DNA of 64,000 bases, taken from contig OZ241377.1 of the NCBI GenBank assembly GCA_965200615.1, positions 379,754-443,753 of the forward strand. The letters run 5' to 3'. The notes under the pieces were generated by a model. That model ran no database searches, was not told the origin of the DNA, and saw nothing but the letters and a program-made list of their open reading frames with translations. The translations under genes and the position numbers were made by a program. This stretch comes from Caldilineaceae bacterium. Lineage in GTDB: Bacteria; Chloroflexota; Anaerolineae; Caldilineales; Caldilineaceae. Positions within the stretch are counted from its first letter, which is position 1. Every line of letters starts with the position of its first letter. Of this stretch, positions 1-64,000 are shown in pieces.

Positions 1-9
1 CTCTTTCTG

Positions 10-1293
10 TTGCTGCCGGGCGCGGGACTGCTGTATGCGGGCTGTGGAGGGGACGGCGACGCCGCGCCGGTGGAGCAGGCTACGGTGGCGGTGACGCCGC
101 CGCGGCCGATTCTGCGCTGGATGGGGCCGGCGTTTGTGCGGCCGGTTGACAGGGAGATCGTTGCGCGCTGCGGCAAGGAGGTCGGGATGGCAATCGAGCT
201 GCTGCCGGCGCCGGCGAATCCGGTGGACCGGTTGGGGCTCTACCGACAGTTTCTGCCGGCTGAGTCGGATGACATCGACCTGATCGACTTTGACGTGGTG
301 TGGTCGGGGACGCTGGCGCCGCATCTGCTGGACCTGAACTCGCACCTGACGGCGGAGGAGCGCGGCCAGTATTTCCCGGTCTACCTGGAGAACAACAGTG
401 TGGGGGAGGCGCTGGTCGGGCTGCCGCTGATGGGCGACGTCGGGCTACTCTACTACCGGACGGACCTGCTGGAAAAGTACGGCTTCGAAGGGCCGCCGGC
501 GACGTGGGGCGAGCTGGAGGAGATGGCGGCGGCGATCCAGGAGGGGGAGCGGGAGACGAATGCGGAGTTCTGGGGGTACGTGTGGCAGGGCAATGTGTAC
601 GAGGGTCTGACGGTCAATGCGCTGGAGTGGCAGGCGAGCATGGGGGCCGGCCTGATCGTGGATGCGAAGGGGCGGCTGGCTTTGGACGAAGGCGCGGCGC
701 GGGCGCTTGACAGGGCGGCGGCGTGGGTGGGCGAGATCAGTCCGGAGGCGGTGACGGTCTTTCAGGAGGAGGATGCGCGGGCGCAGTTCCAGAACGGCAA
801 TGCGGCCTTCATGCGCAACTGGCCGTATGCGTACGGTCTGGGGCAGGCGGAAGGCAGCCCGATCCGCGACCTGTTCGACGTGACGCGTCTGCCCAGAGGG
901 GAGAGCGCAGAAGGGCGGCATGCGAGCGTAGTTGGGGGGCAGCAGATCGGCGTCAGCCGCTACAGCCGTTACCCGGATGCGGCGGCGGGTGCGGCCCGCT
1001 GTCTGACCGATGCGACGGCGCAGCGGCGGCGGGCGCTGGCGGACGGTACGCCGCCGGCGATCGCGGCGCTCTACGACGATGAGGCGGTGCAGGCGCGCAT
1101 TCCGGCCGCGGCGCAGATCGCGGAGAGCCTGGCAGAGCACGCGGTGGCGCGGCCGGCGGCGATGACCGGCGGGCACTATACTGAGATTTCACTCGTCTAT
1201 TTTATTGAGGTGAACAGGGCGCTGACGGGCGAGCAGGACGGCGCAAGCGCGGTGGCGCGGATTGCGGAGCAGGTCGCGGCGTGGATGGAGTGA
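10..1293 (+). CDS. ABC-transporter extracellular solute-binding protein (sugar/family-1 type), probable lipoprotein
   Basis: 427-aa ORF with a lipobox-like N-terminus (LLYAGCGG). The body resembles maltose/trehalose-type SBPs (VVWSGTLAPHLLDL, GLPLMGDVGLLYYRTDLLEKYGF, TWGELEEMAAAIQ, NAAFMRNWPYAY). The ORF opens at the window edge, so the true start may lie upstream. Confidence 0.7.
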   Translation: MLPGAGLLYAGCGGDGDAAPVEQATVAVTPPRPILRWMGPAFVRPVDREIVARCGKEVGMAIELLPAPANPVDRLGLYRQFLPAESDDIDLIDFDVVWSGTLAPHLLDLNSHLTAEERGQYFPVYLENNSVGEALVGLPLMGDVGLLYYRTDLLEKYGFEGPPATWGELEEMAAAIQEGERETNAEFWGYVWQGNVYEGLTVNALEWQASMGAGLIVDAKGRLALDEGAARALDRAAAWVGEISPEAVTVFQEEDARAQFQNGNAAFMRNWPYAYGLGQAEGSPIRDLFDVTRLPRGESAEGRHASVVGGQQIGVSRYSRYPDAAAGAARCLTDATAQRRRALADGTPPAIAALYDDEAVQARIPAAAQIAESLAEHAVARPAAMTGGHYTEISLVYFIEVNRALTGEQDGASAVARIAEQVAAWME

Positions 1294-1443
1294 GTCGTGG
1301 CAACAATTATTGGTTTCAGTCTTGCTTTTACGCTAAGTCCCTGATAAGGTTCTGGACTTTCCGGCGTGCAGCCCAAAAAGGGCGCGCGGTTCGGGCTGCC
1401 TGCGAACCAGGTTCTGTTAACATTTGGGGAGGCCGCTCAAAAT

Positions 1444-1752
1444 TCAACATAGACAATATGCCTGCAGGCCTGTTAGGGAATTTTCTCGCTTGGATGTTGT
1501 GAAAAACAAATCCTGTCTATACTCGGAGTCACGCGAAGTGTCGCGAAGTTCACCAGGGTTGTACCGGGTCTTCTTAGCATGGCTGTGGGCCCGGTGTGGA
1601 TAAGCAGTTTGCGCTCGAAAGTCGCTGTTCAGACACCTGTCAACGAGCCCTGGAGTGTGATAGAGAGTCGGTTCTTCTCCATACTCTAATCTGAGATACG
1701 GGACTGCCAGGTACTCTTTTCGGGTCCAACGCGGTCTTGTTCCTCGTGCCAT
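1444..1752 (-). CDS. hypothetical small protein (102 aa), divergent from cas10
   Basis: ATG preceded on the minus strand by tandem AAGGAG-T-AAGGAG. No recognisable domain. Lies in a lower-GC gap. Could be non-coding. Confidence 0.2.
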   Translation of the reverse strand: MARGTRPRWTRKEYLAVPYLRLEYGEEPTLYHTPGLVDRCLNSDFRAQTAYPHRAHSHAKKTRYNPGELRDTSRDSEYRQDLFFTTSKRENSLTGLQAYCLC

Positions 1753-2122
1753 CTCCTTACTCCTTGTCTGCTTGCTCCGCCCAGGTCGCCCGCCGTTCCA
1801 CTCCGGCTTCCGGCGCCTCCTTCACGGTCTCTGCCTCCCCGACTCTCGGCCGCAGGCTTGAAGTCAGGCGCTCCCGGCCCTGACGCTCACTGATATTGAC
1901 ACGATTTTGCCGCAAAAATACGGCACAATGACACGTTGATGACATATGAGTATGATATAATAGGTGATTGTGCCGCCTTAAGTTTCGGAGACGGCCGCGA
2001 AGAAGCCGCAAGGTTGCGAAGGATAGTGACGGCAGCAGTTCCGGGGAAATAACTCCGGACCCGGACTGCACGCCGGGCGGAATGAAGACTCTGCGCCTCC
2101 GCGATATGCAAGGGTACCGCAA

Positions 2123-4698
<2,576 letters not shown>

Positions 4699-4809
4699 AG
4701 CCAGGATTGCGGACTGGGCGGACAAGACTGTATCATCGCGATCTGAATCATGGCCCAGCCCCTCAACACGCAAATCACAGTTCAGATATCTTTTTCAGGA
4801 GGAACGGGA

Positions 4810-5310
4810 ATGGCACAAAGATCAAGTTCAGGGTCGAACAGAGGGGGGCAAACGCCCCGCGGCCGCTCTGACCGCCCGCCTCGAGAGGCCGCAAAAGCAA
4901 CGATACCGGAATCGGAATTGAGCGCCTTGATCACGCAGTCTGATCCCGACAGCGCAAAGTTGCTGGTCGATCATGCTGAGGCTTTGGGCAAACAACTCAC
5001 CCGCCGGGAATCGGAACTGGCGACAAGCCAGATCCGGGCGATCTTTGGCGAGGTGCGCCAGATTCAAGGGCAGTTGTCAACAGGTGACACGAAGCGCGCC
5101 TTGCGCAAGTTGGTCCTGCTCAAACCCAAGATGGCATATCGCGCCGCCCGACGGGAGCAGGGAAGCAGGGGCGTGAAAGTGTTGAAAGATGTGCTCGACC
5201 CGGCGATCGATCTGGTTGTGGATGGGGCCGACCCAAAGGAGAATTTCCAGCGCTTCGCTGATTTCTTCGAAGCTATCCTTGCCTACCACAGGGCCTACGG
5301 CGGCAAATGA
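4810..5310 (+). CDS. csm2: Csm2 (Cas11 small subunit, type III-A)
   Basis: ATG 4810 lies 7 nt after AGGAGG (4797-4802). Csm2-like helical protein (TSQIRAIFGEVRQI, LVLLKPKMAYRAAR, FFEAILAYHRAYGG). Sits between cas10 and csm3. The ORF-track start 4750 is less likely. Confidence 0.8.
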   Translation: MAQRSSSGSNRGGQTPRGRSDRPPREAAKATIPESELSALITQSDPDSAKLLVDHAEALGKQLTRRESELATSQIRAIFGEVRQIQGQLSTGDTKRALRKLVLLKPKMAYRAARREQGSRGVKVLKDVLDPAIDLVVDGADPKENFQRFADFFEAILAYHRAYGGK

Positions 5311-5353
5311 GTCAGCCCCAATCCACAGTCGCGATTTCAGGAGAACCCCACTC

Positions 5354-6163
5354 ATGGCGGAAAACCGAAGCATCAAATTAGAAGGCCGCATCTTCATCAC
5401 CTTCAACATCAAGGCACAGACTGGCCTGCACATCGGTGGCTCCGACACCGGCATCGAAATCGGGGGCGTAGACAAGACCGTCATCCGCGATCGCCTGACT
5501 AATCACCCCTACATCCCCGGCTCCTCCCTCCGCGGCAAGATGCGCAGCCTCTTGGAAAAGTACCAGGGTCTGGTTCAGAATCAACGCATTGGTCAGGGCT
5601 GGATCCACTCCTGCCAGAAGGACGAGAGCGAAAAATACAGGAATTGTGATGTCTGCCAGGTATTCGGCGTGCCGGGCGAACGGGACTTTGGCACGCCCAC
5701 CCGTCTCGTAGTGCGTGACGCGCATATGACCGGCGACAGTGCCAAGACGCTGCAAGACCGCACCGAATTGCCCTACACTGAAGCCAAAACCGAAGTCTCC
5801 ATCGACCGCGTGACCTCCGCCGCCAACCCGCGCCAGTTTGAGCGCGTGCCCGCCGGCGCCGTATTCGGCCCAGCCGAACTGCTCTATACCGTCTACAATG
5901 GCAGCGACTGCGATCCACGCAAAGACATCGAGCGCGTGGCAACCGTACTTGAGGGTCTGCAGCTTCTCGAAGACGACTATCTGGGCGGCCAGGGCAGCCG
6001 CGGCGCCGGGCAGGTGGAGTTTAAAGATATTGCCGTCAAGGTGCGCCGCAACTATCCGCAAGAAAAAGAGACCGTTGGCAGCTACGGCTCGCTGAGCGAA
6101 TGGGCAGCCGATCTGAGCGGATTTCAAGCTGCGCTGCGCGCGAAGTTCGACCTGACTGCCTGA
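5354..6163 (+). CDS. csm3: Csm3 (Cas7 RAMP backbone subunit, target-RNA nuclease)
   Basis: ATG 5354 follows AGGAG. Motifs: GLHIGGSDTGIEIGGVDKTVIRD (the position equivalent to the catalytic Asp is present in GGVD), PYIPGSSLRGKMRSLLEK, GGQGSRGAGQV. Confidence 0.9.
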   Translation: MAENRSIKLEGRIFITFNIKAQTGLHIGGSDTGIEIGGVDKTVIRDRLTNHPYIPGSSLRGKMRSLLEKYQGLVQNQRIGQGWIHSCQKDESEKYRNCDVCQVFGVPGERDFGTPTRLVVRDAHMTGDSAKTLQDRTELPYTEAKTEVSIDRVTSAANPRQFERVPAGAVFGPAELLYTVYNGSDCDPRKDIERVATVLEGLQLLEDDYLGGQGSRGAGQVEFKDIAVKVRRNYPQEKETVGSYGSLSEWAADLSGFQAALRAKFDLTA

Positions 6164-6173
6164 GGAGCCGCCC

Positions 6174-7439
6174 ATGCCTCACCTGCAACCGGTCGCGCTC
6201 CGCTTTCCCCAGGGACTGCATATCGGCGCCCGCGGCGTAAATCTGGAGGAGGCCGGCGTCGATATTCCCTCGGATACGCTCTTCTCCGCGCTTGTCGATA
6301 CGTGGAGCCGCACGGGAGGCGACCCCGATCTCTGGAGCAGGCCGTTTCGCAACGGCGAACCTCCCTTTCTGCTCACCTCAGCCTTTCCCTTCGCCGGCGA
6401 TGTCCGCTTCTACCCCGCGCCCGTCGACCTGCGGCTTCTCATCCCCCCGGACCTGCCTGAGGACAAGGTCGACAAACCGCTGAAGCGCGTCCGCTTTCTC
6501 TCCGAGGAGCTGCTGCGCCGGGTCCTGTCGGGGCAAGGTTTGCCGGCGTTCCTCCCCGAACCGGATGAGCAGCCCGGCAAGCGTTCAGACGACCAGTGCG
6601 CGGTCCGGTTGCAGAATGGCACGCTCTGCCTGCTGCCGGAGGAGGTAAGTCAGTTGCCCTGTACGTTGCGCCTGAACGCCCAGGGCGGCAAGCGGCCTCC
6701 GCGTCTGCTCAACCGCCAAGCCGTCTGGCAGACGGAGCGCACCCCGCGCGTCACCGTGGACCGCATCAACTCGGCCTCCAACATATTTCACGTTGGCCGC
6801 ACCCGCTTTGCGCCCGGCTGTGGCCTCTGGTTCGGTATTCAATGGCGTAATGCCGATATGCCCGTTGCCGACCGGAGCGGCCTGTCTTACCGGGAAGCGC
6901 TGCAAAGAACGCTGGCGCTGCTCGGTGATGAGGGCATTGGCGGTGAGCGCAGCGCCGGCTATGGCGCGTTTGCGGCGACCTGGAAGGGCGACATCCGCCT
7001 GCGCGATCCACAATCCGGCGGCGCTGCCTGGCTTCTGAGCCGTTATCTGCCCGCCCGCGCGGAGCTTCCCGCCTGTCTGGATCACGAAAGCGCCGCCTAC
7101 CGCCTCGTTCGCATCGGCGGTTGGGCGCGTTCACTGTACGGCGCTGACCAGCGCCGCAAGCAGATAAACTTCCTGACCGCAGGCAGCCTGATCGCGTGGC
7201 CGCCATCTCCTGTTGTCGGAAAGATTGAAAACCTCCGGCCCGACTATCCCACGAGCGACGGTGACTTCCCCCATCCCGTATGGCGCAGCGGCCTGGCTGT
7301 GGCCGTGGGCGTCAGGGAAAGCGCATCGAAGGGCGCGCAGCGCCCTCAGAACGCGACGGAGCAGAGATCGCCTGAAAAAGACAAGCCCAGGGCAAAACGG
7401 CGCAAATCAAAAAAACGGCGCCAAAAACGCAAACGATGA
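6174..7439 (+). CDS. csm4: Csm4 (Cas5-like RAMP) with an unusual Lys/Arg-rich C-terminal tail
   Basis: GAGGAG SD. Motifs: GLHIGARG, IPSDTLFSALV, LLTSAFPF, RVTVDR, LGDEGIGGERSAGYGAF. The last ~41 aa are low-complexity and end KDKPRAKRRKSKKRRQKRKR. Confidence 0.85.
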   Translation: MPHLQPVALRFPQGLHIGARGVNLEEAGVDIPSDTLFSALVDTWSRTGGDPDLWSRPFRNGEPPFLLTSAFPFAGDVRFYPAPVDLRLLIPPDLPEDKVDKPLKRVRFLSEELLRRVLSGQGLPAFLPEPDEQPGKRSDDQCAVRLQNGTLCLLPEEVSQLPCTLRLNAQGGKRPPRLLNRQAVWQTERTPRVTVDRINSASNIFHVGRTRFAPGCGLWFGIQWRNADMPVADRSGLSYREALQRTLALLGDEGIGGERSAGYGAFAATWKGDIRLRDPQSGGAAWLLSRYLPARAELPACLDHESAAYRLVRIGGWARSLYGADQRRKQINFLTAGSLIAWPPSPVVGKIENLRPDYPTSDGDFPHPVWRSGLAVAVGVRESASKGAQRPQNATEQRSPEKDKPRAKRRKSKKRRQKRKR

Positions 7440-7530
7440 CGCGCGCAGATGAGGATGCGCCGCATTTCGCCAGACGGTTGTCGTCCCTGGGGCCGATAGT
7501 CGTTGCGTTAACATTCCGGGAGAGCCGCCC

Positions 7531-8652
7531 ATGGCCGCCTACACCATCTATGGTCTCACCGTCTCCGTTTTCACCCCGCTGCATATCGGCACGGGCAGGG
7601 AGTTGCTCAACGAATACGATTATTCGATCCACAATGGGCGCACCTGGCGGCTTAACGAGAGCGCGCTGCTCGATGCCCAGGATGTGGAGGACGCGGCTAT
7701 GGCCGCCCAATTGGCCGTCACTCCGCCGGCGCAGTTGTTGCAAGCGCCGCGGGACTACCGGCCCGACAGCCACCTTTTCCGTTATGCGCTGCGGGGGACG
7801 CCCCGGTCCGATGCAGAGGGCGCGCAGCTGCGCGAGCAGATCAAAGACGTATTCGACCGCCCCTACCTTCCCGGCAGCAGCCTCAAAGGAGCCTTGCGCA
7901 CCGCCCTGGCATGGAACGTGTGGCAACAGCGGCAGATGCGCCCGGAGGTGAGCAAAATAGGCCGCCGCCGTCAGTGGGCTGCCCAGACCTGCGAGAAGGA
8001 GATTTTTGGACCCGATCCCAACCGCGACTTTCTGCGCGCCCTCCAGGTCAGTGACAGCGCGCCCGTAGATGCAGACCGGCTCCTGATTCTGAACGCCCGC
8101 GTGATGAACCGGCGCGGCGGTTTGGCCGCGCCAATCGAAATGGAGGCAATCGCCCCGGATACACAGTTTGATCTCACTCTGAAAGTCGACGATGCTCTCT
8201 TTTCAGATTGGGCCGTTCACAATCGGCTGCGTCTGACCGGAAAAAATCTCCTCGCCGATCTGCCGCAGGCCGTCCAGAACCACAGCCTGACTCTCGCCCG
8301 CCAGGAGCGTACATGGTTTGCCGCGATCGACAACGCCAAGCAAATTGCCGACTTCTACCACCAGATTGTCAACGCGCGGCTGCCCGCGCGCCGCTTCCTG
8401 ATCAGCCTGGGCTGGGGCACCGGCTGGACGAGCAAGACACTTGGAACGCATCTGCAGTCAGACGCCGACTTCATGGAACGTATTTTGCGCGACCACCGCC
8501 TCGCCCGCGGCCGCCGCCAGCCGGGCGATCCATTCCCCAAGAGTCGACGCGTGGTCGTGCAGATTAGCCGCGATCGCCAGGGACGCCCAGTGGAGAGGCC
8601 CGCCACGCCTCTGGGCTGGTGCCTGGTCGAAATGAAAGAGAGAAACCAGTGA
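7531..8652 (+). CDS. csm5: Csm5 (Cas7-like RAMP)
   Basis: Motifs TPLHIGTGRE, YLPGSSLKGALRTAL, SLGWGTGWTSKTLG, GWCLVEM. Position follows csm4. Confidence 0.8.
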   Translation: MAAYTIYGLTVSVFTPLHIGTGRELLNEYDYSIHNGRTWRLNESALLDAQDVEDAAMAAQLAVTPPAQLLQAPRDYRPDSHLFRYALRGTPRSDAEGAQLREQIKDVFDRPYLPGSSLKGALRTALAWNVWQQRQMRPEVSKIGRRRQWAAQTCEKEIFGPDPNRDFLRALQVSDSAPVDADRLLILNARVMNRRGGLAAPIEMEAIAPDTQFDLTLKVDDALFSDWAVHNRLRLTGKNLLADLPQAVQNHSLTLARQERTWFAAIDNAKQIADFYHQIVNARLPARRFLISLGWGTGWTSKTLGTHLQSDADFMERILRDHRLARGRRQPGDPFPKSRRVVVQISRDRQGRPVERPATPLGWCLVEMKERNQ

Positions 8653-9908
8653 AAGCGATCACATTTCTGGGGGCGGCAGAGGCGCACGAAACGACATACA
8701 TCATGCCCGACGGCCGCGAACACGCGGCGCCCTATTTTGGCGTCGCCCTTGCCAGATTCAGTCCCGGCGCCGACATGAAGGTTTTCGTGACGGATAAGGC
8801 CCGGGAGATGCATTGGAACTCTTTTCAACGTCTTGCCGAAGATTACGTCGATAATCTGGAGGCGGTCGAAATCCCCGACGGGGCTGATGAGAACGAGCTG
8901 TGGTCTTTGTTTCAGACGGTGGTCGATGCAGTGGATGAGAGGGAAGAAGTGATCTTCGACATCACCCACGGATTTCGATCCCTGCCATTCCTCTCGCTCC
9001 TGGCGGTCGCTTACTTGCGTCAGGTAAAACAAATCGAACTGCGCGCAATCCTCTACGGCAACTTTGAGGCGCGCGACCGGTCGGTAGAACCGCACCGGGC
9101 GCCCGTGATCGATCTGAGCGACTTTGTCTCGCTCTTTGACTGGATGACCGCCGCCGACCGCTTCATCCGTTTTGGCGATGCCACCGATCTGGCAGAACGT
9201 CTGCGGGATGCTCGACCTGCCAGACAGGATCAACGAGCGGAACCAGCTAAAAGTGAACAAGCTAAGCACCTCTCTCTTACGGCCAACTCTCTCGAAAACG
9301 TCTCCATGGCCCTGCGACTAATCCGTCCAGGCGAGGCGATGGATGCCAGTTCCGAGCTAGAGCGTCAGCTATTAGATTCCTCCCAAAGCATTCAGGCCAA
9401 TGCCCGGCCTTTCGTCCCTCTTGTCCGTTCCATAACAGACGCATATGCGCCGCTGGCAATGCCGGCCGCACAGCAGCAAGTAGACATGGTGGGCCAATTG
9501 GCGTGCGAACGGAAAATGGTCGAATGGCTTTTCAAACGTAAGCAATATGTGCAGGCAGTCACCATTGCGCGTGAATGGATTATCAGTTGGGTAATGGCCC
9601 AAGTGGAGATATGGAGTTTTTCCCATAGCGGTGAACGACAAGCAGTGGAACACATTATGGGGGAGGCGTTGCAGGAACAACGACGAAATCGTGGAGCCTT
9701 TAGCGATGCAACATTTTCTAATGGGAAAACTTTGCGTTCTATAGGCCAAATCAGTCAAGCCCTGCATGTGTACTCCGATCTGGGAACTGTCCGCAATGAC
9801 ATGCTTCACGCCGGCAAACGTCCCGATCCCGGTAAGGCGCAGAAAATGGAAGATCGAATAGAGAGGAACTGCACGCGATTATCCGAACTACAACTTCCAT
9901 CAATATGA
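8649..9908 (+). CDS. CARF-domain effector of the DxTHG/TM1812 (Csx1/Csm6-like) family with a C-terminal HEPN-type R-x4-H motif
   Basis: GTG 8649 overlaps the csm5 stop (GTGA). N-terminus KAITFLG..., then the DxTHG motif [13 protein letters not shown]-terminal RNDMLH (9792-9809) matches the HEPN RNase Rx4-6H signature. The ORF-track start 8619 is also possible. Confidence 0.75.
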
Positions 9909-9957
9909 GGCCATCTGCAAGATCGATTCCTTGGTTGAACCCTGGTATATACGTCCC

Positions 9958-10350
9958 ATGCTCCTGATCAACTTCTCCCACCCCCTCTCCCAGCAACAGC
10001 TCGCGCAGATCAAAGCCATCACCGGCCAGCCCATCCAGCGCGCCATCAACGCCATGCCCCAATTCAACGAACAGCAGCCATTCGAGCCGCAGCTGGCCGC
10101 GCTCCTCGATCAGATCGAATTGTCGGCGGAACAGTGGCAGACCGAACCGATCCTGGTCGTTCTCCCCGCGCTGAACTTTATCGCCGGCGCGCTGCTGGCA
10201 AACCTGCACGGACGCATGGGCTACTTTCCCCATGTGGTGCGCACGCGGCCGGTGGAGGGATCCATCCCACGCCGCTTTGAAGTGGCCGAGATTCTGGACC
10301 TGCAAGCCATGCGCGCGGCCGTCCGCCGCGCCAGAACCGCGAACCATTGA
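9958..10350 (+). CDS. small CRISPR-linked accessory protein of unknown function (possibly Csx15/Csx16/Csx20-like)
   Basis: ~130-aa ORF ([24 protein letters not shown]...) packed tightly between the CARF/HEPN gene and cas6; its stop lies 1 nt before the cas6 ATG. No motif I can assign with certainty. Start uncertain (TTG 9931 or ATG 9958). Confidence 0.45.
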
Positions 10351-10351
10351 A

Positions 10352-11170
10352 ATGCTCGTTTCTATCGTCACCACCGTCGAAACCGATACCGAAACGCTGC
10401 TGCCCCGTAACGTCGGACGCGCCCACTACGCGGCCATCTTGCAACGTCTGCATGCCGTCGCTCCGAGCCTGGTTACAGCCATACACAACAGTGACGGCCC
10501 CAAACCTCTCACCTGCTCCGACATCCTGAATGGCCGCGGCAACCGCGACGGCACGCGCCTCGAACCCGGAACGCCCTACTACCTGCGCGTGACCGGGCTG
10601 ACGCCGGACGTGAGCCAGGCGCTTCTCGAAGCGCTGATTGAAGAACCGCCCGCCGCAATCGAGCTGGTCCACCATCCCCTGCGCGTGACCGGCGCAACCG
10701 CAGACGAAGCCGGTCACGGCTGGGCCGGCGCCACCAACTATGATGCGCTGGCCGCGCGCCAGATGTTGCCGCGCGGGTCGATCGCCAAACAGGTGATGAT
10801 GCAGTTTGCCAGCCCCACCGCCTTCAAACAGGCCGGCCGCCAGATGCCCCTGCCCTTGCCGGACCTGGTCTTCGGCAGCCTGGTCGAACGCTGGAATCGG
10901 TTCAGTCCGCTGGCGCTCAGCCCGGAGATGCGGCGCTTTGGCGCCGAGATGCTCGCGTTGACCCGCTACCGCCTGCAGAGCCGGCCGGTGGCGCAGAAAA
11001 ACGGCGCGCTGCGCATTGGCGGCGTGGGCACGGCCACCTACCGGGCGCTGGGGGGCGACCGCTACTGGCTGGCAACCATGCAGATGCTGGCGGAGTTCGC
11101 CCGTTACAGCGGCGTCGGCGTGCAGACGGCAACCGGAATGGGCCAGGCCAGACGGCTGGAATCTGACTGA
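10352..11170 (+). CDS. cas6: Cas6 crRNA endoribonuclease
   Basis: ATG 10352. C-terminal glycine-rich loop YSGVGVQTATGMGQARRL. Locus position fits, and the repeat has a hairpin plus an ATTGAAAC 3' handle typical of Cas6 substrates. Confidence 0.8.
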   Translation: MLVSIVTTVETDTETLLPRNVGRAHYAAILQRLHAVAPSLVTAIHNSDGPKPLTCSDILNGRGNRDGTRLEPGTPYYLRVTGLTPDVSQALLEALIEEPPAAIELVHHPLRVTGATADEAGHGWAGATNYDALAARQMLPRGSIAKQVMMQFASPTAFKQAGRQMPLPLPDLVFGSLVERWNRFSPLALSPEMRRFGAEMLALTRYRLQSRPVAQKNGALRIGGVGTATYRALGGDRYWLATMQMLAEFARYSGVGVQTATGMGQARRLESD

Positions 11171-11179
11171 AGTGAGCCG

Positions 11180-12211
11180 ATGCGCCATCCTCTCTACCTG
11201 GTGGAGCAGGGCAGCCGGCTGACGAAAAAGGGCCGGCGGCTCAGCGTCGTCAAAGACGATGCGGTCATTACCCAGGTTGCCCTCGTGCAGGTGAGCCAGG
11301 CAATCGTCTTCGGCAATGTCTCTATCACCACGCCCGCCCTCCAGCTTCTGCTGCGGGAAGGGATCGAAGTGGTACTGCTGAGCCGCACAGGCCGGTTCTA
11401 CGGCCGCCTCATCGGCGAGCAGAACGGCAACGGCGCGCTGCGCGTCGCCCAACTGCAGCGCAGCCAGGAACCGGACTTTGCTCTCCGCACGGCCCGCCAG
11501 TTCGTGACCGGCAAACTGCACAACCTGCGGGTCATTCTGCAGCGCTACGCCCGCCGCGCCGCTTCCGCATCCAACCACCGGGAGGCAACCACGTTGACGC
11601 ATGCCGTGGACGGGGTCGGCGCCATGCTGCGGCGCGTCGACGCCTGCCAGACGATCAACAGTCTTTCCGGGGTGGAGGGACGAGGCACGGCCGCATACTT
11701 CCGCGTATGGAAAGAGCTGCTGAAACCGCCCTGGCGTTTCGAGCGGCGTATCCGCCGGCCGCCGCCCGATCCGGTCAACATCCTGCTGAGCTTTGGCTAC
11801 ACGTTGCTGACCCAGAACATCTGGGGGGCCGTGCTGACCGCCGGGCTGGACCCCTATGTCGGCTTCCTCCATCAGCTCAACTACAACCGGCCCAGCCTCC
11901 CCCTGGACCTCATGGAGGAGTTCAGACCCGTAATCGTAGACTCGGTCGTCCTGCGCTGTCTGAACAACGAAATTCTCACGCCCGATCATTTCGTGCCCGG
12001 AGACCAGGAAGAGAGACCTTTGGTGTTGACCGATGAGGGAATGCGGCGCTTCATACGCGAGATGGAAACCCGATTCGACCAGGATTTCAAGGACGTCCGA
12101 ACGGGCCAGCGTATAAGCTACAGACGTCTGTTCCTGAATCAGGTCTACCACCTGAGCCGGATCATCACAGGCGCGGAAAAGGGGCCGTACCGTCCATATC
12201 TGATCCGATAG
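11180..12211 (+). CDS. cas1: Cas1 integrase
   Basis: Motifs [67 protein letters not shown]. Confidence 0.9.
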
Positions 12212-12221
12212 GAGGTACCCT

Positions 12222-12500
12222 ATGCTGGTCGTCGTAAGTTACGATGTGCCCGAAAACCGGCGGCGTGGTAGAATCGCGCAGGCGCTGCAGGACTTCGGCG
12301 GTGAGCGCGTGCAACTGTCCGTCTTCGAGTGTTATCTGACCCCGCGCAACTGGACGCGGCTCCAGGAGCGACTGGGCAAAATTGTCAATCCGGACGAAGA
12401 CAGCGTCCGCCTCTATCGCCTATGCGAGCACTGCCGGGAAAACATCCTCTTTCTGGGCTGTGCCGCGCCCATCGAAGAGCCCGGCCTGCGTATCATCTGA
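12222..12500 (+). CDS. cas2: Cas2
   Basis: [17 protein letters not shown]...RVQLSVFEC...SVRLYRLC, 92 aa. Confidence 0.9.
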
Positions 12501-12694
12501 ACGGGTTCAGCGATCACCCCTCCTCTGGCTGCTCTTTGGAAGGGGTGTTTGGTTGGGGATGTTCGCAGATCATGCAGAGGTTAGGGAAATGGGCGCAGGA
12601 ACGGTAGAAGATCGTAGTCGGTATAGGGCCAGACGGGAGATAGGATCTGATTCAGGCTATTTGTCTATCGTCCAGCGCTCCACAAAATTTGGGT
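12501..12694 (+). promoter_or_regulatory. CRISPR leader
   Basis: 194 bp between the cas2 stop and the first repeat, less GC-rich than the flanks. The degenerate repeat is at the far end of the array, so this is the leader side. Confidence 0.5.
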
Positions 12695-13110
12695 GTCAGA
12701 AAAGAACGAATCCCCGTGAGGGGATTGAAACCTTGGCATTCCACTTGTTCATAAAACACCACTGAAGAACGTCAGAAAAGAACGAATCCCCGTGAGGGGA
12801 TTGAAACCTTGGCATTCCACTTGTTCATAAAACACCACTGAAGAACGTCAGAAAAGAACGAATCCCCGTGAGGGGATTGAAACTCATTGTAGCACAACAC
12901 ACCGTGAGTTTGTCTGTACTCTGTCAGAAAAGAACGAATCCCCGTGAGGGGATTGAAACTCAGGCTGCGAGAAAAAGGCCTGCAGCCTCTTAATACCGTC
13001 AGAAAAGAACGAATCCCCGTGAGGGGATTGAAACTTACTGATACACCGTCCAATCGGGTAAAATACACTTCAAGTCAGAAAAGAATGAATCCCCGTAAGG
13101 GGTTTGAAAC
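12695..13110 (+). CRISPR. CRISPR array, 6 repeats and 5 spacers
   Basis: 37-bp repeat GTCAGAAAAGAACGAATCCCCGTGAGGGGATTGAAAC at 12695, 12771, 12847, 12923, 12998 and 13074. Spacers are 39, 39, 39, 38 and 39 nt. The last repeat is degenerate at 3 positions (GTCAGAAAAGAATGAATCCCCGTAAGGGGTTTGAAAC). Internal palindrome AATCCCC-GTGA-GGGGATT. The 3' ATTGAAAC handle implies + strand transcription. Confidence 0.95.
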
Positions 13111-13190
13111 ACGCAGAGGGATTCACGAACTAACAGGAAAAGCACAGACGCGGCAACCGGCCCGCGTCGGCAAGCACAAGGGGGGGAACA

Positions 13191-13466
13191 GTGCAGGGAT
13201 GGCGGTTGACGCGGCGCGGGGATTATATCAACAGCGGGCTTGCAAACCGGACGCGGGCGGCGGTTGTGTCGCTGGAGCGGTCCGGCCTGTGGGCATTCGT
13301 TGTACGCACCCTGCAAGGGCAGGAGAAAGGGCGGGGCAGGAACTATCCTACGGCGGCCGCGGCCATGCAGGCGGCGGAAGCGTCCACGGCGCCGGCCAAA
13401 CCGAAAAGAGAGATTGCGGCGCAGGTGATCGACTACCTGAGCGCCAAACAGGAAGGGACACAATGA
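13191..13466 (+). CDS. hypothetical protein (91 aa)
   Basis: GTG-start ORF after a G-rich stretch. No recognisable domain. Overlaps other GC-driven ORFs. Confidence 0.25.
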   Translation: MQGWRLTRRGDYINSGLANRTRAAVVSLERSGLWAFVVRTLQGQEKGRGRNYPTAAAAMQAAEASTAPAKPKREIAAQVIDYLSAKQEGTQ

Positions 13467-13520
13467 GCGCAGACAGGTGAACACTGCGGCAAATGACCTG
13501 AAGCAGGGGCAAGCGGGTTC

Positions 13521-14306
13521 ATGATTGAACGGAGAAGTAAGCAAGTGCAGAGCAAAGGAACGCGCCCCAGACCGACAGGGGACTTCGCAATCCTCCTCAA
13601 AGTAAGGGACACTCTGGACAGTGACGGTACGTTGAACTGGGATGAAGCGCTGCCCGTCAGTGAGTGAGAAGGCGTAGCCTCCGACCCGGACGCGAAAGTA
13701 CTGCGCGTAATTGGCTTGAACCTGGCCTGGCAGGGGCTGACAGGAAGGATTCCCGCTGAACTGGCAAGACTCTCCAAGCTGCACTGGCTGGACCTCGCGA
13801 GCAACGACCTTACCGGAATCATACCCCCGGCGTTAGGTCGACTCAGGAATCTGGAAACCCTGCGCCTCAGCGCCAACAGCCTGACAGGGGTCATTCCGCC
13901 GTCGTTAGGCCGGCTCTCCATGCTTTGCGAACTGGATCTTGGAGCCAACGGATTGACGGGCGCGATACCTCCGGATCTCGGCCGGCTGTCCAACCTGTAC
14001 CTCTTGAGTCTCTTCAGCAACGAGCTTTCGGGATCCATCCCGCCTGAACTGGGTAAACTTACCGACCTGGAATTATTGGATCTGTCTGACAACCGTCTGG
14101 ATGGAGAGTTGCCATCTGAATTGTGCAACCTCACCAGTCTGGAAAGTCTGCTTTTATCCGATAACCGGTTGACCGGAGAGATACCGGCCTGTCTGGGAAA
14201 GCTGCCCGATCTGACAATGTTTGATCTCACCGGCAACCAGCTTACAGGTGAGATCCCGTCTGAAATGGGCGGTCTTTTGAGAGCGGGACTGGAGGATACT
14301 GAATAA
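13521..14306 (+). pseudogene. leucine-rich-repeat protein (plant-specific-type 24-residue LRRs) with an in-frame TGA at 13665-13667
   Basis: Same frame throughout: MIERR...DGTLNWDEALPVSE-TGA-EGVASDPDAKVLRVIGLNLAWQGLTGRIP. About 8 repeats of LxxLxxLxLxxNxLTGxIPxxLGx follow. The stop falls where the cap motif 'W.GV' normally has Trp. The ORF track lists only 13716-14306. Confidence 0.7.
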
Positions 14307-14438
14307 GGGGCTGGGAGGGTCGGACTCTGTTCGCCACAGGGGAGGCCGCCCATCAGGGGTGTTCCTGCGCGGGGATGACCCGTGACTTGGCAGATGCCAT
14401 TGCTGGAAGGATACCTTATTCAATTCACAGGTATAGGC

Positions 14439-15290
14439 TCACTCGTTTACCGGCCGCCGGCGGGCCCATGCCAGCAGGACAAGTAGGGAGAAGAACGGCA
14501 GGGCAGCCATGCGGCGCCAGCGCCAGGGTTGGCGGGCCAGGCGGTATAACCATTCGAGGCCAAGGCGGCGCAGCCAGAGCGGGGCGCGGGGGGCAGTGCC
14601 GGCGACGAAGTCGAAGGCGCCGCCGACGCCGAGCGCGACGGCGACCGGCAACTCCTCTCTGTGTCGGTGAATCCAGATGTCCTGGCGGGGATGGCCGTAG
14701 GCGACGAAGAGCAGATCGGGGTGCGCCGCGGTCAGGCGCTGGCGGATTTGGGGCCAGTCGGTGTCTGCGGGCGAGCCGGCGAATGTGCCGGCGACGGGCA
14801 GGCCGGGATAGAGGCGGGCCAGTTCGGATGCGGCACGCTCGGCGATGCCCGGGGCGGCGCCAAGGAAAAAGACGCGCCATCCTTGCGCGGCGGCTCGTTC
14901 ACAGATGAGGTGAATGCCGTCGGAGCCGGTTACGCGTTCGGCCAGGTGGACTCCGGCCAGGCGTGCGGCCCAGAGCACGCCGACGCCGTCGGGCGTACAG
15001 AGATCGGCGGCTGCGAGCGCCTGTGCAGAGGCGGGATGGCGGCGCGCGGTCATGATGAATTCGGGGTTGACCGTGCATACCTGGCGGGGGAACGGCGAGG
15101 AGCGAGGCGTGAGGGCTGAGGCGTGAGAAACTGCATTCGCGCTCTCCCCGGTCTGCGCTCGAGACTGGGCAATCCAGCCGGTGATGATGCCAAGGGTCTG
15201 CTGGAAATCGACGCAGTCGACGCGCACGCCCAGAATCTGTATTGATGCCCACGCCTGCTCCCGCCACGCCTGCTCCCGCGGTGAGCTCAT
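14439..15290 (-). CDS. WecB/TagA/CpsF-family glycosyltransferase
   Basis: Motifs ILGVRVD, CTVNPEFIM, TPDGVGVLWAARL, FFLGAAPG, LLFVAYGHPRQDIW, VALGVGGAFDFVAG. Confidence 0.8.
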   Translation of the reverse strand: MSSPREQAWREQAWASIQILGVRVDCVDFQQTLGIITGWIAQSRAQTGESANAVSHASALTPRSSPFPRQVCTVNPEFIMTARRHPASAQALAAADLCTPDGVGVLWAARLAGVHLAERVTGSDGIHLICERAAAQGWRVFFLGAAPGIAERAASELARLYPGLPVAGTFAGSPADTDWPQIRQRLTAAHPDLLFVAYGHPRQDIWIHRHREELPVAVALGVGGAFDFVAGTAPRAPLWLRRLGLEWLYRLARQPWRWRRMAALPFFSLLVLLAWARRRPVNE

Positions 15291-16483
15291 CTTTTGGTGG
15301 CGGCCTCTTCGAGCACGGCCAGCGTCTCGCGGGCGGCTTTTTCCCAGGAAAAACGTTTGACGTTTTCATAGCCTTTGGCGATCAGCTCCTGCCGGAGGGC
15401 CTCGTCGCGGCTGAGGCGCAGCATGGCCGCGGCGATGTCGTCAACGTCCTCCGGGTCGACGAGCAGCGCGGCGTCGCCGGCGATTTCGGGCAAGGCGGAG
15501 TTTTTGGCGCACATAACGGCGACTCCTGTGGTTTGGGCTTCAAGCACGGGCAGGCCGAAGCCCTCGAATAGGGATGGGAAGGCAAAGAAGAGCGCTTTTT
15601 CCATGAGCGCGGCCACGGCCGCGTCGGGCAGATAGCCGGGGAAGTGGACGCGGCCGGTTAGCCCGCTGGCGGCGACGTGTTTTTCGTACTCCTCGCTCAG
15701 CCAGCCCCAGCGCCCAACGAGAACGAGGTCCCAGTTGACGTGTCTCTGCTGCGCCAGTTGTGCGAAGGCGTCGATCAGGCGCAGCAGATTTTTGCGGGGC
15801 TGAATGGTGCCGACGTAGAGGGCGAAGGGCCGTTGGTACACCGGCGCGGTCGCCGCGTCCCGGCCGGGTTCGGGTGTCCGCGGCGCCGGCGCTTCGTGGA
15901 TGACACGGATTTTGGCTTCGGGCACGCCGTAGAAGCGCTGCAGGTCGTCGGCGGTGTGGCGGCTGACAGCGATGATGCGTTTGGCGGCGGCTGCGCTCCA
16001 GCGGGTAGAGAGCTCCAGGTAGAGGCGCTGCAGGGGGGTATGGGAGCGGGGGAAGTAGCGGTAGCCGATATCGTGCAGGGTCACGACGGTGGGCGGCAGC
16101 GGCGGCGACGGCAGAAAGGGGACGACGTGGGCGGGCACGAAGAGCACGTGCGGCGGGCGGCGGCAGAGCTCCCAGGCGAGCGTACGGTGGGTCCAGAGGC
16201 GGTTGCCCGGCAGTGTGTGGACGGTGACGGCGCGCTGGTCGTGCGGGGGCGGGGCCGCGCCGCGCATCGCTTCCGCGGTCGGTGTTTCAGGCGCGTAGAG
16301 GCGGAAGGCAAAGCGATCGTTGGGCTCCGCCAGCATATGGCCGATGATCTGGCGGGAATAGAATTCAGTGCCGGTGGGCTCGGCCCGGAGGCTGCGGGAG
16401 GCGTCGATGCCAACGGAAAGAGGAGAGAGTGAAGAGGAGTGAGGAGTGAGAACCTCCCCTGCTCCCTCTGTTTCACTTCTCAC
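15287..16483 (-). CDS. glycosyltransferase family 4 (GT-B, group 1)
   Basis: C-terminal FPSLFEGFGLPVLEAQTTGVAVMCAKNSALPEIAGDAALLVDP. 4-nt overlap with the downstream GT gene. Confidence 0.8.
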   Translation of the reverse strand: MRSETEGAGEVLTPHSSSLSPLSVGIDASRSLRAEPTGTEFYSRQIIGHMLAEPNDRFAFRLYAPETPTAEAMRGAAPPPHDQRAVTVHTLPGNRLWTHRTLAWELCRRPPHVLFVPAHVVPFLPSPPLPPTVVTLHDIGYRYFPRSHTPLQRLYLELSTRWSAAAAKRIIAVSRHTADDLQRFYGVPEAKIRVIHEAPAPRTPEPGRDAATAPVYQRPFALYVGTIQPRKNLLRLIDAFAQLAQQRHVNWDLVLVGRWGWLSEEYEKHVAASGLTGRVHFPGYLPDAAVAALMEKALFFAFPSLFEGFGLPVLEAQTTGVAVMCAKNSALPEIAGDAALLVDPEDVDDIAAAMLRLSRDEALRQELIAKGYENVKRFSWEKAARETLAVLEEAATKR

Positions 16484-17117
16484 TGAGCGCTCCAGCGTGT
16501 ATCCCGGCCGCGGCCAGTTCCTCCGGCCCGATCGGTCCTTCCCGCAGCAGTTGCGGCTGCGGTCCGCTCAGGTCGATCACGGTGCTGGACCGGGCGAGGG
16601 GGGCGGGGCCGGCGTCGATGATGAGGGGGATGCGGCCGTCGAGCTGGTCGAGCACGGCGGCGGGTGTTGCGCAGGGGGGCTCGCCGCTGTGGTTGGCGCT
16701 GGAGGAGGCCAGCGGGCCGACGCGACGGGCGAGCGCGCGCAGGAAGGGATGGGCGGGCAGGCGCACGCCGACGGTGTCGCCGCCGGCGGTGAGGGCTGGG
16801 GGGAGATCGCTGCGCGCGGGCAGTACGAGCGTGAGCGGGCCGGGCCAGTAACGGTCGAAGAGGGCCTGGGCCGCGGCATCTACCGGCGAGCGCACAACCG
16901 CTGTGGCCTGCTCTGCGTCACCCAGGAGGACGGGCAGCGCCTTGTGGTCCGGGCGCTCCTTGACGGCGAAGAGTCGGTCAATGGCGGCGGCATCGCTGCA
17001 GAGGCAGACAAGGCCGTAGACGGTATCGGTGGGGACGCCGATTACGGCGCTCTGCTGCACTGCGGCGACGGCCTGTTCGAGCGCGCCGGGTTGGTCAGCC
17101 GCGATCACGACTGTCAT
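16473..17117 (-). CDS. tsaC: L-threonylcarbamoyladenylate synthase (TsaC/YwlC type)
   Basis: Motifs VIGVPTDTVYGLVC, YWPGPLTLVL, TVGVRLPAHPF, GPLASSSANHSGEPP. ATG 17117 preferred over the ORF-track start 17204. Confidence 0.8.
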   Translation of the reverse strand: MTVVIAADQPGALEQAVAAVQQSAVIGVPTDTVYGLVCLCSDAAAIDRLFAVKERPDHKALPVLLGDAEQATAVVRSPVDAAAQALFDRYWPGPLTLVLPARSDLPPALTAGGDTVGVRLPAHPFLRALARRVGPLASSSANHSGEPPCATPAAVLDQLDGRIPLIIDAGPAPLARSSTVIDLSGPQPQLLREGPIGPEELAAAGIHAGALSEK

Positions 17118-17294
17118 CGGTTCTGCTCCGCTCCAGATAGTGGATATCGATGCGCGGGCCTTTGCGAAGCGGGCGTATCTGCGCCCTCTGCAAGGTCTGC
17201 GCAACAGTTTTTGCTTTACTGTGCGCTGTGTATACTTTACAGTGCCCTGTGTATACTACTGATGGCTTGAGAGTACGTCAACAATCATTGCGAT

Positions 17295-18206
17295 ATGAGA
17301 GACGAACACCCATTTGAAGATCTTCTGGCGCTGATCAAGGGCGCCGGCGACCTGGCGACCGGTGTGGCGTGGCGGCTGCACCGCTGCGGCATCCCGGTGG
17401 TGATGACGGAACTGCCCCGTCCGCTAACAGTGCGGCGGGCGGTGGCCTTTGCCCAGGCCGTGTACGACGAAGAGCACGAGGTGGAAGACGTCACGGCGCG
17501 CAAGGCGCTGACGGCGGATGTACCGGATGTGCTGGATGCGGGAGAGATCCCGGTCCTTGTCGATCCCGTGATGGAGGCGATCGACGAACTGGCGCCATCC
17601 GTTGTTGTCGACGCGGTGGTGAAGGTTAATACGGGCACGACGCTGGAGAGCGCGGAGTTCGTGGCGGCGCTGGGGCCGGGCTTTGAGGCCGGCGTTGACT
17701 GCCACGCGGTGATCGAAACGAATCGCGGCCCGAATCTGGGCCGGGCAATCTGGGAAGGCGGGGCTGAAGTCGATACGGGCACGCCGGGCGCCATAAGGAC
17801 GCCGCCAACCGGCCAGAAATCCGGGGAAGGCGGCGATGGCGGCCCGGCAGAGGACCTGACGGCGGCGCGCGTGCTGCGCGCGCCTGCAGCGGGGCGCTTC
17901 CGGGCACTGGCGTGCATCGGCGACCGCGTGGAGGAGGGGGCGCCTTACGGCGCGGTTGTGCAGGCTTCGGGCGAGGAGACGACGCTGCTGGCGCCGTTCA
18001 GCGGCGTGCTGCGCGGTTTGATCCACGAAAGCGTTTTGCTGGAGCCGGGGCTCAAGATCGGTGATATCGACCCTCGCGGGGAACCCGCGCATGCGTTCCG
18101 CATTTCGGCCAAGTCGCTGGCTGTGGGCGGCGGTGTGTTGGAGGCGTTTTTGCACTGGCACTTTGGCCGAAGCGACGACAGCGTGACCGAAGAGTTGGGG
18201 TTCTGA
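17295..18206 (+). CDS. YqeB-like (EF2563-family) selenium-dependent molybdenum hydroxylase accessory protein (tentative)
   Basis: N-terminus LIKGAGDLATGVAWRLHRCGIPVVMTELPRPLTVRRAVAFAQAVYD recalls the YqeB family. Assignment is from memory only. Confidence 0.5.
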   Translation: MRDEHPFEDLLALIKGAGDLATGVAWRLHRCGIPVVMTELPRPLTVRRAVAFAQAVYDEEHEVEDVTARKALTADVPDVLDAGEIPVLVDPVMEAIDELAPSVVVDAVVKVNTGTTLESAEFVAALGPGFEAGVDCHAVIETNRGPNLGRAIWEGGAEVDTGTPGAIRTPPTGQKSGEGGDGGPAEDLTAARVLRAPAAGRFRALACIGDRVEEGAPYGAVVQASGEETTLLAPFSGVLRGLIHESVLLEPGLKIGDIDPRGEPAHAFRISAKSLAVGGGVLEAFLHWHFGRSDDSVTEELGF

Positions 18207-19003
18207 TGGACGGAAACCTTTCCCACGGCCCTCCCGAGCAGGGGGGCATCCGGATCCTTCCGATCCCAGGCATACCGTTGGTGCGGCCGGGCGATGACCT
18301 GGCGGCGCTGATTGTGGAAGCGGCCGGGGCTGCCGGAATCCCCCTGCTGTCCGGGGATATTCTGGTGTTGGCGCAGAAGATCGTGAGCAAGGCGGAGGGG
18401 CGGCTGGTGCGGCTGGCGGATGTGAGGCCGGGCGAGGAGGCGCTGCGCCTTGCGGAGGAGACGGGCAAAGACGCGCGGGTGGTGCAGGCGGTGCTGGACG
18501 ACAGTAAGGCGGTCGTCCGGGCGCGGGAGGGTGTGCTGATCGTCGAGCAGAGCAGCGGCTGGGTGTGCGCGCACGCCGGGCTGGACCATTCGAATGTGGC
18601 GCCGGAGGAGGAGGAGACGGTGGCGTTGCTGCCAGCGGACGCGGATGCCAGCGCGGCGACGCTACGCGGCCGCATCAGGGAGGAGACCGGCGCTGAGATG
18701 GCTGTGCTGATCAGTGACAGCCACGGGCGGCCGTGGAAGATGGGGACGGTTGGCGTCTGTATCGGCTGTGCGGGTCTGCCGGCGCTGTGGGACCAGCGGG
18801 GACTGACGGACCTGTTCGGATACGAACTGGTCGCCAGCGAAGAGTGTATCATCGATGAACTGTGCGCGGCGGCGACGCTGGTGATGGGCCAGAGCAGCGA
18901 GGGGCGGCCGGCGGCGATCATTCGCGGCTACAGGCGGCCGGAGGTCGCGGACGCGCCGGCGCGTTCAATCCAGCGGCCGGCGGAGAAGGATCTGTTTCGA
19001 TGA
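18206..19003 (+). CDS. cofE: coenzyme F420-0:L-glutamate ligase
   Basis: Motifs IPGIPLVRPGDDL, GDILVLAQKIVSKAEGR, GWVCAHAGLDHSN, VLISDSHGRPWKMGTVGVCIG, LVMGQSSEGRPAAIIRG. TGATG overlap with the upstream gene. Confidence 0.8.
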   Translation: MDGNLSHGPPEQGGIRILPIPGIPLVRPGDDLAALIVEAAGAAGIPLLSGDILVLAQKIVSKAEGRLVRLADVRPGEEALRLAEETGKDARVVQAVLDDSKAVVRAREGVLIVEQSSGWVCAHAGLDHSNVAPEEEETVALLPADADASAATLRGRIREETGAEMAVLISDSHGRPWKMGTVGVCIGCAGLPALWDQRGLTDLFGYELVASEECIIDELCAAATLVMGQSSEGRPAAIIRGYRRPEVADAPARSIQRPAEKDLFR

Positions 19004-19011
19004 AGTGCAGA

Positions 19012-19047
19012 GCAAAAAACAAAGAGGAGCGAGAGAGTCCCGCTCCT
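19012..19047 (-). terminator. rho-independent terminator downstream of tRNA-Arg
   Basis: On the minus strand a 7-bp stem AGGAGCG/CGCTCCT (19025-19031 and 19041-19047) with a 9-nt loop is followed by CTTTGTTTTTTGC. Confidence 0.5.
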
Positions 19048-19052
19048 CCTGA

Positions 19053-19127
19053 TGGTACCCCCGACAGGATTCGAACCTGTGCTCCCGGCTCCGGAGGCCG
19101 ATGCTCTATCCACTGAGCTACGGGGGC
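19053..19127 (-). tRNA. tRNA-Arg (anticodon CCG), CCA encoded
   Basis: The reverse complement folds by hand into a cloverleaf: GCCCCCG-UA-GCUC-AGUGGAUA-GAGC-A-UCGGC-CUCCGGA-GCCGG-GAGC-ACAGG-UUCGAAU-CCUGU-CGGGGGU-ACCA. Confidence 0.9.
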
Positions 19128-19431
19128 AGGACGCACAGAGAACGATACCACAGTGATGGCTCCTTAAGCAAACGACATTGTCTGAGCGGCGCCCGGTACC
19201 ATTGCGCGCCGGGGCAGTAGTCGAGCCGTTGTGCGCGCGTTTGCAGATGACTTTCGGCCCTCCCTATGCTATCATTCTTTGTAATTGTCCATTAACGGTT
19301 GCCAGTTGTCGGGCAGTGCGCGGCCAGCGGAACCGTATACAAAACACCAGCCACAAACTGGGGCTTTTGCGGGGGCGCAGCAGGTGCCTGCGCAAGGGTC
19401 TTGGACCACCAGTTTTAAGGAACGCGCCACC

Positions 19432-20640
19432 GTGTCAACGCCAGCAGCAGCTCGGGTCCAGTCTTTCGGCACGACCGTTTTCGCCGAGTATTCGGCCCTG
19501 TCGCTTGAATACGATGCGATCAATCTGGGGCAGGGTTTCCCCGATTTTCCCGCGCCCGATTTTGTGATTGAGGCGGCCCGCACCGCGCTGGCCTCCGGCT
19601 ACAATCAGTATGCGCGCAGCGCCGGCCATCCGCGGCTGGTGAATGCGCTGGCTGCGGTGTACAGCCCGGTCTTCGATCGCGAGCTGGATCCGCTGACGCA
19701 GATCGTTGTGACCACGGGCGCGACCGAGGGCATCTACGCCACGGTGCAGGGGCTGGTGGACCCGGGCGATGAGGTGATCCTGATCGAGCCGTTCTACGAC
19801 AGCTATCCGCCGTCGGTCATCATGGCGGGTGGGACGCCGGTCTATGTTCCCCTGCGGCCCAAACCCGGCGCCAGCAGCGCGGCGGACTGGCGGATCGATA
19901 TGGACGATCTGCGGGCCGCGATCAGCCCGAAGACCAAGCTGATTATTATCAATACGCCTCTCAACCCCGTGGGCAAGATGTACAGCCGCGAGGAGCTGCT
20001 GGCGCTGGCGCAGATTGCGCAGGAGCATGATCTGCTGGTGCTCAGCGATGAGGTCTACGAGTGGATGACCTACGACGGCACGCCCCACGTGCGGATCGCC
20101 ACTCTGCCGGGCATGTGGGAGCGCACGGTTACGCTGGGCAGCGCGGGCAAGACCTTTTCCGTGACCGGCTGGAAGATCGGCTGGGCAATTGCGCCGGAGC
20201 CGCTGGCGCACGCGGTGCTGATGGCGCACCAGTGGATCCCTTTCGCCGTTACCACGCCGCTGCAGGAAGCGGTGGGCGCGGCCTTTGAGCAGGTGGAGGA
20301 GCGCAACTACCTGCATGAACTGAGTGTCATGTACCAGGGCAAGCGGGAAATCCTGCTGTCGGCCCTCAACGATGTCGGACTTCCGCCGGTGACGCCCCAC
20401 GGCAGCTATTTCATTCTGGTGGATACGACCAATCTGGACGCGCCTGTGCCCACGGACGACCCGCGCGACGTGCAGATCTGCCGCTGGCTGACGAAGGAGA
20501 TCGGCGTGACCGCGATCCCGCCCTCCGCATTTTACAACCCCGAACACATCCATCTGGCCGAGAATGTCGCCCGCTTCTGCTTCTGCAAGACGGATGAGAT
20601 CTTGGAGGCCGCGGCGACGCGACTACGCACAAATCTGTAA
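19432..20640 (+). CDS. PLP-dependent aminotransferase, class I/II (YbdL/kynurenine-aminotransferase-like)
   Basis: Motifs NLGQGFPDFPAP, GYNQYARSAGHP, VTTGATEGIY, IINTPLNPVGK, SDEVYEWM, SAGKTFSVTGWKIGW (PLP Lys). GTG 19432 after AAGGA is preferred; the ORF-track start is 19285. Confidence 0.8.
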   Translation: MSTPAAARVQSFGTTVFAEYSALSLEYDAINLGQGFPDFPAPDFVIEAARTALASGYNQYARSAGHPRLVNALAAVYSPVFDRELDPLTQIVVTTGATEGIYATVQGLVDPGDEVILIEPFYDSYPPSVIMAGGTPVYVPLRPKPGASSAADWRIDMDDLRAAISPKTKLIIINTPLNPVGKMYSREELLALAQIAQEHDLLVLSDEVYEWMTYDGTPHVRIATLPGMWERTVTLGSAGKTFSVTGWKIGWAIAPEPLAHAVLMAHQWIPFAVTTPLQEAVGAAFEQVEERNYLHELSVMYQGKREILLSALNDVGLPPVTPHGSYFILVDTTNLDAPVPTDDPRDVQICRWLTKEIGVTAIPPSAFYNPEHIHLAENVARFCFCKTDEILEAAATRLRTNL

Positions 20641-20731
20641 CTCCCCACAGCCGGCGTACAGTGTATCACGGCCAGTGGCTGCACTGACCGCTGGATGCTG
20701 ACTGTTGGACACCGACCACAGGACATCAGAC

Positions 20732-22279
20732 ATGGAACTACGGGTAGAGCAGGGGAATATCGCTGAGATCGATGTCGATCTGATCGTCATCAACCTGTTC
20801 GCGGGCGTCACCGCGCCCGGCGGCGCGACCGGGGCGATCGACCGCGCGCTCAACGGCGCGATCAGCCGGCTGATCGCGCAGGGGGATTTCAGCGGCGAGA
20901 CCGAGACGACCGCGCTGCTGTACGCACGCGCGAATGGCGGCGCGGCCGGGGATGAAGAGGCTGACGAGGGCGGGCTGAGCGCGCCGCGGGTGCTGATCGT
21001 CGGTTTGGGCGGCAGCGAGCGGTTTGGGCTCGGCCAGATCAGGCGGGTGGCGGCGGTGGCGGCTCAGGCTGCGGCCAAGCTGAAGGGCGTCCGGACGATG
21101 GCGACGATCGTTCACGGCGCCGGTATTGCCGGCCATAATGCGGACGCGGCAGCGCAGGAAGTGGCGCTGGGAACGCTGCTGGCCAGCTACCAACCCAGAC
21201 GGTATGGACGTAAGGAAGAGGACGCGGGATTGACGAGTTGTACGGTGGTGGAGTACAGCGCGGCCAAGCTGGAGGACGTTGAACGCGGGGTAGCCCGGGG
21301 GGAGGCGATCGGCCGCGCGGTGTGCAGCGCCCGAGACCTCGTCAACGAACCGGCCAACCTTCTGACGCCGGTGGAGATGGCGGCCCGCGCCCGGGCGATG
21401 GCGGCCGACGTCGGCCTGAAGTGCACGGTGCTGGACGAGGCTGCGATGGAGGAAGAGGGTATGGGGATTCTGCTGGCGGTGAGCCAGGGCAGCGCGAATC
21501 CGGCCCGGTTTGTCATATTGGAACATGCGCCGGAGGGAGATACGGAGGCGCCGCTGATATTTGTTGGCAAGGGCATCACATTTGACACGGGCGGTATCAG
21601 CCTCAAGCGCACCGGCGGCATGTGGGCGATGAAGGACGACATGGGGGGCGCGGGGGCGGTGATCGGCGCGATGGAGGCGATAGGCCGGCTTGGCGTCCCG
21701 CGGCGGGTGATCGGGATCGCGCCGTGTGTGGAGAATATGCCGGATGGCGAAGCGTTCCGACCGGGCGATATAGTAACGGGCATGACGGGCAAGACAGCGG
21801 AGATTATCAGCACGGACGCGGAAGGGCGGCTGATTTTGGCGGACGCGCTGGCGTACGTCGCCCGTTTCGATCCGGTCGCCGTTGTGGACCTGGCGACGCT
21901 GACAGGCGCGATCGGCACGGCGCTTGGAATGCATATTCGCGCCGGACTCTTCAGCAACGACAGCTCTCTGGAGGAGAAGCTGATAGCCGCGGCCGACCAC
22001 TGCGGGGAGGGATTATGGCCCTTCCCGATGGATGCGGAGTACGAGAAGCCGATCAAGAGCGACATGGCCGAGGTCAAGAACAGCGCCGGGCGGGCCGGCG
22101 TAAGCAGCAGCGCGAAGTTTATTGAGCACTTTACTGAAGGCTACCCCTGGGCCCATCTGGACATTGCCAATATGGTGCTGGCCGACAGCCGGATCAATGC
22201 GGAGACGCCCAAGGGCGCGACGGGATACGGCGTCCGGCTGCTGGTCGATCTGGCGGAACGGTACGCGGCCGCCTCTTGA
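20732..22279 (+). CDS. pepA: leucyl aminopeptidase (M17)
   Basis: Motifs VGKGITFDTGGISLK, MKDDMGGAGAV, NTDAEGRLILADAL, GATGYGVRLL. Confidence 0.9.
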   Translation: MELRVEQGNIAEIDVDLIVINLFAGVTAPGGATGAIDRALNGAISRLIAQGDFSGETETTALLYARANGGAAGDEEADEGGLSAPRVLIVGLGGSERFGLGQIRRVAAVAAQAAAKLKGVRTMATIVHGAGIAGHNADAAAQEVALGTLLASYQPRRYGRKEEDAGLTSCTVVEYSAAKLEDVERGVARGEAIGRAVCSARDLVNEPANLLTPVEMAARARAMAADVGLKCTVLDEAAMEEEGMGILLAVSQGSANPARFVILEHAPEGDTEAPLIFVGKGITFDTGGISLKRTGGMWAMKDDMGGAGAVIGAMEAIGRLGVPRRVIGIAPCVENMPDGEAFRPGDIVTGMTGKTAEIISTDAEGRLILADALAYVARFDPVAVVDLATLTGAIGTALGMHIRAGLFSNDSSLEEKLIAAADHCGEGLWPFPMDAEYEKPIKSDMAEVKNSAGRAGVSSSAKFIEHFTEGYPWAHLDIANMVLADSRINAETPKGATGYGVRLLVDLAERYAAAS

Positions 22280-22363
22280 GCTGCCGTTGCGGGCAGCCGG
22301 GAGGGCAAGCGCCAGGAACCGGAAGCCGGGACTGAGGATTGTAGAACTGCAGGAGAGACAGGT

Positions 22364-23107
22364 ATGCGGATGAAAATGGTGCGACGGTTGGGTTGGGGTG
22401 TTTTCGGCGGTCTGTTTCTGGCGGGGGCGCTGCCGAAGTTAACGCTGGCGGCGGGGACGGAGCAGACGATCGGGACGGAGATTACGACAGTGATGCCGGC
22501 GATGGTTCCGCTGCTGGGGGCGGCCGCGGGGATTGAGCGCTTGATGGAGTTGGGCTGGCACTACCTGGAGTGGGGCGCGCTGCGCTTTTTGGGCTGGCGG
22601 CCAAGCGATCTCAAGTCACCCGGCTATATCGCGTTCAAACGCAGCACCAGCCTGCTGGCGGGCATTTTCCTCGGCGTCGTGGTCTCCAACTACAGCGGCA
22701 TGCGTCTGATGGCCTATCTGGGCCAGTCGCTGCCCGGTTTTCTGGACCAGGTGCCGGACCTGTGGGACATTCTGGTTACAGGGCTGATGATCGGGGCGGG
22801 CACGAAGCCGACACACGACCTGCTGGGGATCATCACGCAGGTGAAGAATTTGATCGGCAGCACGGCTTTGAAGCAGAGGGAGGAGGCCGGCGCGGCCCTG
22901 GCTGACAGTATTCTGAAGCTGCGGCAGGCCGATGCCCCCGCGTCCTATCGTGTGGATGTACCGGGCGTGGGCGCGACGCAGGTTCCTGCTGCGCCGGCGC
23001 AGGCTGCGCGTAACCGGATGCTGGATGAGAGCGGCGGCAGACGCCGCGAGCGGAACATTGACCGCTATGCGAACGCGCTGCATGACAATCTGTATAGCGG
23101 AAATTGA
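22364..23107 (+). CDS. hypothetical membrane/secreted protein
   Basis: Signal-like N-terminus (WGVFGGLFLAGALPKLTLAAG) and several hydrophobic segments. No family recognised. Confidence 0.5.
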   Translation: MRMKMVRRLGWGVFGGLFLAGALPKLTLAAGTEQTIGTEITTVMPAMVPLLGAAAGIERLMELGWHYLEWGALRFLGWRPSDLKSPGYIAFKRSTSLLAGIFLGVVVSNYSGMRLMAYLGQSLPGFLDQVPDLWDILVTGLMIGAGTKPTHDLLGIITQVKNLIGSTALKQREEAGAALADSILKLRQADAPASYRVDVPGVGATQVPAAPAQAARNRMLDESGGRRRERNIDRYANALHDNLYSGN

Positions 23108-23140
23108 GGAGTGAATGAACGGTCGGGCCTCACTAGTATT

Positions 23141-23209
23141 GTGAACCGCCGACCACCCATTGCCCTTCAGAAGCGACACCCAGTCAGGCGACAGGTTCAT
23201 ATCGACCAC
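23141..23209 (-). pseudogene. truncated DUF5615-like (PIN-like toxin partner of DUF433) remnant
   Basis: Directly downstream of the DUF433 gene, the minus strand reads (V)VDMNLSPDWVSLLKGNGWSAVH. This resembles the first ~25 aa of DUF5615 proteins (..DENLSP.L...L...G..AVH). Similarity then ends, and the frame runs antisense into the convergent gene 22364-23107. Confidence 0.3.
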
Positions 23210-23219
23210 GTGTTTACGG

Positions 23220-23468
23220 TCATGGGTGGGAAAGCGGAACCTCCCGCTCTTCCAGCCTCCATGCCGCATAGGCTAACGATTGGTCGATATCTTCTCGTTC
23301 AAGGTACGGGTAGGCTGCCATGATCTCATCGGCTGATCGTCCGGCTGCCCAAAGGCCTACGACGGTTCCAACCGTCACCCGCAGTCCCCGGATACATGCT
23401 TTGCCGCCCATCACAGTAGGGTCGAAAGTGACTCTCGGGAATGCTTCCATACTCCACCTTTGCGTCAT
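23220..23468 (-). CDS. DUF433-domain protein (antitoxin-like)
   Basis: 82 aa: FPRVTFDPTVMGGKACIRGLRVTVGTVVGLWAAGRSADEIMAAYPYLEREDIDQSLAYAAW. Only the C-terminal part of track ORF 23220-24182 is credible. Confidence 0.7.
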   Translation of the reverse strand: MTQRWSMEAFPRVTFDPTVMGGKACIRGLRVTVGTVVGLWAAGRSADEIMAAYPYLEREDIDQSLAYAAWRLEEREVPLSHP

Positions 23469-23511
23469 GTCTTTCACTTCCCGCCATCTCAGGACGGTAT
23501 CAGGCAATACC

Positions 23512-25710
23512 CTACGCCGGCTCCACAAACACGCGCACGTCGTAGAAGCTGGCTGAGGCGCCCATGTCGGTCTCGTCCTGCGGGGTGAGTTGGTTGACGT
23601 TGCGGCCGTCGGCGCTGTGTTTGCTCCACCAGATGCCGGGGGCGAGCACTGTGCCGGCCATGATCTCTTCGGTGACGCGGGCGGTGAGCGCGACCTCGCC
23701 CAGCTCGTTCCAGACGCGCAGCCAGGCGCCCTCCTCGATGCGGCGGGCGGAGGCGTCGTGCGGATGAATCCAGAGCAGGGGCTCCCGCTCGCGGCCGCGG
23801 AAACGCTCCAGATGTGAGAAGGAGGAGTTGAGAAAGGAGTGCGCCGGCGGTGAAATACAGGCCAGCGACTGCGAGTCCTGATTCGCCAGGGCGCTGCCGT
23901 TCTCTCTCTTCTCACTTCTCGCCCCTCTCGCCTCGCTCTTCGGCGGCGTATAGGTGGGCAGCGGGTCGTAGCCGTCCTGGGCCATGCGTCCGCTGTAGAA
24001 TTCGCATTTGCCGCTGGGTGTGGGAAAGTTGCCCTCGGCGAAGGGCAGATAGGGCTGGGGCAGGTTGAGGCGGACAAACCCCTTCTCCAGCAAGGCCTCC
24101 CAAGTGACCGTTTCGTAGAGGGGATGATGCTGCGCCTCGATGAAGTTGCGCAGGACGGTCTCGTCGTCCTCGTAGAAGCCACTGTCGGTGTAGCCCATGG
24201 CCTGGGCGAGCCCGCGGAAGATGGCGCTGTTGGGCCGCGCCTCGCCGATCGGCGGGATCGCGGGCCGGTTCAACGCCACGAAATGATGCCCGTACATGCG
24301 TTGCAGATCCCAGTGCTCGGCCTGCGTGGTGGCGGGCAGAAGATAGTCGGCGTAGTCGGCGGTGTCGGTCTGGAACTGCTCCAGCACGACGGTGAAGAGA
24401 TCTTCGCGCGCCAGCCCGGCCTGGACCGATGACTGGTCGGGCGCGACGGCGGCGGGGTTGCTGTTGTAGACGATCAAAGCCTTCACGGGCGGGCCGGCTT
24501 CGTCGGGAGCGGGCTTGCGGTCGACGGGCCGGGGCGCGTAGTGGGCCGCGGCGAGGCGGGTCCGGTCGAGACTGAGCGCGTCGCCCAGGCGGTTCATGTT
24601 GATGGTGCGCGGGATGCGTCCGGCCAGGAGGTCGGGCCGCTCCAGGCCGCTCTTTTCGAGGTGGCGCAACTGCCCGCTGACGCTGAGCTGGATGCCGCCG
24701 CCCTGTTCCCGCCATGCCCCGATCAGCGCGGGCAGACAGGTGATGTTACGCATCGCCATGCCGCCGCCGTAGTGGCGCTGCAGGCCGTAGTTGACCCGGA
24801 TGGCCGCGGGTCGCGTCGCGGCATAATCCCGCGCCAGCTCACGAATTCGTGCGGCCGGGATGCCGGTGATCCGGGCCGCACGCTGCGGCGGCCATTCCTG
24901 CAGGCGTTCGGTCAACTGTTCGAAACCGACCGTATGGGCCGTCACATACGCCTTGTCGTGCAGGTCGGCGCTGACGATCTCGTGCATCATGCCCAACGCG
25001 AGGGCGCCGTCGGTCCCGGGTCGGATGGGCAGCCACTCGTCGGCGGCCTTGGCGGTGCGCGTGCGGGCCGGATCGATGACGATGACGCGCGCGCCCTGTT
25101 TACGCGCGTCCTGGATGAACGGCCAGAGGTGCAGGTTGCTCGTAAGGGTGTTGCTCCCCCAGATCAGGATCAGGCGGGCGTTGGCGAAGTCCTCCGGCTC
25201 GATCCCGATGGTTGAGCCGATCGTATAAAGGTAGCCTTCAAACCCGGCCTCGGAGCAAATCGTGTATGCCAGGCGGCTGGCCCCCATCTGCTGGAAAAAA
25301 CGGTTGGAGATGCCGTGTTGCTGCAGCCAGCCCATAGTGCCGGCGTAGGCGTAGGGCAGAATCGCCTCCGGCCCCCATTCGTTGATGACGCCTTGCAGAC
25401 GCGCCGCGATCTCCGCCAGCGCCTCGCGCCAGGAGACCGGCTCGAAGCGGCCGCTGCCCTTCGGGCCCACGCGTCGGAGCGGGTGGGGCAGCCTGTCGGC
25501 ATGATAGACCCGCTCGAGATAGCGGTCGACCTTTCCGCACAACGCGCCCTGTGTTACCGGATGATCGGGGTGGCCCCAGATATCCAGCGCCCGCTCGCTT
25601 TTGTGATCCACGGCAATCTGCCAGCTGCATGTATCCGGGCAGTCGTGCGGGCAGGCGCCGGTTACGATGCGGGCGGACGGACTTTTTTCATAGAGGGCGA
25701 GTTTCGACAT
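23512..25710 (-). CDS. molybdopterin-dependent oxidoreductase (DMSO-reductase superfamily)
   Basis: N-terminal 4Fe-4S motif [11 protein letters not shown]...C, then MopB-like and C-terminal molybdopterin-binding regions. 732 aa. Confidence 0.85.
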
Positions 25711-26081
25711 GGTAGCGGCTCATGAACGTTGGTCAGCAGGGGGAAGCTCGGCGCGCCCGGCGTCAAACTGCTGCTGCTGGGGCATCAGTGTAGCAGTGAA
25801 TTCGTGCAGGGCGAAATTGGCCTGTGACGGCCCGGATGGATATGATAGGCGGGTTGTGTTGCGTACAGCGGGCGCGGTGCAGGGAATGCGGGCTACGGGA
25901 GAATGGAGGATGCCATCTCCGGCGATCATGCAATCTGCACAAACAAATATGGACAATCATTATTCGGATTGTCCATGAGTGGGCCGTCAGTGGCAGGGTA
26001 TACTACTGTAGTGATCGCTCCATCGTCTTATTTTGCAGGTCGAAAGGACCCCACGCCATTTCTGAAAGGATTAAGTGAGGA

Positions 26082-27497
26082 ATGAAACTCAACGTAAGTT
26101 CAATTGCCGATCTGAACAGTGCCATTCAGGACAATAACATTCTGATGGTGGATGTCAAATTCACTGATCTGTTCGGCCAGTGGCATCACTTCACAATGCC
26201 GGTCGAAGAGTTCGATGCGGATGAGGCGGTCAATGAAGGGCTGGGCTTTGACGGCTCGTCGATTCGCGGCTTCCAGAGCATCGAGAACAGCGACATGGTG
26301 CTGCGGTTGGATCCCTCGACCGCGATCATCGACCCGATCTGCGCCATGCCGACGCTGAGCGCGATCTGTAACGTCCATGACCCGCTTACGGGCGAAGCCT
26401 ACAGCCGCGACCCCCGCAACGTCGCCGGCAAAGCGGTCAGCTACATCGAATCCGATGGCATCGCCGACACAATCTATGTCGGGCCGGAAGCCGAGTTTTT
26501 CATCTTTGACGGTGTTTCCTATGAGGCGGGCCGCCACACGGCCGGCTACTACGTGGACAGTGTGGAAGCGCCATGGAATTCCGGTGAGTTGGGAGGAGGC
26601 CATTCGGTCGGCCTCAAGAGGGGTTACTTCCCGGTTTCTCCCTATGATACGCAGCAGGACGTCCGCTCCGAGATGACGCGTACGATGATCGATGCGGGTC
26701 TTGATATCGAAGTGCATCACCACGAGGTGGGCACGGCCGGCCAGGCTGAGATCGATATGAAGTTCAAGCCGCTCCTGCAGATGGCCGATCAGGTGCAGCT
26801 GTACAAATACATCATCAAGAACGTCGCCAAGGCGAACGACAAGACGGTCACGTTCATGCCGAAGCCGCTGTTTGAGGATAACGGTTCCGGAATGCACACG
26901 CACCTGAGCTTTTGGAAAGACGGCACGCCGCTCTTCGCCGGTGACCAGTACGCCGGCCTCAGCGACATGGCCCTGTACTTTACCGGCGGCCTGCTGAAGC
27001 ACATCAACTCGCTGCTGGCCTTCTGCGCCCCTCTGACCAACAGCTACCGCCGCCTGGTTCCCGGCTATGAGGCCCCGGTGGTCGTGGCCTACTCCGCCCG
27101 CAACCGTTCCGCCGCCTGCCGCATCCCGATGTACAGCCAGTCACCGAATAGCAAGCGCATCGAGTTCCGCTGCCCCGACCCCGGCGCGAACCCATACCTG
27201 GCCTTCGCCGCCATGGTGATGGCCGGGATGGACGGCATCAAGAACCAGATCGACCCGGGCGACCCGGCTGAGGTGGACCTGTATGAAGAGGATATCCTGA
27301 AAGAGGTGGAGATGGTGAAGGGCAGCCTCGGCGAGGTTCTGGACGCGCTCGAGGAAGACAACGACTACCTGCTCGAAGGCGGCGTCTTCACGCCGGACCT
27401 GCTGGAGGCATACATCGAGTACAAGCGGCTGGAAGAGGTGGATGCTGTCCGCCTGCGCCCGCATCCGCAGGAATTCGTGATGTACTACGGGATTTAG
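26082..27497 (+). CDS. glnA: glutamine synthetase type I (copy 1)
   Basis: Motifs [85 protein letters not shown]. Confidence 0.9.
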
Positions 27498-27521
27498 AGT
27501 TGACCCTATAGCTTTTAACAA

Positions 27522-27565
27522 CAAGGGGGCGGCGCGTTGTATTGTGTCTGCCCCCTTGTTCTTTT
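27522..27565 (+). terminator. rho-independent terminator after glnA copy 1
   Basis: 9-bp stem CAAGGGGGC (27522-27530) / GCCCCCTTG (27550-27558) followed by TTCTTTT. Confidence 0.7.
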
Positions 27566-27674
27566 ACACTGACGACTGTACAGTTTTCAGTAATTCAGGC
27601 TCTGGTTTTTCATGTTCGTTCACTTTATCGATTAGAGCTGACCACTGAAAACGATCTGAAAGGGGAAGGCAGAA

Positions 27675-29036
27675 ATGCTCTTGGATGCATTTGCAGACGA
27701 AAAACTGATGGAGACGCTGGAAAAGATCGACGATACGATCAAGAGACACAACGTGCGCTTTGTGCGTCTTCAGTTCAGCGATATCGTGGGCATTGTCAAG
27801 CAGGTTACGATCCCGATTGAACTTTGGGATCGCGCAGTTGAAAACGGTGTTTGGTTCGACGGCAGTTCGATTGAGGGATTCGCACGCGTCGCTGAGAGCG
27901 ATATGTATCTGGTGCCGGACCTGGATACATTCATGCCGATCCCCTGGGAGATGGAGCTGTCCACCGCCCGCGTTGTCTGTGATGTCTTCACCCCGAACGG
28001 AGATCCCTTTGCCGGCGATCCCCGTTATATTTTGCGCCGGCAGTTGAAGCGGGCCCAGGAGTTGGGATTTGATTTTCTCGTCGGTCCGGAGCTGGAGTTT
28101 TTCCTCTTCCGGCGCCACCCGGATAACAGTCTCTACCCTCTGACCCCACACGACGAAGCGGGTTATTTCGACGTAAGCTCCGATTCGGCGCATGGTGTGC
28201 GCCGCCAGATGGTCGATGCGCTTAATGCCCTGGGCATCAAAGTCGAGGCATCCCATCACGAGGTTGCGAGCGGGCAGAATGAGATCGACTTCCAGTACGG
28301 TCCTGCCCTGGCGGCGGCGGATAATACGATCACTTTGCGGACAACGCTCAAGGCGATCGCGCAGAAGAATGGACTTCACTGTACCTTTATGCCCAAGCCG
28401 ATCACCGGGGTAAACGGTTCCGGCATGCACGTTCATCAGAGCCTGTGGCGTTTTGGCGAGGACGAAACCTGCATGTACGACCCCGACGATGAGTATGGTC
28501 TGAGCAAGACGGCGCTGCACTTTATCGCGGGCCAGCTCGCGCACGCGGCAGCGATCACTCCGATCATCGCGCCGCTGGTGAACAGCTACAAGCGGCTGGT
28601 GCCCGGCTATGAGGCGCCGGTCTATGTCTCCTGGGGCCGCACAAACCGCAGCGCGCTGATCCGCATCCCCCGCATCAATCCCAACCGGACGCAGAGTACG
28701 CGCTGCGAACTACGCTGCCCCGACCCGAGCGCGAATCCCTACCTCGCCTTCGCGGTCATGCTGGCCGCGGGCCTCGACGGCGTCGAGCGCAAGCTGGACC
28801 CGCCGATGCCGGCCGAGGAGGACCTGTACCAGATGAACGGTGACCGCACCGGCCTGGAGACGTTGCCGGGCAATCTGGGCGAGGCGCTGGAGGCGTTGCG
28901 CCAGGACGAAGTGGTGCAGGACGCCCTGGGCCAGCACGTTTTCGAACGCTATGTCGAGGCGAAAACCCTGGAGTGGGACAGCTATCGCAATTTTGTAACG
29001 CAGTGGGAGCTGGACCGCTATCTGGGCGTGTATTAG
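27675..29036 (+). CDS. glnA: glutamine synthetase type I (copy 2, divergent paralog)
   Basis: Motifs [84 protein letters not shown]. Confidence 0.9.
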   Translation: MLLDAFADEKLMETLEKIDDTIKRHNVRFVRLQFSDIVGIVKQVTIPIELWDRAVENGVWFDGSSIEGFARVAESDMYLVPDLDTFMPIPWEMELSTARVVCDVFTPNGDPFAGDPRYILRRQLKRAQELGFDFLVGPELEFFLFRRHPDNSLYPLTPHDEAGYFDVSSDSAHGVRRQMVDALNALGIKVEASHHEVASGQNEIDFQYGPALAAADNTITLRTTLKAIAQKNGLHCTFMPKPITGVNGSGMHVHQSLWRFGEDETCMYDPDDEYGLSKTALHFIAGQLAHAAAITPIIAPLVNSYKRLVPGYEAPVYVSWGRTNRSALIRIPRINPNRTQSTRCELRCPDPSANPYLAFAVMLAAGLDGVERKLDPPMPAEEDLYQMNGDRTGLETLPGNLGEALEALRQDEVVQDALGQHVFERYVEAKTLEWDSYRNFVTQWELDRYLGVY

Positions 29037-29526
29037 CGACCGGTCGTACACCTCTTTTACGGCTTTGGCCGCAGCCAGCCACATCCCCGCCCTCCTGGCA
29101 ACGGGCAAGTAAGAGAACAGGGCGCTGACGGCGACACTCGCGGATCGAACCACGCGTTCCTGCGCAAGCGGTCGCAGCCGGGCGCGTGCACGGCGCCTTC
29201 TGCCCGTGTCAACCCTGTTCTTGAAACTCCCTATCGGCGAAGAAAGTAGACAAACAGGCCATTCAAAGGTAGAATGAAAGGGAATAACTGAATCCAAGGA
29301 GCGAGCCTGGCCACTGGCCCTGAGGTTTGTGAAATTGGCCGCGGCCGGAGGATGATTGGGATCCCCCTTTATTCATCCTCTGCTTGCCTTGCGCGCATAT
29401 GTTGAACTTTTTTACATAGGAGATTCTTTTCGCGCTGGGAGCTGCTGCTGCCCGGCGTTTTTGCATTAGACAAAACTTCCCGCATGCAGGCGCTTCGTCT
29501 GTATTGCTTTACAAAGGAGAGATCGA

Positions 29527-31245
29527 ATGGACCAAACGAAAATAGCCCTTGTTGAAACGGATCGTCCGCCAGAGGAGGACGCCGACACGGCGCAACTGCG
29601 GGTGATCCCACTCGGAGGCCTCGGTGGGATCGGAAAAAACATGATGGTTCTGGAGTCCGGCGAAAACATTCTCATCATTGACGCCGGCCTGATGTTCCCA
29701 GACAGCGATATGCACGGCGTGGATGTCGTGATCCCGGAGACCGAGTATCTGCTGGACCGGCTGGACTGGATTCGCGGCATCGTCCTGACGCACGGACACG
29801 AGGACCATATCGGCGCGCTGCCCTATCTGATCGACCAGGGGTTGGACGCGCCCGTCTACGCCACCGCGCTGACAAAGGGCCTGCTTCAGGGCAAGTTGTC
29901 GGAACATGGTTTGCTGGCCCAGACGGAACTGCATACGGTGACGGAAGATGATGTCATCCCCCTGGAGCCGTTTACAGTAGAGTTTTTCCATACCTGCCAC
30001 AGCTTCCCGGACAGCGTGGGGGTCAGTGTTTCCACGCCGGCCGGGCGGGTGGTCCTCACGAGCGACTACAAGTTTGATGATACGCCGGTGGATGGCAAGT
30101 TGACCGAGGTTGACAAACTGGAACGCTGGGGCGATGAGGGTGTGCTGCTGCTGCTGGGGGACAGCACGAACATCGAGACGGAAGGCAGCACGCCTAGCGA
30201 AACCAAGGTCGAGGAGACGCTTGACAGCATCTTTTCGCAGGTGAATGGACGGGTGATTCTGGCAACCTTTGCCAGCAACATCAGTCGCGTGCAGCAGATC
30301 ATCACAATTTCCCGCAAGCATGGGCGGCGGGTCGGGATGATCGGGCGCTCGATGATCAACAACGTAAAGATCGCTATCGGACTGGGCTACCTCGATATCC
30401 GGCAGGACGAGCTTTTGACCGCCAAAGAGATGGAAGAGCTGCCCTCCCACCAGGTGACGATCATCGCCACCGGCAGCCAGGGAGAACCGACCAGCGCAAT
30501 GGTGCGCATGAGCATTGGGGACCAGCGTCAGATCAGCCTGCGCAAGGGAGACACGGTCGTGCTGAGCGCGACACCGATCCCCGGCAACGAGGAGTTATTC
30601 AACCGCACTGTGGACAATCTGTACCGCCGCGGGGCCCGGGTCTTCTATCATGAACTGTCCGACGATGTACATGTGAGCGGACATGGCGGCAAGGAGGACT
30701 ACCGCCGCATGCTGGAGCTGGCGCGGCCGCGCTATTTCATCCCTGTGCATGGGGCTTACCGGCATCTTGTCCTGCATGGCGAGCTGGCTGAGGAGGTGGG
30801 CATTGCGCCTGAGAACGTTTACGTCGTCGAAGACGGGCAGGTGGTCGAGTTCGGCCATTTCGAGGATGCGACCGGGGCACGGTTGGGCGAGCATGTCAGC
30901 GCCAACCACGTCTTTGTCGACGGGTTGGGCGTGGGCGACATTGGCAGCGTCGTCCTGCGCGACCGGCGCCATTTGGGGAGCGACGGCTTCCTCGTCTGTA
31001 TCGTCGCTCTGGACGAATTCGATGGCTCGATCCTTTACGGTCCGGAGATCATCAGCCGGGGTTTTGTCTATATACGGGACAACGAGGGGTTGATTCTGCG
31101 GGCAGAGGAGATCGTGCGGAACGAGGTCAAAGGCAAGGCGGCGCCCCCGGCACTCTCCCGCCGCGTTCGCAACGCTTTGGCCAGCTTCTGCAGCAATGAG
31201 ATGGGACGGCGGCCGATGATCCTGCCAGTGGTGATTCAGGTATAG
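29527..31245 (+). CDS. rnj: ribonuclease J
   Basis: AAGGAG SD. Metallo-beta-lactamase/beta-CASP motifs: IPLGGLGGIGKNMMV, LTHGHEDHIGALPYL, GDSTN, VSGHG. Confidence 0.9.
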   Translation: MDQTKIALVETDRPPEEDADTAQLRVIPLGGLGGIGKNMMVLESGENILIIDAGLMFPDSDMHGVDVVIPETEYLLDRLDWIRGIVLTHGHEDHIGALPYLIDQGLDAPVYATALTKGLLQGKLSEHGLLAQTELHTVTEDDVIPLEPFTVEFFHTCHSFPDSVGVSVSTPAGRVVLTSDYKFDDTPVDGKLTEVDKLERWGDEGVLLLLGDSTNIETEGSTPSETKVEETLDSIFSQVNGRVILATFASNISRVQQIITISRKHGRRVGMIGRSMINNVKIAIGLGYLDIRQDELLTAKEMEELPSHQVTIIATGSQGEPTSAMVRMSIGDQRQISLRKGDTVVLSATPIPGNEELFNRTVDNLYRRGARVFYHELSDDVHVSGHGGKEDYRRMLELARPRYFIPVHGAYRHLVLHGELAEEVGIAPENVYVVEDGQVVEFGHFEDATGARLGEHVSANHVFVDGLGVGDIGSVVLRDRRHLGSDGFLVCIVALDEFDGSILYGPEIISRGFVYIRDNEGLILRAEEIVRNEVKGKAAPPALSRRVRNALASFCSNEMGRRPMILPVVIQV

Positions 31246-31559
31246 GCGGCGTTCCGCGGCCGGCCCTTTTGGAAACGAAGGCGCGGTCGCGCCGAATCCC
31301 GCCCCGCTTCGGAAAGGGCGGGTCGGGCGGACATTCCGCTGCGATAGGAAGACGCCCAACGTTCGGTTGCAAAGCGCGGGCAAAACGTTGGGTTTCAGAG
31401 CGCTGAAACATTAAAAACTGATTGGTGAAATCCGAGTTCATTGGTATAATGCGTCGGGAACGTTTGTTCTTTTCTGGCGTATCATTTAATGAACTATTGG
31501 ACTCTCAGTGGCCGGTGCGATTGCCCGCCGCGAGCCACGACCTACTTCCCGCTGCTGAT

Positions 31560-34220
31560 ATGGTAGCCAAGAGGCGTACGAAAAAAAAAGCGACTCCGCA
31601 GAAGCAGCTTTTGGACGGGTTGGCGGCGATCGCCCGCGTGGAGGTTGTCGGCCTCAGTCTCGTGTTGATCTCGGTCTTTACGCTGCTGAGCCTGCTGACC
31701 GGTTCGCGTGGCAGTGTCACAGGGCTGTGGATCGATTTCCTGCGCTACGCCACCGGTGACGGCGTGGCCGGTGTACCCTTGCTGACCGGCTTCCTTGGCT
31801 TGTGGCTGGTTTTGCGCGCCATCGAAGGACCGAAACGGCGAAGGTCCCCGTCGGGAGACGGAAGCGGGGCGGGCAGGGAGTTGCCGATTCTGCCCTGGCG
31901 GGCGCCGAGCGGCCTGCTGCTGATTTTTCTGGCATACATTGCCGCCATCACGCTGATGCTACCTCCGATGACACGGGCGGCGCGCGTCCTTGACGGTGGG
32001 GCGGGCGGCGCGCTCGGTCACTTTTTTGCCAATACACTGGCGGATGGGCTGCCCGGCTGGGGCGGGTGGACGGTGATTCTTCTGGTCGCGCTGTCGGGAC
32101 TGACGCTGCTGACCGGCCGCCGATTGTGGGACGGCCTCTGGGTTGGGGGCGGTACCGTGAGCCAGGAAATCCGGGGCGTGCTGCAAGAGTTGTGGCGGGA
32201 AGAACGACGCAAAGATCTCTTCAGAACCAGGACATTGGCCGGAAGGGAGCGGAACGAGACACACGCTCCCGTTCCTGACTCCACTCCGCTTTCCCCCTTA
32301 CGACAGGCCGGCCGCGCTGCCGAAGATACGCCGTCAATGCAGGCGGAAGAGTTTGACGGTTCTGATGGCCAATTGTCAGGGATAAGCGCCGATCGACATC
32401 TGAAAGACAGAAAAGGGAGAGTTGAACCGGCGTGGGAACTTCCGCAGCTGAGCGATATGTTGGACTTCTGGGACCGGTTGATCGACAGCGACGATCTTAT
32501 TCGCTACCGGGGCCGGCTGCTGGAGGAGACCCTGGCGCTGTTTGGCGTTCCCGCTGATTTTGAAGGGGTCAACGCCGGTCCGACCGTCACCCAATATCTG
32601 ATCCGTCCAGGCTACACCGAGCGCACTGTGCGCGGAGAGACGAAGCGCACCAAGGTCAAGGTCAGCAAGATCGCCAGCCTAAGCAACGATCTGGCGCTTG
32701 CGCTTGCCGCGCGCACGGTGCGGATCGAGGCCCCGATTCCGGGGACAAGCTACGTCGGCATCGAAGTGCCGAATACGGAAAGCAACAATGTCGGTCTGAA
32801 GGAGTTGATGGAGAGCGAGGAGTTCGATACCTTACAGTCCGGGGACCGCCTGCCCATTGCTCTGGGCGAGGACGTGCGGGGCAAGCCGGTGGTCACCGAC
32901 CTGGCGCGGATGCCCCATCTTCTGATTGCCGGCGCCACCGGAACGGGCAAGTCGGTCTGCATCAATTCGATCATCGGCTGCCTGCTTCTGACCCACACGC
33001 CGGAAACGCTGCGCCTGCTGATGATCGATCCGAAGATGGTCGAGCTGACCGTCTACAACGGGACGCCCCATCTTCTCAGCCCGGTGGTGACCGACGTGGA
33101 CCGGGCCTCAGGCGTGCTGTTCTGGTGCATCAAAGAGATGGAGCGGCGCTATCAACTGCTCAACAAGGCGGGCGTACGCGATCTGGAGCGCTTCAACGCC
33201 TATCTGCGTAAACTGGGCGAGGAGATCCTGCCATACGTCGTCGTCATCATTGACGAGATGGCCGATCTGATGATGGCCGCGCCGGAGGAGGTGGAGAAAC
33301 ATGTGATCCGCCTGGCGCAGATGGCGCGCGCGGTGGGCATTCATATGATCATCGCGACCCAGCGGCCCTCGGTCGATGTCATCACCGGCCTGATCAAGGC
33401 CAATTTCCCGGCCCGCATCGCCTTCGCCGTGACCAGCCAGATAGACAGCCGGGTGGTGCTGGATGTGCCGGGCGCAGAGAATCTGCTGGGACGGGGCGAC
33501 ATGCTGTTTATGGCGCCGGATGCGAGCAAGCTGGAGCGGCTGCAAGGCGCGTTTCTGGATGATGCGGAGACCAACCGCATCGTCCGCTACTGGCAGAATT
33601 TCCACAGTTTGGAAACTTACATCCAGGAGCACGAGGGGAAGGGACCGGGGCGAGAAGAGAACGAACAGTTCCCGCTCTTCACGCCTGACTCTCTTTCCTC
33701 ACCCGTTGAAGAGCGAGAAGTGCCGGCAGCGGAGGGTACGCTGCCGCGACGCGAAGGGGAATCTCTCCAACTCCTCGAACAGGAGGACGGGCAGAGCCCC
33801 CTGCATGATCAGACGCGGGACGGTGATGGCCGGGACGGACTATTCGACGAGGCGGTACAGGTTGTGTCGGAGGCTGGCCGGGGCTCGGTGACGATTTTGC
33901 AGCGGAAGCTGCGGGTCGGCTACAACCGTGCCAACCGTCTGGTGGAGCAGCTTGAAGCAGCCGGTATTCTGGGGCCGGACCGGGGCCGGAGCCAGGGACG
34001 GGAGGTCTATCTCAAGACCGCAGGAGAGAGTGACAAGGAGCGCGGAAAGGAACTCCCCGCACCGTTTACCGCTTCTCCACCCCTCGATCATGACAGTGGA
34101 GTCGTCAACGGTGGAACCAGCGGCAATGGATCCGTCGACAGTGGGTCCGTCGAAGGTGGGCAGGCCGAGTTGCCGCCGCCTTCTGAGCAGGACGACGCCC
34201 CGCCCCGGATCTGGATGTAG
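31560..34220 (+). CDS. ftsK: DNA translocase FtsK/SpoIIIE
   Basis: N-terminal TM segments; motor domain HLLIAGATGTGKSVCIN, VVIIDEMADLMM, IIATQRPSVDVITG; C-terminal winged-helix gamma domain (ILQRKLRVGYNRANRLVEQLE). ATG 31560 is preferred over the track start 31422. Confidence 0.9.
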   Translation: MVAKRRTKKKATPQKQLLDGLAAIARVEVVGLSLVLISVFTLLSLLTGSRGSVTGLWIDFLRYATGDGVAGVPLLTGFLGLWLVLRAIEGPKRRRSPSGDGSGAGRELPILPWRAPSGLLLIFLAYIAAITLMLPPMTRAARVLDGGAGGALGHFFANTLADGLPGWGGWTVILLVALSGLTLLTGRRLWDGLWVGGGTVSQEIRGVLQELWREERRKDLFRTRTLAGRERNETHAPVPDSTPLSPLRQAGRAAEDTPSMQAEEFDGSDGQLSGISADRHLKDRKGRVEPAWELPQLSDMLDFWDRLIDSDDLIRYRGRLLEETLALFGVPADFEGVNAGPTVTQYLIRPGYTERTVRGETKRTKVKVSKIASLSNDLALALAARTVRIEAPIPGTSYVGIEVPNTESNNVGLKELMESEEFDTLQSGDRLPIALGEDVRGKPVVTDLARMPHLLIAGATGTGKSVCINSIIGCLLLTHTPETLRLLMIDPKMVELTVYNGTPHLLSPVVTDVDRASGVLFWCIKEMERRYQLLNKAGVRDLERFNAYLRKLGEEILPYVVVIIDEMADLMMAAPEEVEKHVIRLAQMARAVGIHMIIATQRPSVDVITGLIKANFPARIAFAVTSQIDSRVVLDVPGAENLLGRGDMLFMAPDASKLERLQGAFLDDAETNRIVRYWQNFHSLETYIQEHEGKGPGREENEQFPLFTPDSLSSPVEEREVPAAEGTLPRREGESLQLLEQEDGQSPLHDQTRDGDGRDGLFDEAVQVVSEAGRGSVTILQRKLRVGYNRANRLVEQLEAAGILGPDRGRSQGREVYLKTAGESDKERGKELPAPFTASPPLDHDSGVVNGGTSGNGSVDSGSVEGGQAELPPPSEQDDAPPRIWM

Positions 34221-34253
34221 CGTTGCGTTCGATCCACAACAGGAGAACTCCCG

Positions 34254-35150
34254 ATGAGACAGAGCGTGTCCCCCGCGCGCCCCGCGTGGCTGTCTGACGA
34301 GATTTACCCCTTCGAGAGCAGATTCTTCACGACTCCATCCGGCCACGAGATGCACTACATCGACGAAGACGCGGGGGAGCCGATTGTTTTTCTGCATGGC
34401 AATCCCACCTGGTCTTTCGAATTTCAGCATCTGATCCGGGATCTTCGGTCCCAATACCGATGTATCGCGCCCGACCATATCGGTTTCGGCCTGTCGGCGC
34501 GCAGCCAGCGTTCCGCCGACTACCGGCCTGAAGTCCATGCGGATGCGGCCGCGGCTTTGCTCGACCATCTCGACGTGCAGGACGCGACCCTGTACCTGGT
34601 GGATTGGGGTGGGCCTATCGGGTTGGATTTCGCGTGCAAGCATCCGGAACGGGTGAAGCGGCTTGTGATCACGAACACCTGGTGCTGGCCGGTAGGACGC
34701 GATCCGCGCTATGTGATGTTCAGCTTTTTCATGTCGAGCTGGCTGGGCCAGTACCTGATCAAGCGCCACAATTTTTTCGTGAACAGGGTGCTGCCAATGG
34801 CGGTCGCCTCAAAGGAGATTCTGACTCCGGAGGTGATGGCGCATTATCGCAATGCGCAACCGACGCCGGAGGCGCGGTCCGCGTGCGCGGCCTTTCCGAG
34901 GCACATCGTCGGCGCGGGCGACTGGCTGGGGGCGATCTGGGATGATCGGGCTGCGTTCACGGTGAAACCGGCGCTGATCTTCTGGGGCTTTAAGGACATC
35001 GCCTTTCGGGAGAAGGAACTGAACCGGTGGAAGGCGGAGCTGGCGGATTTTGAGGTGCACGAGTTCAGGGATTGCGGACATTTCTTGGCGGAGGAAGCGC
35101 CGGAGCGGATGCTGCCTGCGCTGCACGCCTTCATGGAGCGGACGCGGTAG
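34254..35150 (+). CDS. alpha/beta hydrolase (haloalkane-dehalogenase-like)
   Basis: Motifs VFLHGNPTWSFEFQHLI, APDHIGFGLS, LVDWGGPIGL (nucleophile elbow with Asp), CGHFLAEEAP. Confidence 0.75.
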   Translation: MRQSVSPARPAWLSDEIYPFESRFFTTPSGHEMHYIDEDAGEPIVFLHGNPTWSFEFQHLIRDLRSQYRCIAPDHIGFGLSARSQRSADYRPEVHADAAAALLDHLDVQDATLYLVDWGGPIGLDFACKHPERVKRLVITNTWCWPVGRDPRYVMFSFFMSSWLGQYLIKRHNFFVNRVLPMAVASKEILTPEVMAHYRNAQPTPEARSACAAFPRHIVGAGDWLGAIWDDRAAFTVKPALIFWGFKDIAFREKELNRWKAELADFEVHEFRDCGHFLAEEAPERMLPALHAFMERTR

Positions 35151-35246
35151 AGCAATGATATAATCACGGCGTTAGCGGCCCATTGGGAGCTGCCTTTGCA
35201 GACGGTCGGACACGGCAATGCGACCGTCTTGCGCAAGGGAACTGTC

Positions 35247-36608
35247 ATGGATGAAATCAGATTGAAAGACTACCGCTGCTTCCGGGAAAAGCAGGTGGCC
35301 CGGTTAGCGCCCTTAACTCTTCTGGTGGGAGAGAACAGCACAGGCAAGACCTCCTTCCTGGCCATAATTCGCGCCCTTTGGGAGCTCGCCAACGACTACA
35401 GGATCCCGGACTTCAAAGAAGAGCCGTATGATCTTGGCAGTTTCGACGAGATCGCTCACTTTCGAGGCGGGCGGGGCGGCAGAGCCGAAACCTTCGTTGC
35501 GGGATTCAGTACGACGAGACCGAATTCACAGAAAGGGACAAGTAAGCCTTTATCCAAGAAATTCGACGCAACATTCGGTAAGGATGGCGCAGTTCCGGTC
35601 CCTGTTGGAAGGCGATTTGTCTTTGGCGACACTTGGATTGAGGAACGCTTTGAGGAAAACATCGAGAAAAACCATATCTATGTTCTCAGAGCTGCGACAC
35701 ACAGGGGGAGTTGGGAAAAGAGGGTGAATAGAGGAATACGATACTCTCTTCAAGATCATACGATTCCTCCGCACGTTCACTTTAGCAATTCTTCAATTCT
35801 GGGGAAAAACCAAGCAGGGGACCCGGAGTATGAACCGCTGGAAGGCTCTCCTCCAATTAGCTCTGAAGACAAAGAGATTCTCCGAGAATTTCCCTGGTTT
35901 GATCTTTCGTTATCCGGAGTGCGCCCATTCGCCAGCGCACCGGTGCGTTCCAAGCCGAGTCGCACTTACGACCCATCTCGTTTCACCCGGGACCCCGAAG
36001 GTGACTATGTGCCAATGTATCTGGCAGACGTGTTCACGCGGCGCAATAGAGTGTGGGCTGAGCTCAAGAGACGCTTACAGGAATTTGGCAAGGCCGCGGG
36101 CCTGTTTGATGAAATCTCCATAAAGCGGTTAGGCCAGAGAGATAGCGAACCATTCCAGATTCAGATCAGAAAATCTGGTAACAACCTAAAGGGCCCTTTA
36201 CGCAATCTCATAGACGTCGGATACGGAGTCAGCCAAGCGCTCTTGATGATTACCGAACTGCTGCGACCGGATGCGCCGCCTCTGTTCCTCTTGCAGCAGC
36301 CAGAAGTACACCTTCACCCCAGCGCGCAGGCTGCGCTAGGCAGTCTGTTCTGTCAGATTGCAGGCAAGGAGCGTCAGATTATCGTCGAGACGCACAGTGA
36401 TCACCTGTTAGATCGTGTGCGTATGGATGTCCGCGACGGGAACGGCGCCTTGAATCCCGAAGATGTGTCGATCCTCTTCTTTGAACGGAACGAACTGGAT
36501 GTGCAGATCCATTCATTGGGACTTGACGGAGAGGGCAACGTGCTGAACGCGCCCGACAGCTACCGCCGATTCTTCATGGAAGAAACGACCAGGTCTTTGG
36601 GGTGGTAG
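35247..36608 (+). CDS. ABC/OLD-like AAA ATPase (AAA_15/21-type with DUF3696-like C-terminus)
   Basis: Walker A LLVGENSTGKTS. Motifs ...RPFASAPVRSKPSRTYDP..., IDVGYGVSQALLMITELL, a Walker-B-like LFLLQQPEVHLHPSAQ, and the H-loop IIVETHSDHLLDRV. C-terminal tail ...GNVLNAPDSYRRFF. Codon usage is visibly less GC-biased than the flanks. Confidence 0.75.
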   Translation: MDEIRLKDYRCFREKQVARLAPLTLLVGENSTGKTSFLAIIRALWELANDYRIPDFKEEPYDLGSFDEIAHFRGGRGGRAETFVAGFSTTRPNSQKGTSKPLSKKFDATFGKDGAVPVPVGRRFVFGDTWIEERFEENIEKNHIYVLRAATHRGSWEKRVNRGIRYSLQDHTIPPHVHFSNSSILGKNQAGDPEYEPLEGSPPISSEDKEILREFPWFDLSLSGVRPFASAPVRSKPSRTYDPSRFTRDPEGDYVPMYLADVFTRRNRVWAELKRRLQEFGKAAGLFDEISIKRLGQRDSEPFQIQIRKSGNNLKGPLRNLIDVGYGVSQALLMITELLRPDAPPLFLLQQPEVHLHPSAQAALGSLFCQIAGKERQIIVETHSDHLLDRVRMDVRDGNGALNPEDVSILFFERNELDVQIHSLGLDGEGNVLNAPDSYRRFFMEETTRSLGW

Positions 36609-36611
36609 CAA

Positions 36612-37076
36612 GTGTGCGCGATTGTTGACGTAAACGTTTCCCACGAAGTTTTCGGTTCCAATCGGCCTGAGGCGGGTGAGAGGTTTCTCAGATGGCTCAA
36701 TTCTGGCTCAATGCGCCTTGTGGTCGGGAGAAAGCTTCTTGACGAGCTTAAGAGTGGAAAAGCCCAGGGATGGCTACGACAAGCGATTCTTGCTGGGAAG
36801 GTCCGACAGGAGACAACAAGCGCAGTGGACGAGAGGGAGGAGAAGCTCCTTCAGGAGGAGACCTGCCGCTCCAATGACACACATGTCATCGCGTTAGCTC
36901 AGATCAGCGGCGCGCGCCTTCTGTACTCAAATGACATGGCATTACACAAGGACTTCAGAAATAAGAGTCTGATCGATAAGCCAAGGGGGAAAGTGTATTC
37001 GACAAATAAGCGCAAGGATTTCACGAGCGCCCAAGAAAAACTGCTGAATGATAGAAACCTGTGCCGGAGTCGATGA
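36612..37076 (+). CDS. PIN-like domain protein (putative nuclease), operonic with the ATPase
   Basis: GTG start 3 nt after the ATPase stop. Acidic residues have PIN-like spacing: CAIVDVNV (N-terminus), LLDELKSG, SNDTHVIALAQISGARLLYSNDMALHKDF. 154 aa. Assignment by pattern only. Confidence 0.5.
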   Translation: MCAIVDVNVSHEVFGSNRPEAGERFLRWLNSGSMRLVVGRKLLDELKSGKAQGWLRQAILAGKVRQETTSAVDEREEKLLQEETCRSNDTHVIALAQISGARLLYSNDMALHKDFRNKSLIDKPRGKVYSTNKRKDFTSAQEKLLNDRNLCRSR

Positions 37077-37167
37077 ACCGCCAGTTTCGGGCCGCGCTGA
37101 GTCCGGAGCAACATAGCGTAGCGTGGCATCCTCTCAAAATCACTGACTAAGAACCGAAAACTTTCGG

Positions 37168-37869
37168 ATGGATCGCAAACGGATCGCCGCAACTGTTGTC
37201 GGGCTGGCCATCGCGGCCGGTGTCGGGCTGGCTATTCTCACCTTCACCAGCCGCGTCCCGGACGCCGACAGCCTGCCGGATGAGGCCGCGGCGGGGCTTG
37301 AACAGTTGAAGACAGTTCAGGGACGGCTGCAGCTGGGAAAAGATGACCAGATGCTCGAGTACGAGTTGTGGGTACAGCGGCCGCGGCATCTGCGGGCAGA
37401 GGCGGAACTGGAAGGGCTGGACCGCAAGGCCGTCTTTATTATGACGTTCAACGAGAAAGAGGCGTGGACGTATGACCCGGTGCTGAACCTGGCCACCGTC
37501 ACCGACCGGACCGAAGGCGCGGCGGCGGCAGGTACGCGCTTTGGTACCTCATTTCTGGAGACGATGCCGGATGATGTGATGGCCGCGCTGCAGGCGGGTG
37601 AGCTGCAGATTGTCGGCGAGGAGGCGGTTGCCGGTCGGAATGCGCTGCGCGTGCAGGTGCTGCTGCCGCCTGGGCAGAGTCCACTGGAAGAGGCAGGGGA
37701 GCAGTTGACCGTCTGGCTGGACATGAGTACTTTCTATCCCCTGGCCATCGAAGGGGATACGGGCTTCCACATGCGGTTCGACTTCATCATATTCGATGAA
37801 GAGATCGATCCGCGGACATTTGTCTTTTTCCCTCCACCGGGCGCGGCCGTGCGCCGGATCGGTGAGTAA
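37168..37869 (+). CDS. membrane-anchored LolA-like/DUF4367-like protein (tentative)
   Basis: N-terminal TM segment (IAATVVGLAIAAGVGLAIL). The rest resembles lipoprotein-sorting-fold proteins. Weak assignment. Confidence 0.4.
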   Translation: MDRKRIAATVVGLAIAAGVGLAILTFTSRVPDADSLPDEAAAGLEQLKTVQGRLQLGKDDQMLEYELWVQRPRHLRAEAELEGLDRKAVFIMTFNEKEAWTYDPVLNLATVTDRTEGAAAAGTRFGTSFLETMPDDVMAALQAGELQIVGEEAVAGRNALRVQVLLPPGQSPLEEAGEQLTVWLDMSTFYPLAIEGDTGFHMRFDFIIFDEEIDPRTFVFFPPPGAAVRRIGE

Positions 37870-39160
37870 CGGGCCGCCGCGCGCGTCCGCGCGCGCAGAG
37901 ACGCCGCGGGGGTTTGCCCGCTTCCGCAATATCCTGGCGGCCTGTATCGCCACTCGCCTGGCAATCGATACAACGACACAGCTATTCTTTCCCTACCTGC
38001 AGACGGTCGCTCTGGGGATGAGGATGGATATCGTTGTCCTGGGCCGTCTCGTCAGCCTGCGCAGCCTGGCGGGATTGAGCGCTCCGCTGTTCGGCACGGC
38101 GGCCGACAGCTATGGCTATCGCCGCATTATGCGCCTGTCGCTGCTGTTGACGACGGCGGGCATGTTTCTGCTCGGCAGCGGCGCAGGCATCTGGTCTGTT
38201 GTCGTCGGCATGATCGTTTCAGGAGCAGGGCTGACCGGCTTCCTGCCGACCTGCCAGGCGTACATCAGTGCGCGACTGCCGTTTGCGCAGCGGGCGCGGG
38301 GCATTGGGGTACTGGAGTACGCCTGGGCACTGGCAGGCATTGTCGGTCTGCCGCTGATGGGCTTTCTCTTTGGCCGCTTCAGTTGGCAACTCCCGTTCTT
38401 CGTGCTGGGCGGGGCGATGCTGGCAGGCTGGGTTTTGATTGGATTTTTGCCGGAAGCGACGGCCGGCGTACCGGTTGTGGACCGCGACAGGGCGCGGCGT
38501 CGGGAGGCGGCCCGGAAGAGGCTGAGGAGCCGCTCTTTCACTCCCCTCCTTGTATCCCTCCCCCCTCTGCGTGCGCAGACAGTCGCCGGCCTTTTCGATC
38601 TCGGGCCCAACTGGCGGGCCGCTGTGGCCGTCATCAGCGCCAACGCCCTCTTCTATTTCAGCCAGGTCCACATCCTGATTGCCCACGGCGCCTGGCTGGA
38701 AACCGAGTACGGCCTGGTCCCGGAAACCTTGGGTCTGGTGGCATTTGCGCAGGGCGCCGCGGACCTGTGCGGTAGTGTGCTTGTCTCGCTGATCACCGAC
38801 CGGATCGGCAAGAAGCGGGCCGTGCAGCTCGGCATGCTGGGCTCGCTGCTGGTCTACGTCTCTATGCCGTTGATCAATGTGGGACTGGCGCCGGTCGTTG
38901 CCGCGATGGTGCTGCTGCGCTTCGTGTTCGAGTACGGGATTGTCAGCGCCATCGCCCTGATCAGCGAACAGGCGCCGGACCGGCGGGGCAAGCTCATCTC
39001 GCTCTCGGTGGCGCTCAATCTGCTGGGCTCCACTTTCAGCGGATTTACGGGACCGTGGATGTATACCCGCTTTGGCGTGTGGGGGCTGGGGCCGGTGGCG
39101 GCGGTGGGGACGCTTACGGCGTTTGTGCTGTTGACGGTTTGGGGACGCGAGTCGGCCTGA
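37862..39160 (+). CDS. MFS transporter (paralog A)
   Basis: Multiple TM segments and MFS-like loops (FGTAADSYGYRRIM, SEQAPDRRGK). Start uncertain (GTG 37862 overlaps the upstream stop; the track ORF opens at 37796). Confidence 0.7.
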   Translation: MSNGPPRASARAETPRGFARFRNILAACIATRLAIDTTTQLFFPYLQTVALGMRMDIVVLGRLVSLRSLAGLSAPLFGTAADSYGYRRIMRLSLLLTTAGMFLLGSGAGIWSVVVGMIVSGAGLTGFLPTCQAYISARLPFAQRARGIGVLEYAWALAGIVGLPLMGFLFGRFSWQLPFFVLGGAMLAGWVLIGFLPEATAGVPVVDRDRARRREAARKRLRSRSFTPLLVSLPPLRAQTVAGLFDLGPNWRAAVAVISANALFYFSQVHILIAHGAWLETEYGLVPETLGLVAFAQGAADLCGSVLVSLITDRIGKKRAVQLGMLGSLLVYVSMPLINVGLAPVVAAMVLLRFVFEYGIVSAIALISEQAPDRRGKLISLSVALNLLGSTFSGFTGPWMYTRFGVWGLGPVAAVGTLTAFVLLTVWGRESA

Positions 39161-39455
39161 CGACTCTCAATGCCGTATAAAACAGGGGGCAAACCATGTC
39201 AATTCTCTACCGACCTGAGGACGGAGTAGCGGGTGATTTCATCCCCTTCTTTTGGGAGGGAGACTACCACCTTTTCTACATTAAAGAATATGGGGCTGAA
39301 ACCGGCCATGGCCCGGGCATGCCCTGGTTTCACCTCGTGACGCGCGACTTTGTCAAATTCGAGGATTGGGGTGAGGCGATCACGCATGGAACGCCTGATG
39401 CGCAGGACGTCATAATCGGGACAGGGTCCGTGGTCGCGGGGGACGGTATCTTTTA

Positions 39456-40323
39456 GAGGCTGTTTGAAAAGTAAAGGCTGTCGGCCAAATTGTGGTATAC
39501 GTAGTCTCTGTGAAAACAAAACGATACCCAACAGATTTGACTGACAGCCAGTGGCTTATTATCCAGCATCTGATTCCCGCAGCCAAACCGGGCGGGCGAC
39601 CACGCAGCCTGGATATGCGTCTGGTGGTTGATGCCATTCTCTACCTGACTGTGGGTGGCATCCAGTGGCGGATGCTGCCGAGTGATTTTCCGCCGTGGCA
39701 GAGGGCAGAGTGTTTACACCTACTTCAGGCAGTGGCGGGACGATGGCGCCTGGCGCAGGTTGCATGACACGCTCAGAGTGCGGGTTCGTCATCGAAGCGG
39801 ACGACACAAGCATCCAACGGCTGGCAGTATCGATAGTCAGACAGTCAAGACTGGCCATACACCGGCAGGTGTGCGAGGCTACGATGGCGGTAAACGCATC
39901 ACGGGACGGAAACGGCATCTTCTTGTCGATACGCTGGGACTCACATTGGCCGTCCTGGTCACTGCTGCCGACCTGCCTGACCGCGATGGGGCACGGCAAC
40001 TGCTCAGACGAGGCTGCGGTTTCGGCCAGAAACTGCGTCTTATCTGGGTTGACGGCGCCTATCGCGGCTCTTTGCAGAGATGGGTTGCGCAGCGTTTTCG
40101 CTTCCGCCTTCAACCTGTCCTCCGCCCGCAAGAACAAAAAGGTTTCTCCGTATTGCCCCGTCGTTGGGTGGTGGAGCGCACCTTCGCTTGGCTTGGCCTC
40201 AATCGTCGCCTCTGTAAAGACTATGAACGACTGCCCGAAAGCAGTGTCGCCTTTATCCATATCGCTATGATTCGTCTCATGGTACGCCGCCTGGCACCCA
40301 ATTGACCCTTTTCAAACAGCTTC
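39456..40323 (+). mobile_element. IS5-family insertion sequence (IS427/IS1031-like size), 868 bp
   Basis: Terminal inverted repeats GAGGCTGTTTGAAAAG (39456-) and CTTTTCAAACAGCTTC (-40323), 15/16 matching. Flanked by a direct TTA (39453-39455 and 40324-40326). Encodes a DDE transposase. Confidence 0.85.
39492..40305 (+). pseudogene. IS5-family DDE transposase (DUF4096 N-terminus plus DDE_Tnp_1-like), frame broken by a 7-bp tandem duplication
   Basis: Frame 0: ..[29 protein letters not shown]. Frame 1: [59 protein letters not shown] is repeated at 39697-39703 and 39704-39710. Deleting one copy fuses PPWQ-SVYTYF in frame. Confidence 0.8.
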
Positions 40324-41507
40324 TTACATTTACTTTACGGGTATCAATCGATCCTTCGCCGGAACCGGCAAGGCGGCTCAGGTGGTTATGCGCGCGACCA
40401 GTTCGGACCTGCGTACGTGGCACAAGGACCCGGACTTCAAGTTCTTCCCGCCTACAGAGCTTGGGTATGAACTGGACGACTGGCGCGATCCCTTTGTCTT
40501 CTGGAACGAGGCGAAAGAGGCGTACTGGATGCTGATGACGGCGCGCACGGACCGTGGGCCGGTGCGCAACCGGGGCTGTATCGGCTTGGCCGTCAGCTCC
40601 GACCTGGTGACGTGGGAGGGGCGGCCGCCGCTGTGGGAGCCGGGTGAGGTGTGGGCGCACCCCTGTCCGGACCTGTTCCATCATGGCGAACTGTGGTACC
40701 TGGTCTACTCGGTCTCGAGGGAGTGGATCGCCACCCATTACCGGATGGCGCAGAGCTTGGAAGGACCGTGGACCTCTGCGGCCGACGACATGTTCGACGG
40801 TCTTGCCTACGGCGCCGCCAAGACGGCGGGAGACGGGTCGCGGCGCTATTCCTTTGGCTGGCTGCCGGTGCGCGCGGGCGAGTCGGACGACGGCGAGTGG
40901 TTGTGGGGCGGCAATCTGGTCGTGCACGAAGTTGTGCCGCAGCCGGACGGCTCTTTGAGCGTACGCATGCCTGAGACGGTCGCGCGCGCCTTTGACAAGC
41001 CGGCGGGGATTCTGCCGCAACCGGTGCTCGGCAGTTGGGAGGTCGAGGGGCAGAGCGCCAGGACTTCGGCGGAGGGCCGCTACGCGCTGATGACGCTGGG
41101 GGAGATGCCTGATGAGTGCCTGATCGAGACAACCGTCACGTTCGCTGCTGGGCTGACCAACTGCGGCCTGCTCCTGCGCGCCAGCGATGATCTGGAGTCC
41201 TACTACCAAGTACGTCTGGAGCCGGCCAGGAACAGGGTCGTGCTGGACCGCTGGTCGCCGCAGTTCAGCATCACCACGACGAACCCGCCCTTCATGCTCG
41301 AACGCAGGGTCATCCTGGAGCCGGACAGACCGTTGAAGGTGCAGCTGCTTGTCGACGGCACGGCCCTGGTCATCTATGTCGATGAGCGGGTGGCGCTTTC
41401 CAGCCGCATCTATGACCGGCGCGGGGGCGCGCTGGGCCTCTTCGCGACCGAGGGTGAGGTCCGCTTCGACGGAATCAGAATGGCGACCAGATGATTTGCC
41501 GGGGCGA

Positions 41508-42914
41508 GTGACTGTGTGGCAACTGTTTTCTTCCCGTTTCCGGGCGCGAACATGGACCTCATCCACGGCTGACAGGCAACAGTGCGCGGAGCCGTTGCGT
41601 GGCTTCTCCCGCTTCCGCCATATCCTGGCCGCCTGTGTGGCTACCCGGATCGTCGTCGACACATCGGTCCAGCTTTTCTACTCCTTTCTACAGGTCATTG
41701 CGCTGGGAATGGCCCTGGATGTTGTCGTTCTGGGCCGTCTGATGAGCCTGCGCAGCGCGGTGGGGCTGAGCGCGCCGCTGTTCGGCAGCGCGGCGGACCG
41801 CTACGGCTACCTGCGCGTGATGCGTCTGGCCCTGGTTTTGGCCGCGGCGGGCTCCTTCCTGCTGGGAAGCGGCGCCGGGTTCTGGTCGGTTGCGGCCGGG
41901 ATGGTCCTGTCAGGTGTGGGGTTGACCGGCTTCTTGCCGACCCTCCATGCCTATATCAGCGCGCAGCTGCCCTTTGCGCAGCGGGCGCGCGGCATCGGCA
42001 CCCTGGAGTACTCGTGGGCACTGGCAGGGATCTTCGGCCTTTCGCTTATGGGCCTCCTGTTCGACCGTTTCAGCTGGCAGCTTCCCTTCATGGTTCTGGG
42101 GGTAGCGATACTCGCCAGTTGGGCAGTCCTCGGCTTTCTGCCGAGAGTACCGCGAGGTGCGGACCCCGCACTGGCGGGCGGCAGCGAAAAGGCTGTGCCG
42201 GCCCAGGCGGCCGTAACAGGTGAAGAGGTCGATTCAGGGAAACGCATTGAGAAAGGGGTTGCGCCCTCTCTTGCCGATCACTTCTCCCACCTCGCTCATG
42301 GCGCTGTTCGGCGTATCGCCGGGCTCCTCGATCTCGGCCCAAATTGGCTCTCGGCCTACATGGTCATCGGCGCGAACTGCCTCTTTCTTTTCAGCCAGGG
42401 CCATGTCCTCATTGCTCACGGTGTCTGGTTGCAGACCGAATACGGCCTTACGGCAACTGCTTTGGGCCTGGTGGCCCTGTTGCAGGGAGCGGCGGACCTG
42501 GCGGGGGCTGTTCTGGTCTCGCTGATCGCGGACCGGGTCGGCAAGAAGCGATCATTTCAGGCAGGCATTCTCGGTTCAGCGCTGGTATACCTCTCTCTCC
42601 CCATAGTCAATATCGGGCTGTTGCCGGTCGTCGCGGCATTGCTGCTGATGCGATTTACATTTGAGTACGGCCTCGTCAGCGCCATAGCCCTGGTCAGCGA
42701 ACAGGCGCCGGACCGGCGAGGCAAAGTGATGTCGCTGGCGGTGGCGATCAATTTGCTCGGCTCTACACTTACCGGTTTTACCGGACCGTTGATGTACGCC
42801 CGTTTCGGCGTGTGGGGGTTGGGACCGGTGTCGGCCGTCTGTACGCTGGCGGCATTCGTGCTGTTGACGGTCTGGGGACGCGAGTCGGCGGAAACTGCAA
42901 TGGCTAGTGAATAA
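41508..42914 (+). CDS. MFS transporter (paralog B)
   Basis: Collinear with paralog A along its length (e.g. FSRFRHILAACVATR, FGSAADRYGYLRVM, SEQAPDRRGK, ARFGVWGLGPV..FVLLTVWGRESA). Start uncertain (GTG 41508 or 41514). Confidence 0.7.
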   Translation: MTVWQLFSSRFRARTWTSSTADRQQCAEPLRGFSRFRHILAACVATRIVVDTSVQLFYSFLQVIALGMALDVVVLGRLMSLRSAVGLSAPLFGSAADRYGYLRVMRLALVLAAAGSFLLGSGAGFWSVAAGMVLSGVGLTGFLPTLHAYISAQLPFAQRARGIGTLEYSWALAGIFGLSLMGLLFDRFSWQLPFMVLGVAILASWAVLGFLPRVPRGADPALAGGSEKAVPAQAAVTGEEVDSGKRIEKGVAPSLADHFSHLAHGAVRRIAGLLDLGPNWLSAYMVIGANCLFLFSQGHVLIAHGVWLQTEYGLTATALGLVALLQGAADLAGAVLVSLIADRVGKKRSFQAGILGSALVYLSLPIVNIGLLPVVAALLLMRFTFEYGLVSAIALVSEQAPDRRGKVMSLAVAINLLGSTLTGFTGPLMYARFGVWGLGPVSAVCTLAAFVLLTVWGRESAETAMASE

Positions 42915-43086
42915 TGGTCAGTGGCCAGAGTCGGCGCAGGGGTCGGCTGGAGAAAACGATTTGCGCCGTTCAGGTAAGCCGTGCCATGATGATTTTGCTT
43001 TCTCCGTCAGATAGTTCAAGTAGATTGGAAGCCGCTCCACCAGCGGCTAAGTCCTTCCCGCACACATGTTACTGAGGAATCCTCAA

Positions 43087-44427
43087 ATGAATATTATCTA
43101 CCTGCATTCGCACGACACGGGCCGGTACCTGCAGCCCTACGGCCATGCCGTCCCTGCGCCCAATCTGCAGCGGCTGGCGGAAGAGGGCGTTCTCTTCCGC
43201 CGGGCGTTCAGCGCCGCGCCGACATGCTCACCGAGCCGGGCCTGTCTGCTCACGGGCCAGAGCTCGCATTCCTGCGGGCAGTTGGGACTGGCCAATCGGG
43301 ACTTCTTCCTGCAGCATCCCGAACGGCATCTGGCGAACTTTCTGCGCGGGCACGGCTACCGCACGGCCTTGTGCGGCTTTCAACACCTGACGCTCGATAC
43401 CCGTACGCTGGGATACGAATGGATCGCCGAGGCCGACCCGCCCGGGTCTGGGGGGGCGGAGTACAGAACGGAGGCTGCAGTCGAGTTCATCAACCGGGAG
43501 CATGACCGGCCCTTTTTCCTGGCAGTGGGCTACTCGGAGACGCATCGCGTCTTTCCGGAGCCGAGCGAGGAGGAGGACGTGCGCTATACGCTGCCGCCGG
43601 CGCCGCTGCCCGATACGCCGGAGACCCGCTATGACATGGCCTCTTACAAGCGCATGGCCAGGATCCTGGACGACCAGGTTGGGATCGTGCTGGCGGCGCT
43701 GGAGAAGGCGGGGCTGGCCGAGGATACGCTGTTCATCTACACGACGGACCACGGGCTGGCCTTCCCCGGCATGAAGTGCACGCTGACCGACCACGGCTTC
43801 GGCGTTTCGCTGATCATGCGCGGGCCGCAGGGGTTCAGCGGCGGCAAGGTCGTGGACGGGATGGTCTCGCAGATCGACATCTACCCGACACTGTGCGAGC
43901 TATTGGATGTCGAGCCGCCAGCATGGCTGCAAGGACGATCTGTTGTGCCGCTGGTGGCGGGTACTGCGGAGGAGATCAATGAGGAGATCTTCGGGGAGGT
44001 GAGCTATCACGCGGGCTATGAACCGAAAAGGGCGGTGCGCACGCAACGCTGGAAGTATATCCGTCGTTTCGATGAGTGGACGACAACGACGATGCCCAAC
44101 ATCGACAACGGACCAAGCAAGCAGTATCTGATGGACAACGGTCTGGCCGAGCGCAAGGTGCGCCAGGAGGCGCTCTACGATTTGATTTATGATCCGAACG
44201 AAGCCTGCAACCTGGTGAACGACCCGGATTACGCCGAAGCTCTGGCGGAGATGCGGGGCCGGCTCTCGTCATGGATGGAGCGCACGGATGACCCCCTGCT
44301 GCGGGGCCCTGTGCCGGCGCCGGAGGGCGCGTACGTGGATAGACCGGGCGACCCGCATCCGGGCGTTTCGGAACGGGACTCGGTCAGCCGATGGCTGCGG
44401 CGGGAGAAACTGGATATTCGGGGCTAG
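43087..44427 (+). CDS. sulfatase (Cys-type formylglycine motif)
   Basis: GAGGA SD. Motifs NIIYLHSHDTG, APTCSPSRACLLTGQ (C-x-P-x-R), YTTDHG. Confidence 0.85.
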   Translation: MNIIYLHSHDTGRYLQPYGHAVPAPNLQRLAEEGVLFRRAFSAAPTCSPSRACLLTGQSSHSCGQLGLANRDFFLQHPERHLANFLRGHGYRTALCGFQHLTLDTRTLGYEWIAEADPPGSGGAEYRTEAAVEFINREHDRPFFLAVGYSETHRVFPEPSEEEDVRYTLPPAPLPDTPETRYDMASYKRMARILDDQVGIVLAALEKAGLAEDTLFIYTTDHGLAFPGMKCTLTDHGFGVSLIMRGPQGFSGGKVVDGMVSQIDIYPTLCELLDVEPPAWLQGRSVVPLVAGTAEEINEEIFGEVSYHAGYEPKRAVRTQRWKYIRRFDEWTTTTMPNIDNGPSKQYLMDNGLAERKVRQEALYDLIYDPNEACNLVNDPDYAEALAEMRGRLSSWMERTDDPLLRGPVPAPEGAYVDRPGDPHPGVSERDSVSRWLRREKLDIRG

Positions 44428-44476
44428 CATTCTGTTGTGAGAGACCGGCGGCCGGGGGATGCAGCGGCTTCCGACG

Positions 44477-45838
44477 TTACTTTTCTCCCAGGGCAAAGAC
44501 CAGGGCCTCGATGAGGAGATCGATTTCTGACTCGGTCGCCACCAGGGGCGGGGCCATGATGAGGATGTTGCCCAAGCCGGGAACGGTGTTGCCGTTGCGC
44601 CCGAGAATGACGCCGGCCTGTTTGCAGCGACCCAGGATCTCCAGCGCCTCAGCGTCGTCGAGGGGCTGTTTGGTCTCCTTGTCCGCCACCAGCTCGACGC
44701 CCAGGAGCAGCCCGCGGCCGCGGGCTTCGCCCACCCACGGGTGCGACGACAGGTTCTTCAATTGCCCCAGCGCGTAGTCTCCCACGCAGCGGGCCTTCTC
44801 CACCAGACCTTCTTCCTCCACGATCTGCAGATTGTGCAGTCCGACCGCAGTGCTGACCGGGTGGCCGCCAAAGGTGTTGATGTGACGGAAGTGGCTCAGG
44901 TCGCCGCCCTCGCCCATGAAGGCGTTGAAGATATTCTCCTGCACTGCGGTCGCAGCGAGGGGCATGTAGCCGCTCGAAAGCCCCTTCGCCATGGTGATGA
45001 TGTCGGGCTTTACCTCCCAGTGGTCGTGGCCAAACATTTCGCCGGTGCGGCCATAGCCGGAGACGACCTCGTCGAAGATGAGAAGTACGCCGTACTCGTC
45101 GCAGATTTCGCGCACGCGCGGCAGGTATTCATCCGGCGGGACCAGCACGCCGCCGCCGGAGATGATCGGCTCCATCAGTACCGCGGCGACCGTCTCGGGC
45201 CCCTCGTAGATGATCGTCTCCTCGATCGCCTGTGCACAGGCGATGCCGTGCTCGGCGGCGGTGAGCTTGGGGTGGGCGCGGTAGGGATAGGGGGGCGGAA
45301 CGTGGATGAAGCCGGGCGCCATCGGCCCGTAACCGATCTTGCGTTCGGCCTGGCCGGTGGCGCTCATGGCGCCGAGCGTGTTGCCGTGGTAGGCGCGGTG
45401 GCGGGAGATTATTTTGTAGCGGGTGGCGCCGCCCTGTTTGCCGGACTGCAGGTGGTACTGGCGGGCGACCTTGAAGGCGACCTCGTTGGCTTCGGAGCCG
45501 CTGGAGGAGAAGTAGACGCGGCCGCGCCAGCCGAGCAGGTCCAGTATCTTGTCGGCCAGCTGCGCGCCGGGCGGGTGGGTCATGGTGGGCGCGAGATAGG
45601 CGAGCTCTGTCATCTGCGCGGCGGCGGTTGCCGCCAGTTCGCTGCGCCCGTAGCCGATGTTCACGCACCAGAGGCCGGCCATCGCGTCGAGGTAGCGGCG
45701 GCCCTGGTCATCTTCCAGATAGCAGCCTTCGCCGCGCACGATGAGGGGAGGCGGGCTGTCGGCCAGCGGTTTGTGCTGGGTGAGGGGATGCCAGAGGGCG
45801 CGGACGTCGAGTTCTGAGATGGAAGGGGCAACGGTCAT
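44477..45838 (-). CDS. class III (omega-type) aminotransferase
   Basis: Motifs LWHPLTQHK, GLWCVNIGYGR, SGSEANE, EPIISGGGV, LIFDEVVSGYGRTG, ITMAKGLSSGYMPL. ATG 45838; the longer track ORF (to 46336) is not supported. Confidence 0.85.
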   Translation of the reverse strand: MTVAPSISELDVRALWHPLTQHKPLADSPPPLIVRGEGCYLEDDQGRRYLDAMAGLWCVNIGYGRSELAATAAAQMTELAYLAPTMTHPPGAQLADKILDLLGWRGRVYFSSSGSEANEVAFKVARQYHLQSGKQGGATRYKIISRHRAYHGNTLGAMSATGQAERKIGYGPMAPGFIHVPPPYPYRAHPKLTAAEHGIACAQAIEETIIYEGPETVAAVLMEPIISGGGVLVPPDEYLPRVREICDEYGVLLIFDEVVSGYGRTGEMFGHDHWEVKPDIITMAKGLSSGYMPLAATAVQENIFNAFMGEGGDLSHFRHINTFGGHPVSTAVGLHNLQIVEEEGLVEKARCVGDYALGQLKNLSSHPWVGEARGRGLLLGVELVADKETKQPLDDAEALEILGRCKQAGVILGRNGNTVPGLGNILIMAPPLVATESEIDLLIEALVFALGEK

Positions 45839-46131
45839 TTTTTCTCTCGCTTCCTCTGTGGAGTTGGCGTCGTTTACGGTGGGATCATACCAGCATCTCG
45901 TAATCCGGTCTACAATGGGCTGGAGGCTGTTGCAGACGCGGGCCTCTGGGCAGTTTCTGAATCCAAATGGGCCGGAATCAGAAACCAGAGGGAGCAACAG
46001 ATGTCGTGTATGTTCCCCACAGATATGATAGAATGCGGGAAACCGCGCTTGGATGATTAAGAGCTCTCCTCTCTGAGTTAGAGGACTCACAGGCAAGTTC
46101 TGCCGAATTAGAGAAAAAACGGGGGTCGAAG

Positions 46132-46419
46132 ATGGTGCCTGCACAGATACTATTGACAGAGATTCAGGCACGAGTCCTGGAGCAGATCGCCGCGGAACAG
46201 GAAACAACCGTAACTGAACTGATCCGCCAAAGTATCGATGACATGATTCGACACCGAATGGATATTGGTGGCGGCAAACAGATCGATGTCGATCGAGAGG
46301 AGGGTAGGCGACGCGCTCTTTCCGTTGTTGGGGCATTCTCCAGCGGTGTCGACGATCTCTCGATCAATCATGATCAGTATCTGGCTGAAGCATATGCGAA
46401 CGCAGCCGGCGATGAGTGA
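46132..46419 (+). CDS. vapB: ribbon-helix-helix (CopG/VapB-like) antitoxin
   Basis: 95 aa. N-terminus VPAQILLTEIQARVLEQIAAEQETTVTELIRQSIDDMI. ATGA overlap with the downstream PIN gene. Confidence 0.65.
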   Translation: MVPAQILLTEIQARVLEQIAAEQETTVTELIRQSIDDMIRHRMDIGGGKQIDVDREEGRRRALSVVGAFSSGVDDLSINHDQYLAEAYANAAGDE

Positions 46420-46814
46420 TGGTATTGGTCGATACCTCTGCTTTGTTGGCATTACTTGATAGAGATGACCGGTATCATGACGACGCAACTCTGGTCTGGA
46501 GGCGTCTCGTCTTGCAAAATGAGCCGGTAATTTGTACAAACTATGTAGTTGTGGAGACAATTGCACTCGTTCAGAGGCGCCTCGGCCTAGCTGCGGTGCG
46601 TCGCCTGTTGCAGGATCTGATTCCTTGGTTATCTATTGAATGGGTGCAGCCCGAAATCCACGAAATGGCTATATCAGCACTATTGGCCGCGAACCGCCGT
46701 GGTCTTAGCATTGTCGACTGCGTTAGTGTTGAGGTAGCACGCAGGAAGCGAGTCAGTGCAGTATTTGCTTATGACCGCGATTTTGTCGAGCACGGTTTCA
46801 CTCCCATAGATTAG
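46416..46814 (+). CDS. vapC: PIN-domain toxin VapC
   Basis: Motifs MVLVDTSALLALLDRDD, VVVETIAL, SIVDCVS, AYDRDF. 132 aa. Confidence 0.8.
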   Translation: MMVLVDTSALLALLDRDDRYHDDATLVWRRLVLQNEPVICTNYVVVETIALVQRRLGLAAVRRLLQDLIPWLSIEWVQPEIHEMAISALLAANRRGLSIVDCVSVEVARRKRVSAVFAYDRDFVEHGFTPID

Positions 46815-46842
46815 CCACAACATCCCAATTCAGGAGGAAGGA

Positions 46843-47877
46843 ATGACTCAGGACACTATCCGCGTCGGCGTTGTCGGCGCAGGCGCCAACACGCGTGACC
46901 GGCATATTCCGGGCCTGCAGGCCATCGAAGGCGTCGAGATCGTCGCGGTCTGCAATCGCAGCCAGGAATCGGGGGAACGGGTCGCGCAGCGGTTCGGCAT
47001 CGAGCGGGTCTGCACGAACTGGCAGGATATCGTGCAGGCCGAGGACGTGGACGCCGTGGTGATCGGCACGTGGCCGTACATGCACCGTCTCCTCACGGTG
47101 ACCGCGCTGGAGGCGGATAAGCACGTAATGTGCGAGGCGCGCATGGCGATGAACGCGTCGGAGGCCCACTGTATGTACAATGCGCTGCGCAGCCGGCCGC
47201 ATCTTGTGGCGCAGATCGTGCCGTCACCCTTCAGCCTGCGCGTGGACCGCACGATCCAGCGGTTGATTCGCGACGGCTGGCTGGGGGATGTGCTGGTGGT
47301 GGACGTTCGCGCGGGCGGCGCCTTCATCGACAAGGATGTTGAGATGCACTGGCGCCACAATATGGACTACAGCGGGCTGAACGTGATGACGATGGGCATC
47401 TGGTATGAGGCGATGATGCGCTGGGTCGGCGAGGCGACCAGCGTGGTCGCCAAGGGAAAGACCTTTACGCCGGTGCGCCAGGATGAACAGGGTCGCATGA
47501 TGGGCGTACGCATCCCCGATCATATCGACATTATCGCGGACTTGGCCGGCGGCGGGCAGGCCCACATTCAGGTCAGCAACGTGACAGGATTCGGTGATCC
47601 GCCCTCGGCAACGATCTACGGCAGCGAAGGCACGCTGCATTTCAGCGGCGATGTCCTGACGGGCGGACAGCGTGGCGACAGCGGCCTGAGTGAAATCGAA
47701 GTGCCGGCCCACGAGGCGGGAGGATGGCGCGTGGAGGAGGAGTTCATCAGCGCGATCCGCGGGCACGAAGTGATCACCCACACCGATTTCGCCACCGGCG
47801 TGAAATACATGGAGTTCACCGAGGCGGTCCATCGCAGCCGGCGCAGCGGGAAGACGGTTAACCTGCCGCTGCTGTAG
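46843..47877 (+). CDS. Gfo/Idh/MocA-family oxidoreductase
   Basis: Rossmann N-terminus IRVGVVGAGANTRDRHIPGL..VEIVAVCNR..; 344 aa. Confidence 0.8.
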   Translation: MTQDTIRVGVVGAGANTRDRHIPGLQAIEGVEIVAVCNRSQESGERVAQRFGIERVCTNWQDIVQAEDVDAVVIGTWPYMHRLLTVTALEADKHVMCEARMAMNASEAHCMYNALRSRPHLVAQIVPSPFSLRVDRTIQRLIRDGWLGDVLVVDVRAGGAFIDKDVEMHWRHNMDYSGLNVMTMGIWYEAMMRWVGEATSVVAKGKTFTPVRQDEQGRMMGVRIPDHIDIIADLAGGGQAHIQVSNVTGFGDPPSATIYGSEGTLHFSGDVLTGGQRGDSGLSEIEVPAHEAGGWRVEEEFISAIRGHEVITHTDFATGVKYMEFTEAVHRSRRSGKTVNLPLL

Positions 47878-47922
47878 AGGCAACGGGCACGGGGCGCCGG
47901 CCACGAAGAAAGGGGAAGACCG

Positions 47923-48246
47923 ATGAAACGATACGGAATGGTCATTCGCGTCAGGCCGGAGTTGGAGGACGCCTACGTACATCTGCACGCCAACACCTGG
48001 CCTGAAGTCCTGCAGCGCATCAGCGCCTGCAATATGCGCAACTACACGATCTTCATGCGGGACGGCTACCTGTTCGCCTATTACGAGTATGTGGGGGACG
48101 ACTACGAGGCCGACATGGCGACGATGGCGGCCGACCCGGTCACGCAGGCGTGGTGGAAGCTGACCGATCCCTGCCAGGAGCCGGTGGAGAGCGCGGCCGA
48201 AGGCGAGCGCTGGGCGGAGATGGAGGAGGTATTCCATCATGACTGA
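47923..48246 (+). CDS. rhaM: L-rhamnose mutarotase
   Basis: KRYGMVIRVRPE..YVHLHANTWPEVL..NYTIFMRDGYLFAYYEY; 107 aa. Confidence 0.8.
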   Translation: MKRYGMVIRVRPELEDAYVHLHANTWPEVLQRISACNMRNYTIFMRDGYLFAYYEYVGDDYEADMATMAADPVTQAWWKLTDPCQEPVESAAEGERWAEMEEVFHHD

Positions 48247-49102
48247 GCGCAGGCGCTATGTGGATACCCACGTGCATTTCTGGGACGGTTCGGTGATCGA
48301 CTATCCGTGGCTGGAGGGTGCGTCAGCGATCGCCCATCCCCATCTGCCGGCCGACCTGGAACGGGCGCGCTCCGGTGTCTCGCTGGAGCTGGCGGCGATC
48401 GTCTTCGAGGAGGCCGACTGTCTGCCGGCGCACGCGCTGCGCGAGGCGGAGTGGGTCACCGAACTGGCGGAGACGGAGCCGCGCATTCGCGGCATCGTCG
48501 CCAGCGCGCCCCTGCAGGACGGTGAAGGCGCCCGGCCCCTTCTGGAGGCGCTGGCGGAGCTGCCGCTGGTCAAGGGCATCCGCCGCCTGATCCAGGACGA
48601 GCCGCTGGGCTTCTGCACCGCGCCGGAGTTTGTGCACGGCGTGCAGCTGCTGCCCGAGTATGGCTTCAGTTTCGACCTGTGCATCTACCATCCACAGATG
48701 GGGAACGTGCTGGAACTGGTGGCGCAGTGCCCGGATGTCTCCTTCCTGCTCGATCATATCGGCAAACCGGGCATCGCGGACGGCATCATGCAGCCGTGGA
48801 AGGATCAGCTGCGCGAGCTGGCCAGCCGGCCGGACATTCACTGCAAGCTCTCAGGCGTGACGACGGAGGCGGACCACGAAAACTGGAACCGGGATGAGTT
48901 ACGGCCGTACATCGAGCACGTGCTGGACTGTTTCGGCCCGGACCGGGTAGTCTTCGGCTCCGACTGGCCGGTGGTCGACATGGCCGCGGACTATGTCACC
49001 TGGTTTGACATCGTTCAGGACAGCATCAGCCACCTGAGCGCGGAGGACCAGCAGAAGATCATGCACGACAACGGGGCCCGCTTCTATCGATTGAGGATTT
49101 AG
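48239..49102 (+). CDS. amidohydrolase-2 family protein (sugar lactonase-like)
   Basis: [10 protein letters not shown]...LDHIGKP...FGSDWPV. Overlaps rhaM by 8 nt. Confidence 0.7.
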
Positions 49103-49105
49103 CCG

Positions 49106-49145
49106 CAGTTTTTGGTAGTCAGTTTTTCGTAGTCAGCTTTCAGTG
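49106..49145. repeat. AT-rich 14-nt tandem repeat upstream of xylA
   Basis: CAGTTTTTGGTAGT (49106-49119), CAGTTTTTCGTAGT (49120-49133), then partial CAGCTTTCAGTG (49134-49145). Confidence 0.6.
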
Positions 49146-49221
49146 CATCCTTGTGTTCGACGGGGGCGCTGTTACGAAGGTCTGGAAGCACAGAGTTCAA
49201 AGCCATTGCGAGGAGCAATTC

Positions 49222-50382
49222 ATGGCCTACACACCCAAACCGGAAAATAAATTCAGTTTTGGTCTTTGGACCGTTGGCAACATTGGACGGGACCCGTTCG
49301 GCGACCCTGTGCGGGAGGTGCGCTCGCCGGTGCAACTGGTCCAGTTGCTGGGGGAGGTGGGCGCGTGGGGCGTCAACTTCCATGACAACGACCTGGTCCC
49401 GATCGACGCGACCGCGGCCGAGCGCGACCGGATCGTACGCGACTTCAAGAAGGCGCTGGATGAGAACGGGCTCGTCGTGCCGATGGCGACGACCAACCTC
49501 TTTACGCACCCGGCCTTTCGCGACGGGGCTTTCACCAGCAACGACCCGGAGGTGCGGGCCTATGCGCTGCAGAAGACGATGGCCGCCATCGACCTTGGGG
49601 TTGAGTGCGGCGCCAGCACGTACGTCTTCTGGGGCGGGCGGGAAGGCACGGAGACGGACGCCAGCAAGAGCCCTGCGGATACCGGTAAGTGGTTCCAGGA
49701 GGCGCTCAATTTCCTGTGTGAATATGTGATGGATCAGGGGTATGATCTGCGCTTTGCGCTGGAGCCGAAGCCGAACGAGCCGCGCGGCGACATCTATTTG
49801 GCGACGGTCGGCCACATGCTGGCCTTTATCGAGACGCTCGACCGCCCGGAGATGATCGGCGTGAATCCGGAGGTGGCGCATGAGCACATGGCCGGCCTGA
49901 ACTTCACGCATGCGGTGGCGCAGGCGTGGAATGCGGGCAAGCTCTTCCATATCGACCTCAACGATCAGAATCTGGGGCGCTATGATCAGGATTTCCGCTT
50001 CGGCAGCCACAACATCAAGCAGGCGTTCTTCCTGGTCAAGTTCCTGGAAGATGTGGGCTACGACGGCCCGCGGCACTTTGACGCCCATGCCTACCGCTCG
50101 TCCGACTATGAGGACGTGAAGGCCTTTGCCAGCGGTTGTATGCGCACCTACCTGATCCTGAAGGAAAAGGCGGAGCAGCTGCGCGAGCACAAGCAGATCC
50201 AGGAGCTGCTGGCGCAGATTTCGGCTGACGACGGCTCGATGGACGGTTTCAGAGGCAGGTACTCTTCGCAGAAGGCGGCCAGCCTCAAGGCGCATCCCTT
50301 TGACCGCGACGAACTGGGCCGCCGCGGCAAGCCCTATGAACAGTTGGACCAACTGGTGGTTGAACTGTTGCTCGGAGTATGA
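49222..50382 (+). CDS. xylA: xylose isomerase (class I, short type)
   Basis: GAGGAG SD. Motifs [51 protein letters not shown]. Confidence 0.9.
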
Positions 50383-50434
50383 ACTGCAATCTCTTGTCCC
50401 TGGTTTTCGGTAACGCCATCGCCCCTGGCAGTTC

Positions 50435-50470
50435 ACTGAAAACTACAAACTGACTACTGAAAACTACAAA
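50435..50470. repeat. AT-rich direct repeat downstream of xylA and upstream of xylB, related in inverse orientation to 49106-49145
   Basis: CTGAAAACTACAAA at 50436-50449 and 50457-50470, separated by CTGACTA. The reverse complement shares GTAGT, TAGTCAG and TTTCAGTG with the upstream repeat. Confidence 0.6.
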
Positions 50471-50485
50471 AAAGGGCGCGGGAAA

Positions 50486-51985
50486 ATGTATTTGATCGGC
50501 ATCGACTCCTCTACTACGGCCACCAAGTCTCTGATCATCGACGCGGACGGCGAAATCGTCGCTGTGGGCGCGGCTGAGTACCCGTTCGAGACGCCCCAGC
50601 CCCTGTGGAGCGAACAGCGCCCCGACCTGTGGTGGGACGGCACGGTGCAGAGCATGCGGTCGGCGCTGGACCAGTCCGGTATCGATCCGGCGGAGGTCGG
50701 CGCGGTGGGCGTGAGCGGTCAGATGCACGGGCTGGTGCTGTTGGACGAAGACGGCGAGCCGCTGCGGCCGGCCATTCTGTGGAACGACCAGCGCACCGGC
50801 AAACAGTGCGATGATATGCGCCTGTGGCTGGGCAAGGAAAATCTGGTGCGCATCACCGGCAACGACGCGCTGGCCGGCTTCACCGCGCCCAAGATTCTGT
50901 GGGTGAAGGAGAACGAGCCGGAGGTCTACAGCCGCGTCCGTCAGATACTTCTGCCCAAAGACTTCGTGCGCTACAAGCTGACCGGCGACTTCGCCACCGA
51001 CAAGGCGGGCGCCGGCGGCACGTCGCTGCTGGAGCTGGCGACGCGGGACTGGTCGCCGACGGTTCTGGCCGCGCTCGAGATTCCGCCGCAGTTTCTGCCT
51101 CCCACACACGAAGGCACGCAGGTGACGGGAACGGTTTCGGCGCAGGCGGCAGAGGCCACGGGTCTGCGCGCGGGCACGCCGGTGGTCGGGGGTGGGGGCG
51201 ATCAGGCGGCGCAGGGGATGGGCGTGGGCGCGATCGAGGAGGGAATCGTCGCGCTGACGCTGGGCACGTCCGGTGTCGTCTTCGCCACCGCGAACGAACC
51301 CTTCTACGAGCCGGAGGGGCGCCTGCATGCCTTCCCCCATGCTCTGCCGGACAAGTGGCACCTGATGGGGGTGATGCTCTCGGCCGCAGGCAGCCTGCGT
51401 TGGCACCGGGATACGCTGGCGCCCGGCGTGGAGTTCGACGACCTGGTGGCCCCGGCCGCAGAGGCGCCGGTCGGCAGTGAAGGACTTCTCTTTCTGCCCT
51501 ATCTGACGGGTGAGCGCACGCCCCACCCGGACCCCTTCGCCCGCGGCGCGTTCGTCGGGCTGACCGTCCGCCACGGGCTGCCCCACATGACTCGCGCCGT
51601 GCTGGAAGGCGTGGCCTTTGGCCTGCGCGACAGTTTCACGCTGATGCAGGGCGTCGGCCTCGGTGCAATCCGCCAGGTGCGGGTGAGCGGCGGCGGCGCG
51701 CGCAGCACGCTGTGGCGGCAGATCCTGGCGGATGTGCTGGACAGTGAGCTGGTAACGGTCAACACGACCGAAGGCGCGGCCTACGGCGCGGCGCTGCTGG
51801 CCGGTGTGGGCGCGGGCGTCTGGGCTGATGGCGAGAGCGCGTGCGCGGCGACCATTCGCGTCACCGGCTCGACCACGCCGAACGCCGACGCCATTGCGAC
51901 CTACGACGACTTCTATGAACTCTACCAGGGCCTCTACCCGGCGCTGCGAGCAACGTTCGACGGCGTGCGCCAGAGCGAGGAATGA
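50486..51985 (+). CDS. xylB: xylulokinase
   Basis: Motifs YLIGIDSSTTATK, WSEQRPDLWW, VGVSGQMHG, ILWNDQR, GGGDQAA, VSGGGARS. Confidence 0.9.
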   Translation: MYLIGIDSSTTATKSLIIDADGEIVAVGAAEYPFETPQPLWSEQRPDLWWDGTVQSMRSALDQSGIDPAEVGAVGVSGQMHGLVLLDEDGEPLRPAILWNDQRTGKQCDDMRLWLGKENLVRITGNDALAGFTAPKILWVKENEPEVYSRVRQILLPKDFVRYKLTGDFATDKAGAGGTSLLELATRDWSPTVLAALEIPPQFLPPTHEGTQVTGTVSAQAAEATGLRAGTPVVGGGGDQAAQGMGVGAIEEGIVALTLGTSGVVFATANEPFYEPEGRLHAFPHALPDKWHLMGVMLSAAGSLRWHRDTLAPGVEFDDLVAPAAEAPVGSEGLLFLPYLTGERTPHPDPFARGAFVGLTVRHGLPHMTRAVLEGVAFGLRDSFTLMQGVGLGAIRQVRVSGGGARSTLWRQILADVLDSELVTVNTTEGAAYGAALLAGVGAGVWADGESACAATIRVTGSTTPNADAIATYDDFYELYQGLYPALRATFDGVRQSEE

Positions 51986-52072
51986 GAACAGAGGAACGAG
52001 GAGTGCGGAGTGATCGTAGTTCTCTCTTTCCTCTCTCCTCTTCACTCTCTTCTCACAGTCTGAGGAGAACCT

Positions 52073-53293
52073 GTGCGCTCGCAGCTATTCTACGCTGTCT
52101 ACGTTCCCACCTTTATTCTATCCTTCTGCCAGGGGATGCTGGCGCTGCTGCTGCCGGTATACGTGATCGATCTGGGGCTGTCCTTCAGCCTGATCGGCAT
52201 TGTGCTGGGCAGTTATGGCATTGGAACGCTGCTTGGAGATCTGCCTGCCGGGGGCATTCAGGACCGCATCGAAAACCGTCTTTCGATGATTATCGGTATC
52301 TGCGTGATGGGGCTGGGGATGCTGGCCCTGAGCTTGTCCATGCGCTTTATCACGCTGGTGATCTGCGGGATCTCGATTGGCGCCGGCGCGGCGTTGTGGA
52401 ACGTCTCCCGGCACGCATACCTGGCCAACAATACGCTCAACGCCAGTCGCGGGCGGGCCATCTCGATCTTCGGCGGCGTCAACCGCATCGGCATGTTCGC
52501 GGGCCCGATTATAGGGGGATATCTGAGCGCGGAGGCGGGCATGCATACCGCCTTTGCCTTCTGCGGCGTTGTCGCGCTGCTGGCGTTGATCTTTCCGCTC
52601 CTGTTCGTACACGACAGCCTGGCCGAAGTGCCGTCGAAACAACAGGTGTCAATGGCGCTTTCCTACGGGCGCATGCTGACCTTTCTGCGCCGCAATGTCT
52701 GGCTGGTGACGCCGGCCGGTTTCGGCATGATCTGTGCGCAGACGATCCGCGCCGGCCGGCAGAGCATCATCCCGCTCTACGCGGCGTCTATACTGGGCCT
52801 GGACGTGGAGCGCATCGGCCTGGTGATGGGGGTCGCCGCGGCGGTGGATATGTCGATGTTCTATCCGGCCGGCTATGTGATGGACCGCTTCGGACGCAAG
52901 TTCGCCTACGTGCCTTCGTTCCTGTTGCAGGCGCTGGGCATGGCCCTGATTCCCCTGACCGGCTCATTTGCGGCGCTGATGGCGGTCACGTCGCTGATCG
53001 GTTTCGGCAACGGGCTTGGCTCGGGGACGATGTTGACGCTGGGCGCGGATCTGGCGCCGCCGAAGGGTGAGGGCATGGGCGCGTTTCTGGGGCTGTGGCG
53101 GCTGATAGGCGACACCGGGCACACGAGCGCCCCCATCATCGTCGGCACGATTGCCGATGCCTTAAGTCTGGCGCCGTCGATCTACGTTATCGCCGTTATC
53201 GGGTTGGGGGCTGGCTCGGTCCTGGGCCTGTTTGTGCCGGAGACGCTGAAGAAGGGGACGACGGTCGGCGCGGAGCCGGCTGCTTCGGGGTAG
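52073..53293 (+). CDS. MFS transporter
   Basis: 12-TM-like hydropathy. GTG start. 406 aa. Confidence 0.75.
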   Translation: MRSQLFYAVYVPTFILSFCQGMLALLLPVYVIDLGLSFSLIGIVLGSYGIGTLLGDLPAGGIQDRIENRLSMIIGICVMGLGMLALSLSMRFITLVICGISIGAGAALWNVSRHAYLANNTLNASRGRAISIFGGVNRIGMFAGPIIGGYLSAEAGMHTAFAFCGVVALLALIFPLLFVHDSLAEVPSKQQVSMALSYGRMLTFLRRNVWLVTPAGFGMICAQTIRAGRQSIIPLYAASILGLDVERIGLVMGVAAAVDMSMFYPAGYVMDRFGRKFAYVPSFLLQALGMALIPLTGSFAALMAVTSLIGFGNGLGSGTMLTLGADLAPPKGEGMGAFLGLWRLIGDTGHTSAPIIVGTIADALSLAPSIYVIAVIGLGAGSVLGLFVPETLKKGTTVGAEPAASG

Positions 53294-53349
53294 GAAAAAA
53301 GAGTGGTACAATTTGGGACCATATCCAAAGGATACAGAGAAGGAATCTA

Positions 53350-53571
53350 ATGATGAAAGATCAAACAAGCAAAGAGCGGCTTGAGGAAATTCAGAAGATC
53401 TATCGATCTTTGGGGCTTGAGTCTGAGGAGGTTCGAAAGTACCTCGCCGCACTTGGCACTCTGTCAAAACAATCGGAACAGAAGCACCCCGTCGTTTTCA
53501 TAGAAGCTGGAATTACGTCTAGCAGCCACGGAGAGATCAAAGATGCCGGACTGGAATCAGCTTCTAAATGA
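53350..53571 (+). CDS. hypothetical small protein (73 aa)
   Basis: ATG after GAAGGA. Low-GC codons. Overlaps the start of the downstream protease gene by 29 nt. No recognisable domain. Confidence 0.4.
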   Translation: MMKDQTSKERLEEIQKIYRSLGLESEEVRKYLAALGTLSKQSEQKHPVVFIEAGITSSSHGEIKDAGLESASK

Positions 53572-54452
53572 GATAAATGCTGCTGGTAGTACACATGACA
53601 TTATTCGTCGGCGATATCTGAGAAAACTTCATGAACTAACCAGTCGGAATGTTATTATCTACTATTCAGGTTGGTTACAGAAGCGAAACTTGGAAGGATG
53701 TAGAGGTAAACGACGCGGACAAAAACGGACTCATGACCGTAATGCATCAGCTGGACCACGACATAGGTCTGGATCTGATCCTTCATACGCCCGGGGGTGA
53801 AACCGCCGCCACTGAATCTCTGGTTGACTATCTTCGTGCCATGTTCGGTACAGACATCCGGGCGTTCGTTCCTCAACTTGCTTTGTCGGCCGGTACCATG
53901 ATTGCTTGCGCTTGTAAAGTAATTTACATGGGAAAACAGTCTAGTCTCGGCCCAATTGACCCGCAGTTTGGCGGCATACCAGCGCACGGGGTCGTGGAGG
54001 AGTTCGAACGCGCGCATCAGGAAATCAGCGAAGATCCAAGCAAAATTCCTGTCTGGCAGCCGATCATTGCCAAATATCCACCCACCTTCATCGGAGAGTG
54101 CGAGAAAGCAATCGAGTGGTCCAATGAGATGGTTACAGAATGGCTCCGGACGGGGATGCTAAATGGTCTAGAAACGAAAGAGCAACAGAGTAAAATTAAG
54201 AATATAGTCGCTAGTCTCACCGATCACGCGCTGTCAAAATCCCACGACCGGCATCTCTCGCTCGACACCTGCAAGGAAATTGGGCTTAAGGTGAGTAGAT
54301 TGGAAGATGATCAACCATTACAGGATGCAGTTCTTTCTGTGCACCACGCTTGTATCCACACTTTGGGAGCAACATCTGCATTCAAAATTATCGAAAACCA
54401 CGAAGGAAGAGCTTTCATTCAGAGTGCTCACCAAGTTGCTGTCCAAGCGTAA
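53543..54452 (+). pseudogene. SDH-family (S49/ClpP-fold) serine proteinase with a frame break near 53684-53700
   Basis: Frame 2: MPDWNQLLNEI..RRRYLRKLHELTSRNVIIYYSGWLQK.. Frame 0: ..DVEVNDADKNGLMTVMHQLDHDIGLDLILHTPGGE..LALSAGTMIACA..GPIDPQ.. The two pieces are contiguous parts of one family architecture. Confidence 0.7.
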
Positions 54453-54491
54453 ACGAAGAGAAATAAGGACAGAGTTTTTGGGAGCCGACCC

Positions 54492-55736
54492 CTAGTAACG
54501 AGTCCCCATCGGCTGAAAGCGCCAGTAGCTGAGCGAACGCCACAACCACTCGAAGGGCCCAAAGCGGTAGTAGCGCAGCCACAGCGGTGACACAACCAGT
54601 TGGACCACCCAGATCGCGGCGACAATGCAGATCTGCCCTACCCGTTCGACCGAACCGAACAGCCCCAGGCCGTGGCCGTAGAAGATGGCCGTGGCCAGGA
54701 TCGTCTGCAGCAGATAGTTCGACAGGGCGGTCCGCCCCACCGCAGCCAGCGCATTCTGCAGCCAGGGCAGCGCGTCCGACCGGGCGAAAAGCGTCAGGAG
54801 TCCGATGTAGGCGGCGCTGACGAAGAGGCTGCCCCAGTAGTTCGGCTGCGCGCCGGGGCCGAACTGGGAGTACTCCATCGACCAGCTGTTGGCGAAGTTC
54901 TGGACTACGCCCCAGCTCACGACAGGCAGGCCGATGGCGAGTCCGAGGATAACCATACCGACGTAGAAGCCGCGCGAACGACTGCCTGTCAGCACGCCCC
55001 ACCGGAAGAGCGCCATCCCTATCAGCATCAGGCCCCCGGCGCGCCACAGCGCCCAGAACAGAAGCCCAAACGTCTGAAATTCGACGGTTGTGGGCACGCG
55101 GGCATCCATTTGCTCAAGCCAGCCGCCCCGGTAGGAGGCCACTTCCTCCGCGATCGTCGCGGCAGCCGGCCGCCAGTCGGCCCGTAGCTCCTGCAGCATT
55201 TCAGGCGGAGTAAACTGCATTGTCAGGCTTGTAGCCAGCAGGATCAGAGCAGGGATCGAGACTACGAGAATACCCAGCGCCATCTGCCAGCCGGGCCGCA
55301 GCCGCCGCAGCCAGTAGACCCAGAAGCCGCACAGCGCGTAGGCCACGAGAATGTCGCCGGACCAGAGCAGGTAGGCGTGGGCAAGACCGATGAGCAGCAG
55401 CCAGAAGGTGCGGCGGTAGTGCAGGCCCCAGGCGCGCTGCCCGCGCGCGTCCAGTTTTTCGCTCATCAGCACGATGCCTGCGCCGAAGAGGAGGGAGAAG
55501 ATAGTCATGAACTTCTGATCGGCGAAGACGTGGCTTAGCGTCCATACCCAGCGGTTAGCCCCGGTCAGATCGCCGTAGACGGTCGGGTTGAAATAAGCGG
55601 CTGCGGGCATGGCGAAGCCCTGAATGTTCATGATCAGAATGCCCAGCAGCGCGAAGCCGCGCAGGATGTCGATGGCGACGATGCGTTCGGCCGGGCGGGT
55701 CGGGGCGGTTACGGGCTGGTTCGATTCAGAGGACAT
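54492..55736 (-). CDS. DUF418/DUF1624-family membrane protein (YeiB-like)
   Basis: ERIVAIDILRGFALLGILIMN...; multi-TM; C-terminal FGPFEWLWRSL. Confidence 0.7.
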   Translation of the reverse strand: MSSESNQPVTAPTRPAERIVAIDILRGFALLGILIMNIQGFAMPAAAYFNPTVYGDLTGANRWVWTLSHVFADQKFMTIFSLLFGAGIVLMSEKLDARGQRAWGLHYRRTFWLLLIGLAHAYLLWSGDILVAYALCGFWVYWLRRLRPGWQMALGILVVSIPALILLATSLTMQFTPPEMLQELRADWRPAAATIAEEVASYRGGWLEQMDARVPTTVEFQTFGLLFWALWRAGGLMLIGMALFRWGVLTGSRSRGFYVGMVILGLAIGLPVVSWGVVQNFANSWSMEYSQFGPGAQPNYWGSLFVSAAYIGLLTLFARSDALPWLQNALAAVGRTALSNYLLQTILATAIFYGHGLGLFGSVERVGQICIVAAIWVVQLVVSPLWLRYYRFGPFEWLWRSLSYWRFQPMGTRY

Positions 55737-55915
55737 ACATATGCCTTCAAGTAGAGAGGGAAGAGGATAGAGAGCGACTCTGACTCCCCCTTTTGCACTC
55801 CTCAGCTTGGTGGAAGAGAACGGAGATTCTTACCCTTATACGCTGGCGCGCACGTTTTATTGCCGCATAGACATTCTGTTCAGGGTGACGGCGCGATGTG
55901 GATAGCGACTGGAGT

Positions 55916-56635
55916 TCAAATGCGCTCCAGATTGGCCTTGATTGAATTCAACACGTCGTCGAACATCGCCGCGGTCAAGCGGCCGGTGTTAGTGTTCTGG
56001 CGGCTGACGTGGTAGGAGGCGTAGAGGCGAGGGAGGCCGGCGGGGAGGGCGTGGGCGGCGCCGTGGGAGAAGGTGAGGCGGGGAAGATCGCGGCCGAGCT
56101 CGCGCAGGGCGCGCAGGTAGCCGTCGAAGGCGATCTTGCCGAGCGCGAGCACCGCTTGCAGGCGTGGCAGCAGGGCCAGCTCCTGCACGAGCCAGCTGCG
56201 GCAGTTATCCAGCTCGGCGGCGGTGGGCCGGTTTTTGGGCGGTACGCAGTAGGCCACGCCGGTCATGTAGCAGTCGATCAGTTCGAGACCGTCGTCCCGG
56301 TGGGTACTGGCCGGCCCGCTGGCGAAGCCGGCGCGGTGCAGGGCAGGGTAGAGGAAAGTGCCCGAACCGTCGCCGGTGAACGGGCGGCCGGTGCGATTGG
56401 CGCCGTGGGCGCCGGGAGCGAGGCCCAGGACGAGAAGGCGAGCGCGGGGATCGCCCCAGCCGGGCACCGGCTTGCCCCAGTAGGTCCAGTCGCGGAAGGC
56501 CTGGCGCTTTGTGGCCGCCACCTCTTCGCGCCAGGCGACCAGGCGCGGGCAGGCCTGGCAGGCGACGGCGGCTTGGTGGAGCGCGTCAAGGGAGTCGAAA
56601 GTGGGATTGCTGCCCGTCGGATGGTTCTGAGGCAT
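55916..56635 (-). CDS. uracil-DNA glycosylase (family 5/UdgB-like)
   Basis: Motifs ACQACPRLV, LLVLGLAPGAHGANRTGRPFTGD, YHVSRQNTNTGRL. Confidence 0.8.
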   Translation of the reverse strand: MPQNHPTGSNPTFDSLDALHQAAVACQACPRLVAWREEVAATKRQAFRDWTYWGKPVPGWGDPRARLLVLGLAPGAHGANRTGRPFTGDGSGTFLYPALHRAGFASGPASTHRDDGLELIDCYMTGVAYCVPPKNRPTAAELDNCRSWLVQELALLPRLQAVLALGKIAFDGYLRALRELGRDLPRLTFSHGAAHALPAGLPRLYASYHVSRQNTNTGRLTAAMFDDVLNSIKANLERI

Positions 56636-56686
56636 TCATTTTTCCATGATTTGGCGGGCGCCCACGAAGAAGCGGAAACCGAACAC

Positions 56687-57688
56687 TTACAGCGTCCGGA
56701 TTTCTACCAGCTGCTCAGCCTCTGGCGTATCCTTGAGCTCGTTACGCAGGGGGCGGCCAAAACCGGGCGCGCTGATCTCGAAGACGTCGCCCGGCTCGGT
56801 CTGGATGCCGGCGGCGAAGCTGAGCGTGGCCGTGCCGTAGAAATGCAGATGCACATCGCCGGGCGTGCGGAAGGGCGCGTACTTGAAGTGATGATGCTGG
56901 ATGTTGGCGAGGCTGTGCGTCATGTTGGCCTCGCCGGTGAGGAAGGGGGCGGACCACAGCTCGCGGTCGTCGCGCAGGATACGAGAGACGCCCTCGATGT
57001 GTTCGGGCGGGTCGCCCAGGAGCAGTTCCGGCCCGCAGGCGCACTGGCGCAGCTTGGAGTGAGCGAGGTAGAGGTAGTTCTTCTTCTCCAGGACATGATC
57101 GGAGAACTCGTTGCCCAGGGCAAAGCCGACGCGCAGAACGGCGCCGTCGTCGCCGATCACGTAACAGCCGACCAGTTCGGGCTCTTCGCTGCCCTCCAGG
57201 GCAAAGGACGGCATGGTCAGCGGCTGTCCCGGCGGCACGAGCCAGCGGCCATCGCCCTTATAGAACCATTCCGGCGCTACGCCCACTTGGCCGGGCGCGG
57301 GTTTGCCGCCTTCCAGGCCCAGACGAAACATGCGCATTGAATCGGTCAGGGTCTCTTCTTCCTCGACGTTGAGGTTCTGGTGCATGGCATCGCGCGCCTG
57401 GGCGCTGCCGAGATGGTCGAGGCCGGTGCCGCTGATCACGAGCCGGGTGGGGTCGGGGTGATCCAATGGCGGCAGGAGTCTGCCGGCGGCGGCGATCGGG
57501 CCATATTCCGCCTGCCGGTCGCCCAGCCGCTCTTCAACGAGCTCGGTCAGCGGCCGCGCGCTGCGGCCTGCCTCCCTGGCCAGATCATATACCCGCTCAG
57601 TCCCGTTGAGAACGTGCAATGTCTCTTCGTTCTCGACCATCGCTACCCGGCGGTCGCCGGCTTCTGTCCGGTACTGCACCAGTCGCAT
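56687..57688 (-). CDS. fumarylacetoacetate-hydrolase-superfamily protein (GguC/AraD1-like, tentative)
   Basis: 333 aa. N-terminus MRLVQYRT..G.RRVAMV and overall FAH-like composition. Assignment from memory. Confidence 0.55.
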   Translation of the reverse strand: MRLVQYRTEAGDRRVAMVENEETLHVLNGTERVYDLAREAGRSARPLTELVEERLGDRQAEYGPIAAAGRLLPPLDHPDPTRLVISGTGLDHLGSAQARDAMHQNLNVEEEETLTDSMRMFRLGLEGGKPAPGQVGVAPEWFYKGDGRWLVPPGQPLTMPSFALEGSEEPELVGCYVIGDDGAVLRVGFALGNEFSDHVLEKKNYLYLAHSKLRQCACGPELLLGDPPEHIEGVSRILRDDRELWSAPFLTGEANMTHSLANIQHHHFKYAPFRTPGDVHLHFYGTATLSFAAGIQTEPGDVFEISAPGFGRPLRNELKDTPEAEQLVEIRTL

Positions 57689-57747
57689 CTCGGTTTCTCC
57701 TCCGCTGCTCAGTTGACTGACGACCAGAAACTAAGAACTGACAACGA

Positions 57748-59652
57748 TTATTGCTTCTCCCACTTCATCGCATCCCAGGCAACCTTGGTGGAGAGATATG
57801 TCTCGTAGGTTACGTCGGAAAGCGAAATGTAGTCCTCGTCCGTGCCGCTGAAGGTGTAGGCGCCCAGTGAGACCCACTGGTCGGAGTGCTGGGACTGATC
57901 CACCTCTCGCAGGGTAAAGCCGCCTGAATGGGAGATCCAGTAGCGGGCGTTGCCGGTCGTCGCGTGGTTCGAGGGAATGTAAACGAATACCTCGTAACTG
58001 GCCGCCTCCAGGTCCGGAGACCACCTGCCCCAGTTGTATCCGGTGCGGGTCTTGTCGTTGTTATTGGTCCAGAAGAGGTGGTCGGAGTGGCCCACGGTCT
58101 CCTCTTGCCACGTGGTCGCAAGGCCGCCTCGCTGGAAACCAGAGTCCTGGTCGTCCACCACCACTGCGATCGGAGTGGGCGTAGGCGAGGGTGAAGCCTC
58201 CGGCGTTGCGACGTCTGTCACGGCGGCCCAACTTAACTTCACCTGGGCGATCTCCACGTGCTCATAGTACTCCAGAACGAGACTCACAGACCCGCCATCG
58301 TGTTGCAGCGTGTATTGGTATGTTGTCGCCGGGTGATCGCTCCAGCCGTCGATCCGTTTTTCATTATCGATAAAGAGGCGCACGCCGTCGTCGGAGACGA
58401 CGTCGAAGCGATAGGTTCCCGCCTCGAGCGAAATCTGTGCAGTCCAGCGGGCCGAAAAGCTGTCGGCGTTGATGGTTGGCGACGCAGGCGACCCGGAGCC
58501 CCAGTTGTAGTCAACGGCGGCCTCCTGCCGGGCGAGCGCGGGCGTGCCGGTCAACGTGCGGTTGTTCCAGTACAGCGCCTGCCAGACGATAACGGGCGTT
58601 GATGTCGGCGTCGGCGTTATCGTCTGGGTGGATGTGGGGATTGCCGGGGTGGCGGTTGGCGCCGGCGTGTAGATGGCTGGCGGTGTTGCTGTCGGCGTGG
58701 CCGTGGCCAGTGGTGTTGTTTCCAGCCTGCTCCAGGTCAGGCTGGCCTGTGCCTGCCCGGTTGCTTCGTAATACTCCATCCGCACGGCAACGGCGCTGCC
58801 ATCCAGGTAGATGACCTGGGAGTAGGTGGTCGCGGTCTGAACCTGCCAGAAATCGATCAGGGTTCTGTCTCCGACTATCAGTCGCACGCCGTCATCCACG
58901 GTAACGGTAAAGCGGTAATCGCCGGCCGGCAGCTGCAGGGACCTGCTCCAACGCACGGAGAACCCATCCTGATTGATGCCGGTGAGGGGACTTTCGTACC
59001 CCCAGTCGAAGTTGAGACGGGCGTCGTCGCGCGTCGTATGCGCCGTACCCGTAAGCGAACTGTTGTTGTAATACTCGCCCCGCCAGTAGGTCGTGGGCAG
59101 ATCCGGTTCCCGCTCCCAACTCACCGAAATAGAGGCCGCGCCGGCCAACTCATAGTACTCGACGCGAATAAGGTGCTGCCCCTCCGACAGGTGCAACCTG
59201 GCCTCGTAAGAGGCTTTCGCCTGTTCGATCCAACTGTCGATTTGAAGCGCATCATCGACCCACAGCCGTACGCCGTCATCGACTTCGACGGTAAAGATGT
59301 AGTTGCCAGCCTCGTCGGCAGAGATGTTGAGATGGCGTTCCCAGCGGGCCGAGAACTGATCGGCGGCGATACCCGTGCCCGGGGAGCCGTCGCCCCATTC
59401 GAAATCCAGCGTCTCATCCTCGCGGGAGATGACGGCATCGCCGGTGAGAGATATGTTGTCCCAGTAGTCGGCGTCCCAGGTCGTATCTGATTCATGGGCC
59501 AGGGCGTCGGCGGAGTTGAGCGCGATAACCGAGAGCGCGCAGAGACCCAGCAGGACGGCACAGCATACAATACGTCCTCCTATGTCCCTGCGCTCGTTAA
59601 GACGGGCGAATAGCCGGGAAACGCCGACTCGAATCCGGTTATCACTCTGCAT
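57748..59652 (-). CDS. secreted protein with three PA14 domains and a C-terminal golvesin-like domain
   Basis: Signal anchor, then three ~140-aa repeats (W.A.YW.N..LTG...FDW/NWG..SP...I..D.FS.RW....L..G.Y.F....DDGVRL..D......W). A Thr/Pro linker follows, then the C-terminal VVDDQDSGFQRGG...YEVFVYIP... Confidence 0.8.
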   Translation of the reverse strand: MQSDNRIRVGVSRLFARLNERRDIGGRIVCCAVLLGLCALSVIALNSADALAHESDTTWDADYWDNISLTGDAVISREDETLDFEWGDGSPGTGIAADQFSARWERHLNISADEAGNYIFTVEVDDGVRLWVDDALQIDSWIEQAKASYEARLHLSEGQHLIRVEYYELAGAASISVSWEREPDLPTTYWRGEYYNNSSLTGTAHTTRDDARLNFDWGYESPLTGINQDGFSVRWSRSLQLPAGDYRFTVTVDDGVRLIVGDRTLIDFWQVQTATTYSQVIYLDGSAVAVRMEYYEATGQAQASLTWSRLETTPLATATPTATPPAIYTPAPTATPAIPTSTQTITPTPTSTPVIVWQALYWNNRTLTGTPALARQEAAVDYNWGSGSPASPTINADSFSARWTAQISLEAGTYRFDVVSDDGVRLFIDNEKRIDGWSDHPATTYQYTLQHDGGSVSLVLEYYEHVEIAQVKLSWAAVTDVATPEASPSPTPTPIAVVVDDQDSGFQRGGLATTWQEETVGHSDHLFWTNNNDKTRTGYNWGRWSPDLEAASYEVFVYIPSNHATTGNARYWISHSGGFTLREVDQSQHSDQWVSLGAYTFSGTDEDYISLSDVTYETYLSTKVAWDAMKWEKQ

Positions 59653-60023
59653 GGCGTTCTCTCAGTCGTGGTCTGGGGGTATGAATCAGTTTGGCCGCCG
59701 TTTTCTCCATGAGTTCGACGGGTTTCCGCTGAATCCAGATGTTTGGAGACGGAACGGCAACCTGAGGACGGTCGGCGGCCAAAGCGGAACAAACGCCACA
59801 GACCACTATTTATCATTCAACGTTGTCAGTGTGAAAATAATTATACACCATGCGCCAAGATCGATCTATAACCTGCCACGCAGTCCTTGGGGTCGGCAAT
59901 GCTGTACACATTACGATTTACCCGTTCGCTGTGCTATCCTTACAGTCGCATTTTGCCCTTTCTGAACGTGCAGTTTTCAGCGCCCGGCAGCCTGAAGGGC
60001 GGGAGCCGGAAAACGGTCCTGGT

Positions 60024-61916
60024 ATGCATTTTGACGCACTGACGCTGGCTGCGGTGGCCGACGAGTTGAGAGAGACGGTCGCGGGCGGCCGGGTACAGCA
60101 GATCGTTCTGCCGGACAGCCGCAGCGTCGCCCTGGAGATCTACGCCCACCGGGAGCGGCGTTATCTTCTGCTTTCGGCACATCCTCAAGCGAGCCGGGCG
60201 CATCTGCTCGAACACAAGCCGCGGCGGGGAGTGGCGAAGGAGACGCCGCTTCTGCTCCTGCTGCGCAAATATGTACGCAGCGCGCGGCTGGAGTCTGTCG
60301 AGCTGCCGGCGCCTTTCGAGCGGGTGCTGTTTCTGCGCTTTCACCATCCCCAGCACGACGCCAGCACGCTCGCGGTCGAACCGATCGGGCAGTTGGGCAA
60401 TGTGATCCTGATAAACGCCGATGGCCGCATTCTGGATGCGCTGGTGCGGGTACCCGCGGGCGAGAACGCCCAGCGCGTCCTGTTGCCGCGTCGGGCGTAT
60501 CAGCTGCCGCCGCCGCAGGACAGGCTGCCGCCGCTCGGGGAGAGCGACGATCCGCATGGTGACGCCGGTCTTTCTCCGACAGACGGGGGCGGCGAGGCTC
60601 AAGCCCCGCTCCTGTGGCGCAGCCTGCTCAACCGTTTCGCGGGCGTCAGCCCGACTTTGGCCAGGGAAGCGGCCTGGCGGGCAACCGGAGACGCCGTCGC
60701 AGCGCTGACAGGGCAGGCGTTCACGGACGGGCGCAGGGCTCTGGGGGAACTGTGGTCAGCCGCGGCTACGAGTGAATGGACGCCCGGCATAGCCGTGGAC
60801 GAAGAGGAGGGTGTGGCCGCGTTTGCGCCCTATGAGCTTCATTTCCGCGGCGAGTTCGTAGAAATGGATTCGATGAGCGCGGCGGCGGCCGCCTTCTACG
60901 CCGCGCAGGAGCGAGACGTTTCCTCCTCGCGGGACGAGTATGCGGGTGTGCGCGGGGGCGTGGCCGCGCTGGTCCGGCAGGCGCAGGCGCGTGTGCAGAG
61001 TCAGTTAAGCGCGCTGGCCGCGGATGAGCCGGCGCCTGGCGAGCCGGAACGTGTGCGCGCGCAGGCGGAGTGGCTGCTGGCGCTCTCGAGCCAGATCAAC
61101 TACGCAAACAGGCCCGGCGCGCAGGACGGATTCAGTCTTCAGGACGGGATGGCCGCAGTAGAGCCGGCGCCGAACGGACAGATGCGGCTGGTCATCTTTG
61201 CCGCGGACACCGATTTCGGACAGCCGGGGGACAAGGATCCGGGAGAGGAGAGGGGCGATCTGATCGTTCCGCTCGACCCGAAACGCACGCCGGTGGAGCA
61301 GGCTGAGCGCATGTTTGACCGGGCCGCCAAGATGGAACGGGCCGCTCGCATTATTCCCAAACGCCGGGCCAGCCTTGAGGCGGACCAGGCCTACTTGCAG
61401 CAGCTGGAGAGCGATCTGGGCCTTGCGCTGGACCAGCCGGAGATCGTCGCGGTGCGGGAAGCCCTGCGGGAAGCGGGCTATCTGCGGCAGCGTCGCGACC
61501 GGCGGGAAAAGGCGCCAAGAGACCGCTCGCGGCCGTTGCGTTATCTTTCGCCCGAAGGGTTCCCGATCCTGGTGGGGCGCAACGCACGCCAGAATGAGAT
61601 CGTCACCTTCAACGAGGCAGGCCGGGATGACCTGTGGCTGCACGTGCGCGACGGGCCGGGCGCGCACGTCGTAATCCGCTGCGGAGGACAACCAGTCTCG
61701 GACCTGACTTTAAACGTTGCCGCCCGGCTGGCGGCCTGGCATTCTGGGCAGCGGGGAAACGCGGGAGCGGCCGTCGCGATCACGCCTCGGCGCTTCGTCA
61801 CACGCATGGCTGGCGGACGACCGGGGCAGGTGCGCTACCGCGGCGAGGAAACGATCAGCGTCGCGGCCGAACTGCCGGCGGAGAGCGAGCAGTGGCTGGC
61901 GGCGCGCGACCATTAG
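60024..61916 (+). CDS. rqcH: RqcH/FbpA (NFACT-family ribosome quality-control protein)
   Basis: NFACT-N (MHFDALTLAAVADELR..GGRVQQI), a coiled-coil middle region, and a DUF814 region (FPILVGRNARQNE..DLWLHVRDGPGAHVVI). Confidence 0.8.
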   Translation: MHFDALTLAAVADELRETVAGGRVQQIVLPDSRSVALEIYAHRERRYLLLSAHPQASRAHLLEHKPRRGVAKETPLLLLLRKYVRSARLESVELPAPFERVLFLRFHHPQHDASTLAVEPIGQLGNVILINADGRILDALVRVPAGENAQRVLLPRRAYQLPPPQDRLPPLGESDDPHGDAGLSPTDGGGEAQAPLLWRSLLNRFAGVSPTLAREAAWRATGDAVAALTGQAFTDGRRALGELWSAAATSEWTPGIAVDEEEGVAAFAPYELHFRGEFVEMDSMSAAAAAFYAAQERDVSSSRDEYAGVRGGVAALVRQAQARVQSQLSALAADEPAPGEPERVRAQAEWLLALSSQINYANRPGAQDGFSLQDGMAAVEPAPNGQMRLVIFAADTDFGQPGDKDPGEERGDLIVPLDPKRTPVEQAERMFDRAAKMERAARIIPKRRASLEADQAYLQQLESDLGLALDQPEIVAVREALREAGYLRQRRDRREKAPRDRSRPLRYLSPEGFPILVGRNARQNEIVTFNEAGRDDLWLHVRDGPGAHVVIRCGGQPVSDLTLNVAARLAAWHSGQRGNAGAAVAITPRRFVTRMAGGRPGQVRYRGEETISVAAELPAESEQWLAARDH

Positions 61917-61962
61917 ACACAACTGATTTCTGAGGCAAGCAGGACACTTTCAGGACCGACAC

Positions 61963-62823
61963 ATGGACTTGAGTCGACTCTGCATCCACACGATTACAAC
62001 CAGGCCCTGGCCGATCGAAACGGCGATCGAGCGCTTCAGCGCGCACGGCGTCGCGGCGATGACGGTCTGGCGGGACGCGCTGGAGGGGCGGGACGTCGCG
62101 GCCGCGGGCAGGCAGATCCGCGATGCGGGGATGGAGGTCGTCTCACTGTGTCGGGGGGGATTTTTCCCGGCGGAGACGGAATCAGCGCGGCAGGAGGCTC
62201 TCGACGACAACCGCCGCGCCATTGATGAGGCCGCGGCCCTGGGCGCGCCGCTGGTCGTTCTCGTCTGCGGGGCTGTGCCCGGTCAGCCCCTGGATGCCGG
62301 CCGCGGCCAGATTCGGGACGGGATCGAAGCTGTGCTGCCGCATGCCGAGGCTGCGGGAGTCAGGCTGGGCGTGGAGCCGCTGCATCCGATGTACGCGGAC
62401 AGCCGCTCCGCGGTCAATACGATGGGACAGGCCAACGATATCTGCGCCGGCATCGATTCTCCATTGGTCGGGGTGGTTGTGGATGTCTATCACCTGTGGT
62501 GGGATCCAGACCTGGAGCGGGAGATCGGCCGGTGCGGGCAGATGGGCAAGCTGTTCGCCTTCCACGTCTGCGACTGGCGCACGCCCACCGAAGACCTGCT
62601 CCTTGATCGCGGGCTGATGGGCGAGGGCTGCATTGACATCCGCCAGATTCGCGGCTGGGTTGAGGAGGCCGGGTTTGACGGGTATAATGAGGTCGAAATC
62701 TTCTCAAATCGCTACTGGGCGATGGACCAGGAGCAGTTCCTGGAGCGGGTCGTGGAAGCCTACACAGATCATACTTATAGTCACTCAGACTTTTGCGGGC
62801 GCCGGTCAGACAGGGCCGCATAG
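61963..62823 (+). CDS. sugar phosphate isomerase/epimerase (xylose-isomerase-like TIM barrel)
   Basis: LCIHTIT..; GV.LGVEPLHP; FHVCDW; EVEIFS. Confidence 0.7.
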   Translation: MDLSRLCIHTITTRPWPIETAIERFSAHGVAAMTVWRDALEGRDVAAAGRQIRDAGMEVVSLCRGGFFPAETESARQEALDDNRRAIDEAAALGAPLVVLVCGAVPGQPLDAGRGQIRDGIEAVLPHAEAAGVRLGVEPLHPMYADSRSAVNTMGQANDICAGIDSPLVGVVVDVYHLWWDPDLEREIGRCGQMGKLFAFHVCDWRTPTEDLLLDRGLMGEGCIDIRQIRGWVEEAGFDGYNEVEIFSNRYWAMDQEQFLERVVEAYTDHTYSHSDFCGRRSDRAA

Positions 62824-62873
62824 GCCTTCGGTGGTCCTCGGGGGCCGCGCATCAACGGGAGCACTTCCTACCA

Positions 62874-64000
62874 ATGGCTGAAATTGCAGTTGGCGTAATA
62901 CTGAACGGCGTGACCGGGCGGATGGGTACGAATCAACATCTGGTCCGTTCAATTCTGGCGATCCGGGAGCAGGGCGGCACGGCCACTTCCGACGGAGACC
63001 GCATCATGCCGGAGCCGGTGCTGGTCGGCCGCAACCCGGACAAGCTGCGGCATCTGTCCGCTGCCCACAATGTGAGCAAGTGGACGACCAACCTGGACGA
63101 GGCGCTGGCCGACGACCATAACGGCATCTACTTCGATGCGCTGGCGACCAACCTGCGGGTGCCGAATACTTTGCGGGCAATCGAGGCTGGCAAGGCGGTC
63201 TACTGCGAAAAGCCGACCGCGGGCAACATCGAGGATGCGTTGCAGCTGGCGCAAGCGGCGAGCGACGCCGGCGTGAGCAACGGCGTTGTCCAGGACAAGC
63301 TGTTTCTGCCCGGTCTGCTGAAGCTCAAGTACCTGATCGACACCGGCTTCTTCGGCCGCATTCTGGCGGTGCGCGGCGAGTTCGGCTACTGGGTCTTCGA
63401 CGGCAAGGACCAGCCGGCGCAGCGCCCTTCCTGGAACTACAAGAAGTCGGAGAGCGGCGGCATCGTTCTGGATATGTTCGCCCACTGGCGCTACGTGATC
63501 GACAACCTTTTCGGCCCGATCCAGCGGCTTACCTGCATCGCGGCCAACCATGTGCCGGAACGTATCGACGAGGAAGGCGCCTCCTACAACGCTGACGCCG
63601 ATGACGGCGCCTACGCCATGTTCGAGTTGGAGAACGGCATCATCTGCAACTTCAACTCCTCCTGGTGTGTACGCGTGCGCCGCGATGACCTGCTGACGAT
63701 CCATGTGGACGGCACGCGCGGCAGCGCGGTGGCCGGTCTGCGCGAATGCGCGATACAGGGTGACGCCTTCACGCCCAAGCCGGTGTGGAACCCGGACATT
63801 CCGCAACCGGTCCAGTTCTACGATACGTGGCAGTGGATGCCGAACAACAATCCGTTCGAGAACGCTTTCAAGATCGAGTGGGAGATGTTCCTGCGCCATG
63901 CAATCAAGGGCGACCCGTTCCCCTATACGCTGCTGGAAGGGGCCAAAGGCGTGCAGCTGGCCGAGTTGGGTTATCAGGCCTGGCAGGAGCGGCGCTGGGT
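62874..64000 (+). CDS. Gfo/Idh/MocA-family oxidoreductase (3' end beyond window)
   Basis: My own translation from ATG 62874: MAEIAVGVILNGVTGRMGTNQHL...AVYCEKPTAG...VVQDKLFLPG...GEFGYWVFDG..., open to the window end. It is absent from the ORF track because there is no stop. Track ORF 62949-63899(-) is antisense to it. Confidence 0.75.
   Translation, partial: MAEIAVGVILNGVTGRMGTNQHLVRSILAIREQGGTATSDGDRIMPEPVLVGRNPDKLRHLSAAHNVSKWTTNLDEALADDHNGIYFDALATNLRVPNTLRAIEAGKAVYCEKPTAGNIEDALQLAQAASDAGVSNGVVQDKLFLPGLLKLKYLIDTGFFGRILAVRGEFGYWVFDGKDQPAQRPSWNYKKSESGGIVLDMFAHWRYVIDNLFGPIQRLTCIAANHVPERIDEEGASYNADADDGAYAMFELENGIICNFNSSWCVRVRRDDLLTIHVDGTRGSAVAGLRECAIQGDAFTPKPVWNPDIPQPVQFYDTWQWMPNNNPFENAFKIEWEMFLRHAIKGDPFPYTLLEGAKGVQLAELGYQAWQERRW

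Follow-up and report, generated by a model that had tools for sequence, protein, structure and literature searches.

An ABC ATPase-PIN gene pair in Caldilineaceae as a probable two-gene conflict module related to HEC-03 and the Menshen core

We argue that two adjacent genes in a 64,000-nucleotide stretch of Caldilineaceae DNA (hereafter the window), which encode an ABC ATPase and a small PIN-fold protein, probably form a self-contained conflict module, anti-phage or abortive-infection, of the kind that joins an ABC ATPase to a nuclease effector. The pair is most closely related to HEC-03 and to the core of Menshen, NsnB-NsnC. Judged by sequence family the pair belongs to neither, and it is best read as a diverged variant of the HEC-03/Menshen-core kind that at present escapes detection. 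The first-pass annotation had stated that no named system pairs this type of ATPase with a PIN-like effector, which was wrong, since HEC-03 and NsnB-NsnC of Menshen both do so.

The preference for a role in defence or abortive infection came from the embedding of the pair in Hma systems. In eight distinct genomes, it lies on the same strand between HmaB (PADLOC, 1e-100) and HmaC (PADLOC, 1e-92). HEC-03, or Hma-embedded candidate 03, was itself found through embedding in Hma systems (Payne et al. 2024, bioRxiv 10.1101/2024.01.29.577857). As the embedding of the present pair is seen in several phyla, it gives independent support to 'guilt by embedding' as a route to the discovery of defence genes.

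The two genes and their locus

Both open reading frames are real, and they are separated by 3 nt as first described. The ORF of gene 1 spans 35196..36608 (+) and encodes 470 aa when counted from the first TTG. Its true start is most likely the ATG at 35247, which gives a probable extent of 35247..36608 (+) and an OLD/SMC-type ABC ATPase of 453 aa. This start was chosen because AAGGGA is found 6 nt upstream of it, because the database protein 100% identical to gene 1 has 453 aa, and because ATGGATGAAAT is kept in eight related genomes; homologues are mostly 440-470 aa long. Gene 2 (36612..37076, +) has a GTG start and encodes a stand-alone PIN-fold protein of 154 aa. The junction reads TAG-CAA-GTG, and the two genes share a common reading frame. 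All the motifs quoted in the first-pass annotation (GENSTGKT, LLQQPEVHLHP, ETHSDH, IVDVNV, LLDEL, SNDTHVIALA and YSNDMAL) are present.

The cassette had also been described as less GC-rich than its flanks. This is borne out by sliding GC (0.50-0.55 over 35250-37250 and 0.60-0.65 on either side), by gene GC (0.53 for gene 1 and 0.52 for gene 2, against 0.60-0.65 for five flanking genes) and by GC3 (0.59 for both genes, against 0.74-0.79 for the same five). RNase J, FtsK, a hydrolase and an MFS transporter are its neighbours in the window. The upstream neighbour is indeed an alpha/beta hydrolase (PF00561, 5e-28); the 'LolA-like' label of the downstream neighbour is unconfirmed, since a Pfam search with this 233-aa protein gave no match. 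Direct and inverted repeats, sought around the cassette as mobile-element boundaries, were short chance-level matches only, and no tRNA lies near it, the sole one found being at 19053-19127.

Upstream of gene 1, an extended -10-like promoter element, TGaTATAAT, can be read directly at 35156..35164 (+), 83 nt before the gene start, and its TATAAT is invariant in eight syntenic Caldilineaceae loci. The consensus scan called no full promoter at gene 1 because it found no -35, and the promoter and terminator counts of the scan were not above those of shuffled sequence. We take TGaTATAAT as a candidate promoter element of gene 1, as a lead only. The 5' leader at 35165..35246 (+) is conserved and is predicted to form a hairpin in which CCUUU is base-paired to the Shine-Dalgarno AAGGG. 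In the alignment of eight genomes, which covers the end of the upstream gene, the intergenic leader and the start of gene 1, the mean column identity is 87%. The leader has an MFE of -35.7 kcal/mol (z = -2.0); its consensus fold has 26 pairs, in which the changes are one-sided (G-U) only, with 0 compensatory double changes. On this weak evidence, the predicted hairpin is a candidate only.

Gene 1 is of the AAA_15/AAA_21 kind, as had been proposed. It matches Pfam AAA_15 (5e-20) and AAA_21 (2e-19), and the structure matches agree: OLD (6p74) is matched in the PDB at 4e-9, and the AF2 model (pLDDT 73.7, pTM 0.79) finds SMC, Rad50, GajA, PtuA and OLD heads in Foldseek with probability 1.0. Among the PADLOC profiles, NsnB scores best (9e-43), followed by PDC-M55A (1e-29) and the HEC-03 ATPase model (1e-25). 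Residue conservation was assessed in 120 homologues. In the Walker A motif GENSTGKT (35328..35351, +; residues 28-35), G28, N30, S31, G33 and K34 are 100% and T35 is 99% conserved, and in the H-loop ETHSDH (36387..36404, +; residues 381-386) conservation is 100% from E381 to D385. The Walker B region LLQQPEVHLHP (36288..36320, +; residues 348-358) is degenerate, and the earlier reading of it as non-canonical holds: Gln350-Gln351 stand in place of the acidic pair, and Q350, Q351, P352 and E353 are all 100% conserved. It aligns with IIEEPEMYLHP of Thermus OLD (6p74) and with FMEQPEIHLHP of the HEC-03 ATPase.

The DUF3696-like tail claimed for gene 1 stands in part. PF12476 is annotated on several close homologues (P0163, P0165, P0167, P0169 and P0226), but gene 1 itself, with a marginal match at 36450..36557 (+), falls below the cut-off (2.3e-4; 21.7 bits against 22). 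In the AF2 model the tail comprises a beta-hairpin (407-426) and a helix (437-452). The least conserved part of the ATPase is a variable, beta-rich insert at about residues 81-220, where conservation is 0.35-0.60 compared with 0.8-0.96 in the core; this insert is a candidate sensor.

That gene 2 is PIN-like is supported by its fold and by its conserved acidic residues. The AF2 model (pLDDT 89.8, pTM 0.86) has nearly all of its best Foldseek PDB matches among PIN/VapC structures (1w8i, 5x3t_B, 3zvk, 7vwo), with a probability of about 1.0, TM of only 0.47-0.62 and E of 3e-3 to 1e-2. The putative catalytic residues, all on the + strand, are D6 (36627-36629), E45 (36744-36746), D89 (36876-36878) and D108 (36933-36935). 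In 119 sequences D6, D89, D108 and D114 are 100% and E45 is 97% conserved. Thus, gene 2 has the fold and the four conserved acidic residues of the PIN superfamily, with a score against Pfam PIN (PF01850) of 20 bits (1.1e-3), below the gathering cut-off of 23.6.

An unlikely alternative, though the one that survives best, is a toxin-antitoxin or addiction module without a specific role against phage, in which gene 2 would be a VapC-like PIN toxin and the ATPase an unusually large proteinaceous antitoxin, and which would serve locus stabilisation or stress response. In structure gene 2 is most like VapC toxins, one homologue bears the NCBI annotation of a VapC family toxin, a tight two-gene operon at scattered chromosomal sites with low GC fits toxin-antitoxin biology, and HEC-03 appeared toxic under IPTG induction (bioRxiv 10.1101/2024.01.29.577857). 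However, there is no VapB-type antitoxin at the locus, and the 3-nt gap has no room for a VapB ORF between the genes. Moreover, a passive antitoxin would not need the strongly conserved nucleotide-binding motifs of a 453-aa ABC ATPase, and the Hma embedding and the precedent of HEC-03 favour defence. The toxin-antitoxin and defence readings overlap, as PARIS-like systems are also toxin-antitoxin-like.

Linkage, distribution and inheritance

The question of whether the two genes are conserved neighbours has a clear answer: in 78 of the 80 genome loci, which represent about a dozen phyla, the ATPase gene immediately precedes the PIN gene and has the same orientation. The gap between them is most commonly 3 nt and lies between -1 and +9 nt in 67 of the 78 loci; a more distant PIN protein (P0499) has the same ATPase partner 3 nt upstream. 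No conserved third gene, whether an NsnA-like sensor or a small antitoxin, was found in the 78 loci, where the largest neighbour cluster accounts for 12. At 75 of 75 loci the GC of the cassette is lower than that of its flanks, with a mean difference of 7.7 points.

The family of gene 2 comprises 1818 clusters at 50% identity, and its occurrence is at least 474 confirmed matches in 185,579 species genomes, which is a lower bound. The host genomes listed are those of uncultured Chloroflexota, Latescibacterota and others, many with names that suggest sponge symbionts. As gene 2 matches no model in PADLOC-DB v2.0.0, a PIN family of this size lies in a detection gap, and defence counts in such uncultured bacteria probably miss the pair.

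The surroundings of the pair vary. At locus L006 it adjoins HsdR, an AAA_15/DUF4276 pair and Fic, and at locus L087 it adjoins DndB, a SNF2 helicase and an SBD-HNH protein; in some loci PARIS-like pairs stand next to it as separate cassettes. The two nearest genes per side, taken over 36 loci with no baseline, are a mixed set in which metabolic genes prevail and DNA methylases and ATPases form a minority. We would like to point out that metabolic rather than defence genes as the most immediate neighbours count against a defence reading. So does the lack of phage, plasmid or viral-contig relatives, none having been found for gene 2 in IMG/VR viral contigs, PLSDB or INPHARED.

Horizontal acquisition, which the first-pass annotation had proposed from codon usage, is supported by the lower GC across loci; a recent arrival is not, since at least nine Caldilineaceae contigs carry the pair at one and the same site. 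Retention at one site across diverged Caldilineaceae genomes is unusually stable for a defence system, and counts against the defence reading. One could instead regard the two genes as a housekeeping pair for RNA processing or quality control, inherited vertically in Caldilineaceae beside RNase J and FtsK. We consider this improbable, although the shared site agrees with it, as do the sequence divergence of the cassette, which is on a par with that of the housekeeping genes around it, the conserved promoter-like element and leader, and the metabolic genes that make up most neighbours in other phyla. Against it, the genomic surroundings are wholly different from phylum to phylum, GC is below that of the flanks at every locus compared, the family is patchy among species genomes, decayed and split copies exist, and within Caldilineaceae the identity of the cassette does not track that of the flanks. 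Taken together, these observations are the pattern of accessory genes and not of core genes.

A proposed mechanism

How the conflict module could work is suggested by its relatives. The scheme starts from what is observed directly, namely which domains the proteins have, how well their motifs and catalytic residues are conserved, the obligate adjacency, the absence of a conserved third gene and the Hma embedding; by analogy we infer that the two proteins form a complex, what triggers the system, that the target is RNA, and what becomes of the cell. The ATPase would oligomerise via its ABC heads and bind ATP through the intact Walker A motif and H-loop. As the acidic pair of Walker B is Gln-Gln, ATP hydrolysis by gene 1 is probably slow or absent. 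The DUF3696-like tail would keep the PIN protein inactive until a phage-derived cue, sensed by the beta-rich insert at about residues 81-220, altered the nucleotide or oligomer state. The PIN protein would then be released or activated and, with its D-E-D-D metal site, could cut RNA (tRNA, rRNA or mRNA), so that the infected cell stops growing. PIN domains can also act as DNA or flap nucleases, so that RNA is no more than a presumed target of gene 2. The Gln-Gln Walker B could also mean a dead ATPase instead of a switch.

It is conceivable, as a more tentative extension, that the pair is a minimal, NsnA-independent 'Menshen core' that is ancestral to Menshen. In such a core, the Gln-Gln ATPase would sense infection via the insert and, as a switch that works by ATP binding, would free an active PIN RNase; later, in Menshen, the PIN would have become an inactive docking domain with other nucleases appended. 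The module would be widespread and horizontally shared among genomes with sponge-symbiont-like names. We hold this scenario to be possible but doubtful.

Comparison with known systems

HEC-03 is an experimentally validated pair of a DUF3696 ABC ATPase and a VapC-like PIN (Pseudomonas cichorii WP_025259138.1 and WP_025259137.1), and phage protection that needs both genes has been shown for this P. cichorii system only (Payne et al. 2024, bioRxiv 10.1101/2024.01.29.577857). Both HEC-03 and the present pair are two-gene operons with the ATPase first, and both are embedded in Hma systems. The HEC-03 ATPase is likewise of ABC type, has about 460 aa and is annotated as DUF3696-containing; it shares with gene 1 the ...QPE(I/V)HLHPS... 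Walker B region and the E(S/T)HS(D/E)H H-loop. The gene directly downstream encodes a VapC-like PIN that stands alone and has about 155 aa, compared with 154 aa here, and an alignment of the two PIN families shows their catalytic residues to be colinear.

The sequences are nevertheless far apart. The HEC-03 ATPase and gene 1 have 30% identity over 179 aa (E 4e-17), confined to the C-terminal half and the P-loop, and the score of gene 1 on PDLC04148, the HEC-03 ATPase model, is 88 bits, over the C-terminal third only, compared with 765 bits for the true HEC-03 ATPase. Gene 2 does not match the HEC-03 PIN model PDLC04147, on which a true HEC-03 PIN scores 284 bits, nor does it match the HEC-03 PIN in BLASTP. 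At the sequence level, the likeness of the two PIN proteins appears to be that of superfamily only. Profile-sequence and profile-profile (hhalign) comparisons between them gave only a weak match (E about 0.006, probability about 6%), too little to claim direct homology. The Walker B pair is Gln-Gln in gene 1 and Glu-Gln in HEC-03; the conserved cysteines are C2 and C151 in gene 2 and C23, C27 and C150 in the HEC-03 PIN; and the hosts named for the HEC-03 PIN family are mostly Pseudomonas and Burkholderia, in contrast to the uncultured phyla that carry the present pair. Thus, the pair has the ATPase with a DUF3696-type tail and the downstream PIN of HEC-03, but not its family-level PADLOC profiles.

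Menshen (NsnA-NsnB-NsnC) was reportedly described by Millman et al. 2022. NsnC begins with a PIN-like domain that is inactive and ends with a nuclease or toxin domain, and in AF3 models the PIN-like domain is held between two NsnB DUF3696 tails (PMC12065111). The NsnB profile is the best PADLOC match of gene 1, and the two proteins have in common an ABC fold of OLD type, a DUF3696 tail and a degenerate Walker B, which reads EN in NsnB and QQ in gene 1. In both systems, the partner directly downstream opens with a PIN-fold domain. Unlike Menshen, NsnA (ParB-DUF262 plus ParBDB) is not found in the window or in related loci, DUF262 being absent among the listed neighbour families; gene 2 is a PIN only, without the extra C-terminal nuclease of NsnC; and gene 2 keeps D6, E45, D89 and D108, whereas the inPIN domains of NsnC have lost the D-E-D-D residues. 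The pair therefore has the features of NsnB without an upstream NsnA or an NsnC fusion. That it is a largely non-functional remnant of a three-gene Menshen, with NsnA lost and NsnC stripped of its C-terminal nuclease, is very hard to credit: the NsnB match (9e-43), the PIN-like opening of NsnC and the degenerate Walker B of both ATPases would fit, but the pair is kept in 78 of 80 loci without DUF262 or any other third gene, gene 2 retains the D-E-D-D residues lost in Menshen inPIN, and the family has many members and is strongly constrained.

Other systems share the layout of the pair but not its effector. In PARIS (AriA-AriB) and AbiL-type systems, an AAA_15/21 ABC ATPase is also followed by a small nuclease, and the PARIS ATPase keeps the nuclease caged until it senses a phage protein (PMC12065111). 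Their effector is a Toprim/DUF4276 nuclease, whereas the fold of gene 2 is that of a PIN and neither Toprim nor DUF4276 is matched, and AriA models score gene 1 lower (PADLOC, 1e-22). In Septu (PtuA-PtuB) and retron Ec78, the ABC ATPase forms an oligomer and the nuclease is bound between the C-terminal domains of an ATPase dimer (PMC12065111). PtuA is a structural neighbour of gene 1 in Foldseek, but the effector there is an HNH nuclease and the sequence likeness to gene 1 does not extend beyond the P-loop region. In its fold and acidic active site gene 2 is similar to the VapC RNases of type II VapBC modules, but its partner is a large upstream ATPase and not VapB. PDC-M55, the second-best ATPase match, was considered and rejected, being a three-gene cassette with no PDC model matched by gene 2. 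As PADLOC fails to recognise gene 2, the pair cannot just be assigned to a named system. The ABC ATPase classification of Krishnan et al. 2020 could already include ATPase-PIN associations.

The pair is probably a large, unlabelled branch of a known kind of anti-virus system, and it opens no new category, since its architecture and likely logic are already known. Comparison of the Gln-Gln, Glu-Gln and Glu-Asn forms of Walker B could reveal whether these ATPases act as ATP-binding switches rather than motors. Sitting between HEC-03 and Menshen, the pair allows an active, stand-alone PIN to be compared with the inactive docking PIN of NsnC.

The gene pair and its surroundings

The first-pass annotation had picked out window 35196-37076, from sequence alone, as a candidate defence module of an ATPase and a PIN-like protein. 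Both open reading frames it described are present on the plus strand: gene 1, for the ATPase, at 35196..36608 (470 aa counted from the first TTG) and gene 2, for the PIN protein, at 36612..37076 (154 aa, GTG start). Gene 1 most likely starts at the ATG at 35247, giving 453 aa, because AAGGGA is placed 6 nt 5' of this codon, a database protein with 100% identity to the product has 453 aa (most homologues have 440-470 aa), and the context of the ATG is kept in an alignment of eight related genomes. The genes are separated by 3 nt and share a frame, the junction TAG-CAA-GTG (36606-36614) consisting of one stop and one sense codon, so that read-through of the stop codon would yield an ATPase-PIN fusion. 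The same in-frame junction is seen in 36 of 78 related loci.

As had been noted, the cassette is lower in GC than its flanks: sliding GC is 0.50-0.55 against 0.60-0.65 around it, and GC3 is 0.59 in both genes against 0.74-0.79 across five flanking genes. The upstream neighbour is the expected alpha/beta hydrolase gene, no Pfam match was found for the 233-aa protein encoded downstream, the putative LolA-like product of the first-pass annotation, and the whole neighbourhood is closest to Caldilineaceae (Chloroflexota) MAGs. An 83-nt leader comes after a perfect extended -10-like element, TGaTATAAT (35156-35246 together). An alignment of eight Caldilineaceae genomes across this intergenic region has a mean column identity of 87%. 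A hairpin is predicted (z = -2.0) in which CCUUU and the Shine-Dalgarno AAGGG pair, but no compensatory changes were found in it among these genomes. This hairpin may hold translation of the cassette low. Further downstream, an IS5-family element (DUF4096 and DDE_Tnp_1; two overlapping ORFs, 39492-40305) interrupts a GH32 glycoside hydrolase gene (39196-41494; N-terminal fragment 39196-39456, the rest 40382-41494), on either side of which are two paralogous MFS transporter genes (37796-39160 and 41349-42914) with long identical motifs common to their N-terminal regions.

The ATPase and the PIN protein

All motifs quoted for the two proteins in the first-pass annotation were found, and the assignment of gene 1 to the AAA_15/21 kind holds (Pfam AAA_15, 5e-20; AAA_21, 2e-19). 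The proposed DUF3696-like tail fared less clearly, as the gene 1 match falls slightly below the cut-off, but several close homologues carry PF12476. The sole significant solved sequence relative is the Thermus OLD nuclease (6p74, 4e-9), and the AF2 model (pLDDT 73.7, pTM 0.79) matches the ATPase heads of SMC, Rad50, GajA, PtuA, retron Eco8 and OLD with probability 1.0. Over 120 homologues sharing 59% identity or more, Walker A residues G28, N30, S31, G33 and K34 are invariant (T35, 99%), as is the H-loop ETHSD. The Walker B region, LLQQPEVHLHP, is non-canonical as claimed, and its Q350, Q351, P352, E353, H355, L356, H357 and P358 are also invariant. This region aligns with IIEEPEMYLHP of OLD and FMEQPEIHLHP of the ATPase of HEC-03 (Hma-embedded candidate 03), and Gln-Gln therefore takes the place of both the acidic residue of Walker B and the catalytic glutamate. 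Since E-to-Q mutants of ABC ATPases trap the ATP-bound dimer, we infer that the gene 1 ATPase would bind ATP and hydrolyse it little. Its least conserved stretch is a beta-rich insert at residues 81-220 (0.35-0.60, against 0.8-0.96 for the core).

That gene 2 encodes a PIN-like protein was borne out by structure prediction. The Pfam PIN score of 20 bits is under the 23.6 threshold and no PADLOC or NCBIfam model matched; the AF2 model is confident (pLDDT 89.8, pTM 0.86), and PIN/VapC proteins account for nearly all of its top PDB matches, at a probability of about 1.0 and with modest TM scores (0.47-0.62; E 3e-3 to 1e-2). Among 119 homologues, E45 is kept in 97% and D6, D89, D108 and D114 in all, which is the PIN D-E-D-D pattern. 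Two cysteines at opposite ends of the protein, C2 (36615-36617) and C151 (37062-37064), are essentially invariant and might form a disulfide or bind a metal; the invariant set differs in the HEC-03 PIN family, where it is C23, C27 and C150, with H153 nearly invariant. An exhaustive profile search collected 1818, 1246 and 217 clusters at 50% identity (E <=1e-3, <=1e-10 and <=1e-30, respectively), and stand-alone proteins of 110-190 aa make up nearly all of the 150 matches listed.

Linkage and genomic context

Relatives of gene 2 are encoded in at least 474 genomes, scanned at one genome per species. The two genes proved to be conserved neighbours, with an ATPase homologue immediately 5' of the PIN gene on the same strand in 78 of the 80 best loci. 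One exception has the PIN gene at a contig edge; the other, L084 (148-8465), is the sole split pair, in which some 6.4 kb of genes on the opposite strand separate the ATPase (148-1545) and PIN (8001-8465) genes. The commonest gap is 3 nt (36/78 loci), 67/78 gaps are -1 to +9 nt, and the same ATPase partner precedes a more remote PIN, P0499, by 3 nt. A decayed, fused copy is seen in L089 (4529-5840), with ATPase fragments called as 163-aa and 279-aa proteins, the latter with the PIN at residues 128-277. No conserved third gene was found among the neighbours of the 78 loci, the biggest neighbour cluster occurring in 12 of them.

In at least nine Caldilineaceae contigs the pair occupies one site, in the order RNase J, FtsK, hydrolase, pair, 233-aa gene, MFS (L001, L002 and L007-L013, syntenic with window 29500-39200), and cassette GC3 is low in every one (about 0.48-0.61, against 0.72-0.84 for flanks). 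Allelic exchange of the cassette at this fixed locus is hinted at because ATPase identity to the window does not follow flank identity: the ATPase is 71% identical in L010, despite its closer flanks, and 87-88% in L001 and L009, whose flanks are more distant. Measured over 75 loci, cassette GC is below that of the flanks in every one, with a mean difference of 7.7 points.

Hosts of the pair include Chloroflexota, Latescibacterota, Gemmatimonadota, Binatia, Rhodothermales, Nitrospirota, Nitrospinota, Alpha- and Gammaproteobacteria, Spirochaetia, Entotheonella, Acidobacteriota and Verrucomicrobiota. Among the hosts of loci L007-L086, many bear names that we take to point to symbionts of marine sponges (Entotheonella, Spongiisociaceae, SB06xx, CAR/RHO bins, Latescibacterota, Binatia), and sponge microbiomes may be enriched for the family. 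Searches of viral contigs, plasmids and phage genomes yielded no relative of gene 2. The two nearest genes per side in 36 loci are heterogeneous and mostly metabolic, with a minority of DNA methylases and ATPases. In eight distinct genomes (L022, L051, L055, L064, L066, L073, L079, L086; about 500-13100) the pair lies between HmaB (DUF1156 methylase, PADLOC 1e-100) and HmaC (DUF499 ATPase, 1e-92) on the same strand; the Hma genes of L022 are fragmentary. The HmaB-HmaC gap often also holds a second AAA_15/21 ATPase cassette, which has DUF4276 in L006/L022. Embedding in Hma is the context that led to the discovery of HEC-03 (Payne et al. 2024, bioRxiv 10.1101/2024.01.29.577857). Two further loci look like defence islands, the pair adjoining HsdR, an AAA_15/DUF4276 pair and Fic in L006, and DndB, an SNF2 helicase and an SBD-HNH protein in L087.

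Possible function and relation to known systems

The embedding in Hma in eight genomes makes the defence role suggested by the first-pass annotation a reasonable reading. To the observed parts list, conservation, linkage and context of the pair we add a proposed mechanism, argued by analogy from PARIS, Septu and the modelled Menshen complex. An ATP-bound ATPase oligomer would keep the PIN inactive via its C-terminal tail; a phage cue acting on the variable insert would shift the nucleotide or oligomer state; and the PIN, then freed or activated, would cleave RNA and arrest the infected cell. A plain toxin-antitoxin module would overlap with this defence reading and leaves the conserved nucleotide-binding motifs unexplained. 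A housekeeping role is at odds with the patchy distribution, variable context and low GC of the pair.

The claim that no named system pairs such an ATPase with a PIN-like effector did not survive. HEC-03 of Pseudomonas cichorii, whose architecture matches that of the pair, encodes first an ABC ATPase with a DUF3696 annotation and then a VapC-like PIN of 157 aa; its defence needs both genes, and IPTG was left out by the authors owing to apparent toxicity (Payne et al. 2024). Menshen has a sensor, NsnA (ParB-DUF262), and an ABC ATPase of OLD type, NsnB, which carries a DUF3696 tail and has EN where Walker B would read DE; its third protein, NsnC, joins a nuclease to an inactive PIN-like domain that is modelled between two NsnB tails (PMC12065111).

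Judged by sequence, the pair is in neither family. The gene 1 ATPase scores 145 bits on the PADLOC NsnB model and 102 bits on PDC-M55A, on which the true HEC-03 ATPase scores 177 and 126 bits; on the HEC-03 ATPase model (PDLC04148) the gene 1 ATPase reaches 88 bits, against 765 bits for the HEC-03 protein. Against its own model, PDLC04147, the true HEC-03 PIN reaches 284 bits, whereas the gene 2 PIN has no PADLOC match, and the two PIN families, although colinear in alignment with catalytic residues matched, reach only E 0.006 and a probability of 6%. PADLOC-DB v2.0.0 names PDLC04147 and PDLC04148 the other way round from the preprint, 'HEC-03A' (159 positions) being the PIN and 'HEC-03B' (458 positions) the ATPase. 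PDC-M55 is a three-gene cassette, unlike the two-gene pair. Since the pair lacks NsnA, and gene 2 retains the catalytic residues whereas the NsnC PIN-like domain is inactive, two defining features of Menshen are missing; that the pair is a decayed Menshen is at odds with its strong constraint and active-site conservation. We rate the pair as a divergent form of a kind of system already known, one that escapes detection at present and for which precedent exists.
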